Notes: generated by a model not told the origin, from the sequence alone. 64,000 nt of DNA from a bacterium (GCA_035527515.1 DATLAJ010000114.1:7994-71993); one strand, 5' to 3'. Shown: positions 1 through 64,000, counted from the stretch's first letter. Numbers and translations are program-made.

Positions 1-806
1 CGGCAGAAGAAGTCCTGCTTGTTGTTCTGATAGCCGGTTATGACGCCCCATTCGGGCACGTTCACGATATCGATGGCGACGACCGGCAAGCCCTTGTCTA
101 TGCTCTCGATGGTCTTCTGCCTCATCTGCGCCTCGTCCAGAGCGTTTGGCATATTCTGAAATGCCGTCTTCATGAAATAGTTTTCACTTCCACGGCCAAG
201 CGTGCGAAGCAGAACCTCCGCACAGTCGAAGCCGCAGCCCGGGTCCGGCGAGCTCGGGCACCAGTTGTCGAAAAACTGTATCCTGAAAGCCGTGCCTGAG
301 ATACCCATCAGATACTTGTAGTCATATTGCTCGCCATAATGGGCCAGGACCCGCCGAACACATGCCACGAAGCTGATCAGCTCACCGCTTTCCCAGGACA
401 GCGGCTCGATACCCTCGATGACCTTCGCATCAGGCATTCTGTGAACTCGCGCTATCACTTTCAGATAAACACCCAGTTTGCCGGGCTGCACCGTCATGTC
501 TATCAGCTTCTCTCCACGCCTAATGACGAGCTTGATCTCCGGCTCGGATGCCGCAGCAATCGCCTCTCTCAGCTCAGCCGGCGTCTCAACCCTCTTGCCG
601 TCGTACTCAACGATAACATCTCCCGGTGCGATGCCGAGCCTCTGCGCCTGGCTGCCCTCAAGCAGCCTCTCCACGTGAATCTCCCGTTCCACGGACTTCG
701 CCGTAGCGCCCGACAACTGCGCTTTCTGAAGATGTGTTCCGGAGCAGGCACACAGGGCACCAGCAATGACAATCAACGCCAACAGAACAAGTGATCCCCT
801 TCTCAT
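1..806 (-). CDS. lipoprotein with PDZ domain and C-terminal BtrH_N/DUF4872-like domain; 3' end truncated by window edge
   Basis: Minus-strand ATG at 806-804. Translation begins MRRGSLVLLALIVIAGALCACSG (signal peptide plus lipobox), then a PDZ-like block GDVIVEYDGKRVETPAELREAI. The C-terminal block YDYKYLMGISGTAF...LPVVAIDIVNVPEWGVITGY is shared with CDS 34706-35686. It is absent from the supplied track because it runs off the window; the listed + ORF 327-794 is its antisense shadow. Confidence 0.7.
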   Translation of the reverse strand, partial: MRRGSLVLLALIVIAGALCACSGTHLQKAQLSGATAKSVEREIHVERLLEGSQAQRLGIAPGDVIVEYDGKRVETPAELREAIAAASEPEIKLVIRRGEKLIDMTVQPGKLGVYLKVIARVHRMPDAKVIEGIEPLSWESGELISFVACVRRVLAHYGEQYDYKYLMGISGTAFRIQFFDNWCPSSPDPGCGFDCAEVLLRTLGRGSENYFMKTAFQNMPNALDEAQMRQKTIESIDKGLPVVAIDIVNVPEWGVITGYQNNKQDFFC

Positions 807-1095
807 GAGCTAGCCTCCCTCAGAATGTTGTTCAAAATGACACCTTAAATCATAGCCTCATGTAAACTCTCGCGGCGCATTTCAAAAAATCATTGTATCC
901 GAATCCGAGCTCTCGTTTCAAGTGCTACCTCCCCATAGACAGCCGGACATGACAGAGTGTGACCAAACCCCAATGGCCGTTTGAGAATCGGGCGGTTCCG
1001 TGTTATTCTTCTCTGGGTTGGTTTTCTGGGTATTGCTGCGCTTCAATTATAGGGCACAGCGCAGATAACGCTAACCCCAGAAAAGGGAGCGGGAC

Positions 1096-3129
1096 ATGAG
1101 AACAGCATTTGTATGTGTCATCCTTGCGGCCTTTACCTTGCTGCCGTTGGCAGCGACCGCGGCCCCTACAATCACGATCTACACGGACGCCGACACGTAT
1201 CAGTCCGGCGACACGATTGAGGTGAGCCTTTCGGCTGAGAATGACGGTGAAGGGATGGCCGTTGACCTATATGTGGGAATCATCTTGCCAGACGGGGACA
1301 TCTGGTCCACGCAATACGATGGCTGGAGGCATCTCATCGAGCCGTGGGTCCCGGATATCTACGTGCCCGCCTGGTTCGAGATGGGAACTACCCCGTTTTG
1401 GACCTTCAACCTGCCGTGCGAAGTACCACCTGTAGGAGATGCAGGCGATTATGCCTTTGCTGCGCTCTTAACCTACCCAGGCACATTCACCTATGTGAGC
1501 ACGGCCAGCCTGACCCCGTTCACAGTGAATGCGACAGGATCGCATTACTATGTCAACGGCTCGACAGGTGACGACTCCAGCAAGGGATCGTTCGGCTCTC
1601 CCTGGAAAACGATAGCCCACGCCCTGGCGTCGGTTGAGGGCTCCGAGGACAATCCCGTGACGATTCATATCGTCCATGGCACCTATGCCACCTCAACCAA
1701 TGGCGAGACGTTCCCCCTCAACATGAGTAGTCATGTATCCCTTACAGGTGATGGCCCTAGCACCACGACTCTGGACGCGGAGGGCTCGGCCTACCACGTC
1801 ATCTACTGCGATGGTGCAAACAACCTCACCATAGAGAATGTCACAATAACTGGTGGCAATGCTAATGGCAGTTCATACCCGGATTGGAGTGGCGGCGGGA
1901 TATTCTGCTATAAGAGTTCGCCGACGATCGCAAACAGCACGATCTCAAACAACACTACTGACACCGGCGGCGGGGGGATTTACTGCTCGGACAGTTCGCC
2001 CATCATCTCAAACAACACGATCTCGGGCAACTCGGCCGACTACACCGGCGGCGGGATATGCTGCTGGGGTGGTTCACCGATGATCGAGAACAACACGGTT
2101 TCGGGCAACACTGTTTCGGCCGGCGACGGCGGCGGGATATACTGCTACGGAAGTTCGCCGACCATCAAGAACAATACGATCACGGGCAACAGAACCAGCG
2201 GCTCCTACACCTATGGCGGCGGGATATACTGCGAGGGCGGTTCGCCGACCATCAAGAACAACACGATCACAGGTAACAGTGCCAACCTCTGGGGCGGCGG
2301 GATATACTGCTCTAACAGTTCGCCGACGATTGAAAACAACATAATCACGGACAACAGTGCTTACTGCGGCGGCGGGATATGCTGCGAGAACGATTCGCCG
2401 ACTATCTCAAACAATACGATCACGGGCAATAGTGCCGACCGCGGCGGCGGGATAGCCTGCTATTGGTACAGTTCGCCGATGATTGAGAACAACACAATCA
2501 CGGATAACAGTGCCTACCGCGGCGGCGGGATATTCTGCTACGAGAACAGTTCGCCGATGATTGAGAACAACACAATCACAGGCAACAGTGCCAACTGGTT
2601 CGGCGGCGGGATATACTGCTATAAATGTTCGCCGAGTATCTCAAACAACACAATCACGGGCAACACTGCCGACGACGATGGTGGTGGAATATACTGCTAT
2701 AAAAGTTCGCCGAGGATTGAAAACAACACGATCATTAGCAACTCGGCCTCTTGGGGCGGCGGGATATGCTGCGAGCACTACAGTGCGCCGGTCATCTTCG
2801 ACTGCATCATCTGGGGCAACGGTGACGACCTTTATGACTGCTCGGCAACCTACTGCTGCATTGAGGGCGAGGATGCGGGCGAGGGTAACATCCACGACGA
2901 CCCGATGTTCGTTACAGGTCCCCTGGGGAAATACTATTTGCACCCGGATAGTCTGTGCATAGACGCCGGGCGCATATCGGTTAGCGCCGCGGGCCTTTCT
3001 GACCGGACCACCCAGGCGGACGGCACGCCCGACACGGGGATCGTGGATATGGGCTACCATTATCCTCCCTTAACGCAGTTGGCAGTTGGCAGTTGGCAGT
3101 TGGCCCTGACACAGGAGGCTGTCCTATAA
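1096..3129 (+). CDS. secreted right-handed parallel beta-helix repeat protein (pectin-lyase fold/DUF1565-like) with N-terminal ~115-aa accessory domain
   Basis: Signal peptide MRTAFVCVILAAFTLLPLAATAA. About 15 tandem 22-26 aa coils of the form SSPTIxNNTITGNSAxxGGGIYC, a conserved YHYP motif near the C-terminus, and the capping motif DPMFV...YYLHPDSLCIDAG. RBS aaaagggagcggg lies upstream. Confidence 0.8.
   Translation: MRTAFVCVILAAFTLLPLAATAAPTITIYTDADTYQSGDTIEVSLSAENDGEGMAVDLYVGIILPDGDIWSTQYDGWRHLIEPWVPDIYVPAWFEMGTTPFWTFNLPCEVPPVGDAGDYAFAALLTYPGTFTYVSTASLTPFTVNATGSHYYVNGSTGDDSSKGSFGSPWKTIAHALASVEGSEDNPVTIHIVHGTYATSTNGETFPLNMSSHVSLTGDGPSTTTLDAEGSAYHVIYCDGANNLTIENVTITGGNANGSSYPDWSGGGIFCYKSSPTIANSTISNNTTDTGGGGIYCSDSSPIISNNTISGNSADYTGGGICCWGGSPMIENNTVSGNTVSAGDGGGIYCYGSSPTIKNNTITGNRTSGSYTYGGGIYCEGGSPTIKNNTITGNSANLWGGGIYCSNSSPTIENNIITDNSAYCGGGICCENDSPTISNNTITGNSADRGGGIACYWYSSPMIENNTITDNSAYRGGGIFCYENSSPMIENNTITGNSANWFGGGIYCYKCSPSISNNTITGNTADDDGGGIYCYKSSPRIENNTIISNSASWGGGICCEHYSAPVIFDCIIWGNGDDLYDCSATYCCIEGEDAGEGNIHDDPMFVTGPLGKYYLHPDSLCIDAGRISVSAAGLSDRTTQADGTPDTGIVDMGYHYPPLTQLAVGSWQLALTQEAVL
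3082..3104. repeat. short tandem heptad repeat (GTTGGCA x3) at 3' end of CDS 1096-3129
   Basis: gcagttggcagttggcagttggcc is read directly in the sequence. It encodes the atypical tail QLAVGSWQLAL, which is absent from the paralogs. Confidence 0.6.
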
Positions 3130-3272
3130 GTGCATCTGCATGGAAGAATCCCTGTGTTGAAGGATGCCTGACCCTGGATGTAGGGGCGGTTCACGAACCG
3201 CCCGACCTCAGCGCCACAACAGATTGTGGGCGATTCGTGAATCGCCCCTACAAAAAACACGCCTGGCTCCTT
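3128..3272. repeat. ~145-bp structured repeat element, copy A (inverted partner at 11132-11279); contains a nested 74-bp palindrome
   Basis: About 95% identical to the reverse complement of 11132-11279. The core is tgtaggggcggttcacgaaccgccc...gggcgattcgtgaatcgcccctaca, with outer arms TGTAGGGGCG/CGCCCCTACA and two 9-bp-stem hairpins. The track ORFs 3060-3260(-) and 11073-11279(+) give near-identical peptides (MFFVGAIHESPTICCGAEVGR...) only because they translate the repeat. Confidence 0.75.
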
Positions 3273-3396
3273 TATTGGACAGCCTCACCGGTCAAGGGGA
3301 CGAAGAGGCGGCAGGGGGGCAATACACCTGCAACTTACAACCTACGGCTGATTTCATCCTTCATCCTTCCGCCTTCATCCTTGCTTGCGACCTGGT

Positions 3397-3425
3397 TTGC
3401 ACAGTTGAGCAGGGGGCGATATGAT
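3397..3425 (+). promoter_or_regulatory. sigma70-like promoter TTGCAC-17-TATGAT upstream of TPR lipoprotein gene
   Basis: ttgcac at 3397-3402, a 17-nt spacer, tatgat at 3420-3425. The gene RBS gggaggcgga lies at 3481-3490. Confidence 0.35.
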
Positions 3426-3491
3426 AAGGTTGAGGCAGGGACATGAGTGGTTTGGGCAGAGTGCAGCGGAGTAAATAAAAGGGAGGCGGAG

Positions 3492-5387
3492 ATGACAAGC
3501 GTTATGAGGAGGCACACGGCTTTGGCGGCGATCGTTGCGATTGCTCTCGTTGGGGTCTTATTGGGTTGCGCAGCAAGGATGGCCGATAGCCAGTGGAAGA
3601 AGGGGATGTCCGCCGAGAGCAAAGGTCGTATCGACGATGCTATCCGGTATTACAGCAAGGCAATAGAGCTGAATCCTGAGCACAAGACAGCATATCGGAT
3701 GCGGGGCACACTCTACTTGATGGAGAAGAAGGAGTATGACCTTGCCATAGCGGACCTCTCGAAAGCTCTCGAGATCGATCCTTCGGACGTGGATTGTCTC
3801 ATCAACCGAGGCGTCGCATATCGCAAGAAAGGAGAGTATGGCAAATCTATTGCCGATCTGACCAGGGCGATTGAACTCAAGCCCGATTCGTTTCACGCCT
3901 ACCAGGCACGGGCAAACGCCTTAAGACGCATGGAGCGATATGACGAGGCGATTGCGGATTACGATGAGGCGATAGAGCTTAAGCCTCGTAGTGCGAAGGC
4001 CTTTTTGAATCGAGGTGTGGCCTATCACAAGAAGGGTGATTTTGAGCATGAGATCAGAGACTACTCCAGCGCCCTTCAGATCGACCCCCAATACCTGACA
4101 GCGCTTGATAATCGGGGTTTGGCCTACACTAGTACAGGTCAACTGGACGACGCCATTGCTGACTACTCCAGGATAATCTCGATAGACCCGCAGCGTGCGA
4201 CGGCATACATGGGTAGCGCCTGGGCGATGTGCCTGTCGGGCAAGTTCGAGGACGCGCTGGTTGACGCCAGCAAGGCGATAGAGCTCGATCCGCAGGACCC
4301 TGACGCCCTAGACACGAGGGGCTACGCCTATGCCGGTCTTGGCCACCACGAGAAGGCCATAGCCGACTATGATAAGGCAATTGACTTAAAGCCGGACCTC
4401 GTCAGCGCGCGCATTCACAGGGCAGAGAGTCTCGCAGCGATCGGGAAGTTCGACGCCGGTCTCCTCGATGCCAATAAAGCGATCGAGCTCGATGCCGAAA
4501 GCGCCCACGCTTACGACGCCAGAGGCAACGTTTATGCTGAGATGGGCCAATACAAAGAGGCGCTTGCGGATTACGACAAGGCGATAGCGCTCAAGCCGGG
4601 CTACGCGGAGGCGTTCTTTCACCGGGCCAAGCTTCATTATGCGCACGCCCTCCTTGACAAGGCACTCGCCGACTACGCCGGGGCGATCGCGCTTGACCCG
4701 CACAGAGCGGACTTTTTTCTGGCCCGCGGGCCCCTTTACGAGGACCGGGAAATGTTTGGGGCTGCAATCGCGGATTACACGAGCGCAATAGCCGCCGAAC
4801 CAACTTGCTCAGAAGCGTATCTCAGGCGAGGGTTCGTCTATTTCACACAGGGAAAGTTCAAACGCGCCGTCGCGGATTACAACGTTGCGATACAGATCGA
4901 TCCCCAATGTGACCAGTGTTACATGGGCCGTGCCCAGGCCTGCGCCTCGCTGCGCCTCAACGACGAGGCGATCAGGAGTTGCGACAAGGCTATCGAGATC
5001 AGCCCGGGCAGTTGGGAGGCGTTCCAGCTGCGTGGCTCGTGTCATCTGGAGAAGGGGGAGTTTGCGGCGACGGTCTCAGACTGCGGCAGGGCAATCGAGC
5101 TTAACCCTCAGTGCAGCGAGGCATACAACAATCGAGGGTTCGCCAGGGCCGCTCTGGGGCAAGTGAAGGAATCGCTCGAGGACTACGGATGTGCGGTAGA
5201 GTTGAACCCGACGTTCGCTGATGCCTACTTCAACATGGCCACGGTTTATGAGGCGATCGGGGAAATTGATCAGGCTATTCGGGCCTATAAGCTGTTTGTT
5301 CGATATGCGCCTCCAGAGCGCAGCGGGAGCGTTCGGAACGCCAGAATAAAGGTCCTGGAACTGGCGAGGCGCAAGGGTCGGGAGTAA
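3492..5387 (+). CDS. tetratricopeptide-repeat lipoprotein
   Basis: Start refined to ATG 3492 (MTSVMRRHTALAAIVAIALVGVLLGC, lipobox LLGC) with a good RBS; the track's 3447 start adds 15 unlikely residues. It has more than 14 canonical TPR units (AIxxYxKAIELxP... repeated). Confidence 0.8.
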   Translation: MTSVMRRHTALAAIVAIALVGVLLGCAARMADSQWKKGMSAESKGRIDDAIRYYSKAIELNPEHKTAYRMRGTLYLMEKKEYDLAIADLSKALEIDPSDVDCLINRGVAYRKKGEYGKSIADLTRAIELKPDSFHAYQARANALRRMERYDEAIADYDEAIELKPRSAKAFLNRGVAYHKKGDFEHEIRDYSSALQIDPQYLTALDNRGLAYTSTGQLDDAIADYSRIISIDPQRATAYMGSAWAMCLSGKFEDALVDASKAIELDPQDPDALDTRGYAYAGLGHHEKAIADYDKAIDLKPDLVSARIHRAESLAAIGKFDAGLLDANKAIELDAESAHAYDARGNVYAEMGQYKEALADYDKAIALKPGYAEAFFHRAKLHYAHALLDKALADYAGAIALDPHRADFFLARGPLYEDREMFGAAIADYTSAIAAEPTCSEAYLRRGFVYFTQGKFKRAVADYNVAIQIDPQCDQCYMGRAQACASLRLNDEAIRSCDKAIEISPGSWEAFQLRGSCHLEKGEFAATVSDCGRAIELNPQCSEAYNNRGFARAALGQVKESLEDYGCAVELNPTFADAYFNMATVYEAIGEIDQAIRAYKLFVRYAPPERSGSVRNARIKVLELARRKGRE

Positions 5388-5442
5388 CTCGCTGGCGCTA
5401 CAAGATGCACGAAATCGCACTCACATGAATCCTATGCTATTA

Positions 5443-6564
5443 TCAGAACGCCCCACTAGAAGGGTGCTCCGCCGATTCTTTTGGTGAGTTGTCCCGGACC
5501 GCGGCGACATGTTTCTCAAGGTAGGCAAGCGTCTTCAGCGCTAGGATGAGGCCCATTGCAAGAATGATGAGGATTAAAAAACTGTATTTGAACGGAATGA
5601 GAACCGTTATGAAAGCGATAACGCCGAGGTATGCTGAGACAAAGTAGATAAGGACAACGGCCTGTCGCTGGGAGAGGCCAAGCGTAAGGAGCCTGTGATG
5701 TAGGTGCTCGCGGTCGGCCTTGAAGGGGTGAGTTCCGCGAAAGAGCCTTCTGAGAAAGGCGAGTCCCGTGTCCATCAGCGGAACCGCCATTGAGGTGATT
5801 GGGACGAGCAGGGCGACAGCGACGGTGCTCTTGGACGCTCCGAGCAGGGACATGGCCGCAAAGATGAAGCCGAGGCACATACTTCCCGTATCGCCCATGA
5901 AGATGCTTGCGGGAAAGAAGTTGAATTTGAGGAAGCCGAGGACGGCGCCTGCGACCGCGACGGAGAGCAAGCCGATCTGATAATCACCCCTGTAAATTGT
6001 AACGGACATCAAAGTCAGCGACGCTATGAAGACGACGCCCGCTGCGAGACCGTCGAGTCCATCGATTAGGTTCACCGAGTTAGTCAAACCGACAACCCAA
6101 AGCACGGTGAGCATCACTCCGACGGCAGCGGGGACGGCGATTGAGCCGGTCTGCGAAAGCGGAGAGGTGAACTTCTCTATGCCGAACCCGTAGAGAATGA
6201 GCACGATTGATGCGATAATCTGCCCCACGAGTTTCAAGGTAGGTCGCAAACCCTTGATGTCGTCGTAGATGCCCACACCCATCACGATGAGGCATCCGAT
6301 GAACATGCCGGTCAGCTTGCGTGCGAGCGCGTTGCTGGGATCAGGGCACAGCTGAAGGCCGAGCAGCGCCGAGATGCCAAACGCGGCGATTATCGCGATG
6401 CCGCCGAGCGACGGGATAGGTTTTGAATGGACCTTTCTATGGCTAGGAAAGTCCATGGCGCCAATGCGCCTCGCCAGCGCCCTGACAATGGGCGTGAGCA
6501 CGAGAGAGACGGCGACGCCGGTCGCAAAGACCGCTGCGTATGTCAGTAAGAGGGTCATTAGCAT
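5443..6564 (-). CDS. UDP-GlcNAc/MurNAc:undecaprenyl-phosphate sugar-1-phosphate transferase (GT4 MraY/WecA family)
   Basis: Polytopic membrane protein with the family hallmark NSVNLIDGLDGLAAG and the DD.xG / GDTGS motifs (FMGDTGSMCLG). Confidence 0.8.
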   Translation of the reverse strand: MLMTLLLTYAAVFATGVAVSLVLTPIVRALARRIGAMDFPSHRKVHSKPIPSLGGIAIIAAFGISALLGLQLCPDPSNALARKLTGMFIGCLIVMGVGIYDDIKGLRPTLKLVGQIIASIVLILYGFGIEKFTSPLSQTGSIAVPAAVGVMLTVLWVVGLTNSVNLIDGLDGLAAGVVFIASLTLMSVTIYRGDYQIGLLSVAVAGAVLGFLKFNFFPASIFMGDTGSMCLGFIFAAMSLLGASKSTVAVALLVPITSMAVPLMDTGLAFLRRLFRGTHPFKADREHLHHRLLTLGLSQRQAVVLIYFVSAYLGVIAFITVLIPFKYSFLILIILAMGLILALKTLAYLEKHVAAVRDNSPKESAEHPSSGAF

Positions 6565-6622
6565 GTCCCTCGATACGCTTTCGAGTCGGTGGGTTCAGAA
6601 GCAGAATCAGGATATGTCCTGT

Positions 6623-7975
6623 TCATTGGAGCTCGGTCCAGACTTGCTCCGGCCTGCCAAGAAGGATCCTGTCGATGGCCTCCTTGCCCTGCATAAACGA
6701 GTGATCGGTGTTGCCTATCTCGTAGCGCCAGCCGCCAAATCTGCCCCTCGACAGGATATTGTGTGATTCAAGGAACTCGAGCACCGTCCTGAGATTCTGG
6801 TTCCTGTCAAGCGTCGGGACGGGATAGGAGTGGCTCAGTTTGATGACTTTTGTGCTGACTAGGCCGTCAACATCTTGAGTCGCAATGAGGCCGGCGGCGA
6901 TGAGCCCATCGAGCGCGCTTTCAACGGCGCTGCGAGCGACATTATCGAGCTCGTGTGGTTGGCAGGAGACCTCGCAGACGAGGGAGTGGTGGTCTGCATC
7001 GGGGACGTTGTTCGGGGAGTAGTTTGAGAAATAGGTAACGCGGTAGAAGGGTGAATTGTCCTCCGGAAAATACATCCAGCACTTGTCGCTTGGACATGGG
7101 TTCCGGAAGCCCAGACCGACCATGACACCCGCGGTGGTCCCGAGCCTTGAGGCGGCGTCCCGCACAGCGTCAGGCGCGACTCGAGTAATCGCTGCGAGCT
7201 CGTCCAGAGGTACGCTGGTCAGCAGGGCGTCAAAAGTGGTTCGCACGCCGTTTTCAAACTCGAGCGTCCTCGAGTTGAGGTCCAGAGCGATGAGGCGATG
7301 GTTCAAATGGAGGTGTTCTTTGACGTGCTGTCGGTAGCCCTCGAACATGGCCCCGGTGCCGCCATTCAGTGGGAACCTGAACTTGCTGTTGGGACCCCAG
7401 CCCACATCGTCTTTCTGAAGGACAACGTTGCCAAGTACCCTCTCGAAATCGATGACGCTGACGCGCTCCGCTATCCAGTCTTTCGACATTCTCTCCAACG
7501 GAAACTTCCAGGCCATGTTGTTGTAGGGGACCATGAAATGCCTCGCAATGCCTCTTCCGAAGACTGCGTCGATCCATTCACGGAAGTTAGAGGAACGATG
7601 GCTGTCTCGGGACGCCTCGAACAGGCCGACTAGGCACTCGAGGACGATTTCTTTCGGCAGGTAGCGGATGTTGTTCTGGAACGGATATGGAACCCACTTG
7701 TCGTAGATTCTTATGAAGCTTCGCCGCTCGTGAGAGAGGTAATCGTCGCCCAGAACGCTGTCAACGTAGCGGTCGAAGTAGTCGTAGTGGGAGAACACAA
7801 CGTGGCCGCCGACGTCCCAGACGAAGCCCTTGTCATCCGTGAAAGACGCCGCCAGGCCGCCTAGGTAACCGTTCTGCTCGTAGATGTCCCAGCTCTCGTG
7901 GCCCAGCTCGTTGAGCCGGTAGGCGGCGCCGATGCCCGTCGGCCCCGCGCCAACGATTACGATCTTTTTGCTCAA
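6623..7975 (-). CDS. FAD/NAD(P)-binding oxidoreductase (UDP-galactopyranose mutase/amine-oxidase-like fold)
   Basis: N-terminal Rossmann motif KIVIVGAGPTGIGAAY, then E(x)NGYLGGLAASF. TTG start at 7975. The specific substrate was not determinable from sequence. Confidence 0.6.
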   Translation of the reverse strand: MSKKIVIVGAGPTGIGAAYRLNELGHESWDIYEQNGYLGGLAASFTDDKGFVWDVGGHVVFSHYDYFDRYVDSVLGDDYLSHERRSFIRIYDKWVPYPFQNNIRYLPKEIVLECLVGLFEASRDSHRSSNFREWIDAVFGRGIARHFMVPYNNMAWKFPLERMSKDWIAERVSVIDFERVLGNVVLQKDDVGWGPNSKFRFPLNGGTGAMFEGYRQHVKEHLHLNHRLIALDLNSRTLEFENGVRTTFDALLTSVPLDELAAITRVAPDAVRDAASRLGTTAGVMVGLGFRNPCPSDKCWMYFPEDNSPFYRVTYFSNYSPNNVPDADHHSLVCEVSCQPHELDNVARSAVESALDGLIAAGLIATQDVDGLVSTKVIKLSHSYPVPTLDRNQNLRTVLEFLESHNILSRGRFGGWRYEIGNTDHSFMQGKEAIDRILLGRPEQVWTELQ

Positions 7976-8146
7976 CTATTCGTCCTTGTTTGCAGGTGGG
8001 CGGCGAAATGCCTCGCGCATCTTCGACATTATTTCGATTTTCTCGGCAAAAGGAAGCCTAGACAGCTGCTTCCTTACTTTGTCTCTCTCCTCACTGAAGA
8101 CTTTCCAGAATTGCTGTGAGTCTTTGATATAGAGGAGTTTCTTCAC
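7976..8146 (-). CDS. small basic ORF (56 aa), stop codon directly abutting the TTG start of the downstream oxidoreductase
   Basis: Minus-strand GTG start at 8146. Translation is VKKLLYIKDSQQFWKVFSEERDKVRKQLSRLPFAEKIEIMSKMREAFRRPPANKDE. It is below the 60-aa track cutoff, has a GAGG-like RBS 9 nt upstream and clean lysine-rich composition. Confidence 0.3.
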   Translation of the reverse strand: MKKLLYIKDSQQFWKVFSEERDKVRKQLSRLPFAEKIEIMSKMREAFRRPPANKDE

Positions 8147-8411
8147 TGTCGAACCTCTTCACTTCTGTCTTGCGTCAATAGCGCTCATACTCGGGGCTAA
8201 CTGTATCAGGTTTTCCGGGCGTGTCAGCAGATCATTTTGGGGTGTTGTCTAAATCTCACACGCTGCCATTCTATCAGAACAAGCAAAAACGGTGTCTAAA
8301 CGGCCAGTTTAGTCTGAATCTGCTCTCTCCCTTGGGAGTCTCCCTTGGGAGAGAGCTCATTCAAGTAACTTCGAAGACGTCCGAGGCGCCGGCTAATCCG
8401 TCGGTTTTTTT

Positions 8412-9419
8412 CTAGCTCTGCGCCAGCAAAGATGTGATCGCGGCCAGAACGACAATATCGTTTGCTGAACAGCCCCGCGAGAGATCGTTCACCGGTGCAC
8501 CCAGCCCCTGCGCAATCGGGCCGAACGCCTCCGCGCCGCCGAGGCGCTGAACCAGTTTGTAACTGATGTTAGCTGCGTTGAGATCGGGGAAGATGAGGAC
8601 GTTGGCGTGGCCAGCGACCGTGCTGCCGGGCGCCTTCTTGGCTCCGACTTTCTCGACAATGGCGGCGTCAGCCTGAAGCTCGCCGTCGATGGCAAGGTCT
8701 GGCGCCTTCTCCTGAGCGAGCTTCGTCGCCTCGATGACCTTATCGACCGTTGGATGCTTGGCGCTTCCCTTGGTTGAGAAGGAGAGCATCGCGACCACTG
8801 GTTCGACGCCGATGAGAGCCTTGTATGTGCTCGCCGAGGAGACGGCTATGTCCGCCAGCTGCTCTGCTGTGGGGTCAGGCACAAACGCCGGGTCAGAGAA
8901 GATGAGTATCTTGTCCTCGCCGCACGAGGATTTGGGCACCACCATGATCATGGAGCTCGAGACCACCTTGCAGCCCGCCCGTGTGCCAACCACATGGATT
9001 GCGGCTCTCAGGACGCTGCCTGTGCTGTGACATGCGCCGGTTACCATTCCGTCCGCCATGCCCTTCCTGATCATCATCGCGCCGAAGTAAAGGCTGCCAA
9101 GCTCAGCACTCGTCAGAAGACCTCTCGCCTCATCAGGCGTCATGCCCTTGGCCTTCCGAATCTCATAGAGCGCGTTCCCGAAATCCTCGATCTTGTCGCT
9201 CTTCATAAAATCAAATATCTCGACCCCGCTGAAGTTCAGGTTCTGCTTCCGGGCCTCGGCCAATATCTCGTCCTTCGGGCCGAGGATTGTAACGCCGCAT
9301 ATCTCCTCCTTGACAAGAGTAGCGGCCGCCTCGACCATTCGCGGGTCAGGCCCCTCGCCGAGAACGATCTGCATCTTCCTCGCGCGTGCTCGCCTTTTCA
9401 GCTGTTCAACCAAATCCAT
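8412..9419 (-). CDS. pta: phosphate acetyltransferase
   Basis: Full-length match to the PTA_PTB family: MVTGACHSTGSVLR, VAMLSFSTKGSAKHP, DGELQADAA, FPDLNAANISYKLVQRLG, PVNDLSRGCS. Confidence 0.9.
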   Translation of the reverse strand: MDLVEQLKRRARARKMQIVLGEGPDPRMVEAAATLVKEEICGVTILGPKDEILAEARKQNLNFSGVEIFDFMKSDKIEDFGNALYEIRKAKGMTPDEARGLLTSAELGSLYFGAMMIRKGMADGMVTGACHSTGSVLRAAIHVVGTRAGCKVVSSSMIMVVPKSSCGEDKILIFSDPAFVPDPTAEQLADIAVSSASTYKALIGVEPVVAMLSFSTKGSAKHPTVDKVIEATKLAQEKAPDLAIDGELQADAAIVEKVGAKKAPGSTVAGHANVLIFPDLNAANISYKLVQRLGGAEAFGPIAQGLGAPVNDLSRGCSANDIVVLAAITSLLAQS

Positions 9420-9453
9420 CTGTGTCCTCCTAAGTATTCATACATAAACAACG

Positions 9454-10473
9454 CTATCTTCTCTCAACGTACTGCTTCTCGTAATATCTAGCGAGGCGCT
9501 GCTTGATCTTCCGCCACCACTCAGGGTGACTCTCATACCACAGAACCGTCTCCCTAATCCCATCCTCGAACTCGACCTTCGGCGCCCAATTGAACATATT
9601 CCGCAACTTGTCGCTGTTGACCGCGTGCCTAAGGACGTGCCCTGGCCTGTCAACGACGAACTCGATGAGCTCCTTCGGCTTGCTGAGCGCTTTGAGTATG
9701 TGGTCGCACATCTGAAGAATCGTAACCTCATGCCCCGAGCTCACGTTGAACACCTCGCCGAAGCAGTCGGCCTTAAGTATTAGAAGCTCCAGAGCGCGGC
9801 AATGGTCCAGCACGTGTATCCAGTCTCGCTTGTTTTGGCCAGTGCCATAGACCGGCAGCGGCCTGTCCTCGATGGCGTTAGTCGTAAACAGCGGAACCAT
9901 TTTCTCCGGCAGCTGGAACGGGCCATAGTTGTTAGAACAGCGCGAGACCAAGACGGGGACCTTGTGCGTCGCCCAGTAGGAATACGCTAGCCTGTCCGCG
10001 CCGGCTTTCGACGCCGCATAAGGGCTCTTGGGCATCAGCGGGTCGCTCTCCAGGCACGGCCTGCCGTGCGCCTCGCCATAGACCTCGTCGGTTGAGATGT
10101 GGATGAATTTCTGAAGGCCGTGGACCTTGGCGCAGTCGAGAAGGACAAATGTCCCGAACACGTCAGTGGTGACGAAGTCGCCGGCGTCCATTACGGACCT
10201 ATCGACGTGCGTCTCGGCCGCGAAGTGCACGATTATATCCGCCCATTTGACCAGCGGATCGACCAGCGCCCTGTCAGCGACATCGCCCTTCACGAAGCGG
10301 TAGTTGGGCTGGCCTTCGACGTCGCTTACGTTCTCGAGATTGCCGGCGTATGTCAGCTTGTCCAGGTTGCACACATACCAATCCGGATGATTAGACATTA
10401 TGTAGCGGATGAAGTTCGAGCCGATGAACCCAGCGCCGCCGGTTACCAGCAGCTTCAAGCCTTCTTGAGACAT
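9454..10473 (-). CDS. rfbB: dTDP-glucose 4,6-dehydratase
   Basis: LLVTGGAGFIGSNFIRY...NLDKLTYAGNLENV and the YSASKAGAD catalytic YxxxK motif (here YAASKAGAD). Length 339 aa. Confidence 0.9.
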   Translation of the reverse strand: MSQEGLKLLVTGGAGFIGSNFIRYIMSNHPDWYVCNLDKLTYAGNLENVSDVEGQPNYRFVKGDVADRALVDPLVKWADIIVHFAAETHVDRSVMDAGDFVTTDVFGTFVLLDCAKVHGLQKFIHISTDEVYGEAHGRPCLESDPLMPKSPYAASKAGADRLAYSYWATHKVPVLVSRCSNNYGPFQLPEKMVPLFTTNAIEDRPLPVYGTGQNKRDWIHVLDHCRALELLILKADCFGEVFNVSSGHEVTILQMCDHILKALSKPKELIEFVVDRPGHVLRHAVNSDKLRNMFNWAPKVEFEDGIRETVLWYESHPEWWRKIKQRLARYYEKQYVERR

Positions 10474-10946
10474 TATCGGTCCTTTCTCGCCCAGTCGTAA
10501 GGTATCTTGGAGCCGTGCGCCGGCAGGCGGTATTCGTCCGGGTTCTCATAGTTATACACCTTGTCAGGGATGTTAATTATGATGCCCTCCTTCTCGCTGA
10601 TGCACATGAATCCATGATACACGCCCCGTGGGATGACAAGCAGAATCGGGTTGTGCTCACCCATGAAGAACTCATTGATCTCTCCTTTTGTGGGCGAATC
10701 CTCACGATCGTCGTATAGCACCACCTTCATCATCCCTGAAACCGCCGCGAAGTGATCGCTCTGATGTTTGTGGTAGTGCCAGGCCTTCACGACGCCCGGA
10801 TAGCCTGTGGTCATGTATGCCTGGCCGAAGTTCGCAAAAAACTCCTCGCCATCATCACTCCTGAGTATCTCCATCAGCCGCCCTCGCTCGTCGGGCATCA
10901 CCTTCAACTTCTTAACCTTAACGCCATCGATCACAATGACCTCCAT
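10473..10946 (-). CDS. rfbC: dTDP-4-dehydrorhamnose 3,5-epimerase (RmlC-like cupin)
   Basis: Start refined to ATG 10946 (MEVIVIDGVKV...); the upstream 41 codons of track ORF 10473-11069 are low-complexity. Motifs PDERGRLMEILR, KAWHYHKHQSDHF and RGVYHGF are present. The 1-nt overlap with rfbB indicates an operon. Confidence 0.85.
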   Translation of the reverse strand: MEVIVIDGVKVKKLKVMPDERGRLMEILRSDDGEEFFANFGQAYMTTGYPGVVKAWHYHKHQSDHFAAVSGMMKVVLYDDREDSPTKGEINEFFMGEHNPILLVIPRGVYHGFMCISEKEGIIINIPDKVYNYENPDEYRLPAHGSKIPYDWARKDR

Positions 10947-11050
10947 ATCTTTATCTGTGCCCAAATACAGTAGCACAGAAGATTCGCAACACGACACGCT
11001 ATTGTCAAACAGTCTTTGTGAGAGGAAGGGGCGCTCCCCGACCCAGGGCG

Positions 11051-11125
11051 GCCTCATCGCACGGCGCAAGCGGTGGCGATGCGAGAGACTATCATTGCCC
11101 TAGCCCCCATCTTCGGAGGTTGTCC
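11051..11125. repeat. degenerate copy (X1) of two-hairpin repeat family X
   Basis: cctcatcgcacggcgcaagcggtggcgatgc...cccccatcttcggagg resembles 22289-22397. The first hairpin is intact and the second is decayed. Confidence 0.5.
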
Positions 11126-11131
11126 AATGAA

Positions 11132-11279
11132 GGGGCCAGGCGTGTTTTTTGTAGGGGCGATTCACGAATCACCCACAATATGTTGTGGCGCTGAGGTCGG
11201 GCGGGACGTGAACCGCCCCTACATCCAGGGCCAGGCATCCTTCAACACAGGGATTCTTCCATGCAGATGCACTTACTAG
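11132..11279. repeat. ~147-bp structured repeat element, copy B (inverted partner of 3128-3272)
   Basis: The reverse complement aligns with 3128-3272 at about 95% identity, including the nested palindrome tgtaggggcgattcacgaatcacccacaatatgttgtggcgctgaggtcgggcgggacgtgaaccgcccctaca. Confidence 0.75.
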
Positions 11280-11623
11280 ACAGCCTCTCTAGTTGGGTGG
11301 TAGCCGATATCCATCTGGTTATCTGGAAAGGAGGGAGTATGGCGTCAAACGCCTCTGGCGTACGTGTCTTGGCGGTCAGGGCGAGCGCGGGCAGTCCGGG
11401 TGTTAGAACTGATCCCGAAATAGTAACCTTGGCCGGGAGGCTCCGGGTCTTGATAGAGCTGAAAGCTGGGAATAAATGCGAGATGGCCAACACTATTCCC
11501 TGTCCGAATAGTCTTGCGGGCGTTGAGATTATATTTTAGCCTTTGAGCCGGGTGTTCTGTTATACTGATAAGTTACAAAGTCGGTGTGCTCTAGTAGCCT
11601 TCAAGTTTGAGGAGTTAAGATAG

Positions 11624-13315
11624 ATGTTTGTTCTGGGCGTAAACGAGTGTTTTCACGATAATTCTTCTGCCCTTGTGCGCGACGGCGAGCTCGTCTGCTC
11701 CATAGAGGACGAGCGCCTCGACCGGATCAAGCACACGCCAGGCCTCTGCTGGGGCGGGGAGCCGCCGTACGGCTCTATCGACTGGTGTTTGAACGAGGCG
11801 CACGTCAAGCCAGAGGAGATCGACGCTGTCGCCTACTCGGTCGATATGAACGCCTATCTGGCCCTGGAACAGCTGACCAAGAGCATCATCTTCAGCTACA
11901 AGAAGATGTCGCTCAAGAACATTCTCAAGCTGCGTTTCGGCCAGAAAGACCTTAACGCGGGTTTCTTGCAGGGGCTGAGCTACGGTTACTTCGTCAAGCG
12001 CAAGAGGTTTTTGAGAGAGATGAGGGGCAAGTTCCCGAACGCCCGATTCTTCGACGTGAAGCACCACTTGGCGCATGCTGCGAGCGCGTTTCGGCTGTCT
12101 GGTTTTGACAAGGCGAATATCATCGTTGTGGATGGTCTTGGTGAGCGTTATTCGACGTCGCTTTATGTTGGCGAGGGTAACGTGATCTCCAGGCCGTTTA
12201 AGCAGTACACTTACACGCAGTCGCTTGGGGCTATGTATAAGAACATCACGTTCTATCTAGGTTTTGGCTATTTCCAGGAAGGCAAGACGATGGGCCTCTC
12301 CGCCTACGGACAGTTCGACGAGAAGTTCGCCAACGTCGTCAATGTTAGCGACGGAGGATACAAGGTTGACCTGAATGCCATCAAGAGGCTGGGGAAATAC
12401 GCCAGATATGATGGGGAGCTCTTGAAGATTCATAAAGACATCGCGATGACGCTTCAGACCCAGCTTGAGCGCATCGGAGTGGCGCTGGCGAAGACGCTTT
12501 ACGAGCGGACAGGCTACCGCAATCTCTGCCTCGGCGGGGGCGTAGCTCTCAACTGTTGCATGAACTCGGCGATCTTGAACTCGCCCTACGTTGACCATAT
12601 CTACGTTCAACCGGCAGCGATGGACAACGGGACGGCGCTTGGGGCGGCGATGGAGGGCTATGCTCGGATGGGCTTTGAGAGCAAATCCCACATGCCGCAC
12701 GTCTATTGGGGGCCGGAGTTCAAAAACAGCGAGATCGAGGCGGAGATCGTTCGCGCTGGCCTGCGATATCGGAGGTCTGAGGACATCTGCAAGGAGGTTG
12801 CGCGGCTCTTGGTTGACCAGAAGATAGTTGGGTGGTTTCAGGGGAGGATGGAGATCGGGCCTCGGGCGTTGGGCGCGCGGAGCATATTGGCGGACCCCAG
12901 GTCGCCCGAGATGAAGGATAAGGTGAACGTTATCAAGATGCGTGAGCTTTGGCGTCCGCTTGCGCCCTCGATACTGGAGGAGAGGGTGGGCGAGTGGTTT
13001 GAGAACGCCTATCCAAGCCCGTTTATGAACCTGAACCTGTTTTTCAAGGACGCCGTCAAGGACAAGGTCCCCTCCGTTGTGCACACAGATGGCTCCGCGC
13101 GCGTTCAGACCGTTAGCAGGCACACAAACCCCCTCTATCACAGGCTGATAGCGGAGTTCGAGGAGCTGACTGGCGTTCCGATAGTGCTCAACACGTCTTT
13201 CAACACGAAGGGCGAGCCGATCGTATGCACGCCAGCCGAGGGGCTCAGGACGTTCAAGGTAACGGGTATGGATTATCTGGCCATCGGCGATTTCATCGTT
13301 GAGGGAGGCGGATAG
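11624..13315 (+). CDS. carbamoyltransferase (NodU/CmcH family)
   Basis: N-terminus MFVLGVNECFHDNSSALVRDGELVCSIEDERLDRIKHTPG and the C-terminal block PIVLNTSFNTKGEPIV. Length 563 aa is typical of the family. Confidence 0.85.
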   Translation: MFVLGVNECFHDNSSALVRDGELVCSIEDERLDRIKHTPGLCWGGEPPYGSIDWCLNEAHVKPEEIDAVAYSVDMNAYLALEQLTKSIIFSYKKMSLKNILKLRFGQKDLNAGFLQGLSYGYFVKRKRFLREMRGKFPNARFFDVKHHLAHAASAFRLSGFDKANIIVVDGLGERYSTSLYVGEGNVISRPFKQYTYTQSLGAMYKNITFYLGFGYFQEGKTMGLSAYGQFDEKFANVVNVSDGGYKVDLNAIKRLGKYARYDGELLKIHKDIAMTLQTQLERIGVALAKTLYERTGYRNLCLGGGVALNCCMNSAILNSPYVDHIYVQPAAMDNGTALGAAMEGYARMGFESKSHMPHVYWGPEFKNSEIEAEIVRAGLRYRRSEDICKEVARLLVDQKIVGWFQGRMEIGPRALGARSILADPRSPEMKDKVNVIKMRELWRPLAPSILEERVGEWFENAYPSPFMNLNLFFKDAVKDKVPSVVHTDGSARVQTVSRHTNPLYHRLIAEFEELTGVPIVLNTSFNTKGEPIVCTPAEGLRTFKVTGMDYLAIGDFIVEGGG

Positions 13316-13317
13316 AA

Positions 13318-13800
13318 ATGAGAAAGAAGGCCAACAGAAGCGTTCTGACCATGGCGATTACTATGGTCGTGGTTGTCCTGTTCGTCTGGCACTTCAATCG
13401 CAGGTTCGAGCAGATCAAGCAAAGGGCCAGGCCCAGCGTTCAGCCGTCTTCAGCGGCAGAACAGGTCGAGAGCCCGGCGCCGAGCTCCGAGCAGGCCAGT
13501 CTGACCAAGCCTGGTCAGGCAAAGCGCCCCATACTTGGCTGCTTCTGCGCGGAGTGGCGCTACGGCTGCGACGAGATGAGAGAGCTTCTGGACAAGATGA
13601 AGGCTCGGTTCGGCGAGAGGCTTCAGGTTCGCATGATCGACCCAGCTGACGATCCTGATCTGGCCAAACAGTTTAGGATCAACAACTTGCCGACTTTCAT
13701 TGTGTTCGACGCGCGCGGCAAGCTCGTTCTGCGGAGCGAGGGAGCGATGACGGAGGAGGATCTGCTCGCAGCGCTCGGTCGGGCTGGGCTTGGCGATTGA
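13318..13800 (+). CDS. membrane-anchored thioredoxin-like protein (atypical CxxxxxxC site)
   Basis: N-terminal TM helix, then CFCAEWRYGC in the position of the Trx WCGPC motif and the Trx-fold signature NNLPTFIVFDARGKLV. Start 3 nt after the carbamoyltransferase stop. Confidence 0.55.
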   Translation: MRKKANRSVLTMAITMVVVVLFVWHFNRRFEQIKQRARPSVQPSSAAEQVESPAPSSEQASLTKPGQAKRPILGCFCAEWRYGCDEMRELLDKMKARFGERLQVRMIDPADDPDLAKQFRINNLPTFIVFDARGKLVLRSEGAMTEEDLLAALGRAGLGD

Positions 13801-16800
13801 GGGAATGACCTTGAAAAGCTTATTCATATTCGTTGCCATACTGCTGCTTTCAGTGTGCTCAGTGAACGAGCTCCGGGGTGAAGAGCCGTCCGCGCTCGAC
13901 GAGAAATCGTGGACGTTCGTCGTTTACATGAGCGCCGACAACAGCCTCTCCAGCACCGCGCCCGTGGACCTCAATGAGATCGAGGGAGCGATCGAATCGG
14001 TCGATGCGAATGTGGTAATCCTGATCGACCAATTCAGCAACGCGGACACACGCGCCTACCGGGCGCGATACGATCCTGCCGGACCGCAGAACAGCGCTAT
14101 TGTCTCGGACGAAGTCCCGCTGGGCGACATCGAAAGCGGCTGGGACGGCCTGACTGAGCTAGACCTCGCCAACCCAGATACATTGCTTGCTTTCTCCAAG
14201 TGGGCGGTCGCGAACTACCCGGCCGATCATTTCGGACTTGTCCTTTGGGACCATGGGGACGGCTGGAGGAAGAAGCTCGCTCCGAGCAAACCGCGGAAAG
14301 ACATCTGCTACGATGGCTATGCCTCTATGGACATGCTGGAGCTCAAGTCCGCGCTCGCAGCACTGAAGCAGGAGACCGGCGTGACCTTCGACCTTGTCGG
14401 GATGGACGCCTGCCTGATGGGGATGGTCGAGGTCGCATACCAGATCAAGGACCTGTGTAAGGTGGTGGTGGCCTCCGAAGAAACGGTTCCCTGGGACGGC
14501 TGGGACTACGGCTTCCTGAGCGAGATCGAGCCCGGCTCAGACCTCACACCCAAGGAGCTTGCCATGCATATCGTCAACTACTTCTATAACTCGTACACCG
14601 ACGGCAAGTCAGACCCGGACGACGAATCATACGTGGTGCTCTCCGCTATTGACGAGGCGAAGTTCGACGACGGCTTCCTGTCCTCCCTTGGCAGCCTCGC
14701 CCAGCTGCTCATTGGCTCGATGGAGCACAGCAAGAGTAAGGTTTACGATGCCTACCTCTCGAGCTACAGGATGGAAGATTACTGGTATTACGTTGATCTC
14801 AAGGACTTCATGCTTGCACTGAGCGCTCAGAACATCTCCGAGGCAATATCTGCCGCGGCGCAGCAGGTTGCCTCGAGGCACGACGACGTAGTCTATTACC
14901 ACCGCTCTGGGGCGGGCCTTCCTTACTGCTATGGACTATCGATCTACTTCGAGTCGGAAGAATATAGCTACGACGAGCGCTACGACGGTAACCAGGGCTT
15001 CCTGGACTTTACTGCCGACACGCTTTGGGATGAGGTCCTGAGGTCTTATTACAACCCTGGCTCGGTGTCGCCGCAGATAGACTTCGAGCTGCTGCCGGAC
15101 ACGGAGGATTTCGACGAGGACATCACACTCAGCTGTTTCATCCACTCCGAGCTGCCTCTTGTAGAGGGGGAGGTCCTGGTCTATTACAGGACAGGGAGTG
15201 CGGCTCGGTCCGCTTTTGATTGGACGGCCACCGCTCTGGCGCCCGGCGTCCTGCCCGAACAGTACGTGGCGACTCTCCCCGGTCAGCCTGAGAACACACA
15301 GGTCTTTTACTATCTATACGCCGAGAATATCGCCGGAAGCTACTCAACTAGCCCTGCCGACGCTCCCGACCAGGTGCATAGCTTTTGGGTGCGAACCGAT
15401 TCAGTCCCGCCGTCGATCGAGCACACGCCGCTCGTCAGCCAGCCTGCTGCCCGTGGCTCGTTTCAGGTTACCTGCATCGTTCGCGACAGCGTCGGCGTGG
15501 ACGAGCAGAGCGTCAAGCTTTACTACCACTATTCCAACGAGGACGACGCTTTTGTCCATCTCACGAAGCAGGGCGACTCGACTTACTACGCGGAGATTCC
15601 AGGAGCTGGCCTAGTCCCCGGCGACCGCGTGTCGTATCGCCTCGAGGCATCTGACATCGCCAAGACCCCCAACAGGGCGCTCTTGCCGGAGGCTGGCTAC
15701 TTCAGTTTCTCGATCATACCCTCGCTGGGCTCAGTGCTCCTAATAGACGATGGTTCAGGTGGCTCTGCCGACATCTTTCTTGACGTGCTCGAGGCCGCTG
15801 GATACGTGGTCCACACCCACAACCCAGGCGAGAGCTTGCCCGACCTACCGTTTGACGTTGTGATATATTGCCTCGGCGATGCCTCGGAGCCGCTCCCAGC
15901 ATATTACGAGGGCCTCGTTGAGTACGTGCTCGGCGGTGGGCGGCTCCTGATCGAGTCGGGGGACCTTGCATGGAGCGCTTGCCAGCAGTACCCGTCCAAG
16001 CTCTCTGACCTAAGGCGCTATGTCCTGCACATAGACTCCTGGAAGGCAGACTACGGGGACATACTCATACTCAAAAAGCCCGAGGCGCAGCTTGCGACTG
16101 CGCCGAACGTGCTCGAGGCGACGGTCGGATTTCAGGGCGAGTTTCTCGCCACAAGGGACGTATGCGTCCCTGCGGCCGACGGAAACGTGCTCTACGATTG
16201 GTCGCGGTATTCCCAGCCGGGCTTGATATACTTCGACGAGGATGGGGACGACACAAACGGAGGCCAGATAGTCTATATGACGTTCGCAATTCCTTACGTT
16301 TCAGACGAGCAGGGCGGGCGAGCGCAGTTGATAGAGAACTGCGCCTATTACCTTTCTGACTACGTTCGGGACACCACCCCGCCGGTTCTCGCCGATGTAA
16401 ACCCCCGTACGGGTGCAACCGTGCCGCCGGACACGAGCATATCGTTTTCAGTAGTTGATGGCGACACTGGTGTTGACCAGAGCACAGTGGAACTCTTGGT
16501 CAACGGCTCCGCCGTCTCCACCCAGATCACGCGCCTCGAGAGCGAGCATCGTTTGGCCGTGTCCTATGCCCCGCCCGGTGGCTTTGAGCCGGAGACCTTC
16601 TACCAAATCCAGATATCTGCGTGCGATTTCGCCAGCAATTGCCTGACGGACGATACGCACTGGTTTGAGACAAGCACCGCATCCGCCCGTGCGCCAGTGA
16701 TTCTCGCAGGCGGATTCTTGCAGACGCAGGTGCTGTCCGTCGGCGAGACCCTGAAGGTGGTCGCAATGCCGAAGACGTTTGGCGAGACTAACGCTGTCGA

Positions 16801-17014
16801 ACGTGTTGAGCTTCAGTTTGGGGGAATACATCTGGGCGTGTCTCTGAACGATGATGGTCTCTTGGGAGACGGCGTGGCGGGGGACGGCATATACTCGGCC
16901 GAGCTCGAGGTCCCGACAGGGGTTATCGCTGGACAATACGAGCTTCAGATAGTCGTGTGGGACGCTTTGGGTCTATCTAGCGAGCCGTGGCCGGCGCTAC
17001 ATGTTGCGCCGTAG
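13790..17014 (+). CDS. secreted clostripain-like cysteine peptidase (family C11) with large C-terminal Ig-like/beta-sandwich extensions
   Basis: Signal peptide. Catalytic His block FGLVLWDHGDGW and catalytic Cys block DLVGMDACLMGMVEVAYQ, the C11 hallmark. About 650 aa of repeat-like beta-rich sequence follows. Confidence 0.75.
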   Translation: MAIEGMTLKSLFIFVAILLLSVCSVNELRGEEPSALDEKSWTFVVYMSADNSLSSTAPVDLNEIEGAIESVDANVVILIDQFSNADTRAYRARYDPAGPQNSAIVSDEVPLGDIESGWDGLTELDLANPDTLLAFSKWAVANYPADHFGLVLWDHGDGWRKKLAPSKPRKDICYDGYASMDMLELKSALAALKQETGVTFDLVGMDACLMGMVEVAYQIKDLCKVVVASEETVPWDGWDYGFLSEIEPGSDLTPKELAMHIVNYFYNSYTDGKSDPDDESYVVLSAIDEAKFDDGFLSSLGSLAQLLIGSMEHSKSKVYDAYLSSYRMEDYWYYVDLKDFMLALSAQNISEAISAAAQQVASRHDDVVYYHRSGAGLPYCYGLSIYFESEEYSYDERYDGNQGFLDFTADTLWDEVLRSYYNPGSVSPQIDFELLPDTEDFDEDITLSCFIHSELPLVEGEVLVYYRTGSAARSAFDWTATALAPGVLPEQYVATLPGQPENTQVFYYLYAENIAGSYSTSPADAPDQVHSFWVRTDSVPPSIEHTPLVSQPAARGSFQVTCIVRDSVGVDEQSVKLYYHYSNEDDAFVHLTKQGDSTYYAEIPGAGLVPGDRVSYRLEASDIAKTPNRALLPEAGYFSFSIIPSLGSVLLIDDGSGGSADIFLDVLEAAGYVVHTHNPGESLPDLPFDVVIYCLGDASEPLPAYYEGLVEYVLGGGRLLIESGDLAWSACQQYPSKLSDLRRYVLHIDSWKADYGDILILKKPEAQLATAPNVLEATVGFQGEFLATRDVCVPAADGNVLYDWSRYSQPGLIYFDEDGDDTNGGQIVYMTFAIPYVSDEQGGRAQLIENCAYYLSDYVRDTTPPVLADVNPRTGATVPPDTSISFSVVDGDTGVDQSTVELLVNGSAVSTQITRLESEHRLAVSYAPPGGFEPETFYQIQISACDFASNCLTDDTHWFETSTASARAPVILAGGFLQTQVLSVGETLKVVAMPKTFGETNAVERVELQFGGIHLGVSLNDDGLLGDGVAGDGIYSAELEVPTGVIAGQYELQIVVWDALGLSSEPWPALHVAP

Positions 17015-17118
17015 AGGGCCGGCTGGGGCAGTGGAGGCCGAGGCGCAGGAGAAGACGACGGATGACATCGTGAAGACGATCCTGGACAGCATCGAGGTGC
17101 CGTAGAGGAGGCTATAAG

Positions 17119-17673
17119 GTGGAAACAACAGAAAAAATCGTGGACTCATACTGTCGGTATGTGAAGGGCTGGTTCACAATCCCTAATGTCAAGTGCAAGA
17201 GCCAATACGAGATTGACCTCCTGGCTGTTGATATCTCCGGTCCGGAGGGGATCAAGCGCTACCACATCGAGTGCGGCGTTTCTATCTCAGGCTCCTATTC
17301 AAAGTTGACTGCTAAAGAGTTCTCTCGTGAGGACCTCAAGAAACGCATTCAACAGGCAGGTCAGAGGAGAACAATCGGTTACTTCATTGAGCGGAAATTC
17401 GGTCAGCAAGAGGTGCACGACAAATTGAGGGAATACGGTTTCGGCGCCGATCGGCACAACTATCAGAAGGTTATCGTGACCTGGGGCTGGACAGACGACG
17501 CGAAGCAAGCGGCTGATCGGGAAGACATCATCTTATGGGATTTCCGCCAAGTATTGAGAGAAATCGCGGCTGCTTTCAAGACGCAGAGGACCTATTTCAC
17601 TGATGATACCCTTCGCACTATTCAGCTCTTCGCGAAATCGGTCGATGAGGCGCACAAGGCCGGGCGCGCTTGA
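17119..17673 (+). CDS. hypothetical protein, possible degenerate PD-(D/E)xK nuclease fold
   Basis: GTG start with RBS agaggagg. The YEIDLLAVD...KRYHIECGVS pattern resembles restriction-endonuclease-like cores (e.g. GEIDLIA...FVEVK), but the Lys position is not conserved. Confidence 0.4.
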   Translation: METTEKIVDSYCRYVKGWFTIPNVKCKSQYEIDLLAVDISGPEGIKRYHIECGVSISGSYSKLTAKEFSREDLKKRIQQAGQRRTIGYFIERKFGQQEVHDKLREYGFGADRHNYQKVIVTWGWTDDAKQAADREDIILWDFRQVLREIAAAFKTQRTYFTDDTLRTIQLFAKSVDEAHKAGRA

Positions 17674-17798
17674 CGTAGCGAGGTCACAGCTATAGACTCT
17701 GGGTTGCGATTAGAGCGATTCGCTGACTGCGTGGCTGCATCAGGAAGGACGGCCAAGGTCTAGTCAGATCATTCAGCAAGCGTTAAGGAGATATACCA

Positions 17799-18044
17799 AT
17801 GAAGGCGGTCAAGGGCATTTATGAGAATGGGAAAGTCAGGCTATTAGAAAGCATGCCAAGGAAAGAACAAACTGATGTCATGGTCATTTTTTCTGACGAG
17901 ACTGAGGCGACGGCGCAGCGTGGCGAGATAAGAGCCGATGCCTTGCTGAGGGAACTCGACGCAATAGCGGACAGCATCGAGGGGGAGTTCGACTCGGCTC
18001 AGGACGTGCAGAAGATTCGCAGGGAAAGGGCCGATAGTCTGTGA
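17799..18044 (+). CDS. type II antitoxin (AF2212/DUF104-like, VapB-type partner)
   Basis: 81 aa starting MKAVKGIYENGKVRLLE, typical of the small antitoxins paired with PIN toxins. 4-nt ATGA overlap with the downstream PIN gene. Confidence 0.6.
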   Translation: MKAVKGIYENGKVRLLESMPRKEQTDVMVIFSDETEATAQRGEIRADALLRELDAIADSIEGEFDSAQDVQKIRRERADSL

Positions 18045-18475
18045 AAGAGCTCTGCATTGACGCCAGCGTTGTAGTCAAGTTGGTTCTCAAGGGGGAGATG
18101 CATCGTGCTACAGCACGCCGGCTGTTGAGGGACTGCCTCGTCAACAATATCTCGCTTGTCGCGCCTCATTTGTATGAGTGCGAGGTTGATACAGTTATTC
18201 GTAGGCGAGCATACGAGGGGAGGCTTAGTCTTGCCGATGCAAAGAAGGCGCTCGCTGGATTGGACAGGGTGCCTGTTCAGGTTATGGCGCATCCTGACCT
18301 TCGTGGATGTGCCCGGGAAATCGCGCTGCGCTTCAATCTGCGCTCTGTTTACGACGCAACGTATGCAGCACTTGCTAAACTACAGGGGTGCCAGTTCTGG
18401 ACGGCGGACAAGGCTTTCTACGACGCGGTCAAATCAGGATTGCCGTTCGTGAGATACTTGCCTGATTACCAATGA
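18041..18475 (+). CDS. vapC: PIN-domain ribonuclease toxin VapC
   Basis: LCIDASVVVKLVL start. Acidic residues map to PIN positions (D7, E48-like, D-rich segment, FWTADKAF). Length 144 aa. Confidence 0.75.
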   Translation: MKELCIDASVVVKLVLKGEMHRATARRLLRDCLVNNISLVAPHLYECEVDTVIRRRAYEGRLSLADAKKALAGLDRVPVQVMAHPDLRGCAREIALRFNLRSVYDATYAALAKLQGCQFWTADKAFYDAVKSGLPFVRYLPDYQ

Positions 18476-18514
18476 TGGACGTGAACTGCTGCGAGCACAT
18501 CGTCAGCACGCCGG

Positions 18515-18820
18515 ATGTGCTTCGGGGTAAAGGTGGGATTAGGACAACTAGAATCAGGATACCGTGGTTGCATCTTGGGTGTGGCGATCGGGGTCGCTTT
18601 TGGCGCACCAGTTGAGTTTTTGCGCCTGCACGAGATAAGACAGCAGTTTGGCGAGCGCGGCGTTCAGAATTTCAACAGTTATCGAGGTTTTGCGGCTGGC
18701 TCTTACACCGACTATGCACAGATGACGCTCGCTACTGCGCGGGTGCAGCATGGAATCTTAGATTGTAAGTCCAACCCGTCTCGGCTGGCGCTTAGCTACG
18801 CTTGCGGACGTAGAAGATGA
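18515..18820 (+). pseudogene. N-terminal fragment of ADP-ribosylglycohydrolase (DraG/ARH family), truncated
   Basis: GCILGVAIGVAFGAPVEF...GSYTDYAQMTLA matches the ARH N-terminal signature G.LLG.AVGDALGAPVEF...YTDDTQM, with substitutions at the two metal-binding Asp sites. Only ~100 of ~300 aa are present, and the 3' end runs antisense into the methyltransferase gene. Confidence 0.5.
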
Positions 18821-19751
18821 TGCCGCTGCCCTCCTTGAGCTTCGGCGCAAGCCAGCGTAGTAACTTGCGGACGCCCAGCCGGTAGTAGATAACCTTGAGG
18901 AGACGGCAGATGGGGCACTTGCTGTCGGTTGATGGCGGGAAGACTTGCTCCCTGATGCGCCCGTAGTTGCCGCTCTCGCGCTTCAGCACCCAGAACCCAT
19001 GCTTCTCGAGCATGAGCCGAAGCGTGCTGGGCGTGAAGAAGCACAGGTGTGCGGGCACAGCGTCGGGAGCGATTGCCCCAGGCCGCTTGCCGCTCGCTAT
19101 GGCGTTCAGAACCTTCTCCCAGTGGAAGAGTTCGTAGGGAACCTGAACGACGAGAACGCCGTCATCCTTCAGTATGCGGCGGACGACGTTGAAGGCTGAC
19201 TTGTGGTCATCGAGATGCTCGACGACGTCCAGCATCAGTATCACGTCGAAGAACATCTCTGGGAACTGCGCACGCGCGAGCGGGACGTTCTGGACCTCTA
19301 GCTCCATCACTTGCTGCGCATAGCTCGCCGAGGTCTGCGAGAGCTCCACGCCGTAGGTCTCCCATCCGCGCTTTCGAAAGTAGTCGAGAAGGAGCCCATA
19401 GGCGCAGCCGACCTCAAGTATCCGGCCTCCCTTCTTGAACTGGCTGATAGCGCGGAGCCGCTCGTCGAATATCTCCATGAACGTCTCATGGTACTCGTGA
19501 AACGTCTTGAGGTAATCGGGATAGCCAACGGTTGCGTCCTTGTAGTATCTCTCGTCGTAGATTGCGGCAATGCCTTCCTTGGTGGGTCTCGGGCTTAGGT
19601 AAGTCAGGCCACAGACCCGACATCGTACGACGCCGTAAACCTCCTTCTGAACCGAGAGCAGCCGGGCGTCATCGGTGCCGCATAGCGGGCAGCGGACGTG
19701 TTCAACTTCCCGCATCAAGCTCTCGCGGTCCGCGCTCTTATCCTGTCCCAC
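18792..19751 (-). CDS. class I SAM-dependent methyltransferase with N-terminal zinc-ribbon
   Basis: CPLCGTDD...CRVCGL zinc ribbon. SAM-binding motif I ILEVGCAYGLLLD, post I VELS and motif II ILMLDVVEHL. Confidence 0.75.
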   Translation of the reverse strand: MGQDKSADRESLMREVEHVRCPLCGTDDARLLSVQKEVYGVVRCRVCGLTYLSPRPTKEGIAAIYDERYYKDATVGYPDYLKTFHEYHETFMEIFDERLRAISQFKKGGRILEVGCAYGLLLDYFRKRGWETYGVELSQTSASYAQQVMELEVQNVPLARAQFPEMFFDVILMLDVVEHLDDHKSAFNVVRRILKDDGVLVVQVPYELFHWEKVLNAIASGKRPGAIAPDAVPAHLCFFTPSTLRLMLEKHGFWVLKRESGNYGRIREQVFPPSTDSKCPICRLLKVIYYRLGVRKLLRWLAPKLKEGSGIIFYVRKRS

Positions 19752-21157
19752 GCTCTCACCACGAAAAATGAAGCGAATGCAACCATGTAGGGTTCAATGG
19801 GCAGCCTGTACCGAGGCTCAGCGGTTGTCAACACATGCACCGAGACGAAGAGTAACACGACGGCGATGAGCACCCACTTCTGCCTGGAGAGTCTTGATGA
19901 TCTCCTGAAAGACAGCACGAAACCGACTACGAAAAGCGGCAGAATCAGGCCGTAGGAAAGAAGCCTCGCAACAGTTACTAGCGCCGAGGTGCGCGTGCGG
20001 CCAAGCACCCTGAAAAACTCGATGAAGCGCACCAAACAGAGTCGTGCGTAAAGCCCAGGGTTAGCGAGTATGAACTGCTTGGCGAGGTTGACGTATTTGG
20101 CATTGCGCTGGGCCTCATCCTCGTCCGGCGCAAACCGTGGGAACCGCACCGTCTCGGGACGGTTCACTGAAAACGGTGGCTTGCCGATGAGCCACTCGTA
20201 GGCGCGAGCCTCCTTCTCCTCGTTGTAGAATCGCTCATTGAAGCGATAGTTGTTCCGTTCCCAGAGATTCCAGCTCTTCGTTGGCATGATCACAACGCGT
20301 CCGAATATATCATAGTTCCTGACGACCCAGGGCACGAGGCAGAGGCCGATTGCCACCAGCAAAACCAGCGTCTCCTTGAGCCTGAAATCGCCTCGCCGCG
20401 GCCAGAGAATCGCCACGATGCCGACCGGAAGCATCCCCGCCATAGTCGATTTGGTCAGAAATCCGAGCGTCCAGACCGCGCCTGCAAGCGCGGCAAGCCA
20501 CAACTGGGGCCGTTCCCTGAAGCGAATGATCAAGTTGATGAATGCAGCGAAGAGGAACAGAAACAGCGTCTCGGTGAGCACCACGCCAGAAAAATAGATA
20601 AGCGCCGGATAGACCGCGAGAACCAACAGCGCAAGGAGAGCGGCTCTCTTTCCAAAGATGCCTCTTGCCACGTCGAACACGAGCCAGCAGGTTGCCACGC
20701 CCAGAAGCGCCATGATGAGACGATAGACGAGGAGGTTGCCGGGGCCAAGGAGGTAGTAGGAGAGGGCGAGAATAAGCGGGTTCAGTGGGGGGACGGTAAC
20801 CTGCGGTATCCCCGGACGGACTAGGCCCCAAAGCCCGCCGAGCTCGCGATACAGCTCGAACTTCTTCTTGACCCACTCCGGCTGACCGTCCGGCGGATAT
20901 AGGAGGTCCGCGGATATCGAGAGGCCCCGTCCAGCGAGGAAGCTCCGCGCAAGCGAATCGTGCAGAAGCTGGTCCGGTCCGGGGATGAATTCGTTCGATG
21001 GCAGAGCTATGACGAACCCCACCCTCAGGACCAAGGCGAGAAGCAGCAGCAAGAATTGTCCACGAAGAACACGAAGGGCCACGAAGCGACGCCAACAGCG
21101 CACAGACGAGCTCTTATCAATCAACTTTGAATCTGGAACCTTGAACCTGGAGCTCAT
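19715..21157 (-). CDS. GT-C fold membrane glycosyltransferase (GT39/ArnT/PMT-like)
   Basis: Start refined to ATG 21157 (MSSRFKVPD...), overlapping the upstream radical SAM stop by 4 nt (ATGA). It has more than 10 predicted TM helices and an ArnT/PMT-like N-terminal region with a periplasmic loop (ArnT/PMT-like DE-like acidic loop). Confidence 0.65.
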   Translation of the reverse strand: MSSRFKVPDSKLIDKSSSVRCWRRFVALRVLRGQFLLLLLALVLRVGFVIALPSNEFIPGPDQLLHDSLARSFLAGRGLSISADLLYPPDGQPEWVKKKFELYRELGGLWGLVRPGIPQVTVPPLNPLILALSYYLLGPGNLLVYRLIMALLGVATCWLVFDVARGIFGKRAALLALLVLAVYPALIYFSGVVLTETLFLFLFAAFINLIIRFRERPQLWLAALAGAVWTLGFLTKSTMAGMLPVGIVAILWPRRGDFRLKETLVLLVAIGLCLVPWVVRNYDIFGRVVIMPTKSWNLWERNNYRFNERFYNEEKEARAYEWLIGKPPFSVNRPETVRFPRFAPDEDEAQRNAKYVNLAKQFILANPGLYARLCLVRFIEFFRVLGRTRTSALVTVARLLSYGLILPLFVVGFVLSFRRSSRLSRQKWVLIAVVLLFVSVHVLTTAEPRYRLPIEPYMVAFASFFVVRAWDRIRARTARA

Positions 21158-22197
21158 CTTATGAATGACAGTATCCGTTCTAGCAGCACTCGGCTGTCTC
21201 GCACAAGATATGACGTATCCCGCCAGCACCCATAAATGCAGCCCCGGCACGGCCTGACAAGCTCGGCAACCTTTCGGCTGTATTCCTTGGAACCGAAGAA
21301 CGTCAAAAAATCGTCGTCGAGCACGTTACAGAATGGCTCAATCTCATCGCACGGCGAGAGCGACCCGTCCGGAAAGACCACGAAGTAGAGCCATCCAGCG
21401 TCGCACGCGAAGCTATAGTCCCCCGTCTTTAACGCCTCTCTTGAAGCCTCGAGGAACTTCATTGAGGCGCCCACGCGCTTGCCTCGCCGCTTCATCTCGA
21501 TCACCGCGTCGTACGCCTCATCGATGAGTGGGGCGTCATCCCGCCCGAAGGTCATCTCCTCGGCATAGCTGCGGATGAGGTTCTCCTGCTTGTCTGACGG
21601 GAGCAGATGCACTGGCACAAGGCTCGAATACGCGCCAAGCCCATCGACAAACTCGACGATCTGAGGCAGCTCTTTGATATTCTGCCTCGAGACGACAGTG
21701 TTGACGACGTTGACCGAGTTGGGCAGCCGCTTGACGACGTGCCTGATGGTGCTCACGGCGGAATCCCACAGGCCGTTGGAGCCACATATTTCGTCCTGCT
21801 TTGCAGCGTCGAGCGTGTCGAGTGAGACGGTAAAATGCTCTGCGCCAGCATCTATCACGGCATCGATCCGCGCAGGCGTTACGGTCTTGGCTCCCGTCGT
21901 CTGGACGCGAACCGCGATGCCCGCCTCAGTGAACGCCCTCGTAATCTGGGGCAACTCCTCGCGCACGAAGGGCTCGCCACCGGTGAAGACGACGTTCGGC
22001 ACACCGATTCTGCGCAAGCGGCTTGCGATCTTGGCGACGCTCTCGACCGGCGGCTCCTCGGCCACGTTGCCGTATTTCCATATTGAGCACATCTTGCACT
22101 TGAAGAGGCACCGGCGTGTTATGTAGTAGTGCACGTAGAACGGCTTGTGCAGCAGTTTTGACTTGAGAACGTCAGAGAATATCTTGAGTTTTCGCAT
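21154..22197 (-). CDS. radical SAM / SPASM-domain protein
   Basis: CxxxCxxC site RRCLFKCKMCSIW and the glycine-rich FTGGEPF. The C-terminal Cys-rich SPASM-like region is CDAGWLYFVVFPDGSLSPCDEI...CRGCIYGCW. Confidence 0.8.
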   Translation of the reverse strand: MRKLKIFSDVLKSKLLHKPFYVHYYITRRCLFKCKMCSIWKYGNVAEEPPVESVAKIASRLRRIGVPNVVFTGGEPFVREELPQITRAFTEAGIAVRVQTTGAKTVTPARIDAVIDAGAEHFTVSLDTLDAAKQDEICGSNGLWDSAVSTIRHVVKRLPNSVNVVNTVVSRQNIKELPQIVEFVDGLGAYSSLVPVHLLPSDKQENLIRSYAEEMTFGRDDAPLIDEAYDAVIEMKRRGKRVGASMKFLEASREALKTGDYSFACDAGWLYFVVFPDGSLSPCDEIEPFCNVLDDDFLTFFGSKEYSRKVAELVRPCRGCIYGCWRDTSYLVRDSRVLLERILSFIR

Positions 22198-22288
22198 GTC
22201 CCGGCTCTATGGCTTTCGACTAAAATCAGTTAGCAGCCTTAATCTATAGCCCCGGCTGGGCATGGTCAATGGGGATGAGAGAGAGAGG

Positions 22289-22397
22289 CCACATCATCGC
22301 CCGGCGCAAGCGGTGGCGATGCAGCCGGCTACCATTTTGATTAACCCCCATCTTCAGATGGGGGATGTGCGGCACACAAAGACCTCGCCTCTATCCC
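22289..22397. repeat. repeat family X copy X2: two-hairpin element
   Basis: Hairpin 1 is CATCGCCCGGC-gcaa-GCGGtGGCGATG (GNRA loop). Hairpin 2 is CCCCCATC-ttca-GATGGGGG, followed by gtgcggcacac. About 90% identical to 22740-22828. Confidence 0.55.
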
Positions 22398-22627
22398 ATT
22401 CAGATGAGGATTCCGGGAAGGAAGGAGAGGGAGGGGGGCGCCTCGGCCTCCTCAGATCACCCGACTGAAGTCGGGTGCTAATACAATGAGAGCCATCTGT
22501 ATCACCGCGTTAAAACGCAGTGATTAGGCCAGCGGGAGGTGTGGGGCGGGCTTTCTAGCCTGCCTTTCCTTCGCGGAGGTCACGCTGGCTAGCTCATCCA
22601 CCCGGAGTAAGCGGCATGTGAGGGCTA

Positions 22628-22828
22628 CCTCATCGCCCGGCGCAACCGACACTTGAGGCCACATCGCCCGGCGCAACCGACACGCGCGAGCACATCATCG
22701 CCCGGCGCAACCGACACTTGAGGCCACATCGCCCGGCTTCAGCCGAGGCGATGCAGACGGTTACCATTTTCATTAACCCCCATCTTCAGATGGGGGATGT
22801 GCGGCACACCGAGACCTCCCCTCTATCC
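22628..22828. repeat. repeat family X copy X3 with 3.5 tandem ~32-bp sub-repeats (atcgcccggcgcaaccgacac + 10-13 nt) followed by the two-hairpin element
   Basis: The unit catcgcccggcgcaaccgacacttgaggcca recurs at 22630, 22661, 22694 and 22727. Then catcgcccggcttcagccgaggcgatg and cccccatcttcagatggggg are read directly. Confidence 0.55.
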
Positions 22829-22845
22829 TCTTCAATGGACCTCGA

Positions 22846-23199
22846 TCATACAGGCACCCCCTCGCGCCGCAGGTTCAAGAGGATTGGGCTATTCAGCGAT
22901 GAATAATTGTCCTCAGAAACAGGATAGACCGACATCAAGACGTTGTGCTCAAGATTCAGATCGGCAACAATATCTATCATCCTGTCGATCTCATCGAGCG
23001 GGCTAACCTCGCCTCTTGAAACAACTGCCAAGTCGATGTCGGAGACCCCGGTCGCATCGCGCCCACGCGGCTGCTGCCACATAAGAATGGACGGGCGGAG
23101 ACAGGCCCCGCAAGCCACCCAGTGACGCGGCCACGAATGAACATCAACGGACGCGCTGCAACCCCCGCAAGGGGGTACGACGGGTAGCCGTGCGTGCAA
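22846..23199 (-). pseudogene. nucleotidyltransferase (MNT/KNTase-type, toxin-antitoxin-like) remnant lacking the normal N-terminal helix
   Basis: RGRDATGVSDIDLAVV...LDEIDRMIDIVADL...ILLNLRREGVPV matches the minimal NTase signature (GS.ARG....SDIDL.V). The preceding in-frame 37 residues (MHARLPVVPPCGGCSAS...) are unlike any NTase N-terminus. No HEPN partner follows; repeat X3 lies there instead. Confidence 0.45.
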
Positions 23200-23447
23200 C
23201 GCAACGGAAACGGAGAGGAGGGATTGGGTCCTCGGTCTCCTCGCACCGTCAGGCTGCGCCTGCGGCTACCAGTGGTATGCTCTTGCGGGCAAATGTTATT
23301 CGCCGTTATTTAGGGGCTGCCTGAACACGCCCAGCGGAGATGTCATTCTCGCGTGCGATCGCGACTTGCGTTTCTGCCTCATCGGTGGCAACAATGCCAG
23401 AGTATAGATTGATTTGGAGATGAGCACTTCTGCGGGAGGGTGTTTCG

Positions 23448-24476
23448 GTGAAGAAGTCATTTTTTATGCTGCTGATCTTGCTGCTGTGTATTGCGTCGGT
23501 CGTGGTGGGGATAATGCTCTTGCGAAAGGAGAGCGCTCGTCCCCGGATGAGCGCGCTAGACCGTCTGGCAAGCACATTTGAGAGGAGATTTGCCAAGTTT
23601 GAGCCCAGAAGAGGGCCGAGCGTGGGCCTTGTCCGCATCTTTGGCGCGATAACGTTCACGGAGTCTCAGGGCATGTTCGAGGCCTACCCACGAGGCGCGC
23701 TGCGGACTATCCGTGCGATTAGACAGCTCAGGGAAAACCCCAGCGTGAAGGCGATCGTAATCGAGATCAATAGCCCCGGCGGGACGGTGGGAAGCGTTCA
23801 AGAGATATGCCACGAGATAAAGATGGCTCAGAAGGCGGGCAAGAAGGTGATCGCTTCCGTCGCCGACATGGCTTTCTCGGGCGGCTACTACATCGCGTCG
23901 GCCTGCGACAAGATCGTGGCCAACCCTGGCTCGTTGACGGGCAGCATCGGCGTGATCATCGTCGGGGCGGACTTGCAGAAGCTGTTCGACATCATCGGTA
24001 TCAAGTTCAACGTGCTCAAGAGCGGAGAGCATAAGGACATACTTGCCTACTGGCGAGACATGACTGACGAGGAGCGTAATCTGCTCCAGACGCTTGTCAT
24101 GGACTGCTACCAGCAGTTCGTAACCGCTGTCTCGGAGGGCCGAAACATCCCGATAGAGAAGCTGCTGCCGCTTGCTGACGGGCGCATCTTCTCGGGCACG
24201 CAGGCGCTTGACAATCAGCTTATCGACAGCCTCGGCACGCTCGATGACGCGATCAACCTCGCCGCCGAGCTCGCTGAGATCAAGGGCAAGCCAAGTATCA
24301 TTAGGCCCACGATCGAGCCATTTGAGCGGTTCTTCAAGTTTATCGACGCCAAGTTCGGAAAGACCCCATCGCTCAAGGACATGGTGATGGGCGAGTGCGA
24401 CTCTCCGATACAGTATCGGGCCAACATCGGCTCTGCCCAGGCGGCATTTGCCTATCCGACTAATAGCCAACAGTAG
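23448..24476 (+). CDS. sppA: signal peptide peptidase SppA (S49, 36K type)
   Basis: N-terminal TM helix, AIVIEINSPGGTVGS, the catalytic Ser block VADMAFSGGYYIA, and the Lys region KSGEHKD. Confidence 0.85.
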   Translation: MKKSFFMLLILLLCIASVVVGIMLLRKESARPRMSALDRLASTFERRFAKFEPRRGPSVGLVRIFGAITFTESQGMFEAYPRGALRTIRAIRQLRENPSVKAIVIEINSPGGTVGSVQEICHEIKMAQKAGKKVIASVADMAFSGGYYIASACDKIVANPGSLTGSIGVIIVGADLQKLFDIIGIKFNVLKSGEHKDILAYWRDMTDEERNLLQTLVMDCYQQFVTAVSEGRNIPIEKLLPLADGRIFSGTQALDNQLIDSLGTLDDAINLAAELAEIKGKPSIIRPTIEPFERFFKFIDAKFGKTPSLKDMVMGECDSPIQYRANIGSAQAAFAYPTNSQQ

Positions 24477-24486
24477 GAGGTATGCG

Positions 24487-25134
24487 ATGCAAAGTGAATT
24501 CGCGCTGCCCTACGATAATATGAGTCCGCTGGAGAAGCCTGAGGGGGCGCTTACGATACTCTACAACCAGCTGGTCTCGCCCAAGAAAGCCGTTCAAGCG
24601 CTCTCCGAGAGAAGGCCCTACTGGCTTGCGTTCTTCGTCATAGTTCTCTCCGTGTTGAGCAGAATGACAGCTGGACTTCTCTCGCCATCCAGTCCCCTTG
24701 TATTCGGCGCTGGCTCGCTGTTTGCGCTGCTCTGCATAGCACAGTTTTTCATTACAGTCATCTTCGCGATCGCAGCCGCGAGCATCTATCATTTCGCCGC
24801 TACAAACGAGTTCAAACTCGGCGACGTCAGGGTGCTCTTCTTGCTGATCGCGGTCTGCTTTCTGCCGGGCATATTCTTCGCCCCGATTACACTTCTGGTT
24901 TATGGACTCCCGTCGGCCGCTGCGACCGCGGTCTGGACATTGTGTGCCATTGGGCTGTGGGTGTGGAGCTTTGTCTTGCAGATAATTGCCGTCAAAAATT
25001 ATTATGAGATTTCTGGCGGAAGGTCGTTCTTTGCCGTTATCTTGCCATTCATCCTGGTGGGAGCTCTGGGAGCCGCGGTATTCGTTCTGATGTTCGCCTA
25101 TTTAGTCGGGACAATTAGAGGGCTTGTAGGGTAG
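24487..25134 (+). CDS. Yip1-family polytopic membrane protein
   Basis: Start refined to ATG 24487, after the sppA stop. The N-terminus ILYNQLVSPKKAVQAL is followed by 5 TM helices, the Yip1/DUF1282 architecture. Confidence 0.5.
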   Translation: MQSEFALPYDNMSPLEKPEGALTILYNQLVSPKKAVQALSERRPYWLAFFVIVLSVLSRMTAGLLSPSSPLVFGAGSLFALLCIAQFFITVIFAIAAASIYHFAATNEFKLGDVRVLFLLIAVCFLPGIFFAPITLLVYGLPSAAATAVWTLCAIGLWVWSFVLQIIAVKNYYEISGGRSFFAVILPFILVGALGAAVFVLMFAYLVGTIRGLVG

Positions 25135-25151
25135 CGGGGTCCCGACGCGCG

Positions 25152-25643
25152 TTGCCCAGTAAAGTCCCTGCGCTCTTCTCAGACAGGCACAGGTGGCTCA
25201 AGATCGGCCTGCCCGGCGCCTTGCTGCTCGCGATGTGCATCTATTCTGCCACCGCCGGCCCAAAGCGCATGCCGAGATTCGCGGACTACCTGAGGGACCC
25301 TTCTCGGTTCGACGGGACAAGCCTCCTAGTTCAGTTCACCCAGATCAAGCGCTACGACGGCCCCAACAGATTCACCGTGCAGGACATCTGGGGCAACAGG
25401 ATCGAGGTTGCTGGAACCATACCGCCCGGGCAGAGCGGCTGTTTCATCTCGTTCGAGGCCCTTTTCAAAAAGCCCGGCTACCTGGTTCTGGGCAAGAAAT
25501 GGCACATCTATAGCTCGGACACCTTGAAGCTCATCGTCTCCGCAGTCGCCCTCGTCGGCGTGGCCCTGTTCTTCCTACGCCGTTTCAGGTTCAATCCGCG
25601 CCGGCTTCGTTTCGAGGAGAGGCGGCAATGCCAGACCTCTTGA
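25152..25643 (+). CDS. hypothetical membrane protein
   Basis: N-terminal and C-terminal hydrophobic helices with no recognisable motif. Tightly packed between neighbours, the next gene overlapping its 3' end by 16 nt. Confidence 0.4.
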   Translation: MPSKVPALFSDRHRWLKIGLPGALLLAMCIYSATAGPKRMPRFADYLRDPSRFDGTSLLVQFTQIKRYDGPNRFTVQDIWGNRIEVAGTIPPGQSGCFISFEALFKKPGYLVLGKKWHIYSSDTLKLIVSAVALVGVALFFLRRFRFNPRRLRFEERRQCQTS

Positions 25644-26089
25644 CCCATGCCCTTGTGGGCTACTTCACGACGCGGCCGAGTCGCTACCGCGAGCTGTTTT
25701 TCGTCGGGCTCATCCTGCCAGACCTGCTCGGCCGGCTGCCTATGGTTTTCTACAAGAAGTCCTATTGGTTCATCAGTCCAGGACACACCCCCATGGGTGT
25801 TGTGCTCGGCGCATATCTGATAACCTTTCTCTTTGAGCCGCCAATCAGAACCACGGTTTTCAGGAACCTCCTAGTCGGCGCCTCGGTCCACATTTTCCTG
25901 GACATGCTTCAGCGGCATCTCACCTCTGCCTACTTCTGGTTTTTCCCGTTTACGTGGAAGACGTTCGAGATTCCTCTTTTTTGGCCTGACAAATCGATAT
26001 ATGCTATCCCCTTCGTTCTGGCGGCCATCGGTGTGGTTTACCTGGTGCGGCGGAAGCTCGCGAAGTCGCGCGCCTCAAAGAGCGGGTAG
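25628..26089 (+). CDS. membrane-bound metal-dependent hydrolase-like protein (DUF457/YdjM-like)
   Basis: MPDLLTHALVGYF start and His-rich TM segments (HIFLDMLQRH) are typical of the family. Confidence 0.5.
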   Translation: MPDLLTHALVGYFTTRPSRYRELFFVGLILPDLLGRLPMVFYKKSYWFISPGHTPMGVVLGAYLITFLFEPPIRTTVFRNLLVGASVHIFLDMLQRHLTSAYFWFFPFTWKTFEIPLFWPDKSIYAIPFVLAAIGVVYLVRRKLAKSRASKSG

Positions 26090-26249
26090 GTAGAATTGGG
26101 CGGCGATACTGCGGTCTTGTCAAAAGATGAGCGCCGGCTTGAAATGCGTTCCCTATTGGGAGAATATGAGTCGCGATAGGTAGGCCATGATCGCGACGGC
26201 ACCTGTCACAACTTGTTCGTGCTGGGGATGCTATGAGCTTTAGGAGGAG

Positions 26250-27860
26250 ATGAGAATGTATCGAAAAGCCGGATTCCTGATTGTGTTGGTGTTGCTGGCG
26301 ATGACCGGACCCTCGGCCCTCGCTGAAACGCAAGACTGCAAATGGGATGAGACGCCAGTCTCCTGTGCATCGACCACTTGGTACGACATCGCCCGCGAAG
26401 GCGGCGTCAAGTCGTTCGACGATTTCACAGACGAGGAGATCACGAAGTTTATAGACCAGCGCTACATTGACGGAAAGGTCGAGACAAAGGACTGGTTCGA
26501 TTCGTCGCGCCTCTTCAACTCGGCTTGTTTCTTGGCGGATAGGGAAGAGGATGCTGGAACGCGAGCTAGGCTGCTCATGATCGCGCTCAAGGCCGCTGAG
26601 CAGACGATGACACAGAACCCGGACAACATTGAGATCGGCCTCACCGCGAGCAGAATGGAGCCGGTAGATAAGTGGTTCTGTGGCATAATTTTGAGGTTGA
26701 TCGAAAATCCTGGCACGAGCTTCAAGTATGCCGCCATCCGGCACTACGACACCTACAACTTGCGGCTCGCTTTGGGAGAGAAGAAGGCCGCCAAGGCTGC
26801 CATTGAGGATGCCTACACCTTGTGCCCGAAGGACGTTATCATCCGAAATGCCGTCATCAAGCTGCGGACGGAGATGAAGGACCTCGCCGGCGCGGCTGAT
26901 GTGATCAAAGATGAGGACAAGAGCCCCACGAGCGAGATGTGGGCCATATCGGCCGAGGCGACAAAGGCCCAGCGCATGGGCGACATACATCTGAAAGAGG
27001 GCAAAATTGACGAGTCGCGTTCGGAACTGCTGAAGGCGTGGGACGCGCTTGACCGTCTTCAGAAGAAGAAGGAAGAGCTCGGATTCGCGGGCGTGCCCAT
27101 CGTTGACCTCTCTCGCAACCGCTGTGCTACCAGCCTCGGCCTGATTGCCCTCAAGCAGGGAGATCCTCAGGAGGCGAGGCGCTGGCTGAAGGCATCGCTC
27201 ACGTTCGACATGTTCATGGAGTATAAGGGCTACGACATGCGGCTGGTCGAGAAGGCGGTTTCCGTGCCAGCCTTGAAGCCCGAGTCCATCGATTATCTCA
27301 AGGCGGCGAGCGTCCTCGGAACCGACAAGATGAAGGACGAGGCGTTTGCGATGCTCAAGGCTCTCAGCCCGGGTATCACGAAGAAGGACCTGCCGGACGT
27401 TTCCTTTGAGGCGACCGTCCCCAAGCGGTTAATCAACATCGCCACCAAGTGCGAGGATGCAAGAAAGTTGCTCTCAGAGGGGGACCTGGAGAAAGCCCGA
27501 AAGATGCTTTTGGACGTCTGGGCCCAATATCAGGCGATCATCTCGGACGACAAGCTCGCCAGCATCGCATACAGAGAGGGTGTGGCGTCCATGCGCAACC
27601 ACTGCGCAACGCTGCTTGGCCTGGTCGCGCAGGAGCAAGGCGACCTCTACAAGGCTGTTTATTGGCTCCGAGCGTCAACCGAGGATAGCGAGCAGGGGCA
27701 CCTGCCGAAGGCCTACGACTTGGACCTGGTGGAGAAGCTCAGTTGGGAGCCCTCGCTCAGAGCGGACTGCACTAGATATCTCGAGCTCGCCTCGAAGGCT
27801 AGCGAAGAGCAGACCAGGACGAGGGCGAAGGAGCTTTTGGACAAGCTCAAGAGCAAATAA
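26250..27860 (+). CDS. secreted alpha-helical (TPR-like) hypothetical protein
   Basis: Signal peptide MRMYRKAGFLIVLVLLAMTGPSALA. Repeated blocks CATSLGLIALKQGDPQEARRWLKAS and CATLLGLVAQEQGDLYKAVYWLRAS. The overlapping antisense track ORF 26004-26990 is judged spurious. Confidence 0.6.
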   Translation: MRMYRKAGFLIVLVLLAMTGPSALAETQDCKWDETPVSCASTTWYDIAREGGVKSFDDFTDEEITKFIDQRYIDGKVETKDWFDSSRLFNSACFLADREEDAGTRARLLMIALKAAEQTMTQNPDNIEIGLTASRMEPVDKWFCGIILRLIENPGTSFKYAAIRHYDTYNLRLALGEKKAAKAAIEDAYTLCPKDVIIRNAVIKLRTEMKDLAGAADVIKDEDKSPTSEMWAISAEATKAQRMGDIHLKEGKIDESRSELLKAWDALDRLQKKKEELGFAGVPIVDLSRNRCATSLGLIALKQGDPQEARRWLKASLTFDMFMEYKGYDMRLVEKAVSVPALKPESIDYLKAASVLGTDKMKDEAFAMLKALSPGITKKDLPDVSFEATVPKRLINIATKCEDARKLLSEGDLEKARKMLLDVWAQYQAIISDDKLASIAYREGVASMRNHCATLLGLVAQEQGDLYKAVYWLRASTEDSEQGHLPKAYDLDLVEKLSWEPSLRADCTRYLELASKASEEQTRTRAKELLDKLKSK

Positions 27861-27975
27861 ACGGGACGGCCGGGCTGAACGTCTCAGGTGGCGATCATCA
27901 GGCGCTATAGCTACGAGACCGTTTCAGCCGCGGCGTTTGACAGCGATTGGCCTTCTGATGCACAATTGCCCAGCA

Positions 27976-29061
27976 ATGGCAGATAAGCCCCTTGTCTCCG
28001 TCATCATCGCCAACTGGAACGGGACCTCTCATCTTGAGGAGTGTCTGGCGAGCATCGAGGCCCAGACATACCCAAGTATCGAGACGGTGCTGGTCGATAA
28101 CGCCTCGATTGATGGCTCGGTCGAGCTGATTGGTGCGGACTTCCCCGAAATCAAGTTGATAGAAAACGATGTAAATCGTGGCTATTGTGCAAGCAACAAC
28201 CAGGGGGCGCGCGAGGCGTCCGGCGAGCTGCTCTTTCTGCTCAACAACGACACCATCATCGCGCCAGGCTGCGTTGAGCAGATGGTCAAAGCCCTGCGAG
28301 AGCAGGGCGAGCGCTGCATTGGGTGTTTCCCCAAGGTAGTATTTCATTCCGACCCCCATATCATAAACGCCATTGGCACGACCTGGCACGCCCACTGCCA
28401 CTGGCGCGACGCCCGTGTCGGCCAGATAGACCTGGGCCAGTTCTCACACTCCGAGCGCGTGTTCGGGTCAATCTTCCCGGCGGTCTTGCTCCGGCGAGAT
28501 ATGTTCCTGAAGATTGGCATGTTTGACGAGACGATGTTCTCCTACTGTGAGGATTTCGATCTGTGCTATCGAGCCAACATACTTGGCTACCACTTCGTCA
28601 CCGCCCCTCAAGCGGTCGTCAGGCATAAGTACCGCTCGACAGCAAAGTCTGCGTTTCACGAGAGGTGGCAGCACTATTTCTTCATGCGAAACTACCTTTA
28701 CGTCTTTCTGAAGAACTACTCGCTGAAAAGCCTCATCCGCCATTTCCCCTACGCCTTCTATCGCTACATCGCGAAGTCCGCCGTCGCCTCCATGAAAGGA
28801 CATGACTTCAGGGCGTTTCTGCTTCACGCCCGTGCCGTCGCCTTCGTCCTCGGCAAGCTGCCGAAATTGCTTAGAGCTCGCCGGTTTGTGCAGAAGAACA
28901 GGGCCCGGAGTGATGAGGACGTCTGGAGCTTTTCAAACGTCGAGCACTACAACATATTTCATCATCTAGGCAGGCCAGTTCTAAGCCTGCTGAACGTGCG
29001 AGTCGGCATGACTGGCCTCACCGAGTATCACGTGGGCAATAGGGAGTATCAGGTTGAGTAG
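27976..29061 (+). CDS. family 2 glycosyltransferase
   Basis: Start refined to ATG 27976 (MADKPLVSVIIANWNGTSHLEECL...VLVDNASIDGS). The track's upstream 173 codons are out of frame with the preceding gene and lack protein-like features. The DxD-type motif CEDFDL is present. Confidence 0.8.
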   Translation: MADKPLVSVIIANWNGTSHLEECLASIEAQTYPSIETVLVDNASIDGSVELIGADFPEIKLIENDVNRGYCASNNQGAREASGELLFLLNNDTIIAPGCVEQMVKALREQGERCIGCFPKVVFHSDPHIINAIGTTWHAHCHWRDARVGQIDLGQFSHSERVFGSIFPAVLLRRDMFLKIGMFDETMFSYCEDFDLCYRANILGYHFVTAPQAVVRHKYRSTAKSAFHERWQHYFFMRNYLYVFLKNYSLKSLIRHFPYAFYRYIAKSAVASMKGHDFRAFLLHARAVAFVLGKLPKLLRARRFVQKNRARSDEDVWSFSNVEHYNIFHHLGRPVLSLLNVRVGMTGLTEYHVGNREYQVE

Positions 29062-30658
29062 AAGGCTTTGGTCTCGGCCAACAGTCTGGACAGCGGTCGC
29101 GCTGATACTGCTGGCTCTCGTCGTTTCCTGTGGCTGCTCTCTCACTGGCACTGGCCGGCATTACCGGGCAGGCACGATCACTGTGCTGGAGACGAACGAC
29201 GTTCACAGCCATCTGTTCCCCTGGACATATAAGCCTAAGTCGTCAACAGCAGTCAAGGTCGGCGGGCTTGCGCGCATCGCCACAGTCGTGAGCCAGGTCC
29301 GGGAACGCGAGCGGAACGTTCTGCTGCTCGACGCGGGCGACATTTTCTACCCCTATTCACTCAACCGTTGGCGTGCCCGGCCCGAAATCGGCGCCATGAA
29401 CCTGATCGGCTACGATTGCTCGGCGGTCGGCAATCACGAGTTTGACCTCGGCGACGGGCAGCTTGGCGAGGCGCTGGATCTGGCCGAGTTCCCGTTTTTG
29501 TCTGCGAACATGGACGTCAGCCAGTCTTTGCCGCTTGCCGGAAAGGTCCAAAGCTACGTAATCAAGAGCGTGGGCGGTCACACAGTCGGCATATTCGGCC
29601 TCATCACGCCTAATCTGCACGATATTTCCAGCCCCAGTAAGCAGGTGAAGGTTGACAGCGATCTCGTGGCCAAGGTCGTAGAGATGGTCTCATACCTGAG
29701 GCCAAGGGCCGACCTGGTGTTTGCTCTGACGCACATCGGCCTTCGTCAGGATGTCAAGCTCGCCCGTTCCGTCAGCGGCATCGACGTCATCTTCGGCGGC
29801 CACTCACACGACGCGCTAGAAAAGCCGATCGAAGTTACGAATCCGGCCGGAAAACGGACGCTGATTGTCCAGTCCGGTTGCTACGGCAGGTTCGTCGGCA
29901 AGCTTCAACTTGAGTGCTCCCCTGATGGCATCGCGTCATATCAATGGTCGCTTCTGAACGTAGATGAGAGCGTCGAGGACGATGTGCGAGTAGCGTCCTT
30001 CCTCGAGCCGTTTCGGCCCGCCGACGAGGAGCAGGTCGGCATCATAGAGGCCGATCTCAAGCTCTTCGGAGCGGAGCTTCTGGCCACGGATTCAACAGTC
30101 GGCACCCTTGTCTGCGACGCCATTGCGGAGCAATTCCCAACCGCGGCCGTCGTCGCCGTGAACTCGGGCGGCATCCGAGGGGATTTTCAGCCAGCAGGCC
30201 CGATAACCAGGTCCCGAATTGACGAGATACTGCCATTTCGCAACCAGATCGTGCTTGTCTGGGTCTCAGGCTCGGAGCTCGAATCGATGCTCGAGCGCTC
30301 TGTCCAGGCGCTGCCACGGCCGAGCGGTGGGTTCCTTCAACTAAGTGGGCTTGAGGTTACGGTTCGGCTCGCCAGGCGGCCCGTGTTGGTCGGGAGGGAA
30401 GGCAAGCCCGTCAGGCCGGGGGAGAGAATCGTGAGCGTGTCGGTAGGTGGCAAGCCGCTGGACGAGCGTGAGAACTACCTCATTGCCACGATCGACTACC
30501 TCGCTGGGGGCGGCGACGGCTACATGGAGCTCGCTCGGGCCAAGAATCGCATCCTGACGGGCAAGACCCTGAACGACATTCTGGCAGACTACATAAAATC
30601 GCACTCCCCGCTTCATCCGAGGCGCCGGAGAGCCTACCGATTTGTATGGGATGAGTAA
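29054..30658 (+). CDS. bifunctional metallophosphatase/5'-nucleotidase (UshA-like) lipoprotein
   Basis: Lipobox LVVSCGCS. Metallophosphoesterase motifs ETNDVHSHL, LLLDAGDIFYP, AVGNHEFD and GGHSHD, plus the C-terminal 5'-nucleotidase domain. Confidence 0.8.
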   Translation: MSRRLWSRPTVWTAVALILLALVVSCGCSLTGTGRHYRAGTITVLETNDVHSHLFPWTYKPKSSTAVKVGGLARIATVVSQVRERERNVLLLDAGDIFYPYSLNRWRARPEIGAMNLIGYDCSAVGNHEFDLGDGQLGEALDLAEFPFLSANMDVSQSLPLAGKVQSYVIKSVGGHTVGIFGLITPNLHDISSPSKQVKVDSDLVAKVVEMVSYLRPRADLVFALTHIGLRQDVKLARSVSGIDVIFGGHSHDALEKPIEVTNPAGKRTLIVQSGCYGRFVGKLQLECSPDGIASYQWSLLNVDESVEDDVRVASFLEPFRPADEEQVGIIEADLKLFGAELLATDSTVGTLVCDAIAEQFPTAAVVAVNSGGIRGDFQPAGPITRSRIDEILPFRNQIVLVWVSGSELESMLERSVQALPRPSGGFLQLSGLEVTVRLARRPVLVGREGKPVRPGERIVSVSVGGKPLDERENYLIATIDYLAGGGDGYMELARAKNRILTGKTLNDILADYIKSHSPLHPRRRRAYRFVWDE

Positions 30659-30670
30659 CAGGAGTCGCAA

Positions 30671-31969
30671 GTGCTAGAGAGCTACTTCCGACTGAAGGAG
30701 AACAACACCACGGTCAAGACCGAGATTACGGCCGGCTTGGTTACGTTCATGACAATGGCCTACATCGTGTTCGTCAATCCGACCATACTATCCGACCCCC
30801 ATGGCGCTGGGATGAGTTTCTCAGGCGTCTTGGTTGCGACCTGCATCGCCTCATTCTTCGCGACCTTGATGATGGCCTTTGTCGCCCGCTATCCGATTGC
30901 ACTTGCGCCCGGCATGGGCCTGAACGCCTATTTCAGCTACATAATCTGCGGGGCAATGGGCGTCCCGTGGCAAATAGCGCTGGGTATCGTGTTCCTGTCG
31001 GGCCTGACCTTCACCATCCTGACCCTGCTCAAGGTGAGAGAGATGCTCGTCGATGCGATTCCCGCAGGTCTGAAGCTCGCCACGGCCGCGGGCATCGGCC
31101 TGTTTATCGCGTTCGTCGGCCTACAACACGCCGGCATCGTCGCCCGGAACCCGAACACTTTCGTTACCTTTGGGGACATTTCCAAGGCGCCGGCCCTCGT
31201 TGCATTGTTCGGCCTTGTTCTGACAGCTATGCTCGTCGCAAGGAAGGTCAAGGGCGGGATTCTCTTCGGCCTGCTCGCAACCGGCGTTGTCGCCGTCATC
31301 TCGGGCATCACGACGTTTGAGGGCGTCATCAGCACGCCGGACTTCAGCTCAGTAATGTTCAAACTCGACATCCTTGGGGCACTCAGTCTCGACTATGTCG
31401 TCCCCATCATCGTCCTTCTGTTTTTCGATATGTTCGACACCATCGGAACGCTCATCGGCGTGAGCGAGCAGTGCGGCTTCGTCAAGAACGACAAGCTGCC
31501 CAGAATCAACCGAGCTTTGCTGTCCGACTCGGTCGGCACCATGGCCGGTGCGGCCTGCGGAACGTCAACGGTAACGAGCTACATCGAGAGCGCCGCAGGC
31601 GTCATCGAGGGCGGCAGGACCGGGCTTGCGTCCGTGATGACCGCGCTTCTATTCCTCGTCGCCATGTTCTTCACGCCTTTAGCAAAAGCGTTCGCAACCG
31701 GCTGCGTTACGGCGCCTGCGCTGATCATAGTCGGCTGCCTAATGATGCAGAACATCAAGAAGATCAGGTGGGAGGACTTCACCGAGGCAATCCCAGCCTT
31801 CCTCACGATCATACTCATGCCGCTAACGTTCAGCATCGCCAACGGACTCGCGCTCGGGTTCATCAGCTATCCCCTCGTCAAAGTGGCGGCCGGCAGGTCA
31901 AAAGAAGTCCACTGGCTGGTCTATGTGTTGGCCGGCATATTCCTTTTGAGGTACATTTTCCTGCATTAG
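30671..31969 (+). CDS. NCS2/AzgA-family purine (adenine/guanine/hypoxanthine) permease
   Basis: GTG start. N-terminus MLESYFRLKENNTTVKTEITAGLVTFMTMAYIVFVNP is the family signature. About 12 TM helices. Confidence 0.8.
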   Translation: MLESYFRLKENNTTVKTEITAGLVTFMTMAYIVFVNPTILSDPHGAGMSFSGVLVATCIASFFATLMMAFVARYPIALAPGMGLNAYFSYIICGAMGVPWQIALGIVFLSGLTFTILTLLKVREMLVDAIPAGLKLATAAGIGLFIAFVGLQHAGIVARNPNTFVTFGDISKAPALVALFGLVLTAMLVARKVKGGILFGLLATGVVAVISGITTFEGVISTPDFSSVMFKLDILGALSLDYVVPIIVLLFFDMFDTIGTLIGVSEQCGFVKNDKLPRINRALLSDSVGTMAGAACGTSTVTSYIESAAGVIEGGRTGLASVMTALLFLVAMFFTPLAKAFATGCVTAPALIIVGCLMMQNIKKIRWEDFTEAIPAFLTIILMPLTFSIANGLALGFISYPLVKVAAGRSKEVHWLVYVLAGIFLLRYIFLH

Positions 31970-32020
31970 CGACCACGCCGGTATCCTCGCGACCCCGAAT
32001 GGGTCGAACAGCCCGTCCAC

Positions 32021-32054
32021 AGGGCTATGTTTAGCCCTTTCAGGGCTATTTTCC
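32021..32054 (+). terminator. rho-independent terminator after permease gene
   Basis: AGGGCTAtgttTAGCCCTttcAGGGCTATTTTCC: alternative 7-bp stems followed by a T-run. Confidence 0.45.
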
Positions 32055-32105
32055 TTTCTTCCTCTGACCCTGATCCGTAGGTTTCACCTACGGCTACTCA
32101 CGTTC

Positions 32106-32173
32106 ATCCCCTTGCGGGGATGCGGGAAGAACGCCGTCAGTTGAGCAGGCCCGGGCACGATTACGAAAACTCA
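32106..32173. repeat. conserved 68-bp upstream element, copy Y1
   Basis: atccccttgcggggatgcgggaagaacgccgtcagttgagcaggcccgggcacgattacgaaaact is about 90% identical to 33844-33910, with the terminal hairpin flipped (ccccTTGCgggg versus ccccGCAAggg). Confidence 0.6.
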
Positions 32174-32187
32174 TCCCAGATGCCAGG

Positions 32188-32216
32188 TTGACACATTCTT
32201 GCCGACTCGCTATAAA
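32188..32216 (+). promoter_or_regulatory. sigma70-like promoter TTGACA-17-TATAAA for B12-binding radical SAM gene
   Basis: Perfect -35 ttgaca (32188-32193), a 17-nt spacer, tataaa (32211-32216), 15 nt downstream of element Y1. Confidence 0.45.
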
Positions 32217-32264
32217 CTGCTCTCGCAAGCACACATCAGAGCACTTAAAGATGAGACTAGACAG

Positions 32265-33704
32265 GTGAAGAATCGCGATATTAGGATACTTTTTGTGAAC
32301 CCCGGCCGGGGTATCTACGACATGCCGCCGTTGGGTGTCTGCTACTTGAGTTCCTATCTTAAAAAGTATGGGACCAACACATACAAGACTGTTCTCGCCG
32401 ATGAATACGCTGGACACAATCCGATCAAGGTGGCGAGACAGTTTGAGCCTGATATTATCGGCTTTTCGAGCGCGACAGCCCAGTATCACAGAGCCACCCG
32501 GCTGGCCAGAAAAATGCGAAGGTTCTCAAATGCACCTCTCGTCATCGGCGGGCTGCATCCGACTGCTCTGCCAGAGCAGGTCATCAAGGAGGGCTTCTTC
32601 GATATCGCTGTCGTCTCCGAGGCGGAGCGCTCCTTCACACACCTGGTCGATGCTCTTGCCGCCTCGGGCTTTGCGCTCGACAGCGGCGTGCTGCGGCAGA
32701 TTCCGGGCATAGCGTTCAGGTCTGACGATGAGATTGTGCTCACTGAGCCGCCGAAGTTCATCGATGACCTCGATACGATCCCCTTCCCAGACAGGTCTCT
32801 GCTCGACCTTACGCACTACCTCCATCGCAACGCCGCTATCCGGAGCATGATCACCAGAAACACGACGCTAATGACGTCGCGAGGCTGTCCGTTTAGGTGC
32901 ATATACTGCATCTCAGTGCATCGGCGCCAGCTTCGCGAACACTCGCCCGAATACGTCATAGAGGAGATGCAGAGCTTGGTTCGGGACTACAACCTTGAGG
33001 GGCTTTGTATAATCGACGACACCTTCATCTTTGACGGGAAGCGGGCCTCGCGCATCGCCGAGCTAATGCTCCAGACAGGAATCGCACGACGGCTCAAGTG
33101 GCCGTGTTACGGACGGGCCAACATCGTCAGCAGGTGCGAGGATTCCTTCATCAACCTCCTCAAGAAGGCGGGCATGGCCCAGATGGAGTTCGGCTTCGAG
33201 AGCGCCTCAAAACGAGTGCTTCAGTTCCTCAAAGGCAAGGGCGTAACCCCTGAAGACAACGAGGCCACGCTCGACCGGCTGGAACGCCTCAATGTCCGGG
33301 CGCTCGCGACATTTCTGACCGGAGTGCCAACCGAGACTGCCGAAGAGAGCAGAATGACCGTGGAGTTCATTCGCCGAAACTTCGAGCGGCTGGCATACTT
33401 TGAGATACTTTATTTGGTCCCGTACCCCGGCACGAGGGTCTGGGAGATGCACCACATGGATGACATCATCTCGCCCAACCTGTGGCAAAACTACAAGATC
33501 GGCCTGAACAAGAGGTTCCCCGTCGATTCAGAGTTCACAAGGAACATCGATTACGAGACTGCCACCAAGGCTGTCAATGAGGTCATGTCGATGATGGTCA
33601 AAAAACAGAAGCTCACGTATAACCTTCGCTTCCTGCGAGACCGGTTGAGGATTGCCCCACTCGACACTGTCAAGAAAGTCGCCGCACATTTCCTTGGCCG
33701 GTAG
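32265..33704 (+). CDS. B12-binding-domain radical SAM protein (class B)
   Basis: GTG 32265 start (VKNRDIRILFVNP...) is preferred over the track's TTG 32199, which would place the promoter inside the gene. It has an N-terminal cobalamin-binding-like domain and a radical SAM CxxxCxxC site SRGCPFRCIYC. Confidence 0.8.
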   Translation: MKNRDIRILFVNPGRGIYDMPPLGVCYLSSYLKKYGTNTYKTVLADEYAGHNPIKVARQFEPDIIGFSSATAQYHRATRLARKMRRFSNAPLVIGGLHPTALPEQVIKEGFFDIAVVSEAERSFTHLVDALAASGFALDSGVLRQIPGIAFRSDDEIVLTEPPKFIDDLDTIPFPDRSLLDLTHYLHRNAAIRSMITRNTTLMTSRGCPFRCIYCISVHRRQLREHSPEYVIEEMQSLVRDYNLEGLCIIDDTFIFDGKRASRIAELMLQTGIARRLKWPCYGRANIVSRCEDSFINLLKKAGMAQMEFGFESASKRVLQFLKGKGVTPEDNEATLDRLERLNVRALATFLTGVPTETAEESRMTVEFIRRNFERLAYFEILYLVPYPGTRVWEMHHMDDIISPNLWQNYKIGLNKRFPVDSEFTRNIDYETATKAVNEVMSMMVKKQKLTYNLRFLRDRLRIAPLDTVKKVAAHFLGR

Positions 33705-33843
33705 CAGCACCGTGCCGAGCTCGACTACCCCAGACAATTCACACAAAGAAGATCGAGAAAACAAGCATGATGAGTTTCCCCATTCTGTCTTGGAATGGTT
33801 CATGGCATCGCTTTCGTTTCACGGGGCTTGATAGGCGCTGCGA

Positions 33844-33910
33844 ATCCCCGCAAGGGCATGCAGGAAGAACGTCGTCAGTCGAGCAGGTCCGGGTACGATT
33901 ACGAAAACTT
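33844..33910. repeat. conserved 68-bp upstream element, copy Y2
   Basis: atccccgcaagggcatgcaggaagaacgtcgtcagtcgagcaggtccgggtacgattacgaaaact lies about 95 nt upstream of nth. Track ORFs 32094-32489(-) and 33739-34323(-) merely translate it. Confidence 0.6.
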
Positions 33911-34005
33911 TCCGCGAGGGGGCACACTTGACTTTTTGCTCGCCCAATCCAAGCTTTTGAGGCATCGGATAGTGTGCTCAATGAGACTTTAACTGGCGAG
34001 GGGCA

Positions 34006-34674
34006 ATGAGCGAGAGCAGCAAAATGAAGGCCGAGCGTCTTGGAGAGGTCTATGCAATCCTTGAGGCGCGATATCCTGACGCGAGGCTGCGGCTCGATTT
34101 CAGAACTCCGCTGGACCTGCTGGTGGCATCCATACTGGCTGCCCGGTGCAGGGACGAAGTTGTCAACAGGACGACCGCGTCGCTGTTTGCGGATTATAGG
34201 ACGGCTAAGGACTACGCGGACGCCGACGTCGAGACGCTCGAGGCGGAGCTCGGTAGCCTTCCCATGTTCAGGCGTAAGGCCCGGAGCATCAAGGCAGCGT
34301 GCGAGTCCCTGGTGGCGGAGCATGGCGGCAAGGTGCCTGCCGATGTCGGTGCGCTGACTGCGCTCAAGGGAGTTGGCCGAAAGACAGCCAACTTGGTGCT
34401 TTCAAACGCCTTCGGCCAGCCTGCAATCGTTGTCGATACTCATGTCTTGCGCATCTGTGAGCGGTTGGATCTTTCGAGCGGAACGGATCGTGACAGAACT
34501 GAACGGGAGCTGATGAGAATGCTGCCAGAGAACAGATGGTCCCATCTGGCGCACATCTTCTCCGATTTTGGGCGCGAGACGTGCAAGGCACAAAACCCCA
34601 GGTGCGCTCTCTGCCCTGTTGCCAAGCTCTGTCCTTACATCAAGAAACGACGAGGGGTTGCGATTGAAACCTGA
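34006..34674 (+). CDS. nth: endonuclease III (DNA glycosylase/AP lyase)
   Basis: HhH-GPD block LPGVGRKTANLVL, catalytic Lys/Asp region DTHVLRI, and the 4Fe-4S cluster CKAQNPRCALCPVAKLC. Confidence 0.85.
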   Translation: MSESSKMKAERLGEVYAILEARYPDARLRLDFRTPLDLLVASILAARCRDEVVNRTTASLFADYRTAKDYADADVETLEAELGSLPMFRRKARSIKAACESLVAEHGGKVPADVGALTALKGVGRKTANLVLSNAFGQPAIVVDTHVLRICERLDLSSGTDRDRTERELMRMLPENRWSHLAHIFSDFGRETCKAQNPRCALCPVAKLCPYIKKRRGVAIET

Positions 34675-34705
34675 AGGGCGATCGGTCGTGCTAGAGCGAG
34701 TGCCT

Positions 34706-35686
34706 ATGATGTCGGTCGACCGGGGCCGTTGCACACTTGTTCTGGCGATTCAGACAGTTCTAAGATACCTTGGGCAGAAGGTTGACTACGACTACTTGAT
34801 GGGTATGTCCGGGGCTGGCTTCCTGTTCTACGTCAACCCCAAGGAGCCGGTTGCGGCCAAATGGTGCGAGGCGATGCGGGAGCGATGGTTGCACATCGTC
34901 TCGGATGCTGTCGGTCTGGAGCTGAGGCTCGTCGATACGGAAGAGACGTTGTTTGCGCGCGACCCCGAGGCACACTTCTATAAGGCATTTGGCAAGGAGG
35001 TCGTGGAGAGCCTCGAGTCGAGGCGGCCGTGTCTTGGGTTCACATGTTTTAAGGGGCCTCAGTGGGACGTAATAGCGGGTTTTTCGGACGGTCGGCTGCT
35101 GTGTCGGAGTATCCACAACAAGACGTCTTCGAGCGGCTTGATTGACCGCATTCAGCCCTATGACCGGAATGAGTTGTGGCCATCCAAGATCATAGTGCTC
35201 GGTCAAGAAAAGAGCGTCCCCCCACGATTGGAGATGATAGCCAAAGCGATCGAGGTTGGTCTGGAGATCGGGCGTGGCATCTGCGACGATGCGGGCAGCG
35301 GGCCGCTTACCGGACCGCTAGCTTTGAGCGCATGGGCTGAGCTTTTGGCGGAGAGAGCATCGGCAAACGACCTTGCGGCGCATGAGCAGTTGCGGAAGAC
35401 GTTGATAGATTCCCGCATCTCTCTGGAACGCTTCCTCAGGTGGGTTGAGACGGAGCTTGGCCGGGAGCTTGGGCCTGACGTGGGGAGAGCCAGAAAGCGC
35501 TTCTCGGAGTCGTTTGAGATGCTGCTCTCGACGGACTTCACGGAGGAGACGATGGCCGATGGTGATTCCTGCGGAAGGGCAGTCCAGCGCATAAGGTCTC
35601 TTCAGGAGATCGAGAGCGAGGCGTTCAGGTATCTTGAGAGCGTCCATGATGGGCTAAATGCCTCCGGGCAGGTGAGCTGCGAATGA
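34706..35686 (+). CDS. BtrH_N/DUF4872-like domain protein (paralog of CDS 1-806 C-terminal region)
   Basis: Start refined to ATG 34706 (MMSVDRGRCTLVLAIQTVLRYLG). The shared blocks DYDYLMGMSGAGFLF and GPQWDVIAGF correspond to YDYKYLMGISGTAF and PEWGVITGY in the first gene. Confidence 0.55.
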   Translation: MMSVDRGRCTLVLAIQTVLRYLGQKVDYDYLMGMSGAGFLFYVNPKEPVAAKWCEAMRERWLHIVSDAVGLELRLVDTEETLFARDPEAHFYKAFGKEVVESLESRRPCLGFTCFKGPQWDVIAGFSDGRLLCRSIHNKTSSSGLIDRIQPYDRNELWPSKIIVLGQEKSVPPRLEMIAKAIEVGLEIGRGICDDAGSGPLTGPLALSAWAELLAERASANDLAAHEQLRKTLIDSRISLERFLRWVETELGRELGPDVGRARKRFSESFEMLLSTDFTEETMADGDSCGRAVQRIRSLQEIESEAFRYLESVHDGLNASGQVSCE

Positions 35687-35782
35687 ACTTTAATGGGCAG
35701 TGCCATGAAGGCCATAAAGCGGGTCCGTCGCAAGGAGCGCTGGCTAGAAGAGGCGCCATGAGTTTCACGTTGGAGGCGCCTG

Positions 35783-36658
35783 ATGCCTGATAGGGACCTT
35801 CCCGCCCTGTCCATCGTCATCCCGGTTCAGGACGAGGCAGATTCTATTGGCTCGGTCATAAGCTCCGTCAAGGCCGCGCTCGATTGCCACGAGGGAGGCT
35901 ACGAGATAGTAGCGGTCGATGACGGCTCTGCTGACAACAGTGCCCAGTTGGCCGAGGATGCCGGGGCGAGGGTCATCTCGCATGGCTTGAGGCGTGGCTA
36001 TGGTGCGGCGCTAAAGACTGGGATCAAGGCGGCCAGGGGACGGACAATCGCGATAATCGATGGGGACGGCACGTATCCGGCGGAGGTGATTCCTGCGCTC
36101 GCACGGGGGCTTGAATCTGCCGACATGGTCGTCGGGGCGAGAGTGCGGGCCGGGGCCTGCGTGCCGATCACGAGGAGGCCGGCCAAATGGCTTCTGACGA
36201 AGCTTGCGGGCTTTCTCTCAGGGGTGAAGATTCCTGACCTCAACTCCGGGCTGCGAGCCTTCAGAAGGGATGTTGCCCTGCCCTATCTGCGGGTCCTGCC
36301 GGACAGGTTCTCATTCACCTCGACCATAACGCTTCTGATGCTCGGGGACGGGAAGTCGGTGGAGTACATGCCCATCGACTATCACAGGCGGGCCGGCAAG
36401 TCCAAGATAGTCCCCAGCGACGCCTTCTCATTCTTGATACTCATCATCAGAACCGTGATGTTCTTCAATCCGCTCAAGTTCTTCCTACCTATTGGGCTCG
36501 TTATATTTCTTGTGGGCGCGGCGAAGTTGTCCACGGACTATCTGATCTATGATAGACTATCATCAACCTCCGTGCTGCTGATACTATCCGCCATCCAGAT
36601 ATGGGGTCTGGGCTTCTTGGCGGAGCTGGCCCTGTTCCTCGAAAGGCGAAGGAAGTAA
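35783..36658 (+). CDS. GT2 polyprenyl-phosphate glycosyltransferase (DPM1/ArnC-like) with C-terminal TM helices
   Basis: LSIVIPVQDEADSIGSVI...YEIVAVDDGSADNS...DGDGTYP, the typical GT2 DxD region. Two C-terminal TM helices as in ArnC/GtrB. Confidence 0.75.
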   Translation: MPDRDLPALSIVIPVQDEADSIGSVISSVKAALDCHEGGYEIVAVDDGSADNSAQLAEDAGARVISHGLRRGYGAALKTGIKAARGRTIAIIDGDGTYPAEVIPALARGLESADMVVGARVRAGACVPITRRPAKWLLTKLAGFLSGVKIPDLNSGLRAFRRDVALPYLRVLPDRFSFTSTITLLMLGDGKSVEYMPIDYHRRAGKSKIVPSDAFSFLILIIRTVMFFNPLKFFLPIGLVIFLVGAAKLSTDYLIYDRLSSTSVLLILSAIQIWGLGFLAELALFLERRRK

Positions 36659-36668
36659 TCCCCTCCCC

Positions 36669-38558
36669 ATGTGTGGTATCTGCGGCATTGTCAAGGACTC
36701 AGGATGCAAGGTTGATCCGGCGCTAATGGATGATATGACCGACCTGATGCGGCATAGAGGGCCGGATGATCGCGGCATCTGGATCAATGCTGCGGGCAAC
36801 GTCGGGCTCGGTGCGAGAAGACTGAGCATAATTGGCCTCTCAAATGGGCACCAACCGATATCGAATGAAGAGGGGACGTGCGTTCTCGTGGCCAACGGAG
36901 AGATCTACAACTACAGGACTCTCAAGAGTGATCTGATAGGCCGGGGCCACAACTTCTCAACTGACACAGACATAGAGGTCATCCTGCACCTCTATGAGGA
37001 GAGAGGTCCAGATTTCGCCGAAGTATTGAACGGCATGTTCGCATTCGCCATCTGGGATGAGAAACGGCATCGACTTGTTCTATGCCGAGACCGCATGGGC
37101 ATCAAACCGCTCTTCTATATGCAATTGACAGACCGCGTCGTCTTTGCATCCGAGATAAAATCGATTATCTGTGACCCGAGCGTTCCGCGGGAACTTGATC
37201 TGCAGGCCATGCACGATTACTTCACTTTTGACTACATCCCCGGAGAACAGACGATCTTCAAGGGGGTCCGAGAGGTCCAGCAGGGATGCATAGCTGTTTT
37301 CGAGCAAGGGGACATGCGAACCACTCGTTATTGGGACCTGTCCTATAATCCCGATGTCGAACCGAAGCCCCTGCATTACTACGAGGAGCGTGTACGGGAG
37401 CTCCTATCCGAAGCGGTTCGCAGACAGCTCATGAGTGAGGTTCCTGTTGGTGTCCTGCTCTCTGGTGGGATGGATTCGAGTGCGATCGCGGCTTACATGG
37501 TTGCACACGCCTCGGAGAGGATTAAGACTTTCTCAATTGGCTTTGAGGACTCTTCATTCAATGAGCTTCCCTATGCCAGAATAGTGGCACAGGAGTTGGG
37601 CACAGAGCACCACGAGATGGTAGTTAGCGCAAAGGATGTCCTCGACGTGCTGCCCTCTCATGTCGGCTTTATAGATGAACCTTACGCGGACGGAGCAGCA
37701 ATTCCGACTTATTACGCCTGCAAGATTGCAAGTGAGAAGGTCACAGTGGTTCTTTCAGGCGAGGGAGGGGACGAGATATTCGCGGGATACGACACACATG
37801 CGGCCTACCGGTTCGCCTCGGCCTTTCGAAAGGTCCCGAAAGCCTTCAGAGAGCACATTCTGCGCCCGTTGATCGACCTTTTACCAGTATCCCATAAGAA
37901 GATCAGTTTTGAATTCAAAGCCAAGAGGTTCATTAGAGGCGTCTCGCTGCCAATTCCCCAGGCGCATCTCTTCTGGCGTATTGTTCTGTCCGAGGCCGAG
38001 AAGCTGAGCCTCTACTCTCCCGCATTGAGAGACGAAAAAGGGCTGGCCACCTCTGACAGGATTTTCGCGCAGCTCTTCGAATCATGTCACGCAGAGGACC
38101 CTCTCAACCGGCTTCTTTACATAGACAGCAAGGTCTTTTTGCCTGACGACCTCTTCGTAAAGAACGACAGGATGAGCATGGCTCATAGCATTGAGGCGCG
38201 GGTGCCTATGACCGATCCAGACCTCGTTTCTTTCCTGAGCAGCGTGCCGGGGAACGTGAAGATAAGGGGCCTTCAGAGGAAGTTCCTACTGCGAAGGGCT
38301 TTGCGAGAGGTTTTTCCGAAAGCGATCGTCAAGAAGAAAAAAGTCGGCTTCGATATGCCGTTCAGCAAATGGCTGAAGCGCGAGTTTTATGACTTCATGA
38401 TGGACGCCTTCAGGACGCAGAAGCTCAGGGAGGCAAACCTTTTCGATTGGGGCTTCGTGGAGAACCTGATCGAGGACCATAGAGCTAATCGCCGCAACAA
38501 TGCTCGCCCACTGTGGGGACTTCTCAATTTTGCAGTTTGGTACGATGCATATATGTAA
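36669..38558 (+). CDS. asnB: asparagine synthase (glutamine-hydrolysing)
   Basis: N-terminal nucleophile MCGICGIV. The PP-loop SGGMDSS (here LSGGMDSSAIAAY) is present. Length 629 aa. Confidence 0.85.
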   Translation: MCGICGIVKDSGCKVDPALMDDMTDLMRHRGPDDRGIWINAAGNVGLGARRLSIIGLSNGHQPISNEEGTCVLVANGEIYNYRTLKSDLIGRGHNFSTDTDIEVILHLYEERGPDFAEVLNGMFAFAIWDEKRHRLVLCRDRMGIKPLFYMQLTDRVVFASEIKSIICDPSVPRELDLQAMHDYFTFDYIPGEQTIFKGVREVQQGCIAVFEQGDMRTTRYWDLSYNPDVEPKPLHYYEERVRELLSEAVRRQLMSEVPVGVLLSGGMDSSAIAAYMVAHASERIKTFSIGFEDSSFNELPYARIVAQELGTEHHEMVVSAKDVLDVLPSHVGFIDEPYADGAAIPTYYACKIASEKVTVVLSGEGGDEIFAGYDTHAAYRFASAFRKVPKAFREHILRPLIDLLPVSHKKISFEFKAKRFIRGVSLPIPQAHLFWRIVLSEAEKLSLYSPALRDEKGLATSDRIFAQLFESCHAEDPLNRLLYIDSKVFLPDDLFVKNDRMSMAHSIEARVPMTDPDLVSFLSSVPGNVKIRGLQRKFLLRRALREVFPKAIVKKKKVGFDMPFSKWLKREFYDFMMDAFRTQKLREANLFDWGFVENLIEDHRANRRNNARPLWGLLNFAVWYDAYM

Positions 38559-38666
38559 GTCCTGCATGCCGTTAAATGTCGAGAGGAAGCTGGCGATAGT
38601 CACGCAAGCCGAGCGGTACAGCCTGTGTGCTCAAGCGAGAGTCTATGCCTACAGTAAAGAGATGAC

Positions 38667-41132
38667 GTGAGGATTTTCTCGGACCTCTCCTCAAGACATC
38701 GTGCGTGGCTGATAGGAATTATAGCGTTGGGCCTCATCGCAAGAGTCGTGTGGATGTTCGCCATGCCCTATTTCGTTCCAGTGACTCAGCAGGCAGACCC
38801 CTCCGAGTACAACCAATTGGCCAAGAACCTCGCCTCGGGAGAGGGCTACCGCTTCGTGGGGATAAAGGAACACCCCATGACGAATCTCGGTGAGCGTCTG
38901 AAGACGCCAACGGCAAGAAGGCCGCCGCTTTATCCGCTGCTCATTTCTCTCGTTTATTCGCTATTTGGCGAGCGATACAGAATCATCTTTCTTCTGCAGT
39001 GTCTGTTCGACGTCGTAACGATGCTCGCCGCCTTCGCGATTGCGAGTCGCCTATTCCAGCGTGCCGAAGTCGCTCTATTGGCAGCCGGCTTCGTCGCATG
39101 CTACCCTCCGTTCTTTCAGCAGAATATCGTCCTAATGAGCGAGAGCCTCGGGACCGTTCTGATGACTCTCTTCTTCCTTGCCCTTATCGTGGCCCTCTCA
39201 AACAACAGGGTCTGGTTATTCGCCTTGTCGGGCCTCCTACTTGGCTCGTGTGCGCTTGTTCGGCCTGATGCGCTTGCCCTTAGTGTGGCCATCCCAATTG
39301 TGCTTCTCTTCGTTCTCAGGAAGGGCAAGCAGAGCTGGAGGCGTGCGGTTTGGTCATCTTTAGCGATACTAGTTTGCTTCTGGCTGGCAATCTCACCATG
39401 GGTCATACGGAACGCTGTGGTGCTGGGCCGTTTCATTCCAGGCACAACGCTAACCGGCCGTGTGATGCTCACCGGCCTTTACATGTCCACGGTCGATCCC
39501 AAATTAGGCATAGCGCCTCTCATGCCTCCGGAGGTTATCGCGCGTGTTAAAGACCTAGACGACATAAGCAAAAATGATGTCCTGGTCCGGGAAGCAGTCA
39601 AATATGCCCTGAAGAACCCGCTCGTATGGCTTAGCGGCGCGCCCGGTAAGATCAACAAGATGTGGCTCAATGCGACTGATTGGTCCTCGCGATACTTCCT
39701 TTACTATCCGACCACAAGCCGTAACCACAATGTCAATTATGCTCTTCTATTCCCTAACCTATTTCTCCTATTCTTCGCCTTCATCGCGGTGTTCCGCTAC
39801 AAGGGCCGCTGGCGGAGACAGGCCGTCCCGATATTCGTCGCTGTCGTCGTGCTGACACTGGCTGAGACCTTTTTGGAGGCGGCGGGGCGACACAGCATGA
39901 AACTAATGCCAGCAATCATGGTTCTGGCTGCCTACGGCCTATATATGACCCTCAAGAGTGACCCCAAAGAAGAGCCCGCTGCCAGAAAAAAACTATGGCT
40001 GTGGGTTGCCACGCTGTCGCTGCCGGTCGTTCTGTTTCTCTGTGGGGAGGCGGTCTTGCGCATCGGTCCCTGGGAGATCGAGCCCGCCTTGCGGCTGGAC
40101 TACGAGACTTTCGTCGCTGGCAATCTAGACCATAAGGGCGCCTTCAAGTATATTTACCAACGGGATAACGACCTCTTCTGGAAAGGCCGACCGAACACCA
40201 ACTGGACGGGAGTCGTCGGACGCGACATACCAGTGTCAATGAATTCCAGGGGCTTCCGCGGCCCGGAATTCACCGCAGAGAAGCCCGCCTCGACATTCCG
40301 AATAGCTTCTCTGGGGGATTCCCGAACATTCGGTTTGGGTGTCTCTGACGAGGACAGCTACTCTCAGAAGCTCGAACGATTGCTCGATGAACAATGTCAA
40401 GGAGATAGAGACGTTGAGGTCCTTAATCTGGGCATAATGGGATATACGTTATTCCAGGGTTGGATATCTCTGAATCTGCACGCGCCTCAGTTCCAACCTG
40501 ATGTCGTGACTTTCGCATTCGGCTTCAACGATGTTCTCCCAGCGGAGCATCCCGATTCGGTCTATTACGCGAACGGCCACAGTTGGTTGGGAAGGTGTAA
40601 GGAGTTCTTGCGGAATAGCAGAGTGTTTCTGCTCTACGAGAAGTTACTGCTCAGGGCCGGTCGTCTCTTCTCGCAGGAGCCGCCGCCTCGTGTTATTGAG
40701 AACTCTGAACAGATGTGCGAGGAGTTCGGGACTGTTCAGCTAGGAGGGATGGTTGTCAAAGACCACAGGGTGGGAGAGACCGAATATCGGGAGCTGCTGG
40801 CCAAATCGGTCGAATTCTGTAAAAGCCGAGGGATCACGCCTCTTGTGATCATCCTGCCTCAGAAGTCGTTAAAGCCCCCGTATGTGAAGGTCCCGAAATA
40901 TCACGGCCTGATGGTCTCCTTCTGCGAGGAGCATCGGGTCCCGTTCGTTGACATGTTCCCTGCCTTCTTTGAATTCACGAATTCAGGGCCCGAGGAAGAC
41001 GCTTTAGACCGTCAGAAGAGGCTTCTATGCTCAATCTGCCATCCGACTGCTTTCGGGCACAGTCTGATAGCGCGGGAGATCGCCAAGAAGCTCGCCGCTC
41101 TCAAGCTCCTGCCGTGCGAACGGCCACAGTAG
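38667..41132 (+). CDS. fusion protein: N-terminal GT-C membrane glycosyltransferase (GT39/ArnT-like) + C-terminal SGNH/GDSL hydrolase domain
   Basis: The N-terminal ~450 aa have more than 10 TM helices with an ArnT-like loop (RRPPLYPLL). The C-terminal region has GDSL block I FRIASLGDSRTFG, block III AFGFNDV, and the catalytic D..H CHPTAFGH. Confidence 0.65.
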   Translation: MRIFSDLSSRHRAWLIGIIALGLIARVVWMFAMPYFVPVTQQADPSEYNQLAKNLASGEGYRFVGIKEHPMTNLGERLKTPTARRPPLYPLLISLVYSLFGERYRIIFLLQCLFDVVTMLAAFAIASRLFQRAEVALLAAGFVACYPPFFQQNIVLMSESLGTVLMTLFFLALIVALSNNRVWLFALSGLLLGSCALVRPDALALSVAIPIVLLFVLRKGKQSWRRAVWSSLAILVCFWLAISPWVIRNAVVLGRFIPGTTLTGRVMLTGLYMSTVDPKLGIAPLMPPEVIARVKDLDDISKNDVLVREAVKYALKNPLVWLSGAPGKINKMWLNATDWSSRYFLYYPTTSRNHNVNYALLFPNLFLLFFAFIAVFRYKGRWRRQAVPIFVAVVVLTLAETFLEAAGRHSMKLMPAIMVLAAYGLYMTLKSDPKEEPAARKKLWLWVATLSLPVVLFLCGEAVLRIGPWEIEPALRLDYETFVAGNLDHKGAFKYIYQRDNDLFWKGRPNTNWTGVVGRDIPVSMNSRGFRGPEFTAEKPASTFRIASLGDSRTFGLGVSDEDSYSQKLERLLDEQCQGDRDVEVLNLGIMGYTLFQGWISLNLHAPQFQPDVVTFAFGFNDVLPAEHPDSVYYANGHSWLGRCKEFLRNSRVFLLYEKLLLRAGRLFSQEPPPRVIENSEQMCEEFGTVQLGGMVVKDHRVGETEYRELLAKSVEFCKSRGITPLVIILPQKSLKPPYVKVPKYHGLMVSFCEEHRVPFVDMFPAFFEFTNSGPEEDALDRQKRLLCSICHPTAFGHSLIAREIAKKLAALKLLPCERPQ

Positions 41133-41189
41133 GGTCGGAAGCCAACACGCAACAACGGCCATCCGCTCTGGTTGCAGCAAAATGTAGCG

Positions 41190-44100
41190 TTATCTCACCG
41201 TGCCAGTGATTGTGAAAGGCACTGAATCGACGGATATGAAGTTGGAGCCTATTGCGCCGGATTCGGCGAGCGCCGCGGCGTAGATGTAAGAGCCCGGCTC
41301 AACGTGCGGGACGCTCAGCTCGAAGACCATCTCAGGCCCGAAGCTGAAGCCCGTGGGCAGAACCCAATCCACAGCCCACGGCCAGAGCCCGAAGCCGAAA
41401 CCCTCCTCGACGAGGCAGATAATTGAGCCATCCGGCAGGATAAAGCCGACGAACGCGTCCACCGTCATCTCGGGACCCTCGTTCACGACTTCAAGATAGG
41501 CCTGCATCAGATCGCCGGCCGCGAACTCGTCCGCGTTCAGCGAGCAGAACACCTCCGCCTCAATCGGCGCCCCCGGAATCGGATAATGGAATCCCATATC
41601 GACAGTCCCGGTGTCGGGCGTCCCGTCAGCCTGAGTCGTCCTGTCGGCCACGCCCGCCTCGTGAGACCATCTGTCGCCTCCATCGATGCAAGGGCTATTC
41701 GGGTGCAGGTAATAGTCCCCGAATGGGCCGGGGACAAACATCGGGTCGCCATAGATATTCCCCTCGCCCTCGTTACCATCCTTGATGCAGCAGTAGCTCG
41801 TGGAGCATCCGGATAGGTCGTCATCATTGCCCCAGATGATGCAGGCTTCAATGGTTGGATTGCCTTCCCTCTCAGAATAGATACCACCGCCTGCGCCGGA
41901 TTCCGCTGCCGAGTTACCAACTATAGTGTTATTAGTGATGCTTGGCGAGCTATGAGAGCTGCAGTATATACCTCCGCCATCGAAACCAAACCGCCCGTAC
42001 ACCTCATTCCCGATAATCAAGTTGTTTGAAATGGTTGGCGAACTGAGTGCGCAGTGTATTCCGCCTCCATGCTTGTCCGCTCTGTTATCGGTGATCGTGT
42101 TGCCCGAGATCGTTGGCGAACTCTGGCTCAGATACATACCGCCGCCGTCGTCCCATACGGAGTTGCTCCTTATTTCGTTTTCCACGATCGTCGGGGAACT
42201 GTGCTCGCAGTAAATGCCTCCACCGTTGCCCCATGAGGAGTTACCCGTTATCGTGTTGGCCTCGATCGTCGGCGAACTATCATTTTCGCAGCAAATACCT
42301 CCACCAATTCCGCCAGCATCGGTGTCATTTGTGCTGATGATGTTGCCGGAGATCAGAGGTGAGCTCTCATCGCAGAGTATGCCTCCGCCGAACGTGCACC
42401 CGTGATTGTTGGCGATCGTGTTATCCATGATTGTCGGCGAGGAGTACTTGCAGCATATCCCTCCACCACCACCAATATCCGTTCCGGGTGGATAAACAAT
42501 GTTATATGTGATGGTGTTACTTGAGATTATGGGGGAGCTCTGCTCACAGTACACCCCGGCGCCGAACTGATATGCCCAGTTGTTTAATATGGTGTTCTGT
42601 TCAATAAGGGGCGAGCTGTCCCCCTCGCAATAGACTCCGCCTCCCGACCCGTACACGTCATTGAAAGAGATGGTGTTATAGAGGATGGTTGGAGAGCTCT
42701 CGACGCAGCAGATGCCGGCGCCGTAGTCGCGCGATGCGTTGTCGCTGATTGTGTTGCTTATGATGTCTGGTGCGCTGTCGCGGCAGTATATGGCACCGCC
42801 GTTGACCGCGTGGTTATCCGTTATTATGTTGCTCTGGATTCGCAAAGAGCTGTTGACGCAATACACTGCCCCGCCGGACTGATCAGCCTCCGACTCACCA
42901 TAGGCCGAGCCGCCGGTCATCGTGAGGTCCTCCACAATGACGTTCTCCACATCAATGCAGCGAATTATATGATAGGCGGAGTACTCCCCGTCGAGAATGG
43001 TTGTGTCGGCGCCGGCGCCTGAGATGGACACGAGGCTTCTCATCGTGAGAGGGTAGATCTCGCCGTTCGTGGTCGCCGAATACGTGCCGGCCGCAACGTG
43101 GATGACCGCCGGACTCGTTTGGGAGACCACGGCTAAACCCAGGGCGCAGCTAATAGTCTTGAACGGTGCGTTGAGGGAGCCATCGCCCAAATCATCGCAG
43201 GCCTGGCCATTCACGTAGAGGTGCTGCGTACCCTCAGCCCAAATCACAAGCCTTTCAGTGGCCGGCTCCGACCACTGAGAATCATCGTCCTGAACCCGCA
43301 ATGAAATAGTTTGCGTGCCTAGCGAAAGACCGGCTGCTGGTTTTTGAAAGCTCTTCTCAGAAGATAAAACGCCGTCCAGGTTGGAACTCCATTGGTAAGC
43401 CTCGATTCCCCCATCCTTGTCGGTGCCATGGCCGCGGAATTCAATTGTGTCCCTGCCGTATATCGCGGGATTCGGCGATATCGAATCGATGTAGGCCACC
43501 GGTCTCGGAAACTGAGCCTCAATGACGAGCTTTTCGGTAGCCGCTTCTGACCAGACGCCCAAATTGTCCCGCACTTTGTAGGAGATGATGTGCGAGCCCA
43601 ATTCCAGCCACGATGCGGGGTAGCTGAAGCGGTTGTTGGTGCTGAGAATCCCTTCGAGGTCGGAGGACCATTCGTGCCTCTGCACGGCCCCGTCAGTATC
43701 GGTCCCGTGCCCGACGAATCGAATCGTGTCCATGTGTTGTGTAGCCGGATTGGGCAATATCGAATCGATATGTGCGATCGGTCGTTCGCCTGCCGGGATA
43801 GGGTAGTGATAGCCCATATCGACCGTGCCGGTGTCCGGGGTGCAGTCGTCCTGCGTCGTCCGGTCGGAGAGCCCGGCCTCTTCTGCCGACATGCTGCCGG
43901 CGTCTATACAAGGACTCTCCGGGTCGAGGTAGTAATCACCAAACGGTCCGGTCGTGAACATCGGATCGCATTCGATATTCCCCTCGCCGGAATAAAGGCC
44001 GTATCCCTGCCAGACGCAGCAATACGTCGGCGTTCCGATGTTATGATTGGTTTGACCTATGAAGATGCAATCCCGGACATCAATGCGGCCATCTTCGTTC

Positions 44101-47100
44101 TCTATTGCATCTGCGCCCCACCCTGAGTAATTCCCCTTAAATGTGCAGTTATCAATTACTGTGCTAAAACCACCAAAACTGCCACAGTATATCCCACCAG
44201 CTTTGCCCCAGCCCACATTGTTGCCAATAATCAGGTTGTTCTCAATAATCGGATTGGCTGCATTGATCCCCGCTCCCTGAGATTGTACCCTGTTGCCACG
44301 TATGATGTTAGCTTCGATAACGATTCTGCTCTCTGCTCCTATAGACGAGATGCCTCCCCCGAATTGAGCATGATTATTCTCAATCACATTGTTTCTGACC
44401 TCAGTGGCGCTATACCTACAGTATATCCCCCCACCGGAACTGAATGACGTCTCACTTGCACCGTTTTCCGTTATTATATTGTCTAGTATTTTGAGATCGC
44501 TGTTGCAGGAATATATGCCGCCGCCGCCGTTTTCTTCATGTTCATAGTCCCAATGACTCCCTGTGCCTCCCGTAATGGTCAATCGTTCAATTGTTGCGCC
44601 GGTCACATTGATACAGTAGAATATATGTCTGGAGTACATCTCTCCGTCGAGAATAGTATTTTCCGCACTATCGCCGACGACGGACACCCAGCTCTTCATG
44701 TTGAGTGGGAAGATCTCGCCGTTGGTCGAGGCAGCGTAGGAGCCGGCCGCGACGTGGATCGTGATCGGATCCGCCTCGGCTCCCCCATAGCGAAGGCTGC
44801 GGTTTATCGTCTTCCAGGGGGAGCCTTCGGACCCGTCATAAGAGTCGTCACCCAGCTGGCCATCGACGTAATAGTGGGAGCCGACCGCCTCGTAGATCTG
44901 AAACGGGCACTGGTCAACGGAGAGGATGCCTAAGGAGCCTGTGCCCGCGCGGGAGACCGCGGTGAGGAACGTATAGCTGCCAGGTGCAGCCTCGGCTGGG
45001 ATAACTAGTTCGAAGACCATCTCAGGCCCTGCGGCGAAGCCAGAAGGCAGGATCAGATCGGAATACCAGGGCCAGATGCCAACTCCGAAACCGTCTTGGG
45101 TGAGCGAGACCATCGAACCGTCCGGCAGCACGATTGCGGCGAAGATGTCCACCACAACATCCGCGCCTCGGTTCTCAACGCTCATAAAGCCCTGCAAGAC
45201 ATCACCCGCCGCGAACTCGTCCGCGTTCAGCGAGCAGAACACCTCCGCCTCAATTGGCACGCCTGGAATCGGATAGTGGTAGCCCATATCGACAGTCCCG
45301 CTGTCGGGCGTCCCGTCAGCTTGCGTCGTCCTATCGGATACGCCCGCCTCCTCCGCCGATTGGCTGCCGGCATCGATGCAGGGGCTGTTGGGGTGCAGGT
45401 AGTAGTCGCCGAACGGGCCGGGAACGAACATCGGGTCATCCGAGATGTTGCCCTCGCCGGTCCAGTTCCTAATGCAGGAATACGTAATAGTGGCGTCACA
45501 GGAGTACATCTCGTGGCCTGGAGTCGCGTTGTCGGCCCAAATAATGCAGTTGCTGATCGTCCCATTGCACCGATAGAGCCCGGCGCCAAAGTCGGCGCGG
45601 TTGCCGGTAATGGTACAGTTGAGGACCGTGGCCTTGCAGACAAACAAGGCTCCGCCGTCCCCTTCTGCCGAGTTGTTTGAGATGATGCAATCCTCGATCA
45701 GACCATGGCAACGTGCAAGCCCGCCTCCGCCAACATCGGTGTCCGCCCCGGCATAGGTCCAGTTGTCATCAATCGTGCAGCCCGCGATCCTGCCGCTGCA
45801 TTGATAGAATCCGCCCCCATCGAACAAGGCGCCGTTGCCGATTATCTCGCAGGATATGATCTCACCGTGACAACCCGCTAGCCCTCCGCCGTCGTGCCCG
45901 GTGTTAATGAAGACGCTGCAGCGTTGTATGATGCCCTGGCAGCCGTAAAGACCTCCACCGTACTCGCCGGCGCAGTTATTGCTGATCGCGCACTCTGTGA
46001 TAAGGCCGTCGCACGCTGCGATACCGGCGCCGCATTCAGCGGAATTAGATTCTATCGCGCAATTGAGAATCGAGGCCTTCGCGTGATGCGTCCACTTGGA
46101 GGCGCCCCATACTCCTCCCCCATATTCGCTCCAACCGTTGGTAATCGTCATTCCAGCGAGCTGGCAAGTCTCATCCTCTGTGCCATCGAATGCGACAACT
46201 GGCCCCAGTTCTTGTCCATCGATGATCGTAGCGGATACGATGTCGGAATCGCTAGGGTCCGTTGATCTCAGCGTCACATTTCGTCCTCCGAACTGGATGT
46301 TCTCATAATACGTCCCCGGGTGGACGATGACAGTATCGCCATCACGGGCGGCGTCGATGGCTTTCTGGATGCTCTTGAAATCTCCGGACCCGTTTTCCTT
46401 GACCTCGTATGTGATCGGCCTGTCGCTGTGGCATATGAACGAGGTCTGAGAGAGATCGGTGAGCATAGCGCTTGAATCCATCGAGCCGTGCTCATAAACC
46501 GCCGAATAAACCGTATAGTTGCCTTCAAGGGCTGTGTCACTCAATTCGTAGCCGAACGTATCGACAAAAGCACTCTCCGGCCCAAGGGATACGTCGGCAA
46601 TCCAGGGGGTCATATCAGCAGATAGCGATGGGATGAAAAACAGTTGTCCGCCGGGAACTTCGATCGCCGCATAGACGTCAACCTGCCGCTCAGTGTCCGA
46701 GCTTCCCGCGTGGATCGATAGCTTGGCGGTCTCGCCAGTTCCGTAGGTCTGCCTGTCGGCTTCTACATAGACGTAGCAGCCGACAGGGTACTCATAGGCC
46801 CCCATGTCAACAATCCGGTTGGCTATTCTCGGACCACCCTCAACGTCCCTGAGGCCTGCGACATAAGAATTACTTCCCGTGTCAATGCACGGCGAATAAG
46901 CGGAAAGATGGTAATCGCCGTCAACAGCATCGACGAACAGCGAGTCGTCGGAGATGTTGCCCGCGCCCGAAGCCTCCCAATGGCCAATGCAGCTGTTGAA
47001 CGATGTGAACGATGAGTCATCTGGGTAAACATCGGGGCCTTCAGGGGCCCAGTTACCCCAGACGATGCTGTTGAATATCTTCCCGCTAAACTCGTAAATC

Positions 47101-47840
47101 CCCCCTCCTTCCTCGGCCAAGTTGCCAGCTATGGTGCAGTTCCTGATTGTGGGCGATCTCTCGTAACTCCAAATCGCACCCCCCTCTGGCGCGGAGTTAT
47201 CGCAGATGAGGCAGTTGGCAAATAGGCCATCGCAGGCGCGAATCGCACCACCATACGCGCCGATATTGCCGGAGATGACGCAACGAACGATCTCACCCCG
47301 ACAATCATAGAGGGCCCCACCGCCTGATGCCTGATTCCCGGCAATCCAGCAGCCCTTGATTCGACCGTCGCAGCCACAAAACCCGCCACCCGAACTTGCA
47401 GTGTTGCCGTAGATGATACAATTGTAGATCGAAGCCATTGAATGGGGTCCATCCTCCAATCCGCCGAATATCCCACCGCCATTGGTCGCTGAGCCGTTTG
47501 TCATCGTAAAACCCGAAAGCAAACACGCCTCGTCCTCCGCGCCCGAGAACTCGACCACTGAGCCGAGCTGCCGACCGTCGATGATCGTCGCCTCAACTAC
47601 GTCCCAATCCTCAGAATCCATCGATCTCAGGACGATATTCTTGCCCTTGAACCCCACGTTCTCATAGTAGGTGCCCGGGTGGACGATGATGGTGTCGCCA
47701 TCCACGGCGGCATCGATCGCGTTCTGAATAACCGTGAAGTCGCCCGTGCCGTCCTGATTGACGTGATACTCGGCCGCAAGTGTGGGATAAGCAAGAAGGA
47801 GAGATAAGCAAAGCACAGTGATTTGAATAAGTGCTTTCAT
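41190..47840 (-). CDS. giant (2216 aa) secreted multi-module beta-helix repeat protein with Ig-like and ~115-aa accessory domains
   Basis: Signal peptide MKALIQITVLCLSLLLAYPTLA. It contains three copies of the module EYHVNQDGTGDFTVIQNAIDAAVDGDTIIVHPGTYYENV + GGG-IYC beta-helix coils + DPMFVPGPFGDYYLHPNSPCIDAG cap, two Ig-like domains (PIAHIDSILPNPA..., PVAYIDSISPNPA...) and two C-terminal copies of the FCSLNADEFAAGD...LPDGS domain. Confidence 0.8.
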   Translation of the reverse strand: MKALIQITVLCLSLLLAYPTLAAEYHVNQDGTGDFTVIQNAIDAAVDGDTIIVHPGTYYENVGFKGKNIVLRSMDSEDWDVVEATIIDGRQLGSVVEFSGAEDEACLLSGFTMTNGSATNGGGIFGGLEDGPHSMASIYNCIIYGNTASSGGGFCGCDGRIKGCWIAGNQASGGGALYDCRGEIVRCVISGNIGAYGGAIRACDGLFANCLICDNSAPEGGAIWSYERSPTIRNCTIAGNLAEEGGGIYEFSGKIFNSIVWGNWAPEGPDVYPDDSSFTSFNSCIGHWEASGAGNISDDSLFVDAVDGDYHLSAYSPCIDTGSNSYVAGLRDVEGGPRIANRIVDMGAYEYPVGCYVYVEADRQTYGTGETAKLSIHAGSSDTERQVDVYAAIEVPGGQLFFIPSLSADMTPWIADVSLGPESAFVDTFGYELSDTALEGNYTVYSAVYEHGSMDSSAMLTDLSQTSFICHSDRPITYEVKENGSGDFKSIQKAIDAARDGDTVIVHPGTYYENIQFGGRNVTLRSTDPSDSDIVSATIIDGQELGPVVAFDGTEDETCQLAGMTITNGWSEYGGGVWGASKWTHHAKASILNCAIESNSAECGAGIAACDGLITECAISNNCAGEYGGGLYGCQGIIQRCSVFINTGHDGGGLAGCHGEIISCEIIGNGALFDGGGFYQCSGRIAGCTIDDNWTYAGADTDVGGGGLARCHGLIEDCIISNNSAEGDGGALFVCKATVLNCTITGNRADFGAGLYRCNGTISNCIIWADNATPGHEMYSCDATITYSCIRNWTGEGNISDDPMFVPGPFGDYYLHPNSPCIDAGSQSAEEAGVSDRTTQADGTPDSGTVDMGYHYPIPGVPIEAEVFCSLNADEFAAGDVLQGFMSVENRGADVVVDIFAAIVLPDGSMVSLTQDGFGVGIWPWYSDLILPSGFAAGPEMVFELVIPAEAAPGSYTFLTAVSRAGTGSLGILSVDQCPFQIYEAVGSHYYVDGQLGDDSYDGSEGSPWKTINRSLRYGGAEADPITIHVAAGSYAASTNGEIFPLNMKSWVSVVGDSAENTILDGEMYSRHIFYCINVTGATIERLTITGGTGSHWDYEHEENGGGGIYSCNSDLKILDNIITENGASETSFSSGGGIYCRYSATEVRNNVIENNHAQFGGGISSIGAESRIVIEANIIRGNRVQSQGAGINAANPIIENNLIIGNNVGWGKAGGIYCGSFGGFSTVIDNCTFKGNYSGWGADAIENEDGRIDVRDCIFIGQTNHNIGTPTYCCVWQGYGLYSGEGNIECDPMFTTGPFGDYYLDPESPCIDAGSMSAEEAGLSDRTTQDDCTPDTGTVDMGYHYPIPAGERPIAHIDSILPNPATQHMDTIRFVGHGTDTDGAVQRHEWSSDLEGILSTNNRFSYPASWLELGSHIISYKVRDNLGVWSEAATEKLVIEAQFPRPVAYIDSISPNPAIYGRDTIEFRGHGTDKDGGIEAYQWSSNLDGVLSSEKSFQKPAAGLSLGTQTISLRVQDDDSQWSEPATERLVIWAEGTQHLYVNGQACDDLGDGSLNAPFKTISCALGLAVVSQTSPAVIHVAAGTYSATTNGEIYPLTMRSLVSISGAGADTTILDGEYSAYHIIRCIDVENVIVEDLTMTGGSAYGESEADQSGGAVYCVNSSLRIQSNIITDNHAVNGGAIYCRDSAPDIISNTISDNASRDYGAGICCVESSPTILYNTISFNDVYGSGGGVYCEGDSSPLIEQNTILNNWAYQFGAGVYCEQSSPIISSNTITYNIVYPPGTDIGGGGGICCKYSSPTIMDNTIANNHGCTFGGGILCDESSPLISGNIISTNDTDAGGIGGGICCENDSSPTIEANTITGNSSWGNGGGIYCEHSSPTIVENEIRSNSVWDDGGGMYLSQSSPTISGNTITDNRADKHGGGIHCALSSPTISNNLIIGNEVYGRFGFDGGGIYCSSHSSPSITNNTIVGNSAAESGAGGGIYSEREGNPTIEACIIWGNDDDLSGCSTSYCCIKDGNEGEGNIYGDPMFVPGPFGDYYLHPNSPCIDGGDRWSHEAGVADRTTQADGTPDTGTVDMGFHYPIPGAPIEAEVFCSLNADEFAAGDLMQAYLEVVNEGPEMTVDAFVGFILPDGSIICLVEEGFGFGLWPWAVDWVLPTGFSFGPEMVFELSVPHVEPGSYIYAAALAESGAIGSNFISVDSVPFTITGTVR

Positions 47841-47875
47841 AGTGAATTGCTCCTATCTCTTAGGTTTGCGTGAAC

Positions 47876-49924
47876 TCAACCGCCACTAATCGTAAACGAA
47901 CTCACTGACGTGCGTAAGAAGGCCTGCTCCCCCGTTTGGGAGACCGCGGCGGCATAAGCGCAGTCTCCTGGGGGAGCATTGCCGGGCACGGTTAGGTCCA
48001 GTATCTTCAGAGGGTCTATGGTGGCGTTGCAGTCAAGAAAGACCGACGTTGCGAAGGGGAAGATGCCGAAATAGGCACCATCCGGCCCAATACAGAGGAC
48101 GCTCCCGTCGGGCAGAATCAACCCTATATAAACGTCCACTACGACTTCAGAGCCATGGTTCTCCACGCTCAGGTATGCTTCGAGGTCATCCCCTGGGCCG
48201 AATTCGTTGTCATTAAGGGAGGTCTGGATGGTCACGGCGAAGATGGGATAGTGGTATCCCATATCGACGGTTCCTTTGTCGGCGCCTCCGTCGCTCCGGG
48301 TGGTGAGCTTGTCCAGGCCGAGGTTCTCGGCCGTGTCGCTGCCGGCGTCGATGCAGGGGCTATCCGCATCCTGACCCGCCGTCAGGGAGGACAGATAGTA
48401 GTCACCCAGTGGCCCAGTTGCGAAGACCGGGTCTTGGCTGATGTTGCCAACGCCGCCTTGCGTCCAGTTTTGAATGCAGCTGTAAGATGGCGTGCAACGG
48501 TCCGGCCCCACTTCCCCTGCATCGCCGTTGCCCCAGATAATGCAGTTGGTGATGGCGCCTGTATGGAAGTAAACGCCGCCGCCGTTTTCTGCTGCCGAGT
48601 TGTGAGCTATTGTGCAGTTCTGGACCATCCCCTGGCAATGGCCCAGGCCACCTCCCGCGTTGTAGTCAGCAACATTATTGATTATCAAACAGTTCTTGAT
48701 CTGTCCGTCGAAGTCGTATATACCGCCTCCACAACCCATGTCTGCGAAGTTGTCCCTGATGACGCAGTCTTCAAGCGTTCCAGAGCAAGAGTCCAAGCCC
48801 GCTCCCATCCACGACACGTTACCGGAAATCGTGCAGCCCTTGATAATTCCATGGCAATCGCAAAGGCCGGAGCCAGTGTTGTTGCTTATTGTGCAGTATT
48901 CTATGTTTCCCACCCATACGTGTATCCCGGCACCGTCCGTGCTAGAGAAGTTTCCTGTCCAGTTATCGTCTATAAGGCAGTTTAGAATGTCTCCTTCACA
49001 ATCATACATCCCCCCTCCTGTAAAAACGGCTGCGTTGCCGGTAATCCGGCTATTGGCGATATTGCCTCTCCATTGGTAAAGACCGCCCCCTGCTCCCTGG
49101 ATGCCGTTGTCGCTGATTACACAATTATCGATGCTCCCAGTGCTTTCGGATAGCCCACCCCCGTCTCCGTATTCTGTCCAGTTCGAGAGTATGGAGCACC
49201 GGGCGATCTCTGCACTGCAATCATGGAGACCTCCACCGTCATGGCTCGCGGAGTTCTGTTTAACTGTGCACGCCACCATGCTGCCCTCGAACCTGAAGAG
49301 CCCGCCACCGCTGCCATCCGCCGTGTTTCCGATTATGAGGCAGTTTTCAAGGCTGCCACCAAAACACTCGGCGAGACCTCCGCCCCATCCCGCTGTGTTA
49401 TCCCTGATTGTGCAGTTCTCTATTGTCCCGCTGCACCACATCAGGCCGCCGCCTGACGCGCCAACGGCCCCAGCCGCAGTGTTCTGCGTGATCACGCAGC
49501 CTGTAATCGAGGCTTTCGTATGAGGCGCGTTCCATTTGCGGGCGCCGCAGATTCCACCGCCGTAGCCGTTCTTCCCGTTTGTGATCGTAAAACCCGAAAG
49601 CAAACACGCCTCGTCCTCCGTGCCGTAAAAGGCAACAACTGGGCCGCTCTGGCCGCCATCGATGATAGTGCTCTCGACGCAGCCTGCGTCTTCAGGATCA
49701 ACGGAACAGAGCACGATATTCTTGCCCTCAAAACGGACGTTCTCGTAGTAGGTCCCCGGGTGGACGATAACGATGTCGCCATCAATTGCGACATCGATCG
49801 CGTTCTGAATGACCGTGAAATCGTCGCTCCCGTCCTGATTGACGTGGTACTCCGCCGCAAGGGCCAGAATGCCGATGCAGTGCAGAATAACGAATACAGC
49901 CAGACCTATTGCTAGCATTCTCAT
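47876..49924 (-). CDS. secreted beta-helix repeat protein, paralog of the giant's N-terminal module
   Basis: The first ~75 residues are near-identical to the giant: AAEYHVNQDGSDDFTVIQNAIDVAIDGDIVIVHPGTYYENVRFEGKNIVL. It has beta-helix coils with conserved Cys, the DPVFATGPLGDYYLS cap, and the C-terminal accessory domain IQTSLNDNEFGPGD...LPDGS. Confidence 0.8.
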   Translation of the reverse strand: MRMLAIGLAVFVILHCIGILALAAEYHVNQDGSDDFTVIQNAIDVAIDGDIVIVHPGTYYENVRFEGKNIVLCSVDPEDAGCVESTIIDGGQSGPVVAFYGTEDEACLLSGFTITNGKNGYGGGICGARKWNAPHTKASITGCVITQNTAAGAVGASGGGLMWCSGTIENCTIRDNTAGWGGGLAECFGGSLENCLIIGNTADGSGGGLFRFEGSMVACTVKQNSASHDGGGLHDCSAEIARCSILSNWTEYGDGGGLSESTGSIDNCVISDNGIQGAGGGLYQWRGNIANSRITGNAAVFTGGGMYDCEGDILNCLIDDNWTGNFSSTDGAGIHVWVGNIEYCTISNNTGSGLCDCHGIIKGCTISGNVSWMGAGLDSCSGTLEDCVIRDNFADMGCGGGIYDFDGQIKNCLIINNVADYNAGGGLGHCQGMVQNCTIAHNSAAENGGGVYFHTGAITNCIIWGNGDAGEVGPDRCTPSYSCIQNWTQGGVGNISQDPVFATGPLGDYYLSSLTAGQDADSPCIDAGSDTAENLGLDKLTTRSDGGADKGTVDMGYHYPIFAVTIQTSLNDNEFGPGDDLEAYLSVENHGSEVVVDVYIGLILPDGSVLCIGPDGAYFGIFPFATSVFLDCNATIDPLKILDLTVPGNAPPGDCAYAAAVSQTGEQAFLRTSVSSFTISGG

Positions 49925-50147
49925 GTCCCGATTCTCCTTCTATATTGCTGAGTTCGCCGATCCAACTCCTCTGCCATTAGGTCCATAGATTCTCAAAACC
50001 AGCCAGCTGTTCTATGGGCATACGCCATCTAAAGCCGACGAAACCTAACTTAGCGCACATTTTGACACCAGAAAGATACAAAGAATACAGTAAAACAGAG
50101 ACCAAAACAAGCGCGCCATGTCCAGCGTCCACAGCTGCGACGAGGCT

Positions 50148-51020
50148 TCAGCGTCCTAGATTCTCTGTGTCTCTGTGTCTCTGTGGTGAGATGAGGGACC
50201 GGAAAGTTCTTAAATTGCATTCGTCGTCGCAGCTGTCGTCAACAGGCGTCTCGAGTATGAACGGCAGGTGGGCAAGTTTGGGGTGATTGACGATATTGCG
50301 AAAGCCTTCCATGCCGATATTGCCCATCCCGATGTGGTAGTGCCGGTCAACATGCGAGCCGAGCGCGACCTTCGTGTCGTTGACGTGGACGACCTTGAGC
50401 CGATCGATACCGATGAGACGGTCCAGCTCATCCAGCGTAGACTCGAGCCCGTGTGCGGCTACAACGTCATATCCGGCGGCGAACGCGTGCGCCGTGTCGA
50501 GGCAGACGTATAACCTGTCGGCAGACTTGCAGCGCTCGATGATGCGGGCGAGCTCGGCGACGGTGTGGCCAATAATATGGCCCGAGCCAGCGCTGTTCTC
50601 AAGCAGAAGCGGCGCATCATATTCCTGGCTCAATACCTCGTCGAGACCTCTGGAAACAGTCTTGAGTGCGTCGTCGAGATCGCGGCCGCGGGCGGAGCCG
50701 ATGTGCGTGACGACGAACTGTGCACCGAGATGGTCGGCCCTTTCAAGCGAAGTTTTGACCGCACGCCTGGACCGCCACGCGAGTTTCGGGTCGGGGCTTG
50801 CCAGATTGATCAGATACGGCGTGTGGACGACGACAGCCTCGATGCCATAATCCGAGACGAGGCGGCGGAATGTCTGCGCCTCGCCGTCGTCCAAATCCTT
50901 AACGCGCCATCCTTTGGGGTTCTGCGCGAATATCTGAAGCGCGTTACAGCCCAGCTCGTGCGCCCTCTCAACGGCGTTGTAATACTTGCCAGCAACGGAG
51001 AAGTGCATCCCGACAATCAA
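50148..51020 (-). CDS. nfo: endonuclease IV (AP endonuclease, xylose-isomerase-like TIM barrel)
   Basis: MIVGMHFSVAGKYYNAVERAHELGCNALQIFAQNPKGW, HTPYLINLASPD and HIGS match Nfo metal-binding blocks. Confidence 0.8.
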   Translation of the reverse strand: MIVGMHFSVAGKYYNAVERAHELGCNALQIFAQNPKGWRVKDLDDGEAQTFRRLVSDYGIEAVVVHTPYLINLASPDPKLAWRSRRAVKTSLERADHLGAQFVVTHIGSARGRDLDDALKTVSRGLDEVLSQEYDAPLLLENSAGSGHIIGHTVAELARIIERCKSADRLYVCLDTAHAFAAGYDVVAAHGLESTLDELDRLIGIDRLKVVHVNDTKVALGSHVDRHYHIGMGNIGMEGFRNIVNHPKLAHLPFILETPVDDSCDDECNLRTFRSLISPQRHRDTENLGR

Positions 51021-51074
51021 AGTTCCAGGTCCCTCGCAATCTAAACCATTTGCAATCGATAGCGCTTCTCAATA

Positions 51075-52043
51075 GTGTATTATGATGCACGTATTATTCG
51101 CATCGACATCTTATTAACCCCAGCGAAGGAGGCAAGCGCCATTAACAGGAGAACCTTTCTCAAACTGGGCGGGATATCTACGCTGTGCTCGTTATTTGCG
51201 CCTCGTTTAGTGAGACGGGCAGCGGCGCAGAGTGACCAGCCCAACTATTGGGTGGGGAGCAAGTATTTCATTCAGGACACGGTAGAGACGAGCGATCTGC
51301 CGGAGCGCATCTGGGCCAGGATCAACGGCGCATGGCACGTTTATCCCTCGAGGGAGCTGCCGGAGGCGTTTGTGGACTGGAACCTCAGCTCGAGGGTCGG
51401 GATGCTCCAAGACATGCTGAATGGCGTGATGCCCTCTCACTACGACGGCCCTCACAACGCCGCGGTCGCAACCTATTCGCGATTTGGGCGAGGAGACAGC
51501 GAGTTTCAGGTCAACAACGCGTATAAGGGGATGGGCATGGTGCCCAAACCTGACCGTATCGAGGAGGTCATCGACCGGCTGAAGATGACGGAGGGGCACA
51601 CCTTGAATGCGAAGGTGCAGATACTGATCGACAACTACTCAGACGAGACGATATGGGACAGGAGCAAGCAAGGCTCTCTGGAGCTTTACAGCTCGTCGGC
51701 CTTTGAGACGCACAGCTTCAAGAACCAAATGCGCAACCCCATCTCGACGGTCGCCTTCTTGGATTCCACGTCTTACGAGCTCAGGACGATCACCAGGCTC
51801 TTGCACCACAACGACCCGACTCTTTCAGAAGACGAACGCAACATGTTAGAATACATAAACGCCGTCCATGCCTACTTCCATGGCGGGTCGACCGATAACA
51901 TCGTGGCCGTCTATTACGTCATCGAGGTCTTCGACAACTCCCCTGGCCCATCCCATGCAGGGCACAGAGTTGTTCCGCCGCTAGACAGGTCAAGAGGAGC
52001 CTCGCTGCCTAAAGGCCGGAAGCCTGAGGCGCTCGGCTACTAA
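51075..52043 (+). CDS. Tat-signal hypothetical secreted protein
   Basis: Twin-arginine motif INRRTFLKLGGISTLC near the N-terminus. No recognisable catalytic motif. Confidence 0.5.
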   Translation: MYYDARIIRIDILLTPAKEASAINRRTFLKLGGISTLCSLFAPRLVRRAAAQSDQPNYWVGSKYFIQDTVETSDLPERIWARINGAWHVYPSRELPEAFVDWNLSSRVGMLQDMLNGVMPSHYDGPHNAAVATYSRFGRGDSEFQVNNAYKGMGMVPKPDRIEEVIDRLKMTEGHTLNAKVQILIDNYSDETIWDRSKQGSLELYSSSAFETHSFKNQMRNPISTVAFLDSTSYELRTITRLLHHNDPTLSEDERNMLEYINAVHAYFHGGSTDNIVAVYYVIEVFDNSPGPSHAGHRVVPPLDRSRGASLPKGRKPEALGY

Positions 52044-52068
52044 TCCAAAAGATTCTAAGGAGATAGCA

Positions 52069-53130
52069 ATGTCCAAGATAATCATTGTCGCTTGCTCGAT
52101 TCTCGCAGTGCTGGCCGTTCAGTCGGTCAGCTTGGCGCAGAGTGCGCGAGTGGAGGTTACGACTGACAGTGCCTCGTATTACTTTGGCGATACGGGAGAG
52201 GTCATACTATCTGCGACCAATGGCGATACTGAGCTCGCGGTGGACTTCTACCTCGCGCTGCTCGCGCCGGACGGCGCGCCCTACTTCTTCCCCGGATGGG
52301 GCAACGCCATGCAGCCTGCCATAAGTGGCCTCGTGCTTCCGCCTCACTTCTCGACGGGGCCGTTCGTCTATTTCACGTTCCCGATTCCCGGAGGCAAGCC
52401 GCCCGTCCTCACAGACGGCACGCACGCGTTTGCGGCCGCGTTCATGGCGGCTGGCTCAACTGACCTCACTCAGGGCATAAGCTTCGCCTACTTCGACGTC
52501 TCATCCGAGTCGCAAGGCTGTCCGCCTGGGATGGTGCGCATTCCCGCCGGGCCGTTCGCAATGGGCGACACGTCAGACACGGGCTACAAGGACGAATACC
52601 CGCTCCACGACGTCTATCTCGACTCGTTCTGCATCGACACATACGAATACCCCAACAACGTGGGCGTCGTCCCCAACTCAGGACTCAGCTGGATTGAGGC
52701 CGAGTCGCTGTGCACTCAGCAGGGCAAACGGCTCTGTTCTGAGTCGCAGTGGGAGAAGGCCTGCAAGGGGCCGCTAGGCTCCATCTACCCTTATGGCGAT
52801 TGGTATGATGGCGTCAGATGCTGGACAGAGATGGGCTACAACGACGGCCAGGCAGGCGAATCCGGCGGCCGGAGTCGCTGCACGAACGTCTATGGCGTGT
52901 TCGACATGAGCGGCAACACTTGGGAGTGGGTGAACGACTTCTACGACGCCGAGTATTACAGCTCGTCGCCCGCTGAGAACCCGACGGGACCACCTGTCGG
53001 CGCCACCAGCAAGGTCATGAGAGGAGGCGCTTGGTACCACGGGGGCCTGGCCACACGCTGCTCCTTCCGAGGCGCATACGACCCCGAGCGGGGCCGCTTT
53101 GCCGCGGGCGTCCGCTGCTGCGCCGACTGA
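52069..53130 (+). CDS. secreted formylglycine-generating-enzyme (SUMF1/FGE-sulfatase) domain protein with N-terminal ~115-aa accessory domain
   Basis: Signal peptide. N-terminal VEVTTDSASYYFGDTGEVILSATNGDTELAVDFYLALLAPDG. C-terminal FGE blocks RIPAGPFAMGD, YPNNVGV, GVFDMSGNTWEWVND, RGGAWYH and GFRCC. Confidence 0.75.
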   Translation: MSKIIIVACSILAVLAVQSVSLAQSARVEVTTDSASYYFGDTGEVILSATNGDTELAVDFYLALLAPDGAPYFFPGWGNAMQPAISGLVLPPHFSTGPFVYFTFPIPGGKPPVLTDGTHAFAAAFMAAGSTDLTQGISFAYFDVSSESQGCPPGMVRIPAGPFAMGDTSDTGYKDEYPLHDVYLDSFCIDTYEYPNNVGVVPNSGLSWIEAESLCTQQGKRLCSESQWEKACKGPLGSIYPYGDWYDGVRCWTEMGYNDGQAGESGGRSRCTNVYGVFDMSGNTWEWVNDFYDAEYYSSSPAENPTGPPVGATSKVMRGGAWYHGGLATRCSFRGAYDPERGRFAAGVRCCAD

Positions 53131-53627
53131 GCACGCGCCTTGTTTAGGCGCGGCTCACGAGCCGCCGTTTATCCTGAAGGGGTTACCCCAATAATCAAGT
53201 TGAGCGGAACTGACCCAAATCAGATTGACTTGTGAGGAGGGGGCGAAGGGAGATTTTTGGGGCAGGCCAGGTGGTTTTTCGGGGTGTCAGTCAAAGGATG
53301 GTGTGTCGGTGGGCGCAGATTCGGTGATCTGGGGCAGATGACGCCTGCTTTTGACGCTTCGTCGCATCGAGGTCGAGATCGGATTAAGCCCTAAGGATTT
53401 CAAGTACTATGCTATCGCGGACGGGCTGAAGGAGGTACTGAGCTCCACAATGAAGCCTTGTCGCGATCCAAAGCCGCCTCCCGTCCCCCCAGATGACTAT
53501 CTGCTTCGCGCCAACTGGAGGGGGCTGGCCAATGTGAATACGAAAACTCCTCAAGAAAAAGGATTGACAAGAAAGAGGTACCCAGCTAGCATGACTCTTT
53601 ATAGTTTGTGAGGGTGACCTGCTGGGA

Positions 53628-56093
53628 ATGGTGGATGATGCAAGTGAAGTTATCACGCCTAAACTGCCTCAAAGTTGCGGTTTATGCCGCTTCGCGCTAA
53701 GCAGCTACCAGCTTTCTACAATTGATCCAGTAAAGAGCCAAGGACTGTCCGTGATAAGCAAGAAGGCAGCATACGCCGATGTCACGCAGGCGTGCCGAGG
53801 AATAGCCGATGGTACCATGGTGAAAAAGGCGTGGATGGGGTTTGACCAGTTTATGTCTCTTGCCGATGCGTTAATGGATGGCCTCGTCGTTACAGATTTA
53901 CATGGTGGGATATTAGACGTTAATAGGGCCGCCTCAGAGAAACTATGCGGCGAAGAACAAGATCTCGTTGGTACAAGGCTTACCCGATTCATCACGGTGG
54001 AAGATCTGCCCAGATTCGCCCGTCATTGGCAGGACCTTCTCTCTGACCGACCGCAAATCAGAGTCTCAGAATATCGTGCGCGCCAAAGGGATGGAGATGC
54101 GATTTCGCTAAGTATTGCCCTTTCCATTCTGAGGGATTCTATCGGTCGTCCCAAGAACGTTATCGCCGTACTCAGGGACACCCCACAACGCAAAGTTACT
54201 GAAGACGTCCTTCGAGAAAATGAAGAGAAGTACCGGAGTCTTTTTGAAAACGAATCCGATGCGTTGATAGTTTTTGATGCCGAGACGCAGCGCATCGAAG
54301 AGGCCAACTTAGCCGCTTTGGAGCTGTTCGGCTACAGCGAGGAAGCCTTTTTGGGATTGACGTTTTCGGACATCTCGGCTGAAAAGACCCAAGTGGCGGA
54401 GTCGGTGCAAGAACTCATCAGTGGATTGCCACAGGGCAGATATGTGCCGCTGGGCTACTTCCGAAAGAAAGGCGGCACGATTTTTCCTGGCGAGATACGT
54501 ACCGGTGCTTTTGTCGCTGGTGGAAGGCAAAAGATCATCGGGGTCGTTCGCGATATCTCACAGCGCATGGAGACTGAGGCGTCGCTATCTGAAAGCCGTA
54601 GCGAGTGCCGGGAGCTGGTTGAGAAGATAAGCGATGTGATATACGAGATCGACTTGAATGGCGTGATTAAGTACATCAGCCCGTTAATCGAATCAGTACT
54701 AAACTACACTCCCCAGGAACTTATCGGACGACGCTTCAGCGATTTCGTTCATCCGGATGATCTGCGCCGCGTCGAGAATGGCTTTAGAGAGGCACTTGGC
54801 GGCGATCAGAAACGGAGCGAGTATCGAATGGTAGGAAAGACCAACGAGATTCGCTGGGTCCGTTCTTCCAGCTGGCTCACCAAGAAAGGGAATCAACCAG
54901 TTGGATTGCGCGGAGTACTGATCGATATCACCGAAACCAAACGGATGGAGCGCCGATTTGTGCAGGCCCAGAAGATGGAAGTGTTGGGAACGCTCGCGGG
55001 AGGCATCGCCCATGACTTCAACAACATACTGGCTTGTATCATGGGGTATGCGCAGTTAAGCGTGACTAGAGTGCAGAAAGGAACGATACTGGCGGAGAAC
55101 TTGACTGGTATTCTTAATGGAGCTCTTCGTGCAAAAACTCTGATCGAGCAGATCATATCCTTCGGCCGTCCCGGGAAAGAGGGAAGGCGGCCGGTCTCTA
55201 TGACCCCCATTATCAAGACAACCCTTAAATTCCTGGAGGCTTCTCTGCCAGCCAGTATCGAGATTCGGCAGTACTTAAGAGCAGACCGAGATGTCATCCA
55301 GGCCGACGCCACGCAGATTCAAGAGGTGTTGATGAATCTGTGTGCCAACGCGGCCCAAGCGATGGATGAGGCGGGTGGGACTCTGAAGGTGGGAGTCAGT
55401 AACGTAGAATTGGTGGCCTCGGCCCCTGGTCTGGACCCGGGAATCCGGCCGGGTTCGTATCTGAAGCTGAGCGTGTCCGATACAGGCTGTGGCATCCCGC
55501 CTGAGATACGTGACAAGGTCTTTGATCCATATTTCACTACGAAGGACAAGGACCACGGTACTGGCCTGGGATTACCCAGGGTTCTGGGCATCGTGAAGGA
55601 GCATGATGGCGCTATCCGGATTGAGAGCGAGGTGGGACACGGGACTACGGTGAACGTCTTTTTCCCGCTGTGCAACAAAGAGGTTGTGGAAGCACAACCT
55701 CTGTCCAAAGCGCGCAACATCGGCAAAGAGCGCATCCTCTTGGTTGACGATGAGGAATCGGTCGTCAATCAGGGCAGACAAATGCTGGAGTCTTTAGGTT
55801 GCACTATCGAATCGACCGCCAGCGGCAAAGAAGCCCTGGCGGTGTTTCGTCTGGAGCCGGACCGATTCGACCTGGTCATCACCGACATGACCATGCCGTC
55901 TATGTTGGGCGACAGGTTAGCGCAGGAGCTGATGAGGATTCGCACTGACATTCCGGTCATCCTTTGTGCTGAACACAGCGAGAGGGTCTCTGGGGGAAAG
56001 GCCAAGGATATAGGTGTTCGCGCCTTTATCGTGAAACCCTTCGCCGAACAGGAATTTGCAGAGACCGTTCGGCGAGTGTTGGACGGACGGTGA
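53628..56093 (+). CDS. hybrid sensor histidine kinase (multiple PAS domains, HisKA, HATPase, C-terminal receiver)
   Basis: PAS blocks. H-box HDFNNILACIMGYAQL, G-boxes DTGCGIPPE and GTGLGL, receiver ILLVDDEESV...DLVITDMTMP. The true start may be the in-frame ATG 53817 (MVKKAWMG), because the first 63 codons look non-protein-like. Confidence 0.8.
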   Translation: MVDDASEVITPKLPQSCGLCRFALSSYQLSTIDPVKSQGLSVISKKAAYADVTQACRGIADGTMVKKAWMGFDQFMSLADALMDGLVVTDLHGGILDVNRAASEKLCGEEQDLVGTRLTRFITVEDLPRFARHWQDLLSDRPQIRVSEYRARQRDGDAISLSIALSILRDSIGRPKNVIAVLRDTPQRKVTEDVLRENEEKYRSLFENESDALIVFDAETQRIEEANLAALELFGYSEEAFLGLTFSDISAEKTQVAESVQELISGLPQGRYVPLGYFRKKGGTIFPGEIRTGAFVAGGRQKIIGVVRDISQRMETEASLSESRSECRELVEKISDVIYEIDLNGVIKYISPLIESVLNYTPQELIGRRFSDFVHPDDLRRVENGFREALGGDQKRSEYRMVGKTNEIRWVRSSSWLTKKGNQPVGLRGVLIDITETKRMERRFVQAQKMEVLGTLAGGIAHDFNNILACIMGYAQLSVTRVQKGTILAENLTGILNGALRAKTLIEQIISFGRPGKEGRRPVSMTPIIKTTLKFLEASLPASIEIRQYLRADRDVIQADATQIQEVLMNLCANAAQAMDEAGGTLKVGVSNVELVASAPGLDPGIRPGSYLKLSVSDTGCGIPPEIRDKVFDPYFTTKDKDHGTGLGLPRVLGIVKEHDGAIRIESEVGHGTTVNVFFPLCNKEVVEAQPLSKARNIGKERILLVDDEESVVNQGRQMLESLGCTIESTASGKEALAVFRLEPDRFDLVITDMTMPSMLGDRLAQELMRIRTDIPVILCAEHSERVSGGKAKDIGVRAFIVKPFAEQEFAETVRRVLDGR

Positions 56094-56117
56094 CCATCGG
56101 TTTTGTTTCGAGATGTT

Positions 56118-56132
56118 TGGCACAAGAATTGC
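56118..56132 (+). promoter_or_regulatory. sigma54-type (-24/-12) promoter TGGCAC-N5-TTGC
   Basis: tttggcacaagaattgcg read directly. It matches the consensus TGGCAC-N5-TTGC exactly, lies 25 nt after the hybrid kinase stop, and heads the operon containing an NtrC-family (sigma54-dependent) activator. Confidence 0.5.
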
Positions 56133-56352
56133 GTCGCAAAGCCGGATAGGGTTTATTCTCCTGAGAATGGGCTCAGCGGGCCGAGGGATTGATTTGAGAA
56201 CAAACAAAGGCACCGGAGGCTACTTCGGCGCCGCATTTTTCGCCTTTGGTTTGCGTTCAGACAAGGATTCTGGAGCTGCTGGTTTATGGAAGTGGGTCTA
56301 TGGTGTTAATTCGATAGGTTATGGGAAGGATTCCATATATTGACCGTGGAAT

Positions 56353-56991
56353 ATGACTGAAAAGGCGGACATTAAGAAGTTCTCAAGGTCCTTGATCTAC
56401 GTGCCCATTGTGCATACGCAGGCCGATATGGGTGTTTTAGGCAAATTGATTTGGCGGGCCGGTCTGCACAAGATGGGGGAAACGGTTCTGAAACGCAAGG
56501 CGTCCGCTATAGATCAGATATGGACCACCATAGAAACGACTATCAACCGATTGGACCTGGTTTATGCTAGAGTTCGGCTGTATCAGGATAGTTTGCCTGT
56601 TTGCGGGCGTGAGCTGGAGATCGTTCAGGAACTGGCAGCTTCGGGCAGCCGCAATCATCAGCTTCTTTTGCGTATGATCGAGAAGGGCGCCACCCTCATG
56701 GGAACCGAATCGGGTGAGCTTCTGATCAAGGAATACGAATTGTCCAAACGCATCGTGGATGCAGGCAATGCGTCCAGAACGGCCAAGATGAAAACACATC
56801 CAAAGACATTGGCCGAATCGTTACTCAAAGACCGCGATCGTTATATTGCGCACCGCATCAATCATACCCTTTGTGCGGGAGATACGGGGGTTCTTTTTTT
56901 GGGGATGTTTCACTCACCCGAGCCGTTTCTCGACGGGGATATTCACCTGGCATACCCCATCGAAAAACCTGCCGGGTCTGCGGGGCAGTGA
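56353..56991 (+). CDS. hypothetical protein (first gene of putative sigma54-driven operon)
   Basis: 212-aa ORF with protein-like composition and no recognisable motif. It ends 24 nt before the NtrC-like gene. Confidence 0.5.
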   Translation: MTEKADIKKFSRSLIYVPIVHTQADMGVLGKLIWRAGLHKMGETVLKRKASAIDQIWTTIETTINRLDLVYARVRLYQDSLPVCGRELEIVQELAASGSRNHQLLLRMIEKGATLMGTESGELLIKEYELSKRIVDAGNASRTAKMKTHPKTLAESLLKDRDRYIAHRINHTLCAGDTGVLFLGMFHSPEPFLDGDIHLAYPIEKPAGSAGQ

Positions 56992-57014
56992 GGGGATTAG
57001 AGGGAGCGAAACCC

Positions 57015-58427
57015 ATGGAGAGACTCGATGTCCGGATTTTGATTGTGGATGACGACAGGGACATCTGCCGGATACTTGCAACGCTCATAGAACGTGAGGG
57101 ATTCAAAGCCATTATGGCGAATGATGGCGAGCCGGCGCTGGCGTCCATCCGTTCCGCCTCGCCCGATCTTATGTTACTTGACATGAGAATGCCTAACATG
57201 GATGGCTCAGAGGTGTTGGCGCACGCCAAGGAACTAGACCCCGACCTTCCCGTGGTCATTATCACGGCGTTTGGCGAAATCCACGGCGCGGTCGAAGCGA
57301 TAAAGGCCGGTGCGTACGATTATCTCACCAAGCCCTTTGAGCATGACGATGTGATTCATGTAGTTCACAGAGCGCTTTCAGAGAGAGAACTCAAACGGAA
57401 ACTGAAGAACCTTACCAGCCAGATCAGAAAGGACAGCCCGCTGAGAGAGACGATGGGACCCAGCGAGTCGATCGGCAACCTTATCGCGATGGTCGAGCGA
57501 GTCGCCCGGTCCGATTTTACCGTGGTGATCCAAGGGGAGACAGGGTCTGGAAAAGAGGTTGTGGCCCGGGCCATACACAAGGCCAGTTTGCGTTCCCAAG
57601 GGCCTTTTGTTCCATTGGATTGCGGGGCCATTCCCGATGCGCTACTGGAAAGCGAGCTGTTTGGTTACGAGAAAGGCGCATTTACCGGGGCGGGACAGAG
57701 AAAAGTTGGCAAACTCGTATGCGCCCAGGGTGGGACGCTGTTTTTAGATGAGGTCAGCAACCTGCCACTATCTTCACAAGCGAAACTTCTACGGGTTATT
57801 CAGGAGAAAGAGGTCATGCCGGTGGGCAGCAACAAACCTGCCAAGATAGACGTTCGTCTCCTGACCGCCTCCAACCAGGACCTTAACAGCCTCGCCGAGG
57901 CAGGCGCTTTTCGCAGCGATCTCTTTTTCCGGCTGAAGGAGTTTACCATAAGAGTACCACCCCTGCGGGAGCGGAGAGATGATATACCTTATCTGGCGAA
58001 ACGTTTTCTGGACATCGCCAACGCAGAATTGGACAAGAACGTGAAGGGGTTCTCTGAAGGGGCCCTGGAAACGCTGCTGGATTATCCATGGCCCGGGAAT
58101 GTGCGTGAGTTCCGGTCAACCATCCGCCGCGCGGTTCTCTTAGCCGACGAGATCATCACCAAAGGTCATCTGGATGTCCGGAAGCGATCATATCCGGTGT
58201 CGTGGGACGTAGGGCCTCAAATGAAGAGAGGACTATTAGAGAAGGCCTCCTTGAAGACCATCGTGCGTGAGAGCACGGCGGCAGTGGAAAGAGAGGTTCT
58301 TACCCGAACGTTGCAGTCCACAGGTGGGAACAAGGCCAAAGCAGCGCGGATTCTCAGAATAGACTACAAAACTATCCATACTAAGGTCAAGAAACTGGGT
58401 ATTCAAACCAACAGGAGGTCACCATGA
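57015..58427 (+). CDS. sigma54-dependent response regulator (NtrC family: receiver + AAA+ sigma54-interaction + Fis-type HTH)
   Basis: Start refined to ATG 57015 with RBS gagggattagagggag. Receiver ILIVDDDRDI...DLMLLDMRMP, Walker A GETGSGKE, GAFTGA-type ESELFGYEKGAFTGA, and C-terminal HTH AARILRIDYKTIHTKVKKLGI. Confidence 0.85.
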   Translation: MERLDVRILIVDDDRDICRILATLIEREGFKAIMANDGEPALASIRSASPDLMLLDMRMPNMDGSEVLAHAKELDPDLPVVIITAFGEIHGAVEAIKAGAYDYLTKPFEHDDVIHVVHRALSERELKRKLKNLTSQIRKDSPLRETMGPSESIGNLIAMVERVARSDFTVVIQGETGSGKEVVARAIHKASLRSQGPFVPLDCGAIPDALLESELFGYEKGAFTGAGQRKVGKLVCAQGGTLFLDEVSNLPLSSQAKLLRVIQEKEVMPVGSNKPAKIDVRLLTASNQDLNSLAEAGAFRSDLFFRLKEFTIRVPPLRERRDDIPYLAKRFLDIANAELDKNVKGFSEGALETLLDYPWPGNVREFRSTIRRAVLLADEIITKGHLDVRKRSYPVSWDVGPQMKRGLLEKASLKTIVRESTAAVEREVLTRTLQSTGGNKAKAARILRIDYKTIHTKVKKLGIQTNRRSP

Positions 58428-58924
58428 GTGACAAAAAGAGCGGAGGCGGCTTCGGAGGGATTCTAGGAGGTTTTGCGGACCTGGTAGATAAGCTTGGTGA
58501 GCTTGCGGAAAAGGGGGAGCGGCTCTCTAGAACCGGAGAGATCGATTTCAAACGAAAGGGAAAGGACCTGAAGGGGGTATATGGTTTCTCCGTCAAAGTG
58601 GGTTTGGGAGGGGATGAAGTCAAGATTGAGCCCTTCGGAAACATCCGCAGAGATAAAGAGTCCGGAGAAGCTGTGGTGCAGGAGATTCGCGAGCCCATTG
58701 CGGATGTCTTCGAGGAGAAGGACCATACATTGGTTGTCGTCGAGATGCCGGGTATCAGTGAGGATGATGTGCAAATTGACGTCAAGGACGACCTGCTGAC
58801 GCTATATGCTGAACACGGGGAGAAGAAATACCGCAAGGAAGTCCTGATGCCGAAAAGCTATCCCAAAGAGAAGATGTGTATTTCCTGCAACAACGGCATT
58901 TTAGAGATAAAGTGCGCCCTTTAG
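58424..58924 (+). CDS. Hsp20/alpha-crystallin family small heat-shock protein with Gly-rich N-terminus
   Basis: Alpha-crystallin domain pattern VVVEMPGISEDDVQIDVKDDLLTL...YRKEVLMP...NGILEIK and N-terminal SGGGFGGILGGF. ATGA overlap with the upstream regulator gene. Confidence 0.7.
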   Translation: MSDKKSGGGFGGILGGFADLVDKLGELAEKGERLSRTGEIDFKRKGKDLKGVYGFSVKVGLGGDEVKIEPFGNIRRDKESGEAVVQEIREPIADVFEEKDHTLVVVEMPGISEDDVQIDVKDDLLTLYAEHGEKKYRKEVLMPKSYPKEKMCISCNNGILEIKCAL

Positions 58925-59004
58925 CCGTTTAGGATATCAAGGGACGGTCCCGCGGCCGCCACGGGCCAAGCATACTTCAGGCGAGTGATTGAAGGAGACG
59001 ATGC

Positions 59005-61116
59005 ATGAAAGAGACAGAAGACCTTAAACTGAAAGTTACGGAAGCTCTCGGCAAGGACGTCGGAAGGTGCTTTGCCCGAATGGGCCCGGAAGACATGAAG
59101 CGGCTGGATTTGGCCGTTGGTGACATCGTAGAGATCGAGGTCAAGCGCAAAACCGTCTGTAAGGCCATGCCAGCCTACAAGGAGATTCGCGGCCAGTCCC
59201 GCGTACAGCTCGATGGCCTCACCAGAGAGAACGTCGGCGCCGGCCTGGATGAGTTCGTGCGCATCCGCAAAACGGTCTGTCGTCCTGCGGGGAAAATATC
59301 ACTGGCCCCGACAAGCATCACCCCGACCGAGCGTGATCTGAAGTATATCGGAAGTCTTCTGGACGGCCTCCCAGTCATGGCGGGCGACCGGATCCGGGCC
59401 AATCTGTTTGGCAGCCGGTCGGCCGACTTCAAGGTGCAGCATACAGTCCCAGAAGGCCCTGTTCTCATCAATCCCAGTACCCAGCTTACCATCGTCAAGA
59501 CGAAGGAAGCGGGGTCCGCCAGCCGGGTGACCTACGAGGATATCGGCGGGCTTAAGCCTCAGCTTTTGCGGATACGCGAGATGATCGAGCTGCCGCTGCG
59601 TTATCCGGAGGTTTTCAGACGCCTCGGGATCGACGCCCCCAAGGGGGTGCTGCTGCACGGTCCTCCGGGATGCGGCAAGACCCTCATTGCCCGGGCCATC
59701 GCCCACGAAACCGAAGCCCAGTTCTTTTCCGTCAGCGGCCCGGAAGTTGTGCATAAGTTCTACGGCGAGAGCGAGGCGCATCTGCGTAAGATATTTGATG
59801 AGGCCAGTCGCAAGGGCCCCAGCATCGTCTTTCTCGACGAAATCGACGCCATTGCCCCGCCCAGGGAAAAAGTGGTGGGGGACGTTGAAAAGCGGATGGT
59901 CTCCCAGCTTTTGGCCCTCATGGACGGGCTTAGCAAGCGTCAGAATGTCATCGTTATCGCGGCCACCAATATCCCAAACGCGCTGGACCCAGCCCTGCGG
60001 CGCCCCGGCCGCTTTGACCGGGAGATCACCATCCCGATTCCGGACCGCATCGGCCGATTGGAGATACTGGACATCCACAGCCGCGGCATGCCGCTGGCCC
60101 CGGACGTGGACATGGCGCACTTAGCCGAGATTACGCATGGTTTCGTCGGCGCCGATCTTGAAGCCCTCTGCCGCGAGGCCGCCATGCTCTGTTTGCGACG
60201 GATCATGCCGGATATCGATTTTGGGCTGACATCCATCCCCTATGAGCGGCTCGCGGCCCTAGAAGTCCACATGGACGATTACCGCGCGGCGCTGCGGGAG
60301 GTGGAGCCATCGGCCATTCGAGAGGTCTTCGTCGAGGTCCCGAATGTCCGCTGGGAGGACGTCGGCGGCCTCGACGCGGTTAAGGAGAGTCTGGTGGAAG
60401 CGGTGGAATGGCCCCTGAAATTCTCCCGTCTATTTGATCAGGCCGGGATCAAGCCGCCCAAGGGGATTCTCCTCTCCGGTTCGCCCGGTTGTGGGAAGAC
60501 GCTAATGGCCAAGGCGGTTGCCAATGAAACGCACGTCAACTTTATTGCCGTCAAGGGGCCGGCACTCCTCTCTAAATATGTGGGCGAATCCGAAAGGGCC
60601 GTCCGCGAGGTCTTTCAAAAGGCTAGGCAGGCTGCCCCTTGTATCATTTTCTTTGATGAAATCGATGCCCTGGTTCCGGTTCGAGGCGCCTCATCGGATT
60701 CGCACGTGTCGGAACGGGTGCTCAGTCAAATCCTGACCGAACTTGACGGGATCGAGGAACTCAAGGGGGTCCTGGTGTTGGGCGCGACAAACCGCGCCGA
60801 TATGCTTGACCCGGCGGTGCTGAGGCCCGGACGTTTTGACGAGATTATCGAGATCCCCATGCCGGACAAAAATGGTCGGGAGGAGATCTTGGCGATTCAT
60901 CTGCGCAACAAACCACTGGCAGCGGATATTCGCCTAGATGATCTGGCGGCAAGGACAGAGGGTCTCAGTGGGGCCGAAATTGCCGGCATCTGTTACAAAG
61001 CAGCGATGAGTGCGCTCCGACGCGCTGTGCAGGCCGGATGGGACGCAGGGGCCGACGATCTTCCCGATCTGTGCATTACGGCAGACGATCTGTTTGGCAC
61101 TCTGGAGGCGGTGTGA
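59005..61116 (+). CDS. CDC48/VAT/p97-type double-ring AAA+ ATPase
   Basis: CDC48 N-domain start MKETEDLKLKVTEALGKDVGR...AVGDIVEIEV. D1 Walker A GPPGCGKT and Walker B IVFLDEIDA. D2 Walker A GSPGCGKT and Walker B IIFFDEIDA, plus SRH regions. Length 703 aa. Confidence 0.85.
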   Translation: MKETEDLKLKVTEALGKDVGRCFARMGPEDMKRLDLAVGDIVEIEVKRKTVCKAMPAYKEIRGQSRVQLDGLTRENVGAGLDEFVRIRKTVCRPAGKISLAPTSITPTERDLKYIGSLLDGLPVMAGDRIRANLFGSRSADFKVQHTVPEGPVLINPSTQLTIVKTKEAGSASRVTYEDIGGLKPQLLRIREMIELPLRYPEVFRRLGIDAPKGVLLHGPPGCGKTLIARAIAHETEAQFFSVSGPEVVHKFYGESEAHLRKIFDEASRKGPSIVFLDEIDAIAPPREKVVGDVEKRMVSQLLALMDGLSKRQNVIVIAATNIPNALDPALRRPGRFDREITIPIPDRIGRLEILDIHSRGMPLAPDVDMAHLAEITHGFVGADLEALCREAAMLCLRRIMPDIDFGLTSIPYERLAALEVHMDDYRAALREVEPSAIREVFVEVPNVRWEDVGGLDAVKESLVEAVEWPLKFSRLFDQAGIKPPKGILLSGSPGCGKTLMAKAVANETHVNFIAVKGPALLSKYVGESERAVREVFQKARQAAPCIIFFDEIDALVPVRGASSDSHVSERVLSQILTELDGIEELKGVLVLGATNRADMLDPAVLRPGRFDEIIEIPMPDKNGREEILAIHLRNKPLAADIRLDDLAARTEGLSGAEIAGICYKAAMSALRRAVQAGWDAGADDLPDLCITADDLFGTLEAV

Positions 61117-61976
61117 TGGTTGATAGTAGATGTCCGACCAGTCCGACGTGTCCGACTGGTTCGACAGCGTCGCCGCACGAAGCGCAAGGCTTCTATCTTT
61201 ACGGTTTTGCGCAGGCGGCCAGACTGCCTTTGCTGAAGGTCGCCGGCATGGATGCCCGCTACCCGGTCTCACAATGGACGTGCAAGGACATCGTGGCCGT
61301 GGCCAGCAAGGTGATGGTTGCGGATTTCAGCGGGCAGTCGGCCGAAACGAACCTCAAGGACCTGGCCTGGGTGGGCCCGCGGGCCTGTCGTCACCAGGAA
61401 GTGGTGGAGGCTGTGATGCGGCACTCACCGGTGCTGCCAGCAGGCTTCGGGACGATTTTTGCCTCATCCCAGCGGATGGTGGAATTGTGTGTCCGTCACC
61501 ATGGCGCCATTTCGCGTTTCTTGGGCGAGGTGGATAACAAAGCGGAATGGGCGCTGAAAGGATTCTTGGACAGGGCGCAAGCGCACAGGTCGCTGAATTC
61601 GGAGTTGATGGCCGGTGAGAAGGAGCTTCTCGCATCTGTATCACCGGGTAAGCTCTATTTTATGCAGAGGCAGATGGCGGCCGAGGTTGAGCAGCAATTG
61701 AACCAGAGATTGAAAGCGATCTTGACTGGAATTTGGGAAGACCTGGGGCGGTATGCGGCGCGTTTCTGCGAACGGAAAGTGCTTTCCCGTGATGCCACCG
61801 GCTTGGATGTGGACATGGTTCTGAATTGGGCGTTTCTGCTTTCCAGAGATTCTGAGGAGGTCTTCGCGGCGTGCCTCAACCGAATGAAGGCCGCGCAGGC
61901 GAAGCACGGGCTTCACTTTGAACTCTCCGGGCCGTGGCCCCCTTACAGCTTCTCCCCGACCTTGGAAATGGTGTGA
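61116..61976 (+). CDS. GvpL/GvpF-family (gas-vesicle assembly) protein, paralog 1
   Basis: Start taken at ATG 61116, overlapping the CDC48 stop. Family-like features are GFYLYGFA near the N-terminus, VLPAGFGTIF, EWALKGF, and the C-terminal motif LSGPWPPYSF, the hallmark ending of GvpF/GvpL proteins. Confidence 0.65.
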   Translation: MVDSRCPTSPTCPTGSTASPHEAQGFYLYGFAQAARLPLLKVAGMDARYPVSQWTCKDIVAVASKVMVADFSGQSAETNLKDLAWVGPRACRHQEVVEAVMRHSPVLPAGFGTIFASSQRMVELCVRHHGAISRFLGEVDNKAEWALKGFLDRAQAHRSLNSELMAGEKELLASVSPGKLYFMQRQMAAEVEQQLNQRLKAILTGIWEDLGRYAARFCERKVLSRDATGLDVDMVLNWAFLLSRDSEEVFAACLNRMKAAQAKHGLHFELSGPWPPYSFSPTLEMV

Positions 61977-62000
61977 AAGGTAACGAGGCTTAGCAGGCAG

Positions 62001-62744
62001 ATGAAATACCTCCTTTATTGCATATTTGCTGACGAGAAGAGCTCGCCAGCCGTCCACCTTGCAGGGGTCGACGGCCAACCGATTGTGGTTGTATCGCACA
62101 GTGGTCTCAGCGCCTCGGTCTCACCATGTCTCCATCCAAGCCTCACACCGGATATCACGCGCATTCAGGCTTACCAAAGGATCATCGAACGATTTAACCA
62201 CCACCGCACCATCATCCCGATGCGCTATGGCTGTCTGTTCCCGAACAGGGAAGAGGTCGGGCTGCATTTGGGGCAGCGTGCCCACTACTATTTGTCCCTG
62301 TTAGGTGAGCTCAAGGGCAGCGTGGAGATGGGAATCCGGGTCATGATGTCAGAAGGCCGATTGCCCCTTGAAGAGCTCGAGCGCAAGAGGGAGGCACACC
62401 CGATGTCGAATACTCAATCTCCGTTGTCCGGCAAGCAGTACTTGACGGCACGCAAAGCCCATTATTCCCGTGAGGACCGTAATCTAACGGAAATCGAGCA
62501 CATAATCGCGCAGACCCACACCGCATTTTCTGGGCTCTATGTCCGGTTCAAATCGGAATGTGGGACGACCGAAGTGTCAGCATTGGGCAATCGGGTCCTC
62601 TCCCTCTATTTTCTCGTGCTGCGAGATTCGGTTGAATCGTTTCGGCAAGCGTTCCGGCGTGTCAGCAAGCGAGGGCCCCATAAACTGCTTTTGAGCGGCC
62701 CTTGGCCGCCATACAACTTTGTTACACCCGAGCGCACGAGGTGA
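62001..62744 (+). CDS. GvpL/GvpF-family protein, paralog 2
   Basis: LLYCIF (in the YxYG position), IIPMRYGCLF, and the same C-terminal LLSGPWPPYNF. It sits 24 nt downstream of paralog 1. Confidence 0.65.
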   Translation: MKYLLYCIFADEKSSPAVHLAGVDGQPIVVVSHSGLSASVSPCLHPSLTPDITRIQAYQRIIERFNHHRTIIPMRYGCLFPNREEVGLHLGQRAHYYLSLLGELKGSVEMGIRVMMSEGRLPLEELERKREAHPMSNTQSPLSGKQYLTARKAHYSREDRNLTEIEHIIAQTHTAFSGLYVRFKSECGTTEVSALGNRVLSLYFLVLRDSVESFRQAFRRVSKRGPHKLLLSGPWPPYNFVTPERTR

Positions 62745-62755
62745 CCTGAATCCAC

Positions 62756-64000
62756 ATGACGCCTGAGCCCAATGGTCCTCGGTCAGGGATGCGAAAGGCC
62801 TCTTTGCCGGATTCAACCAAAACCGGAATTGTGCTCGACGGCACCTCCGACTGGCATCAGAAGCTGTATGCCATGCTGCTGGATACGATACCGTCCTCGG
62901 TTCTGATGATCGATCAGAACATGCGTGTCGTGCTTGCCAATCGGAACTTTCTGAAGAAGAGCCGGCGGTCGGTATCCGACACCATCGGTTTCCCGCTGCA
63001 GAATATCTTTCCCGCCGTGATTATCGAGAAGATGGATATCATAGGCCAGATTCGCCAGGTCTTCCGTTCGAGCCAGCCCACCAAAGGGCAGCGGATGTTC
63101 TTTCGATCTCCGGGCGTTTCGATGCGGACTTACTATTACCGTATCGTCCCGTTTGAGTGGCAGGGAAACGTTGAGAATGTAATGCTCTTAATGGATGATG
63201 TAACCGAACAGATCCAATTGAGCGATGAGATTCAACGCGTTCAACGCCATCTGGCGAGTATCTTCGACAGCGCCAGTGACATTATGTTGTCCACTGACAC
63301 CGGCGGAAGGATCCTGTCTTGGAATCCGGCCGCGGAGAGAATCTCCGGGTACAGTTTCACTGAAGTAAAGAACCAGTTTTTTTACAAGTTATGCGCCAAG
63401 GATCATCAGGAGAACGTGAGGAGGATATTCTCCGCGATGAGAACTCGGAGGGATTCGGTCACCGCGGAGTGGAACCTCGTCACGAAAAAGGGGCTCGATA
63501 TCTATGTTTCCTGGGTTTGTTCGCCGATGAAAGACCAACAGTTGGAGACAGCCGGAGTTGTGGTCGTGGGCAGAGATCATACCGAGCACCGCAGAATGGA
63601 AATGCAGCTTCGCCAGTCGCAGAAATTTGCCGCACTGGGCGTGATGGCCGGTGGGATCGCCCATGAGATTCGAAACCCGTTGGCGATCTGTTCTTCGGCC
63701 GCCCAATTCATCTTGGCGGATGACACCTCCCCGGATTTCCGCATCGAATGCGCCAGAAAGATCCACGTGGGGATTGAGAGGGCATCCATTGTTATCGAGA
63801 ATCTGTTAAAATTCGCGCGGCCTTCGGATGGATCGGAAAGGGAGAAGGTCAACCTTCTTGGTATCATCAAAGAGACCATTGCGCTAATTTCCAATCAGAT
63901 CAACATCCAAAAAATCAAGCTCAAATCAGATTTCCCAGCGCAACCGGTATTCATCAACGGCAGTGCCGGTCTGTTGCAGCAGGGGTTCATCAACCTTTTT
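62756..64000 (+). CDS. PAS-domain sensor histidine kinase (3' end beyond window)
   Basis: ATG 62756 opens an ORF that runs to the window edge without a stop. Two PAS-like regions and the HisKA H-box GGIAHEIRNPLA near 63655. It is not in the supplied track because it is truncated. Confidence 0.7.
   Translation, partial: MTPEPNGPRSGMRKASLPDSTKTGIVLDGTSDWHQKLYAMLLDTIPSSVLMIDQNMRVVLANRNFLKKSRRSVSDTIGFPLQNIFPAVIIEKMDIIGQIRQVFRSSQPTKGQRMFFRSPGVSMRTYYYRIVPFEWQGNVENVMLLMDDVTEQIQLSDEIQRVQRHLASIFDSASDIMLSTDTGGRILSWNPAAERISGYSFTEVKNQFFYKLCAKDHQENVRRIFSAMRTRRDSVTAEWNLVTKKGLDIYVSWVCSPMKDQQLETAGVVVVGRDHTEHRRMEMQLRQSQKFAALGVMAGGIAHEIRNPLAICSSAAQFILADDTSPDFRIECARKIHVGIERASIVIENLLKFARPSDGSEREKVNLLGIIKETIALISNQINIQKIKLKSDFPAQPVFINGSAGLLQQGFINLF

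Follow-up and report, generated by a model that had tools for sequence, protein, structure and literature searches.

What would a two-ring Cdc48-type ATPase be doing in a bacterial operon, between a small heat-shock protein and two proteins of the GvpL/GvpF gas-vesicle family? The question is raised by the end of a stretch of 64,000 nucleotides (the window), part of a 101.6 kb metagenome contig from an uncultured bacterium (ENA ERZ27256834). An earlier note had described there a sigma54 promoter, an unknown gene, an NtrC-like activator, an Hsp20, the Cdc48, two GvpL/GvpF paralogues, and a PAS kinase, and it had offered two readings: either shell genes lie just outside the window and a Cdc48-Hsp20 pair handles their product, or the locus is a non-buoyancy proteostasis module. 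All these features are present where they had been placed, on the + strand (open reading frames and Pfam; Table 1). The second reading is rejected for this locus: judged by its genes, the region is a regulatory and accessory operon of the gvrA type, within a Serratia-type gas-vesicle cluster that is complete. We regard as fairly probable an overall explanation that joins this operon type to a quality-control pair made of a GvpH holdase and a GvpZ unfoldase.

Table 1. Features of the regulatory operon at the end of the window (positions in the window)
Feature	Position	Strand	Description
sigma54 -24/-12 element	56118..56132	+	TGGCAC-N5-TTGC, ~220 nt upstream of gvpY
gvpY orthologue	56353..56991	+	212 aa; TIKI/TraB/ChaN-like alpha/beta hydrolase fold (predicted)
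gvrA orthologue	57015..58427	+	470 aa; NtrC-family sigma54-dependent response regulator
gvpH orthologue	58424..58924	+	166 aa; Hsp20-type small heat-shock protein
gvpZ orthologue	59005..61116	+	703 aa; full two-ring Cdc48/VAT-type AAA+ ATPase
gvpF2 orthologue	61116..61976	+	286 aa; GvpL/GvpF family (PF06386)
gvpF3 orthologue	62001..62744	+	247 aa; GvpL/GvpF family (PF06386)
gvrB orthologue	62756..64000	+	PAS histidine kinase, truncated by the window end; 509 aa on the full contig

A gvrA-type operon and the cluster around it

As a reference we took the Serratia-group gas-vesicle cluster of a sister strain of Serratia sp. ATCC 39006 (L088), whose gene order is the published Serratia order (PMC9501494). 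When the proteins were compared with this cluster by tblastn, the best match was each time the gene at the corresponding position: GvrA is 47.5% identical to its counterpart (3e-124), GvrB 51% (1e-171), and GvpH 51%, while GvpF2 and GvpF3 match best the gene directly after gvpZ (1.7e-34) and the second GvpF gene after gvpZ (2.9e-25). The order found, with the NtrC gvrA, the Hsp20 gvpH, gvpZ, two gvpF, the PAS kinase gvrB, and the receiver gvrC all co-oriented, mirrors the Serratia gvr operon, as the earlier note had stated. On these sequence comparisons, the window genes are assigned as orthologues of Serratia gvpY, gvrA, gvpH, gvpZ, gvpF2, gvpF3, and gvrB. They had been described as overlapping or abutting, which is broadly right, with successive junctions from gvpY to gvrB of +23, -4, +80, -1, +24, and +11 nt. 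For gvpF2, the longest-ORF start at 61038 was rejected in favour of the one that overlaps the gvpZ stop by 1 nt.

The operon is preceded by TGGCACAAGAATTGC (56118-56132), an intergenic site with the GG-N10-GC core and the TGGCAC-N5-TTGC consensus. It had been called perfect, which it is, and it is the sole exact match in the window; 0.17 such matches are expected by chance, 14 of 100 shuffles contained at least one, and the site on its own is weakly significant. The sigma54 call is supported by a second exact TGGCAC-N5-TTGC on the same contig, 98 nt upstream of gvpA, and by enrichment in relatives: a site with at most one mismatch precedes 17% of the gvpY homologues and 43% of those of gvpA, whereas random 350-nt windows contain one in 1.1% of cases. 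Sigma70-like promoters and terminators showed no excess within 55900-64000, and no shared upstream motif of at least 11 nt was found between the gvpY and gvpA promoter regions. GvrA carries the Pfam domains Response_reg, Sigma54_activat (8e-65), AAA_lid_14, and HTH_8. Serratia GvrA is needed for gas vesicles and gvpA1 transcription (PMC4982088). This transcription relies on GvrA, GvrB, and GvrC, and Serratia genetics shows gvpF2, gvpF3, gvrA, and gvrB to be required and gvrC nearly so. GvrB, as PAS kinase, and GvrC, as receiver, would pass a signal to GvrA, which would activate the sigma54 promoter before gvpA and probably also that of its own operon, in a positive feedback. GvpF2 and GvpF3 would be assembly factors that bind GvpA-family subunits; in Serratia both are essential.

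The shell genes do lie just outside the window, as had been supposed in the first of the two readings. The window shares 12 kb, identical across 52001-64000, with a locus that continues past its end (L001), and on the contig gvrC, a 138-aa receiver, comes after gvrB and is succeeded by the gvpA operon (gene calls and Pfam in L001 and L006). Beginning with gvpA, ~3 kb past the window end, the order is gvpA, a 253-aa protein, gvpN, a 105-aa protein, a 79-aa protein, gvpF1, gvpG, an ArsA-like gene that corresponds to Serratia gvpW, a gvpA2-like gene, gvpK, and a gvpA3-like gene. Gene calls and Pfam place this operon at 13064-20190 of L001, with the succession PF00741, AAA_5, PF06386, PF05120, ArsA, PF05121, and PF00741 (gvpA is PF00741, GvpN is AAA_5, GvpG is PF05120, and GvpK is PF05121; GvpJ-like genes are present too), and the arrangement is repeated on the independent contigs L002 and L004. 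Identities to the reference are 57% for GvpN, 46% for GvpF1, and 47% for the ArsA-like GvpW (tblastn), which is a two-domain ArsA/Get3-like ATPase.

This locus and the Serratia cluster share their genes and, within each operon, the order of these, and both are regulated by an NtrC-type activator. They differ in that the two operons stand here in the opposite order, an inversion on record for Desulfomonile tiedjei and Psychromonas ingrahamii, and in that gvpY is the first gene of the regulatory operon, with a sigma54 site of its own before it, whereas Serratia gvpY ends the structural operon. The 79-aa protein, a CxxC protein encoded between the 105-aa gene (at the gvpV position) and gvpF1, is extra here. 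The host, uncultured and with ~56% GC, is not an enterobacterium. The locus brings nothing categorically new: it is one more cluster of the type known from work on Serratia, a type already in use as an acoustic reporter gene set (bARGSer).

GvpF2 and GvpF3 had been read as GvpL/GvpF paralogues, and both match PF06386 far above its cut-off of 23.6 bits: 172.1 bits (2.7e-50, profile positions 1-244 of 245) and 159.3 bits (2.2e-46, positions 4-244 of 245). The motif VLPxxFG, ascribed to both, does not hold for the second, which reads IIPMRYG. Their scores of 57.9 and 55.3 with the NCBIfam GvpL equivalog, below its cut-off of 200, suggest paralogues rather than strict GvpL. GvpF3 is found with identical sequence on 8 contigs, which come from several samples, and its neighbours are always alike. 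The Hsp20 call was also borne out by profile: GvpH scores 30.6 bits with PF00011 (cut-off 20.8, 3.9e-7), a borderline 22.7 bits with the GvpH model PF05455 (cut-off 22, 1.2e-4), and 123.8 bits with the Hsp20 model NF041800 (4.8e-36, below the cut-off of 140). The Pfam families agree with those of haloarchaeal GvpH, GvpF, and GvpL. To our knowledge, haloarchaeal gvp clusters have no dedicated Cdc48, ArsA, or NtrC/sigma54 genes and are regulated by GvpD and GvpE. Haloarchaeal Hsp20-like GvpH is non-essential and prevents GvpM aggregation; GvpF and GvpL, both essential, make contacts with GvpA and the other accessory proteins, with GvpF binding GvpA (PMC9501494). Unlike its haloarchaeal namesake, bacterial GvpH bears a conserved N-terminal helix (GGILxGLxDLVEKLGELAEKGE).

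GvpZ and the Cdc48 family

GvpZ scores 886 bits with TIGR01243 (cut-off 802.65) and comprises a CDC48_N domain (PF02359), CDC48_2 (PF02933), two AAA (PF00004), and two AAA_lid_3. The closest solved structure is that of VAT from Thermoplasma acidophilum (PDB 5g4f, E 7e-209, residues 5-674), to which it aligns over its full length, including the N domain (double-psi barrel and beta-clam) and the D1 and D2 rings. Both rings have Walker A (GPPGCGKT at 219, GSPGCGKT at 492), Walker B (IVFLDE at 274, IIFFDE at 547), sensor-1 (ATN at 320 and 594), and Arg-finger (RPGRFD at 333 and 607) motifs, and, like VAT, aromatic pore loops (KFYGESE at 251, KYVGESE at 524), which in VAT drive substrate threading. 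As neither ring lacks any of these catalytic and threading motifs, GvpZ looks active. It differs from VAT in being bacterial, in its place within a gas-vesicle operon beside a small heat-shock protein, and in its C-terminus (...LFGTLEAV), from which the HbYX motif for docking to the 20S proteasome is absent. A penultimate Tyr is found in only 7 of 240 close relatives; the C-terminal HbYX is a feature of archaeal Cdc48 and not of the whole family.

The earlier note held that the Cdc48 occupies the slot of another, canonical gene and that such an ATPase had not been described at any gvp locus. Neither statement survives, as Serratia gvpZ is itself assigned to the Cdc48 family. Three primers used for the Serratia gvpZ deletion translate to MSEE, VRWEDVG, and AEMFGDE, peptides that fit gvp-linked Cdc48 proteins at the start, at the D2 boundary, and at the C-terminus. 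On the reference cluster they map to 9994, 11351, and 12137 with 0-1 mismatch, within a 720-aa CDC48 gene (10001-12163) whose 90% cluster includes M9WML1_SERS3 / WP_021013987.1 of Serratia sp. ATCC 39006, and to which the protein studied here is 68% identical. From this sequence mapping we conclude that the Cdc48 of our locus is GvpZ, a name that was never joined to Cdc48 in the literature searched. The same mapping shows that the published deletion keeps the D2 ring in frame, so the "non-essential" phenotype is not that of a clean null and could mislead either way, which calls for caution with the classical gvpZ deletion.

The Cdc48 does not stand in for GvpN either, since a 354-aa GvpN (AAA_5) is also present downstream. 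Both are ATPases encoded in the same cluster, but GvpN, which is needed for enlarging bicones into cylinders, is a single-ring MoxR-type protein without N domain and without threading pore loops. GvpZ is additional to GvpN, not its replacement.

The gene order around this Cdc48 is conserved well beyond Serratia. Among its 80 closest species-level relatives, from more than 10 phyla, gvp genes are found at 76 loci. Hsp20 lies directly upstream in all 76 loci with room for it, GvpF directly downstream in 69 of 74, and an NtrC activator occurs at 65 of the 80. Three of the four loci without gvp genes lie on contigs of 2.5-4.4 kb, whose length does not allow a verdict; the fourth, a long locus from a Myxococcales MAG (L082), has the Hsp20-Cdc48 pair with an NtrC gene and a kinase and no gvp gene within 10 kb. 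In the rearranged clusters of Chromatiaceae (L063, L079), gvpY, gvpH, and gvpZ remain adjacent at the end of the structural operon, apart from gvrB and gvrC. The Cdc48 GvpZ is a conserved member of the Serratia-type cluster in more than 10 bacterial phyla. For the study of AAA+ proteins, it is a bacterial Cdc48 amenable to experiment, and the extremely aggregation-prone GvpA family is its obvious candidate substrate.

Candidate roles of GvpH, GvpZ, and GvpY

Given what is known of the two families and the adjacency of their genes, a holdase-unfoldase model is the most likely mechanism for GvpH and GvpZ. They would form a quality-control pair that keeps aggregation-prone GvpA-family proteins assembly-competent, by capturing misfolded, aggregated, or mis-assembled GvpA/J/S-type proteins and then unfolding or extracting them, so that they re-enter assembly or are removed. 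GvpY, kept beside the pair, may be part of the same module. Such quality control would be helpful and not strictly essential, in line with Serratia genetics. Deletion of gvpH, gvpY, or gvpZ leaves vesicles in Serratia and reduces or abolishes the ultrasound signal in E. coli (PMC10344784). The single gvpH and gvpZ deletions raised vesicle yield in BL21-AI in a 2024 preprint, at odds with the 2023 result and as expected of an accessory gene that is no more than a burden. For gas-vesicle engineering, the model indicates which of the "non-essential" genes would be chaperones that deserve to be kept or tuned.

GvpY itself had no Pfam or NCBIfam match above cut-off. Its predicted structure has a parallel beta-sheet core common to ChaN, HopBA1, RRSP, and EreA-type enzymes, and we propose a TIKI/TraB/ChaN-like hydrolase fold for this putative hydrolase, which is 44% identical to GvpY of the reference cluster. 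In GvpY a His, a Glu, and a His are invariant (H21, E87, H187, after strands 1, 2, and the penultimate one), candidates for the 2His/2Glu (or His-Glu) catalytic set that belongs at the sheet edge in the TIKI/TraB/ChaN/erythromycin-esterase superfamily. It differs from that superfamily in scoring below the Pfam cut-off (15.4 bits with PF01963 TraB_PrgY_gumN, cut-off 26.8; 30 of 45 GvpY relatives give weak matches, the best at 8.8e-4) and in the absence of the ExH form of the first motif, whose first Glu is missing (position 19 is Ile). Three genes given as of "unknown function" in the literature searched can thus be reread: gvpZ as a VAT-like Cdc48 unfoldase, gvpW as an ArsA/Get3-like ATPase, and gvpY as a protein of TIKI/TraB-like hydrolase fold.

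The same proteins might serve the end of the vesicle rather than its making, GvpZ and GvpH, possibly with GvpY, extracting or unfolding subunits of collapsed or surplus vesicles, so that buoyancy is reset and the very stable shell protein is cleared or used again. Cdc48/VAT enzymes act as segregases and draw subunits out of stable assemblies, and this nature, the likeness of GvpZ to VAT, the trio that stays adjacent despite rearrangement in Chromatiaceae, the hydrolase-type fold of GvpY with its invariant His, Glu, and His, and the dispensability of gvpZ for Serratia vesicle formation, as expected of a turnover factor, all speak for disassembly. Yet gvpZ deletion lowered the E. coli signal, suggesting a role in formation over removal, GvpZ has neither an HbYX tail nor a compartmental protease partner, and enzymes of the TIKI type act as site-specific endopeptidases or esterases and do not degrade in bulk (PMC6254334), so that we hold a disassembly role to be rather unlikely. 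The place of gvpZ within the regulatory operon makes a regulatory role possible, in which it would unfold or inactivate GvrA, GvrC, GvpF2, or GvpF3 and tune expression or stoichiometry. It is inside the gvrA-gvrC operon here and in Serratia, and its 1-nt overlap couples it translationally to gvpF2. There are precedents in the haloarchaeal NTP-binding regulator GvpD, which leads to GvpE degradation, and in the balance of accessory proteins, since overexpression of GvpF1, F2, or A3 cut vesicle number or size in Serratia (PMC9501494). Against this, the tightest linkage of gvpZ is to Hsp20 and not to the NtrC activator, the Chromatiaceae trio closes the structural operon, at a distance from gvrB and gvrC, and reported work describes no gvpZ phenotype on gvpA1 transcription; a regulatory remodeller is, to our mind, improbable. 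A general role of the Hsp20-Cdc48 pair in stress or proteostasis, as a module merely travelling with gvp clusters, corresponds to the second of the two readings and seems very improbable indeed: the Myxococcales locus and the dispensability of the pair for Serratia vesicle formation would agree with it, but 76 of the 80 closest relatives keep the pair inside gvp clusters with fixed neighbours, most exceptions are short contigs, gvpA lies 3 kb downstream at our locus, and the Hsp20 matches the GvpH family model.

Returning to the holdase-unfoldase pair, a bolder version would make GvpY, GvpH, and GvpZ a dedicated three-part machine that extracts, unfolds, and possibly clips GvpA-family subunits, in assembly quality control or in the clearance of collapsed vesicles. 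We put this forward as a tentative idea, on the doubtful side. If true, it would provide the first defined natural substrate for a bacterial Cdc48 clade and account for three Serratia genes still labelled "unknown function". In such a machine, a TIKI/TraB-like hydrolase would work with a small heat-shock holdase and with a bacterial Cdc48 that acts independently of the proteasome.

The gas-vesicle unit and its continuation past the window

The gene set that the earlier note had listed for 56118-64000 on the forward strand is confirmed by the ORF list and by profile searches (see the table), including the two ORFs read as GvpF/GvpL, both of which match PF06386. The junctions between successive genes of the unit are +23, -4, +80, -1, +24, and +11 nt. 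Elsewhere in the window, Pfam searches with ten other large ORFs identified surface and polysaccharide genes only, with no taxonomic marker among them. This remainder (e.g., 1096-3129, 13790-17014, and 41190-47840) is rich in genes of secreted or surface type, among them those for right-handed beta-helix/DUF1565 proteins of 2216 and 677 aa, a 1074-aa clostripain-family (C11) peptidase, a PMT_2/GDSL fusion, an asparagine synthase, and a carbamoyltransferase; no gene of this group has a relation to gas vesicles.

Coordinates of the features discussed (window positions unless a locus is named)
Feature	Position	Strand	Matches and remarks
Hybrid kinase, 821 aa	53628-56093	+	three PAS, HisKA, HATPase_c, receiver
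Sigma54 site TGGCACAAGAATTGC	56118-56132		sole exact TGGCAC-N5-TTGC within the 64 kb window
gvpY, 212-aa ORF	56353-56991	+	no family match (Pfam, NCBIfam at E 0.01 or better)
NtrC-type activator (gvrA)	57015-58427	+	Response_reg, Sigma54_activat 8e-65, HTH_8
Hsp20 (gvpH)	58424-58924	+	PF00011 3.9e-7; PF05455 (GvpH) barely over cut-off
GvpH N-terminal segment, residues about 9-35	58424-58530		GGILxGLxDLVEKLGELAEKGE
Complete Cdc48 (gvpZ)	59005-61116	+	CDC48_N, CDC48_2, two AAA domains; TIGR01243 886 bits, cut-off 802.65
GvpL/GvpF, first (gvpF2)	61116-61976	+	PF06386 2.7e-50
GvpL/GvpF, second (gvpF3)	62001-62744	+	PF06386 2.2e-46
PAS histidine kinase (gvrB)	62756 to past window end	+	ORF and profile search
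79-aa CxxC protein	L001 15684-15923		between the 105-aa gene in gvpV position and gvpF1
ArsA/Get3-like ATPase, two domains	L001 16969-19059 (about window 68969-71059, outside)		between gvpG and gvpA2-like gene
ArsA/Get3-like counterpart, strain CE70	L088 3046-4959
CDC48 gene, strain CE70	L088 10001-12163		gvpZ primers at 9994, 11351, 12137
Serratia-group gvpZ, site of the published deletion	L088 9994-12157		N domain and D1 removed by the deletion
Rearranged clusters, Thiocapsa/Chromatiaceae	L063 8739-12010; L079 8723-12127		gvpY-gvpH-gvpZ still together
Hsp20-Cdc48 pair, Myxococcales MAG	L082 9448-12133		CAYWPR010000083.1

In the 64 kb window, tblastn with two GvpA queries (labelled Anabaena and Halobacterium) gave no gvpA match better than E 1. 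Exact copies of GvpF3 and Cdc48, with the same neighbours, are also encoded on a 101.6 kb ENA metagenome contig (L001) as well as on independent contigs from JGI and Logan, and the window is identical to the 101.6 kb contig across the 12 kb that they share. There, the kinase is followed by a 138-aa receiver, GvpA (75 aa, PF00741), a 253-aa protein, GvpN (AAA_5), a 105-aa protein, a 79-aa protein, GvpF, GvpG, a 696-aa two-domain ArsA ATPase, a 41-aa GvpA-like peptide, GvpK, and a 105-aa GvpA/J-like protein. The assignment of the unit to gas vesicles was right, and since the genes from GvpA to GvpK, including those for GvpN and GvpG, lie downstream on the same contig, the proposal that shell genes would be found just outside the window is correct. 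Its alternative, a non-buoyancy module of GvpF/L and Cdc48, is ruled out by the gene context, and so is the replacement of GvpN by Cdc48, because the contig carries both genes. Relative to Serratia, the two operons are in inverted order, an arrangement already described in Desulfomonile tiedjei and Psychromonas ingrahamii.

Two genes of the structural operon deserve mention. ArsA was linked to gvp clusters in a 2010 report (PMC2963123), and an ArsA-like ATPase is present within the fetched flanks of only 30 of 80 Cdc48-linked loci. The 79-aa protein has two CxxC pairs (zinc-ribbon-like), occurs in 40 of the 80 loci, is absent by tblastn from the Serratia-group locus L088, and is possibly an unnamed accessory gvp gene.

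GvpZ of the Serratia cluster and the linkage of Cdc48 to gvp genes

In the Serratia literature, GvpV, W, X, Y, and Z are 'of unknown function' (PMC4982088, PMC9501494). We traced the identity of gvpZ through the primers used for its deletion (PMC4982088, supplement), which, once translated, read MSEE (gvpZ_5R, ATG TCT GAA GAA), VRWEDVG (gvpZ_3F), and AEMFGDE (gvpZ_3R). In the window Cdc48, D2 starts with the motif VRWEDVGG, AEMFGDE occurs in the C-terminal tail of the gvp-linked Cdc48 from Methylobacter and Crenothrix, and the Methylobacter protein also starts with MSEE. Used as a query, the latter retrieves a 720-aa 'CDC48 family AAA ATPase' from Pectobacteriaceae strain CE70, a sister strain of Serratia sp. 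ATCC 39006, and the 90% cluster of this protein includes M9WML1_SERS3 / WP_021013987.1 of ATCC 39006. The gas-vesicle locus of CE70 (L088) encodes GvpN, 105 aa, GvpF, GvpG, ArsA (637 aa), GvpA-like, GvpK, 87 aa, GvpA-like, then 192 aa, NtrC, GvpH, CDC48, GvpF, GvpF, PAS kinase, and receiver, which is the order published as gvpN-V-F1-G-W-A2-K-X-A3-Y / gvrA-H-Z-F2-F3-gvrB-gvrC. In L088, the gvpZ primers fall within the CDC48 gene, gvpW_5R on the ArsA start, and gvpY_5R on the start of the 192-aa gene; by tblastn, the best L088 match of every other window protein is its positional counterpart. From the primer mapping, the 90% cluster, and the published order, we conclude on sequence grounds that GvpZ is Cdc48 and GvpW the ArsA-like ATPase. 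The view that no described gvp locus has a Cdc48 must therefore be abandoned: it is the gvpZ of the Serratia model cluster and is widespread. Of interest, we found no naming of GvpZ as Cdc48 in the searchable literature, although the 2011 and 2012 Serratia papers might mention an AAA domain in GvpZ.

The close bacterial relatives of the window Cdc48 number in the thousands. Scanning one genome per species gave 80 Cdc48 loci (65-93% identity) from Desulfobacterota, Acidobacteriota, Planctomycetota, Lentisphaerae, Verrucomicrobiota, Calditrichaeota, Sumerlaeota, Binatia, Myxococcota, Clostridia, Thermoleophilia, and Gammaproteobacteria, the last including Thiocapsa, Thiodictyon, Methylobacter psychrophilus, Crenothrix, Shewanella salipaludis, and Zooshikella. 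In these 80 loci, tblastn with the cluster proteins places Hsp20 directly 5' of Cdc48 in all 76 that have room for it and GvpF directly 3' in 69 of 74, and it detects GvpY, the 212-aa protein, in 65 of the 80. Genes of the gvp type are found in 76; of the four loci that lack them, three are contigs of just 2.5-4.4 kb. In the rearranged clusters of purple sulfur bacteria (Thiocapsa/Chromatiaceae, L063 and L079), gvpY-gvpH-gvpZ remain adjacent and close the structural operon; they follow a gvpA3-like gene and are separated from both gvpF2/F3 and gvrB/C.

Sigma54 promoters

The perfect TGGCAC-N5-TTGC promoter of the earlier note is present and unique in the window, although, taken alone, it is only mildly unlikely by chance (0.17 exact matches expected, at least one in 14 of 100 shuffles). 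On the contig, gvpA is also preceded by an exact site, at a distance of 98 nt. When up to one mismatch is allowed, 43% of the gvpA homologues and 17% of the gvpY homologues in the 80 loci have such a site upstream; the other genes tested reach 0-8%, and random windows 1.1%. Apart from the promoter and a single 9-mer, nothing is shared by the regions upstream of the two sites, and no common activator motif was found. Upstream of the unit adjoins a co-oriented hybrid kinase gene that stops 25 nt ahead of the sigma54 site, so that the region where activator sites are expected falls within its coding sequence. Scans for sigma70-like promoters and terminators inside the unit showed no excess, being under the shuffle expectation, and an Rfam search of 53000-64000 gave no match.

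GvrA, GvrB, and GvrC are all needed for gvpA1 transcription in Serratia (PMC4982088). In the simplest reading, a signal from GvrB/GvrC would reach GvrA and, through it, the gvpA promoter; in the window organism, the GvrA cascade probably acts on its own operon's promoter as well.

Possible roles of GvpZ, GvpH, and GvpY

The window Cdc48 can be aligned over its whole length with VAT of Thermoplasma, an archaeal Cdc48 (5g4f, E 7e-209), and both rings have intact Walker A, Walker B, sensor-1, and Arg-finger motifs. Its pore loops are aromatic in both rings (D1 KFYGESE, D2 KYVGESE), an arrangement like the one that serves substrate threading in VAT. Unlike archaeal Cdc48, which docks the 20S proteasome via an HbYX tail, it lacks this tail, and a penultimate Tyr is found in only 7 of 240 relatives, which argues that it probably works without a compartmental protease. 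A haloarchaeal GvpH homologue keeps the GvpA-like GvpM from aggregating, and GvpA is bound by GvpF-type proteins (PMC9501494). F2 and F3 are essential in Serratia. Deletion of gvpH, gvpY, or gvpZ leaves vesicles in Serratia and reduces or abolishes the signal in E. coli (PMC10344784); contrary to this loss, a later preprint reports increased yield in another strain.

Given the features of Cdc48, its small heat-shock protein and GvpF neighbours, and the genetics, we favour the inference of a quality-control pair, in which GvpH would be the holdase and GvpZ the unfoldase acting on GvpA-family proteins. That Hsp20 and Cdc48 form an unrelated stress module is now unlikely; it would fit L082, the one long locus among the 80 that lacks gvp linkage, where the pair (68% identity) has a divergent NtrC-type regulator and a kinase nearby and gvp genes are absent from the 10 kb to either side. 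Two other readings of GvpZ remain, one in which it would take apart or recycle collapsed vesicles and one that gives it a regulatory role like that of GvpD. The published Serratia in-frame gvpZ deletion encodes MSEE-LE-VRWEDVG..., with codons 1-4 fused to about codon 451, and keeps the entire D2 AAA ring; therefore, the 'non-essential' phenotype does not come from a null allele.

The 'unknown gene' of the earlier note can be identified as GvpY from its match to the L088 protein (44% identity, 1e-47, tblastn). Its 2166 homologues are all hypothetical or unnamed and without Pfam domain. H21, E87, and H187 are among the 26 invariant positions of an alignment of 45 sequences, the AlphaFold2 model is confident (pLDDT 85.8, pTM 0.82), and 30 of 45 family members have weak matches to PF01963 (TraB_PrgY_gumN), all under the cut-off. 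This conservation, the model, and the weak matches point to GvpY as a candidate hydrolase and a possible partner of GvpH and GvpZ, a lead and not a result. Searches of solved structures by sequence gave only chance-level TPR matches for GvpY and no match for GvpF3, and a description of GvpY as TIKI-like was not found in the searchable literature. In GvpH, the N-terminal segment is the best conserved outside the alpha-crystallin domain (79 sequences), and is a candidate partner-binding helix.
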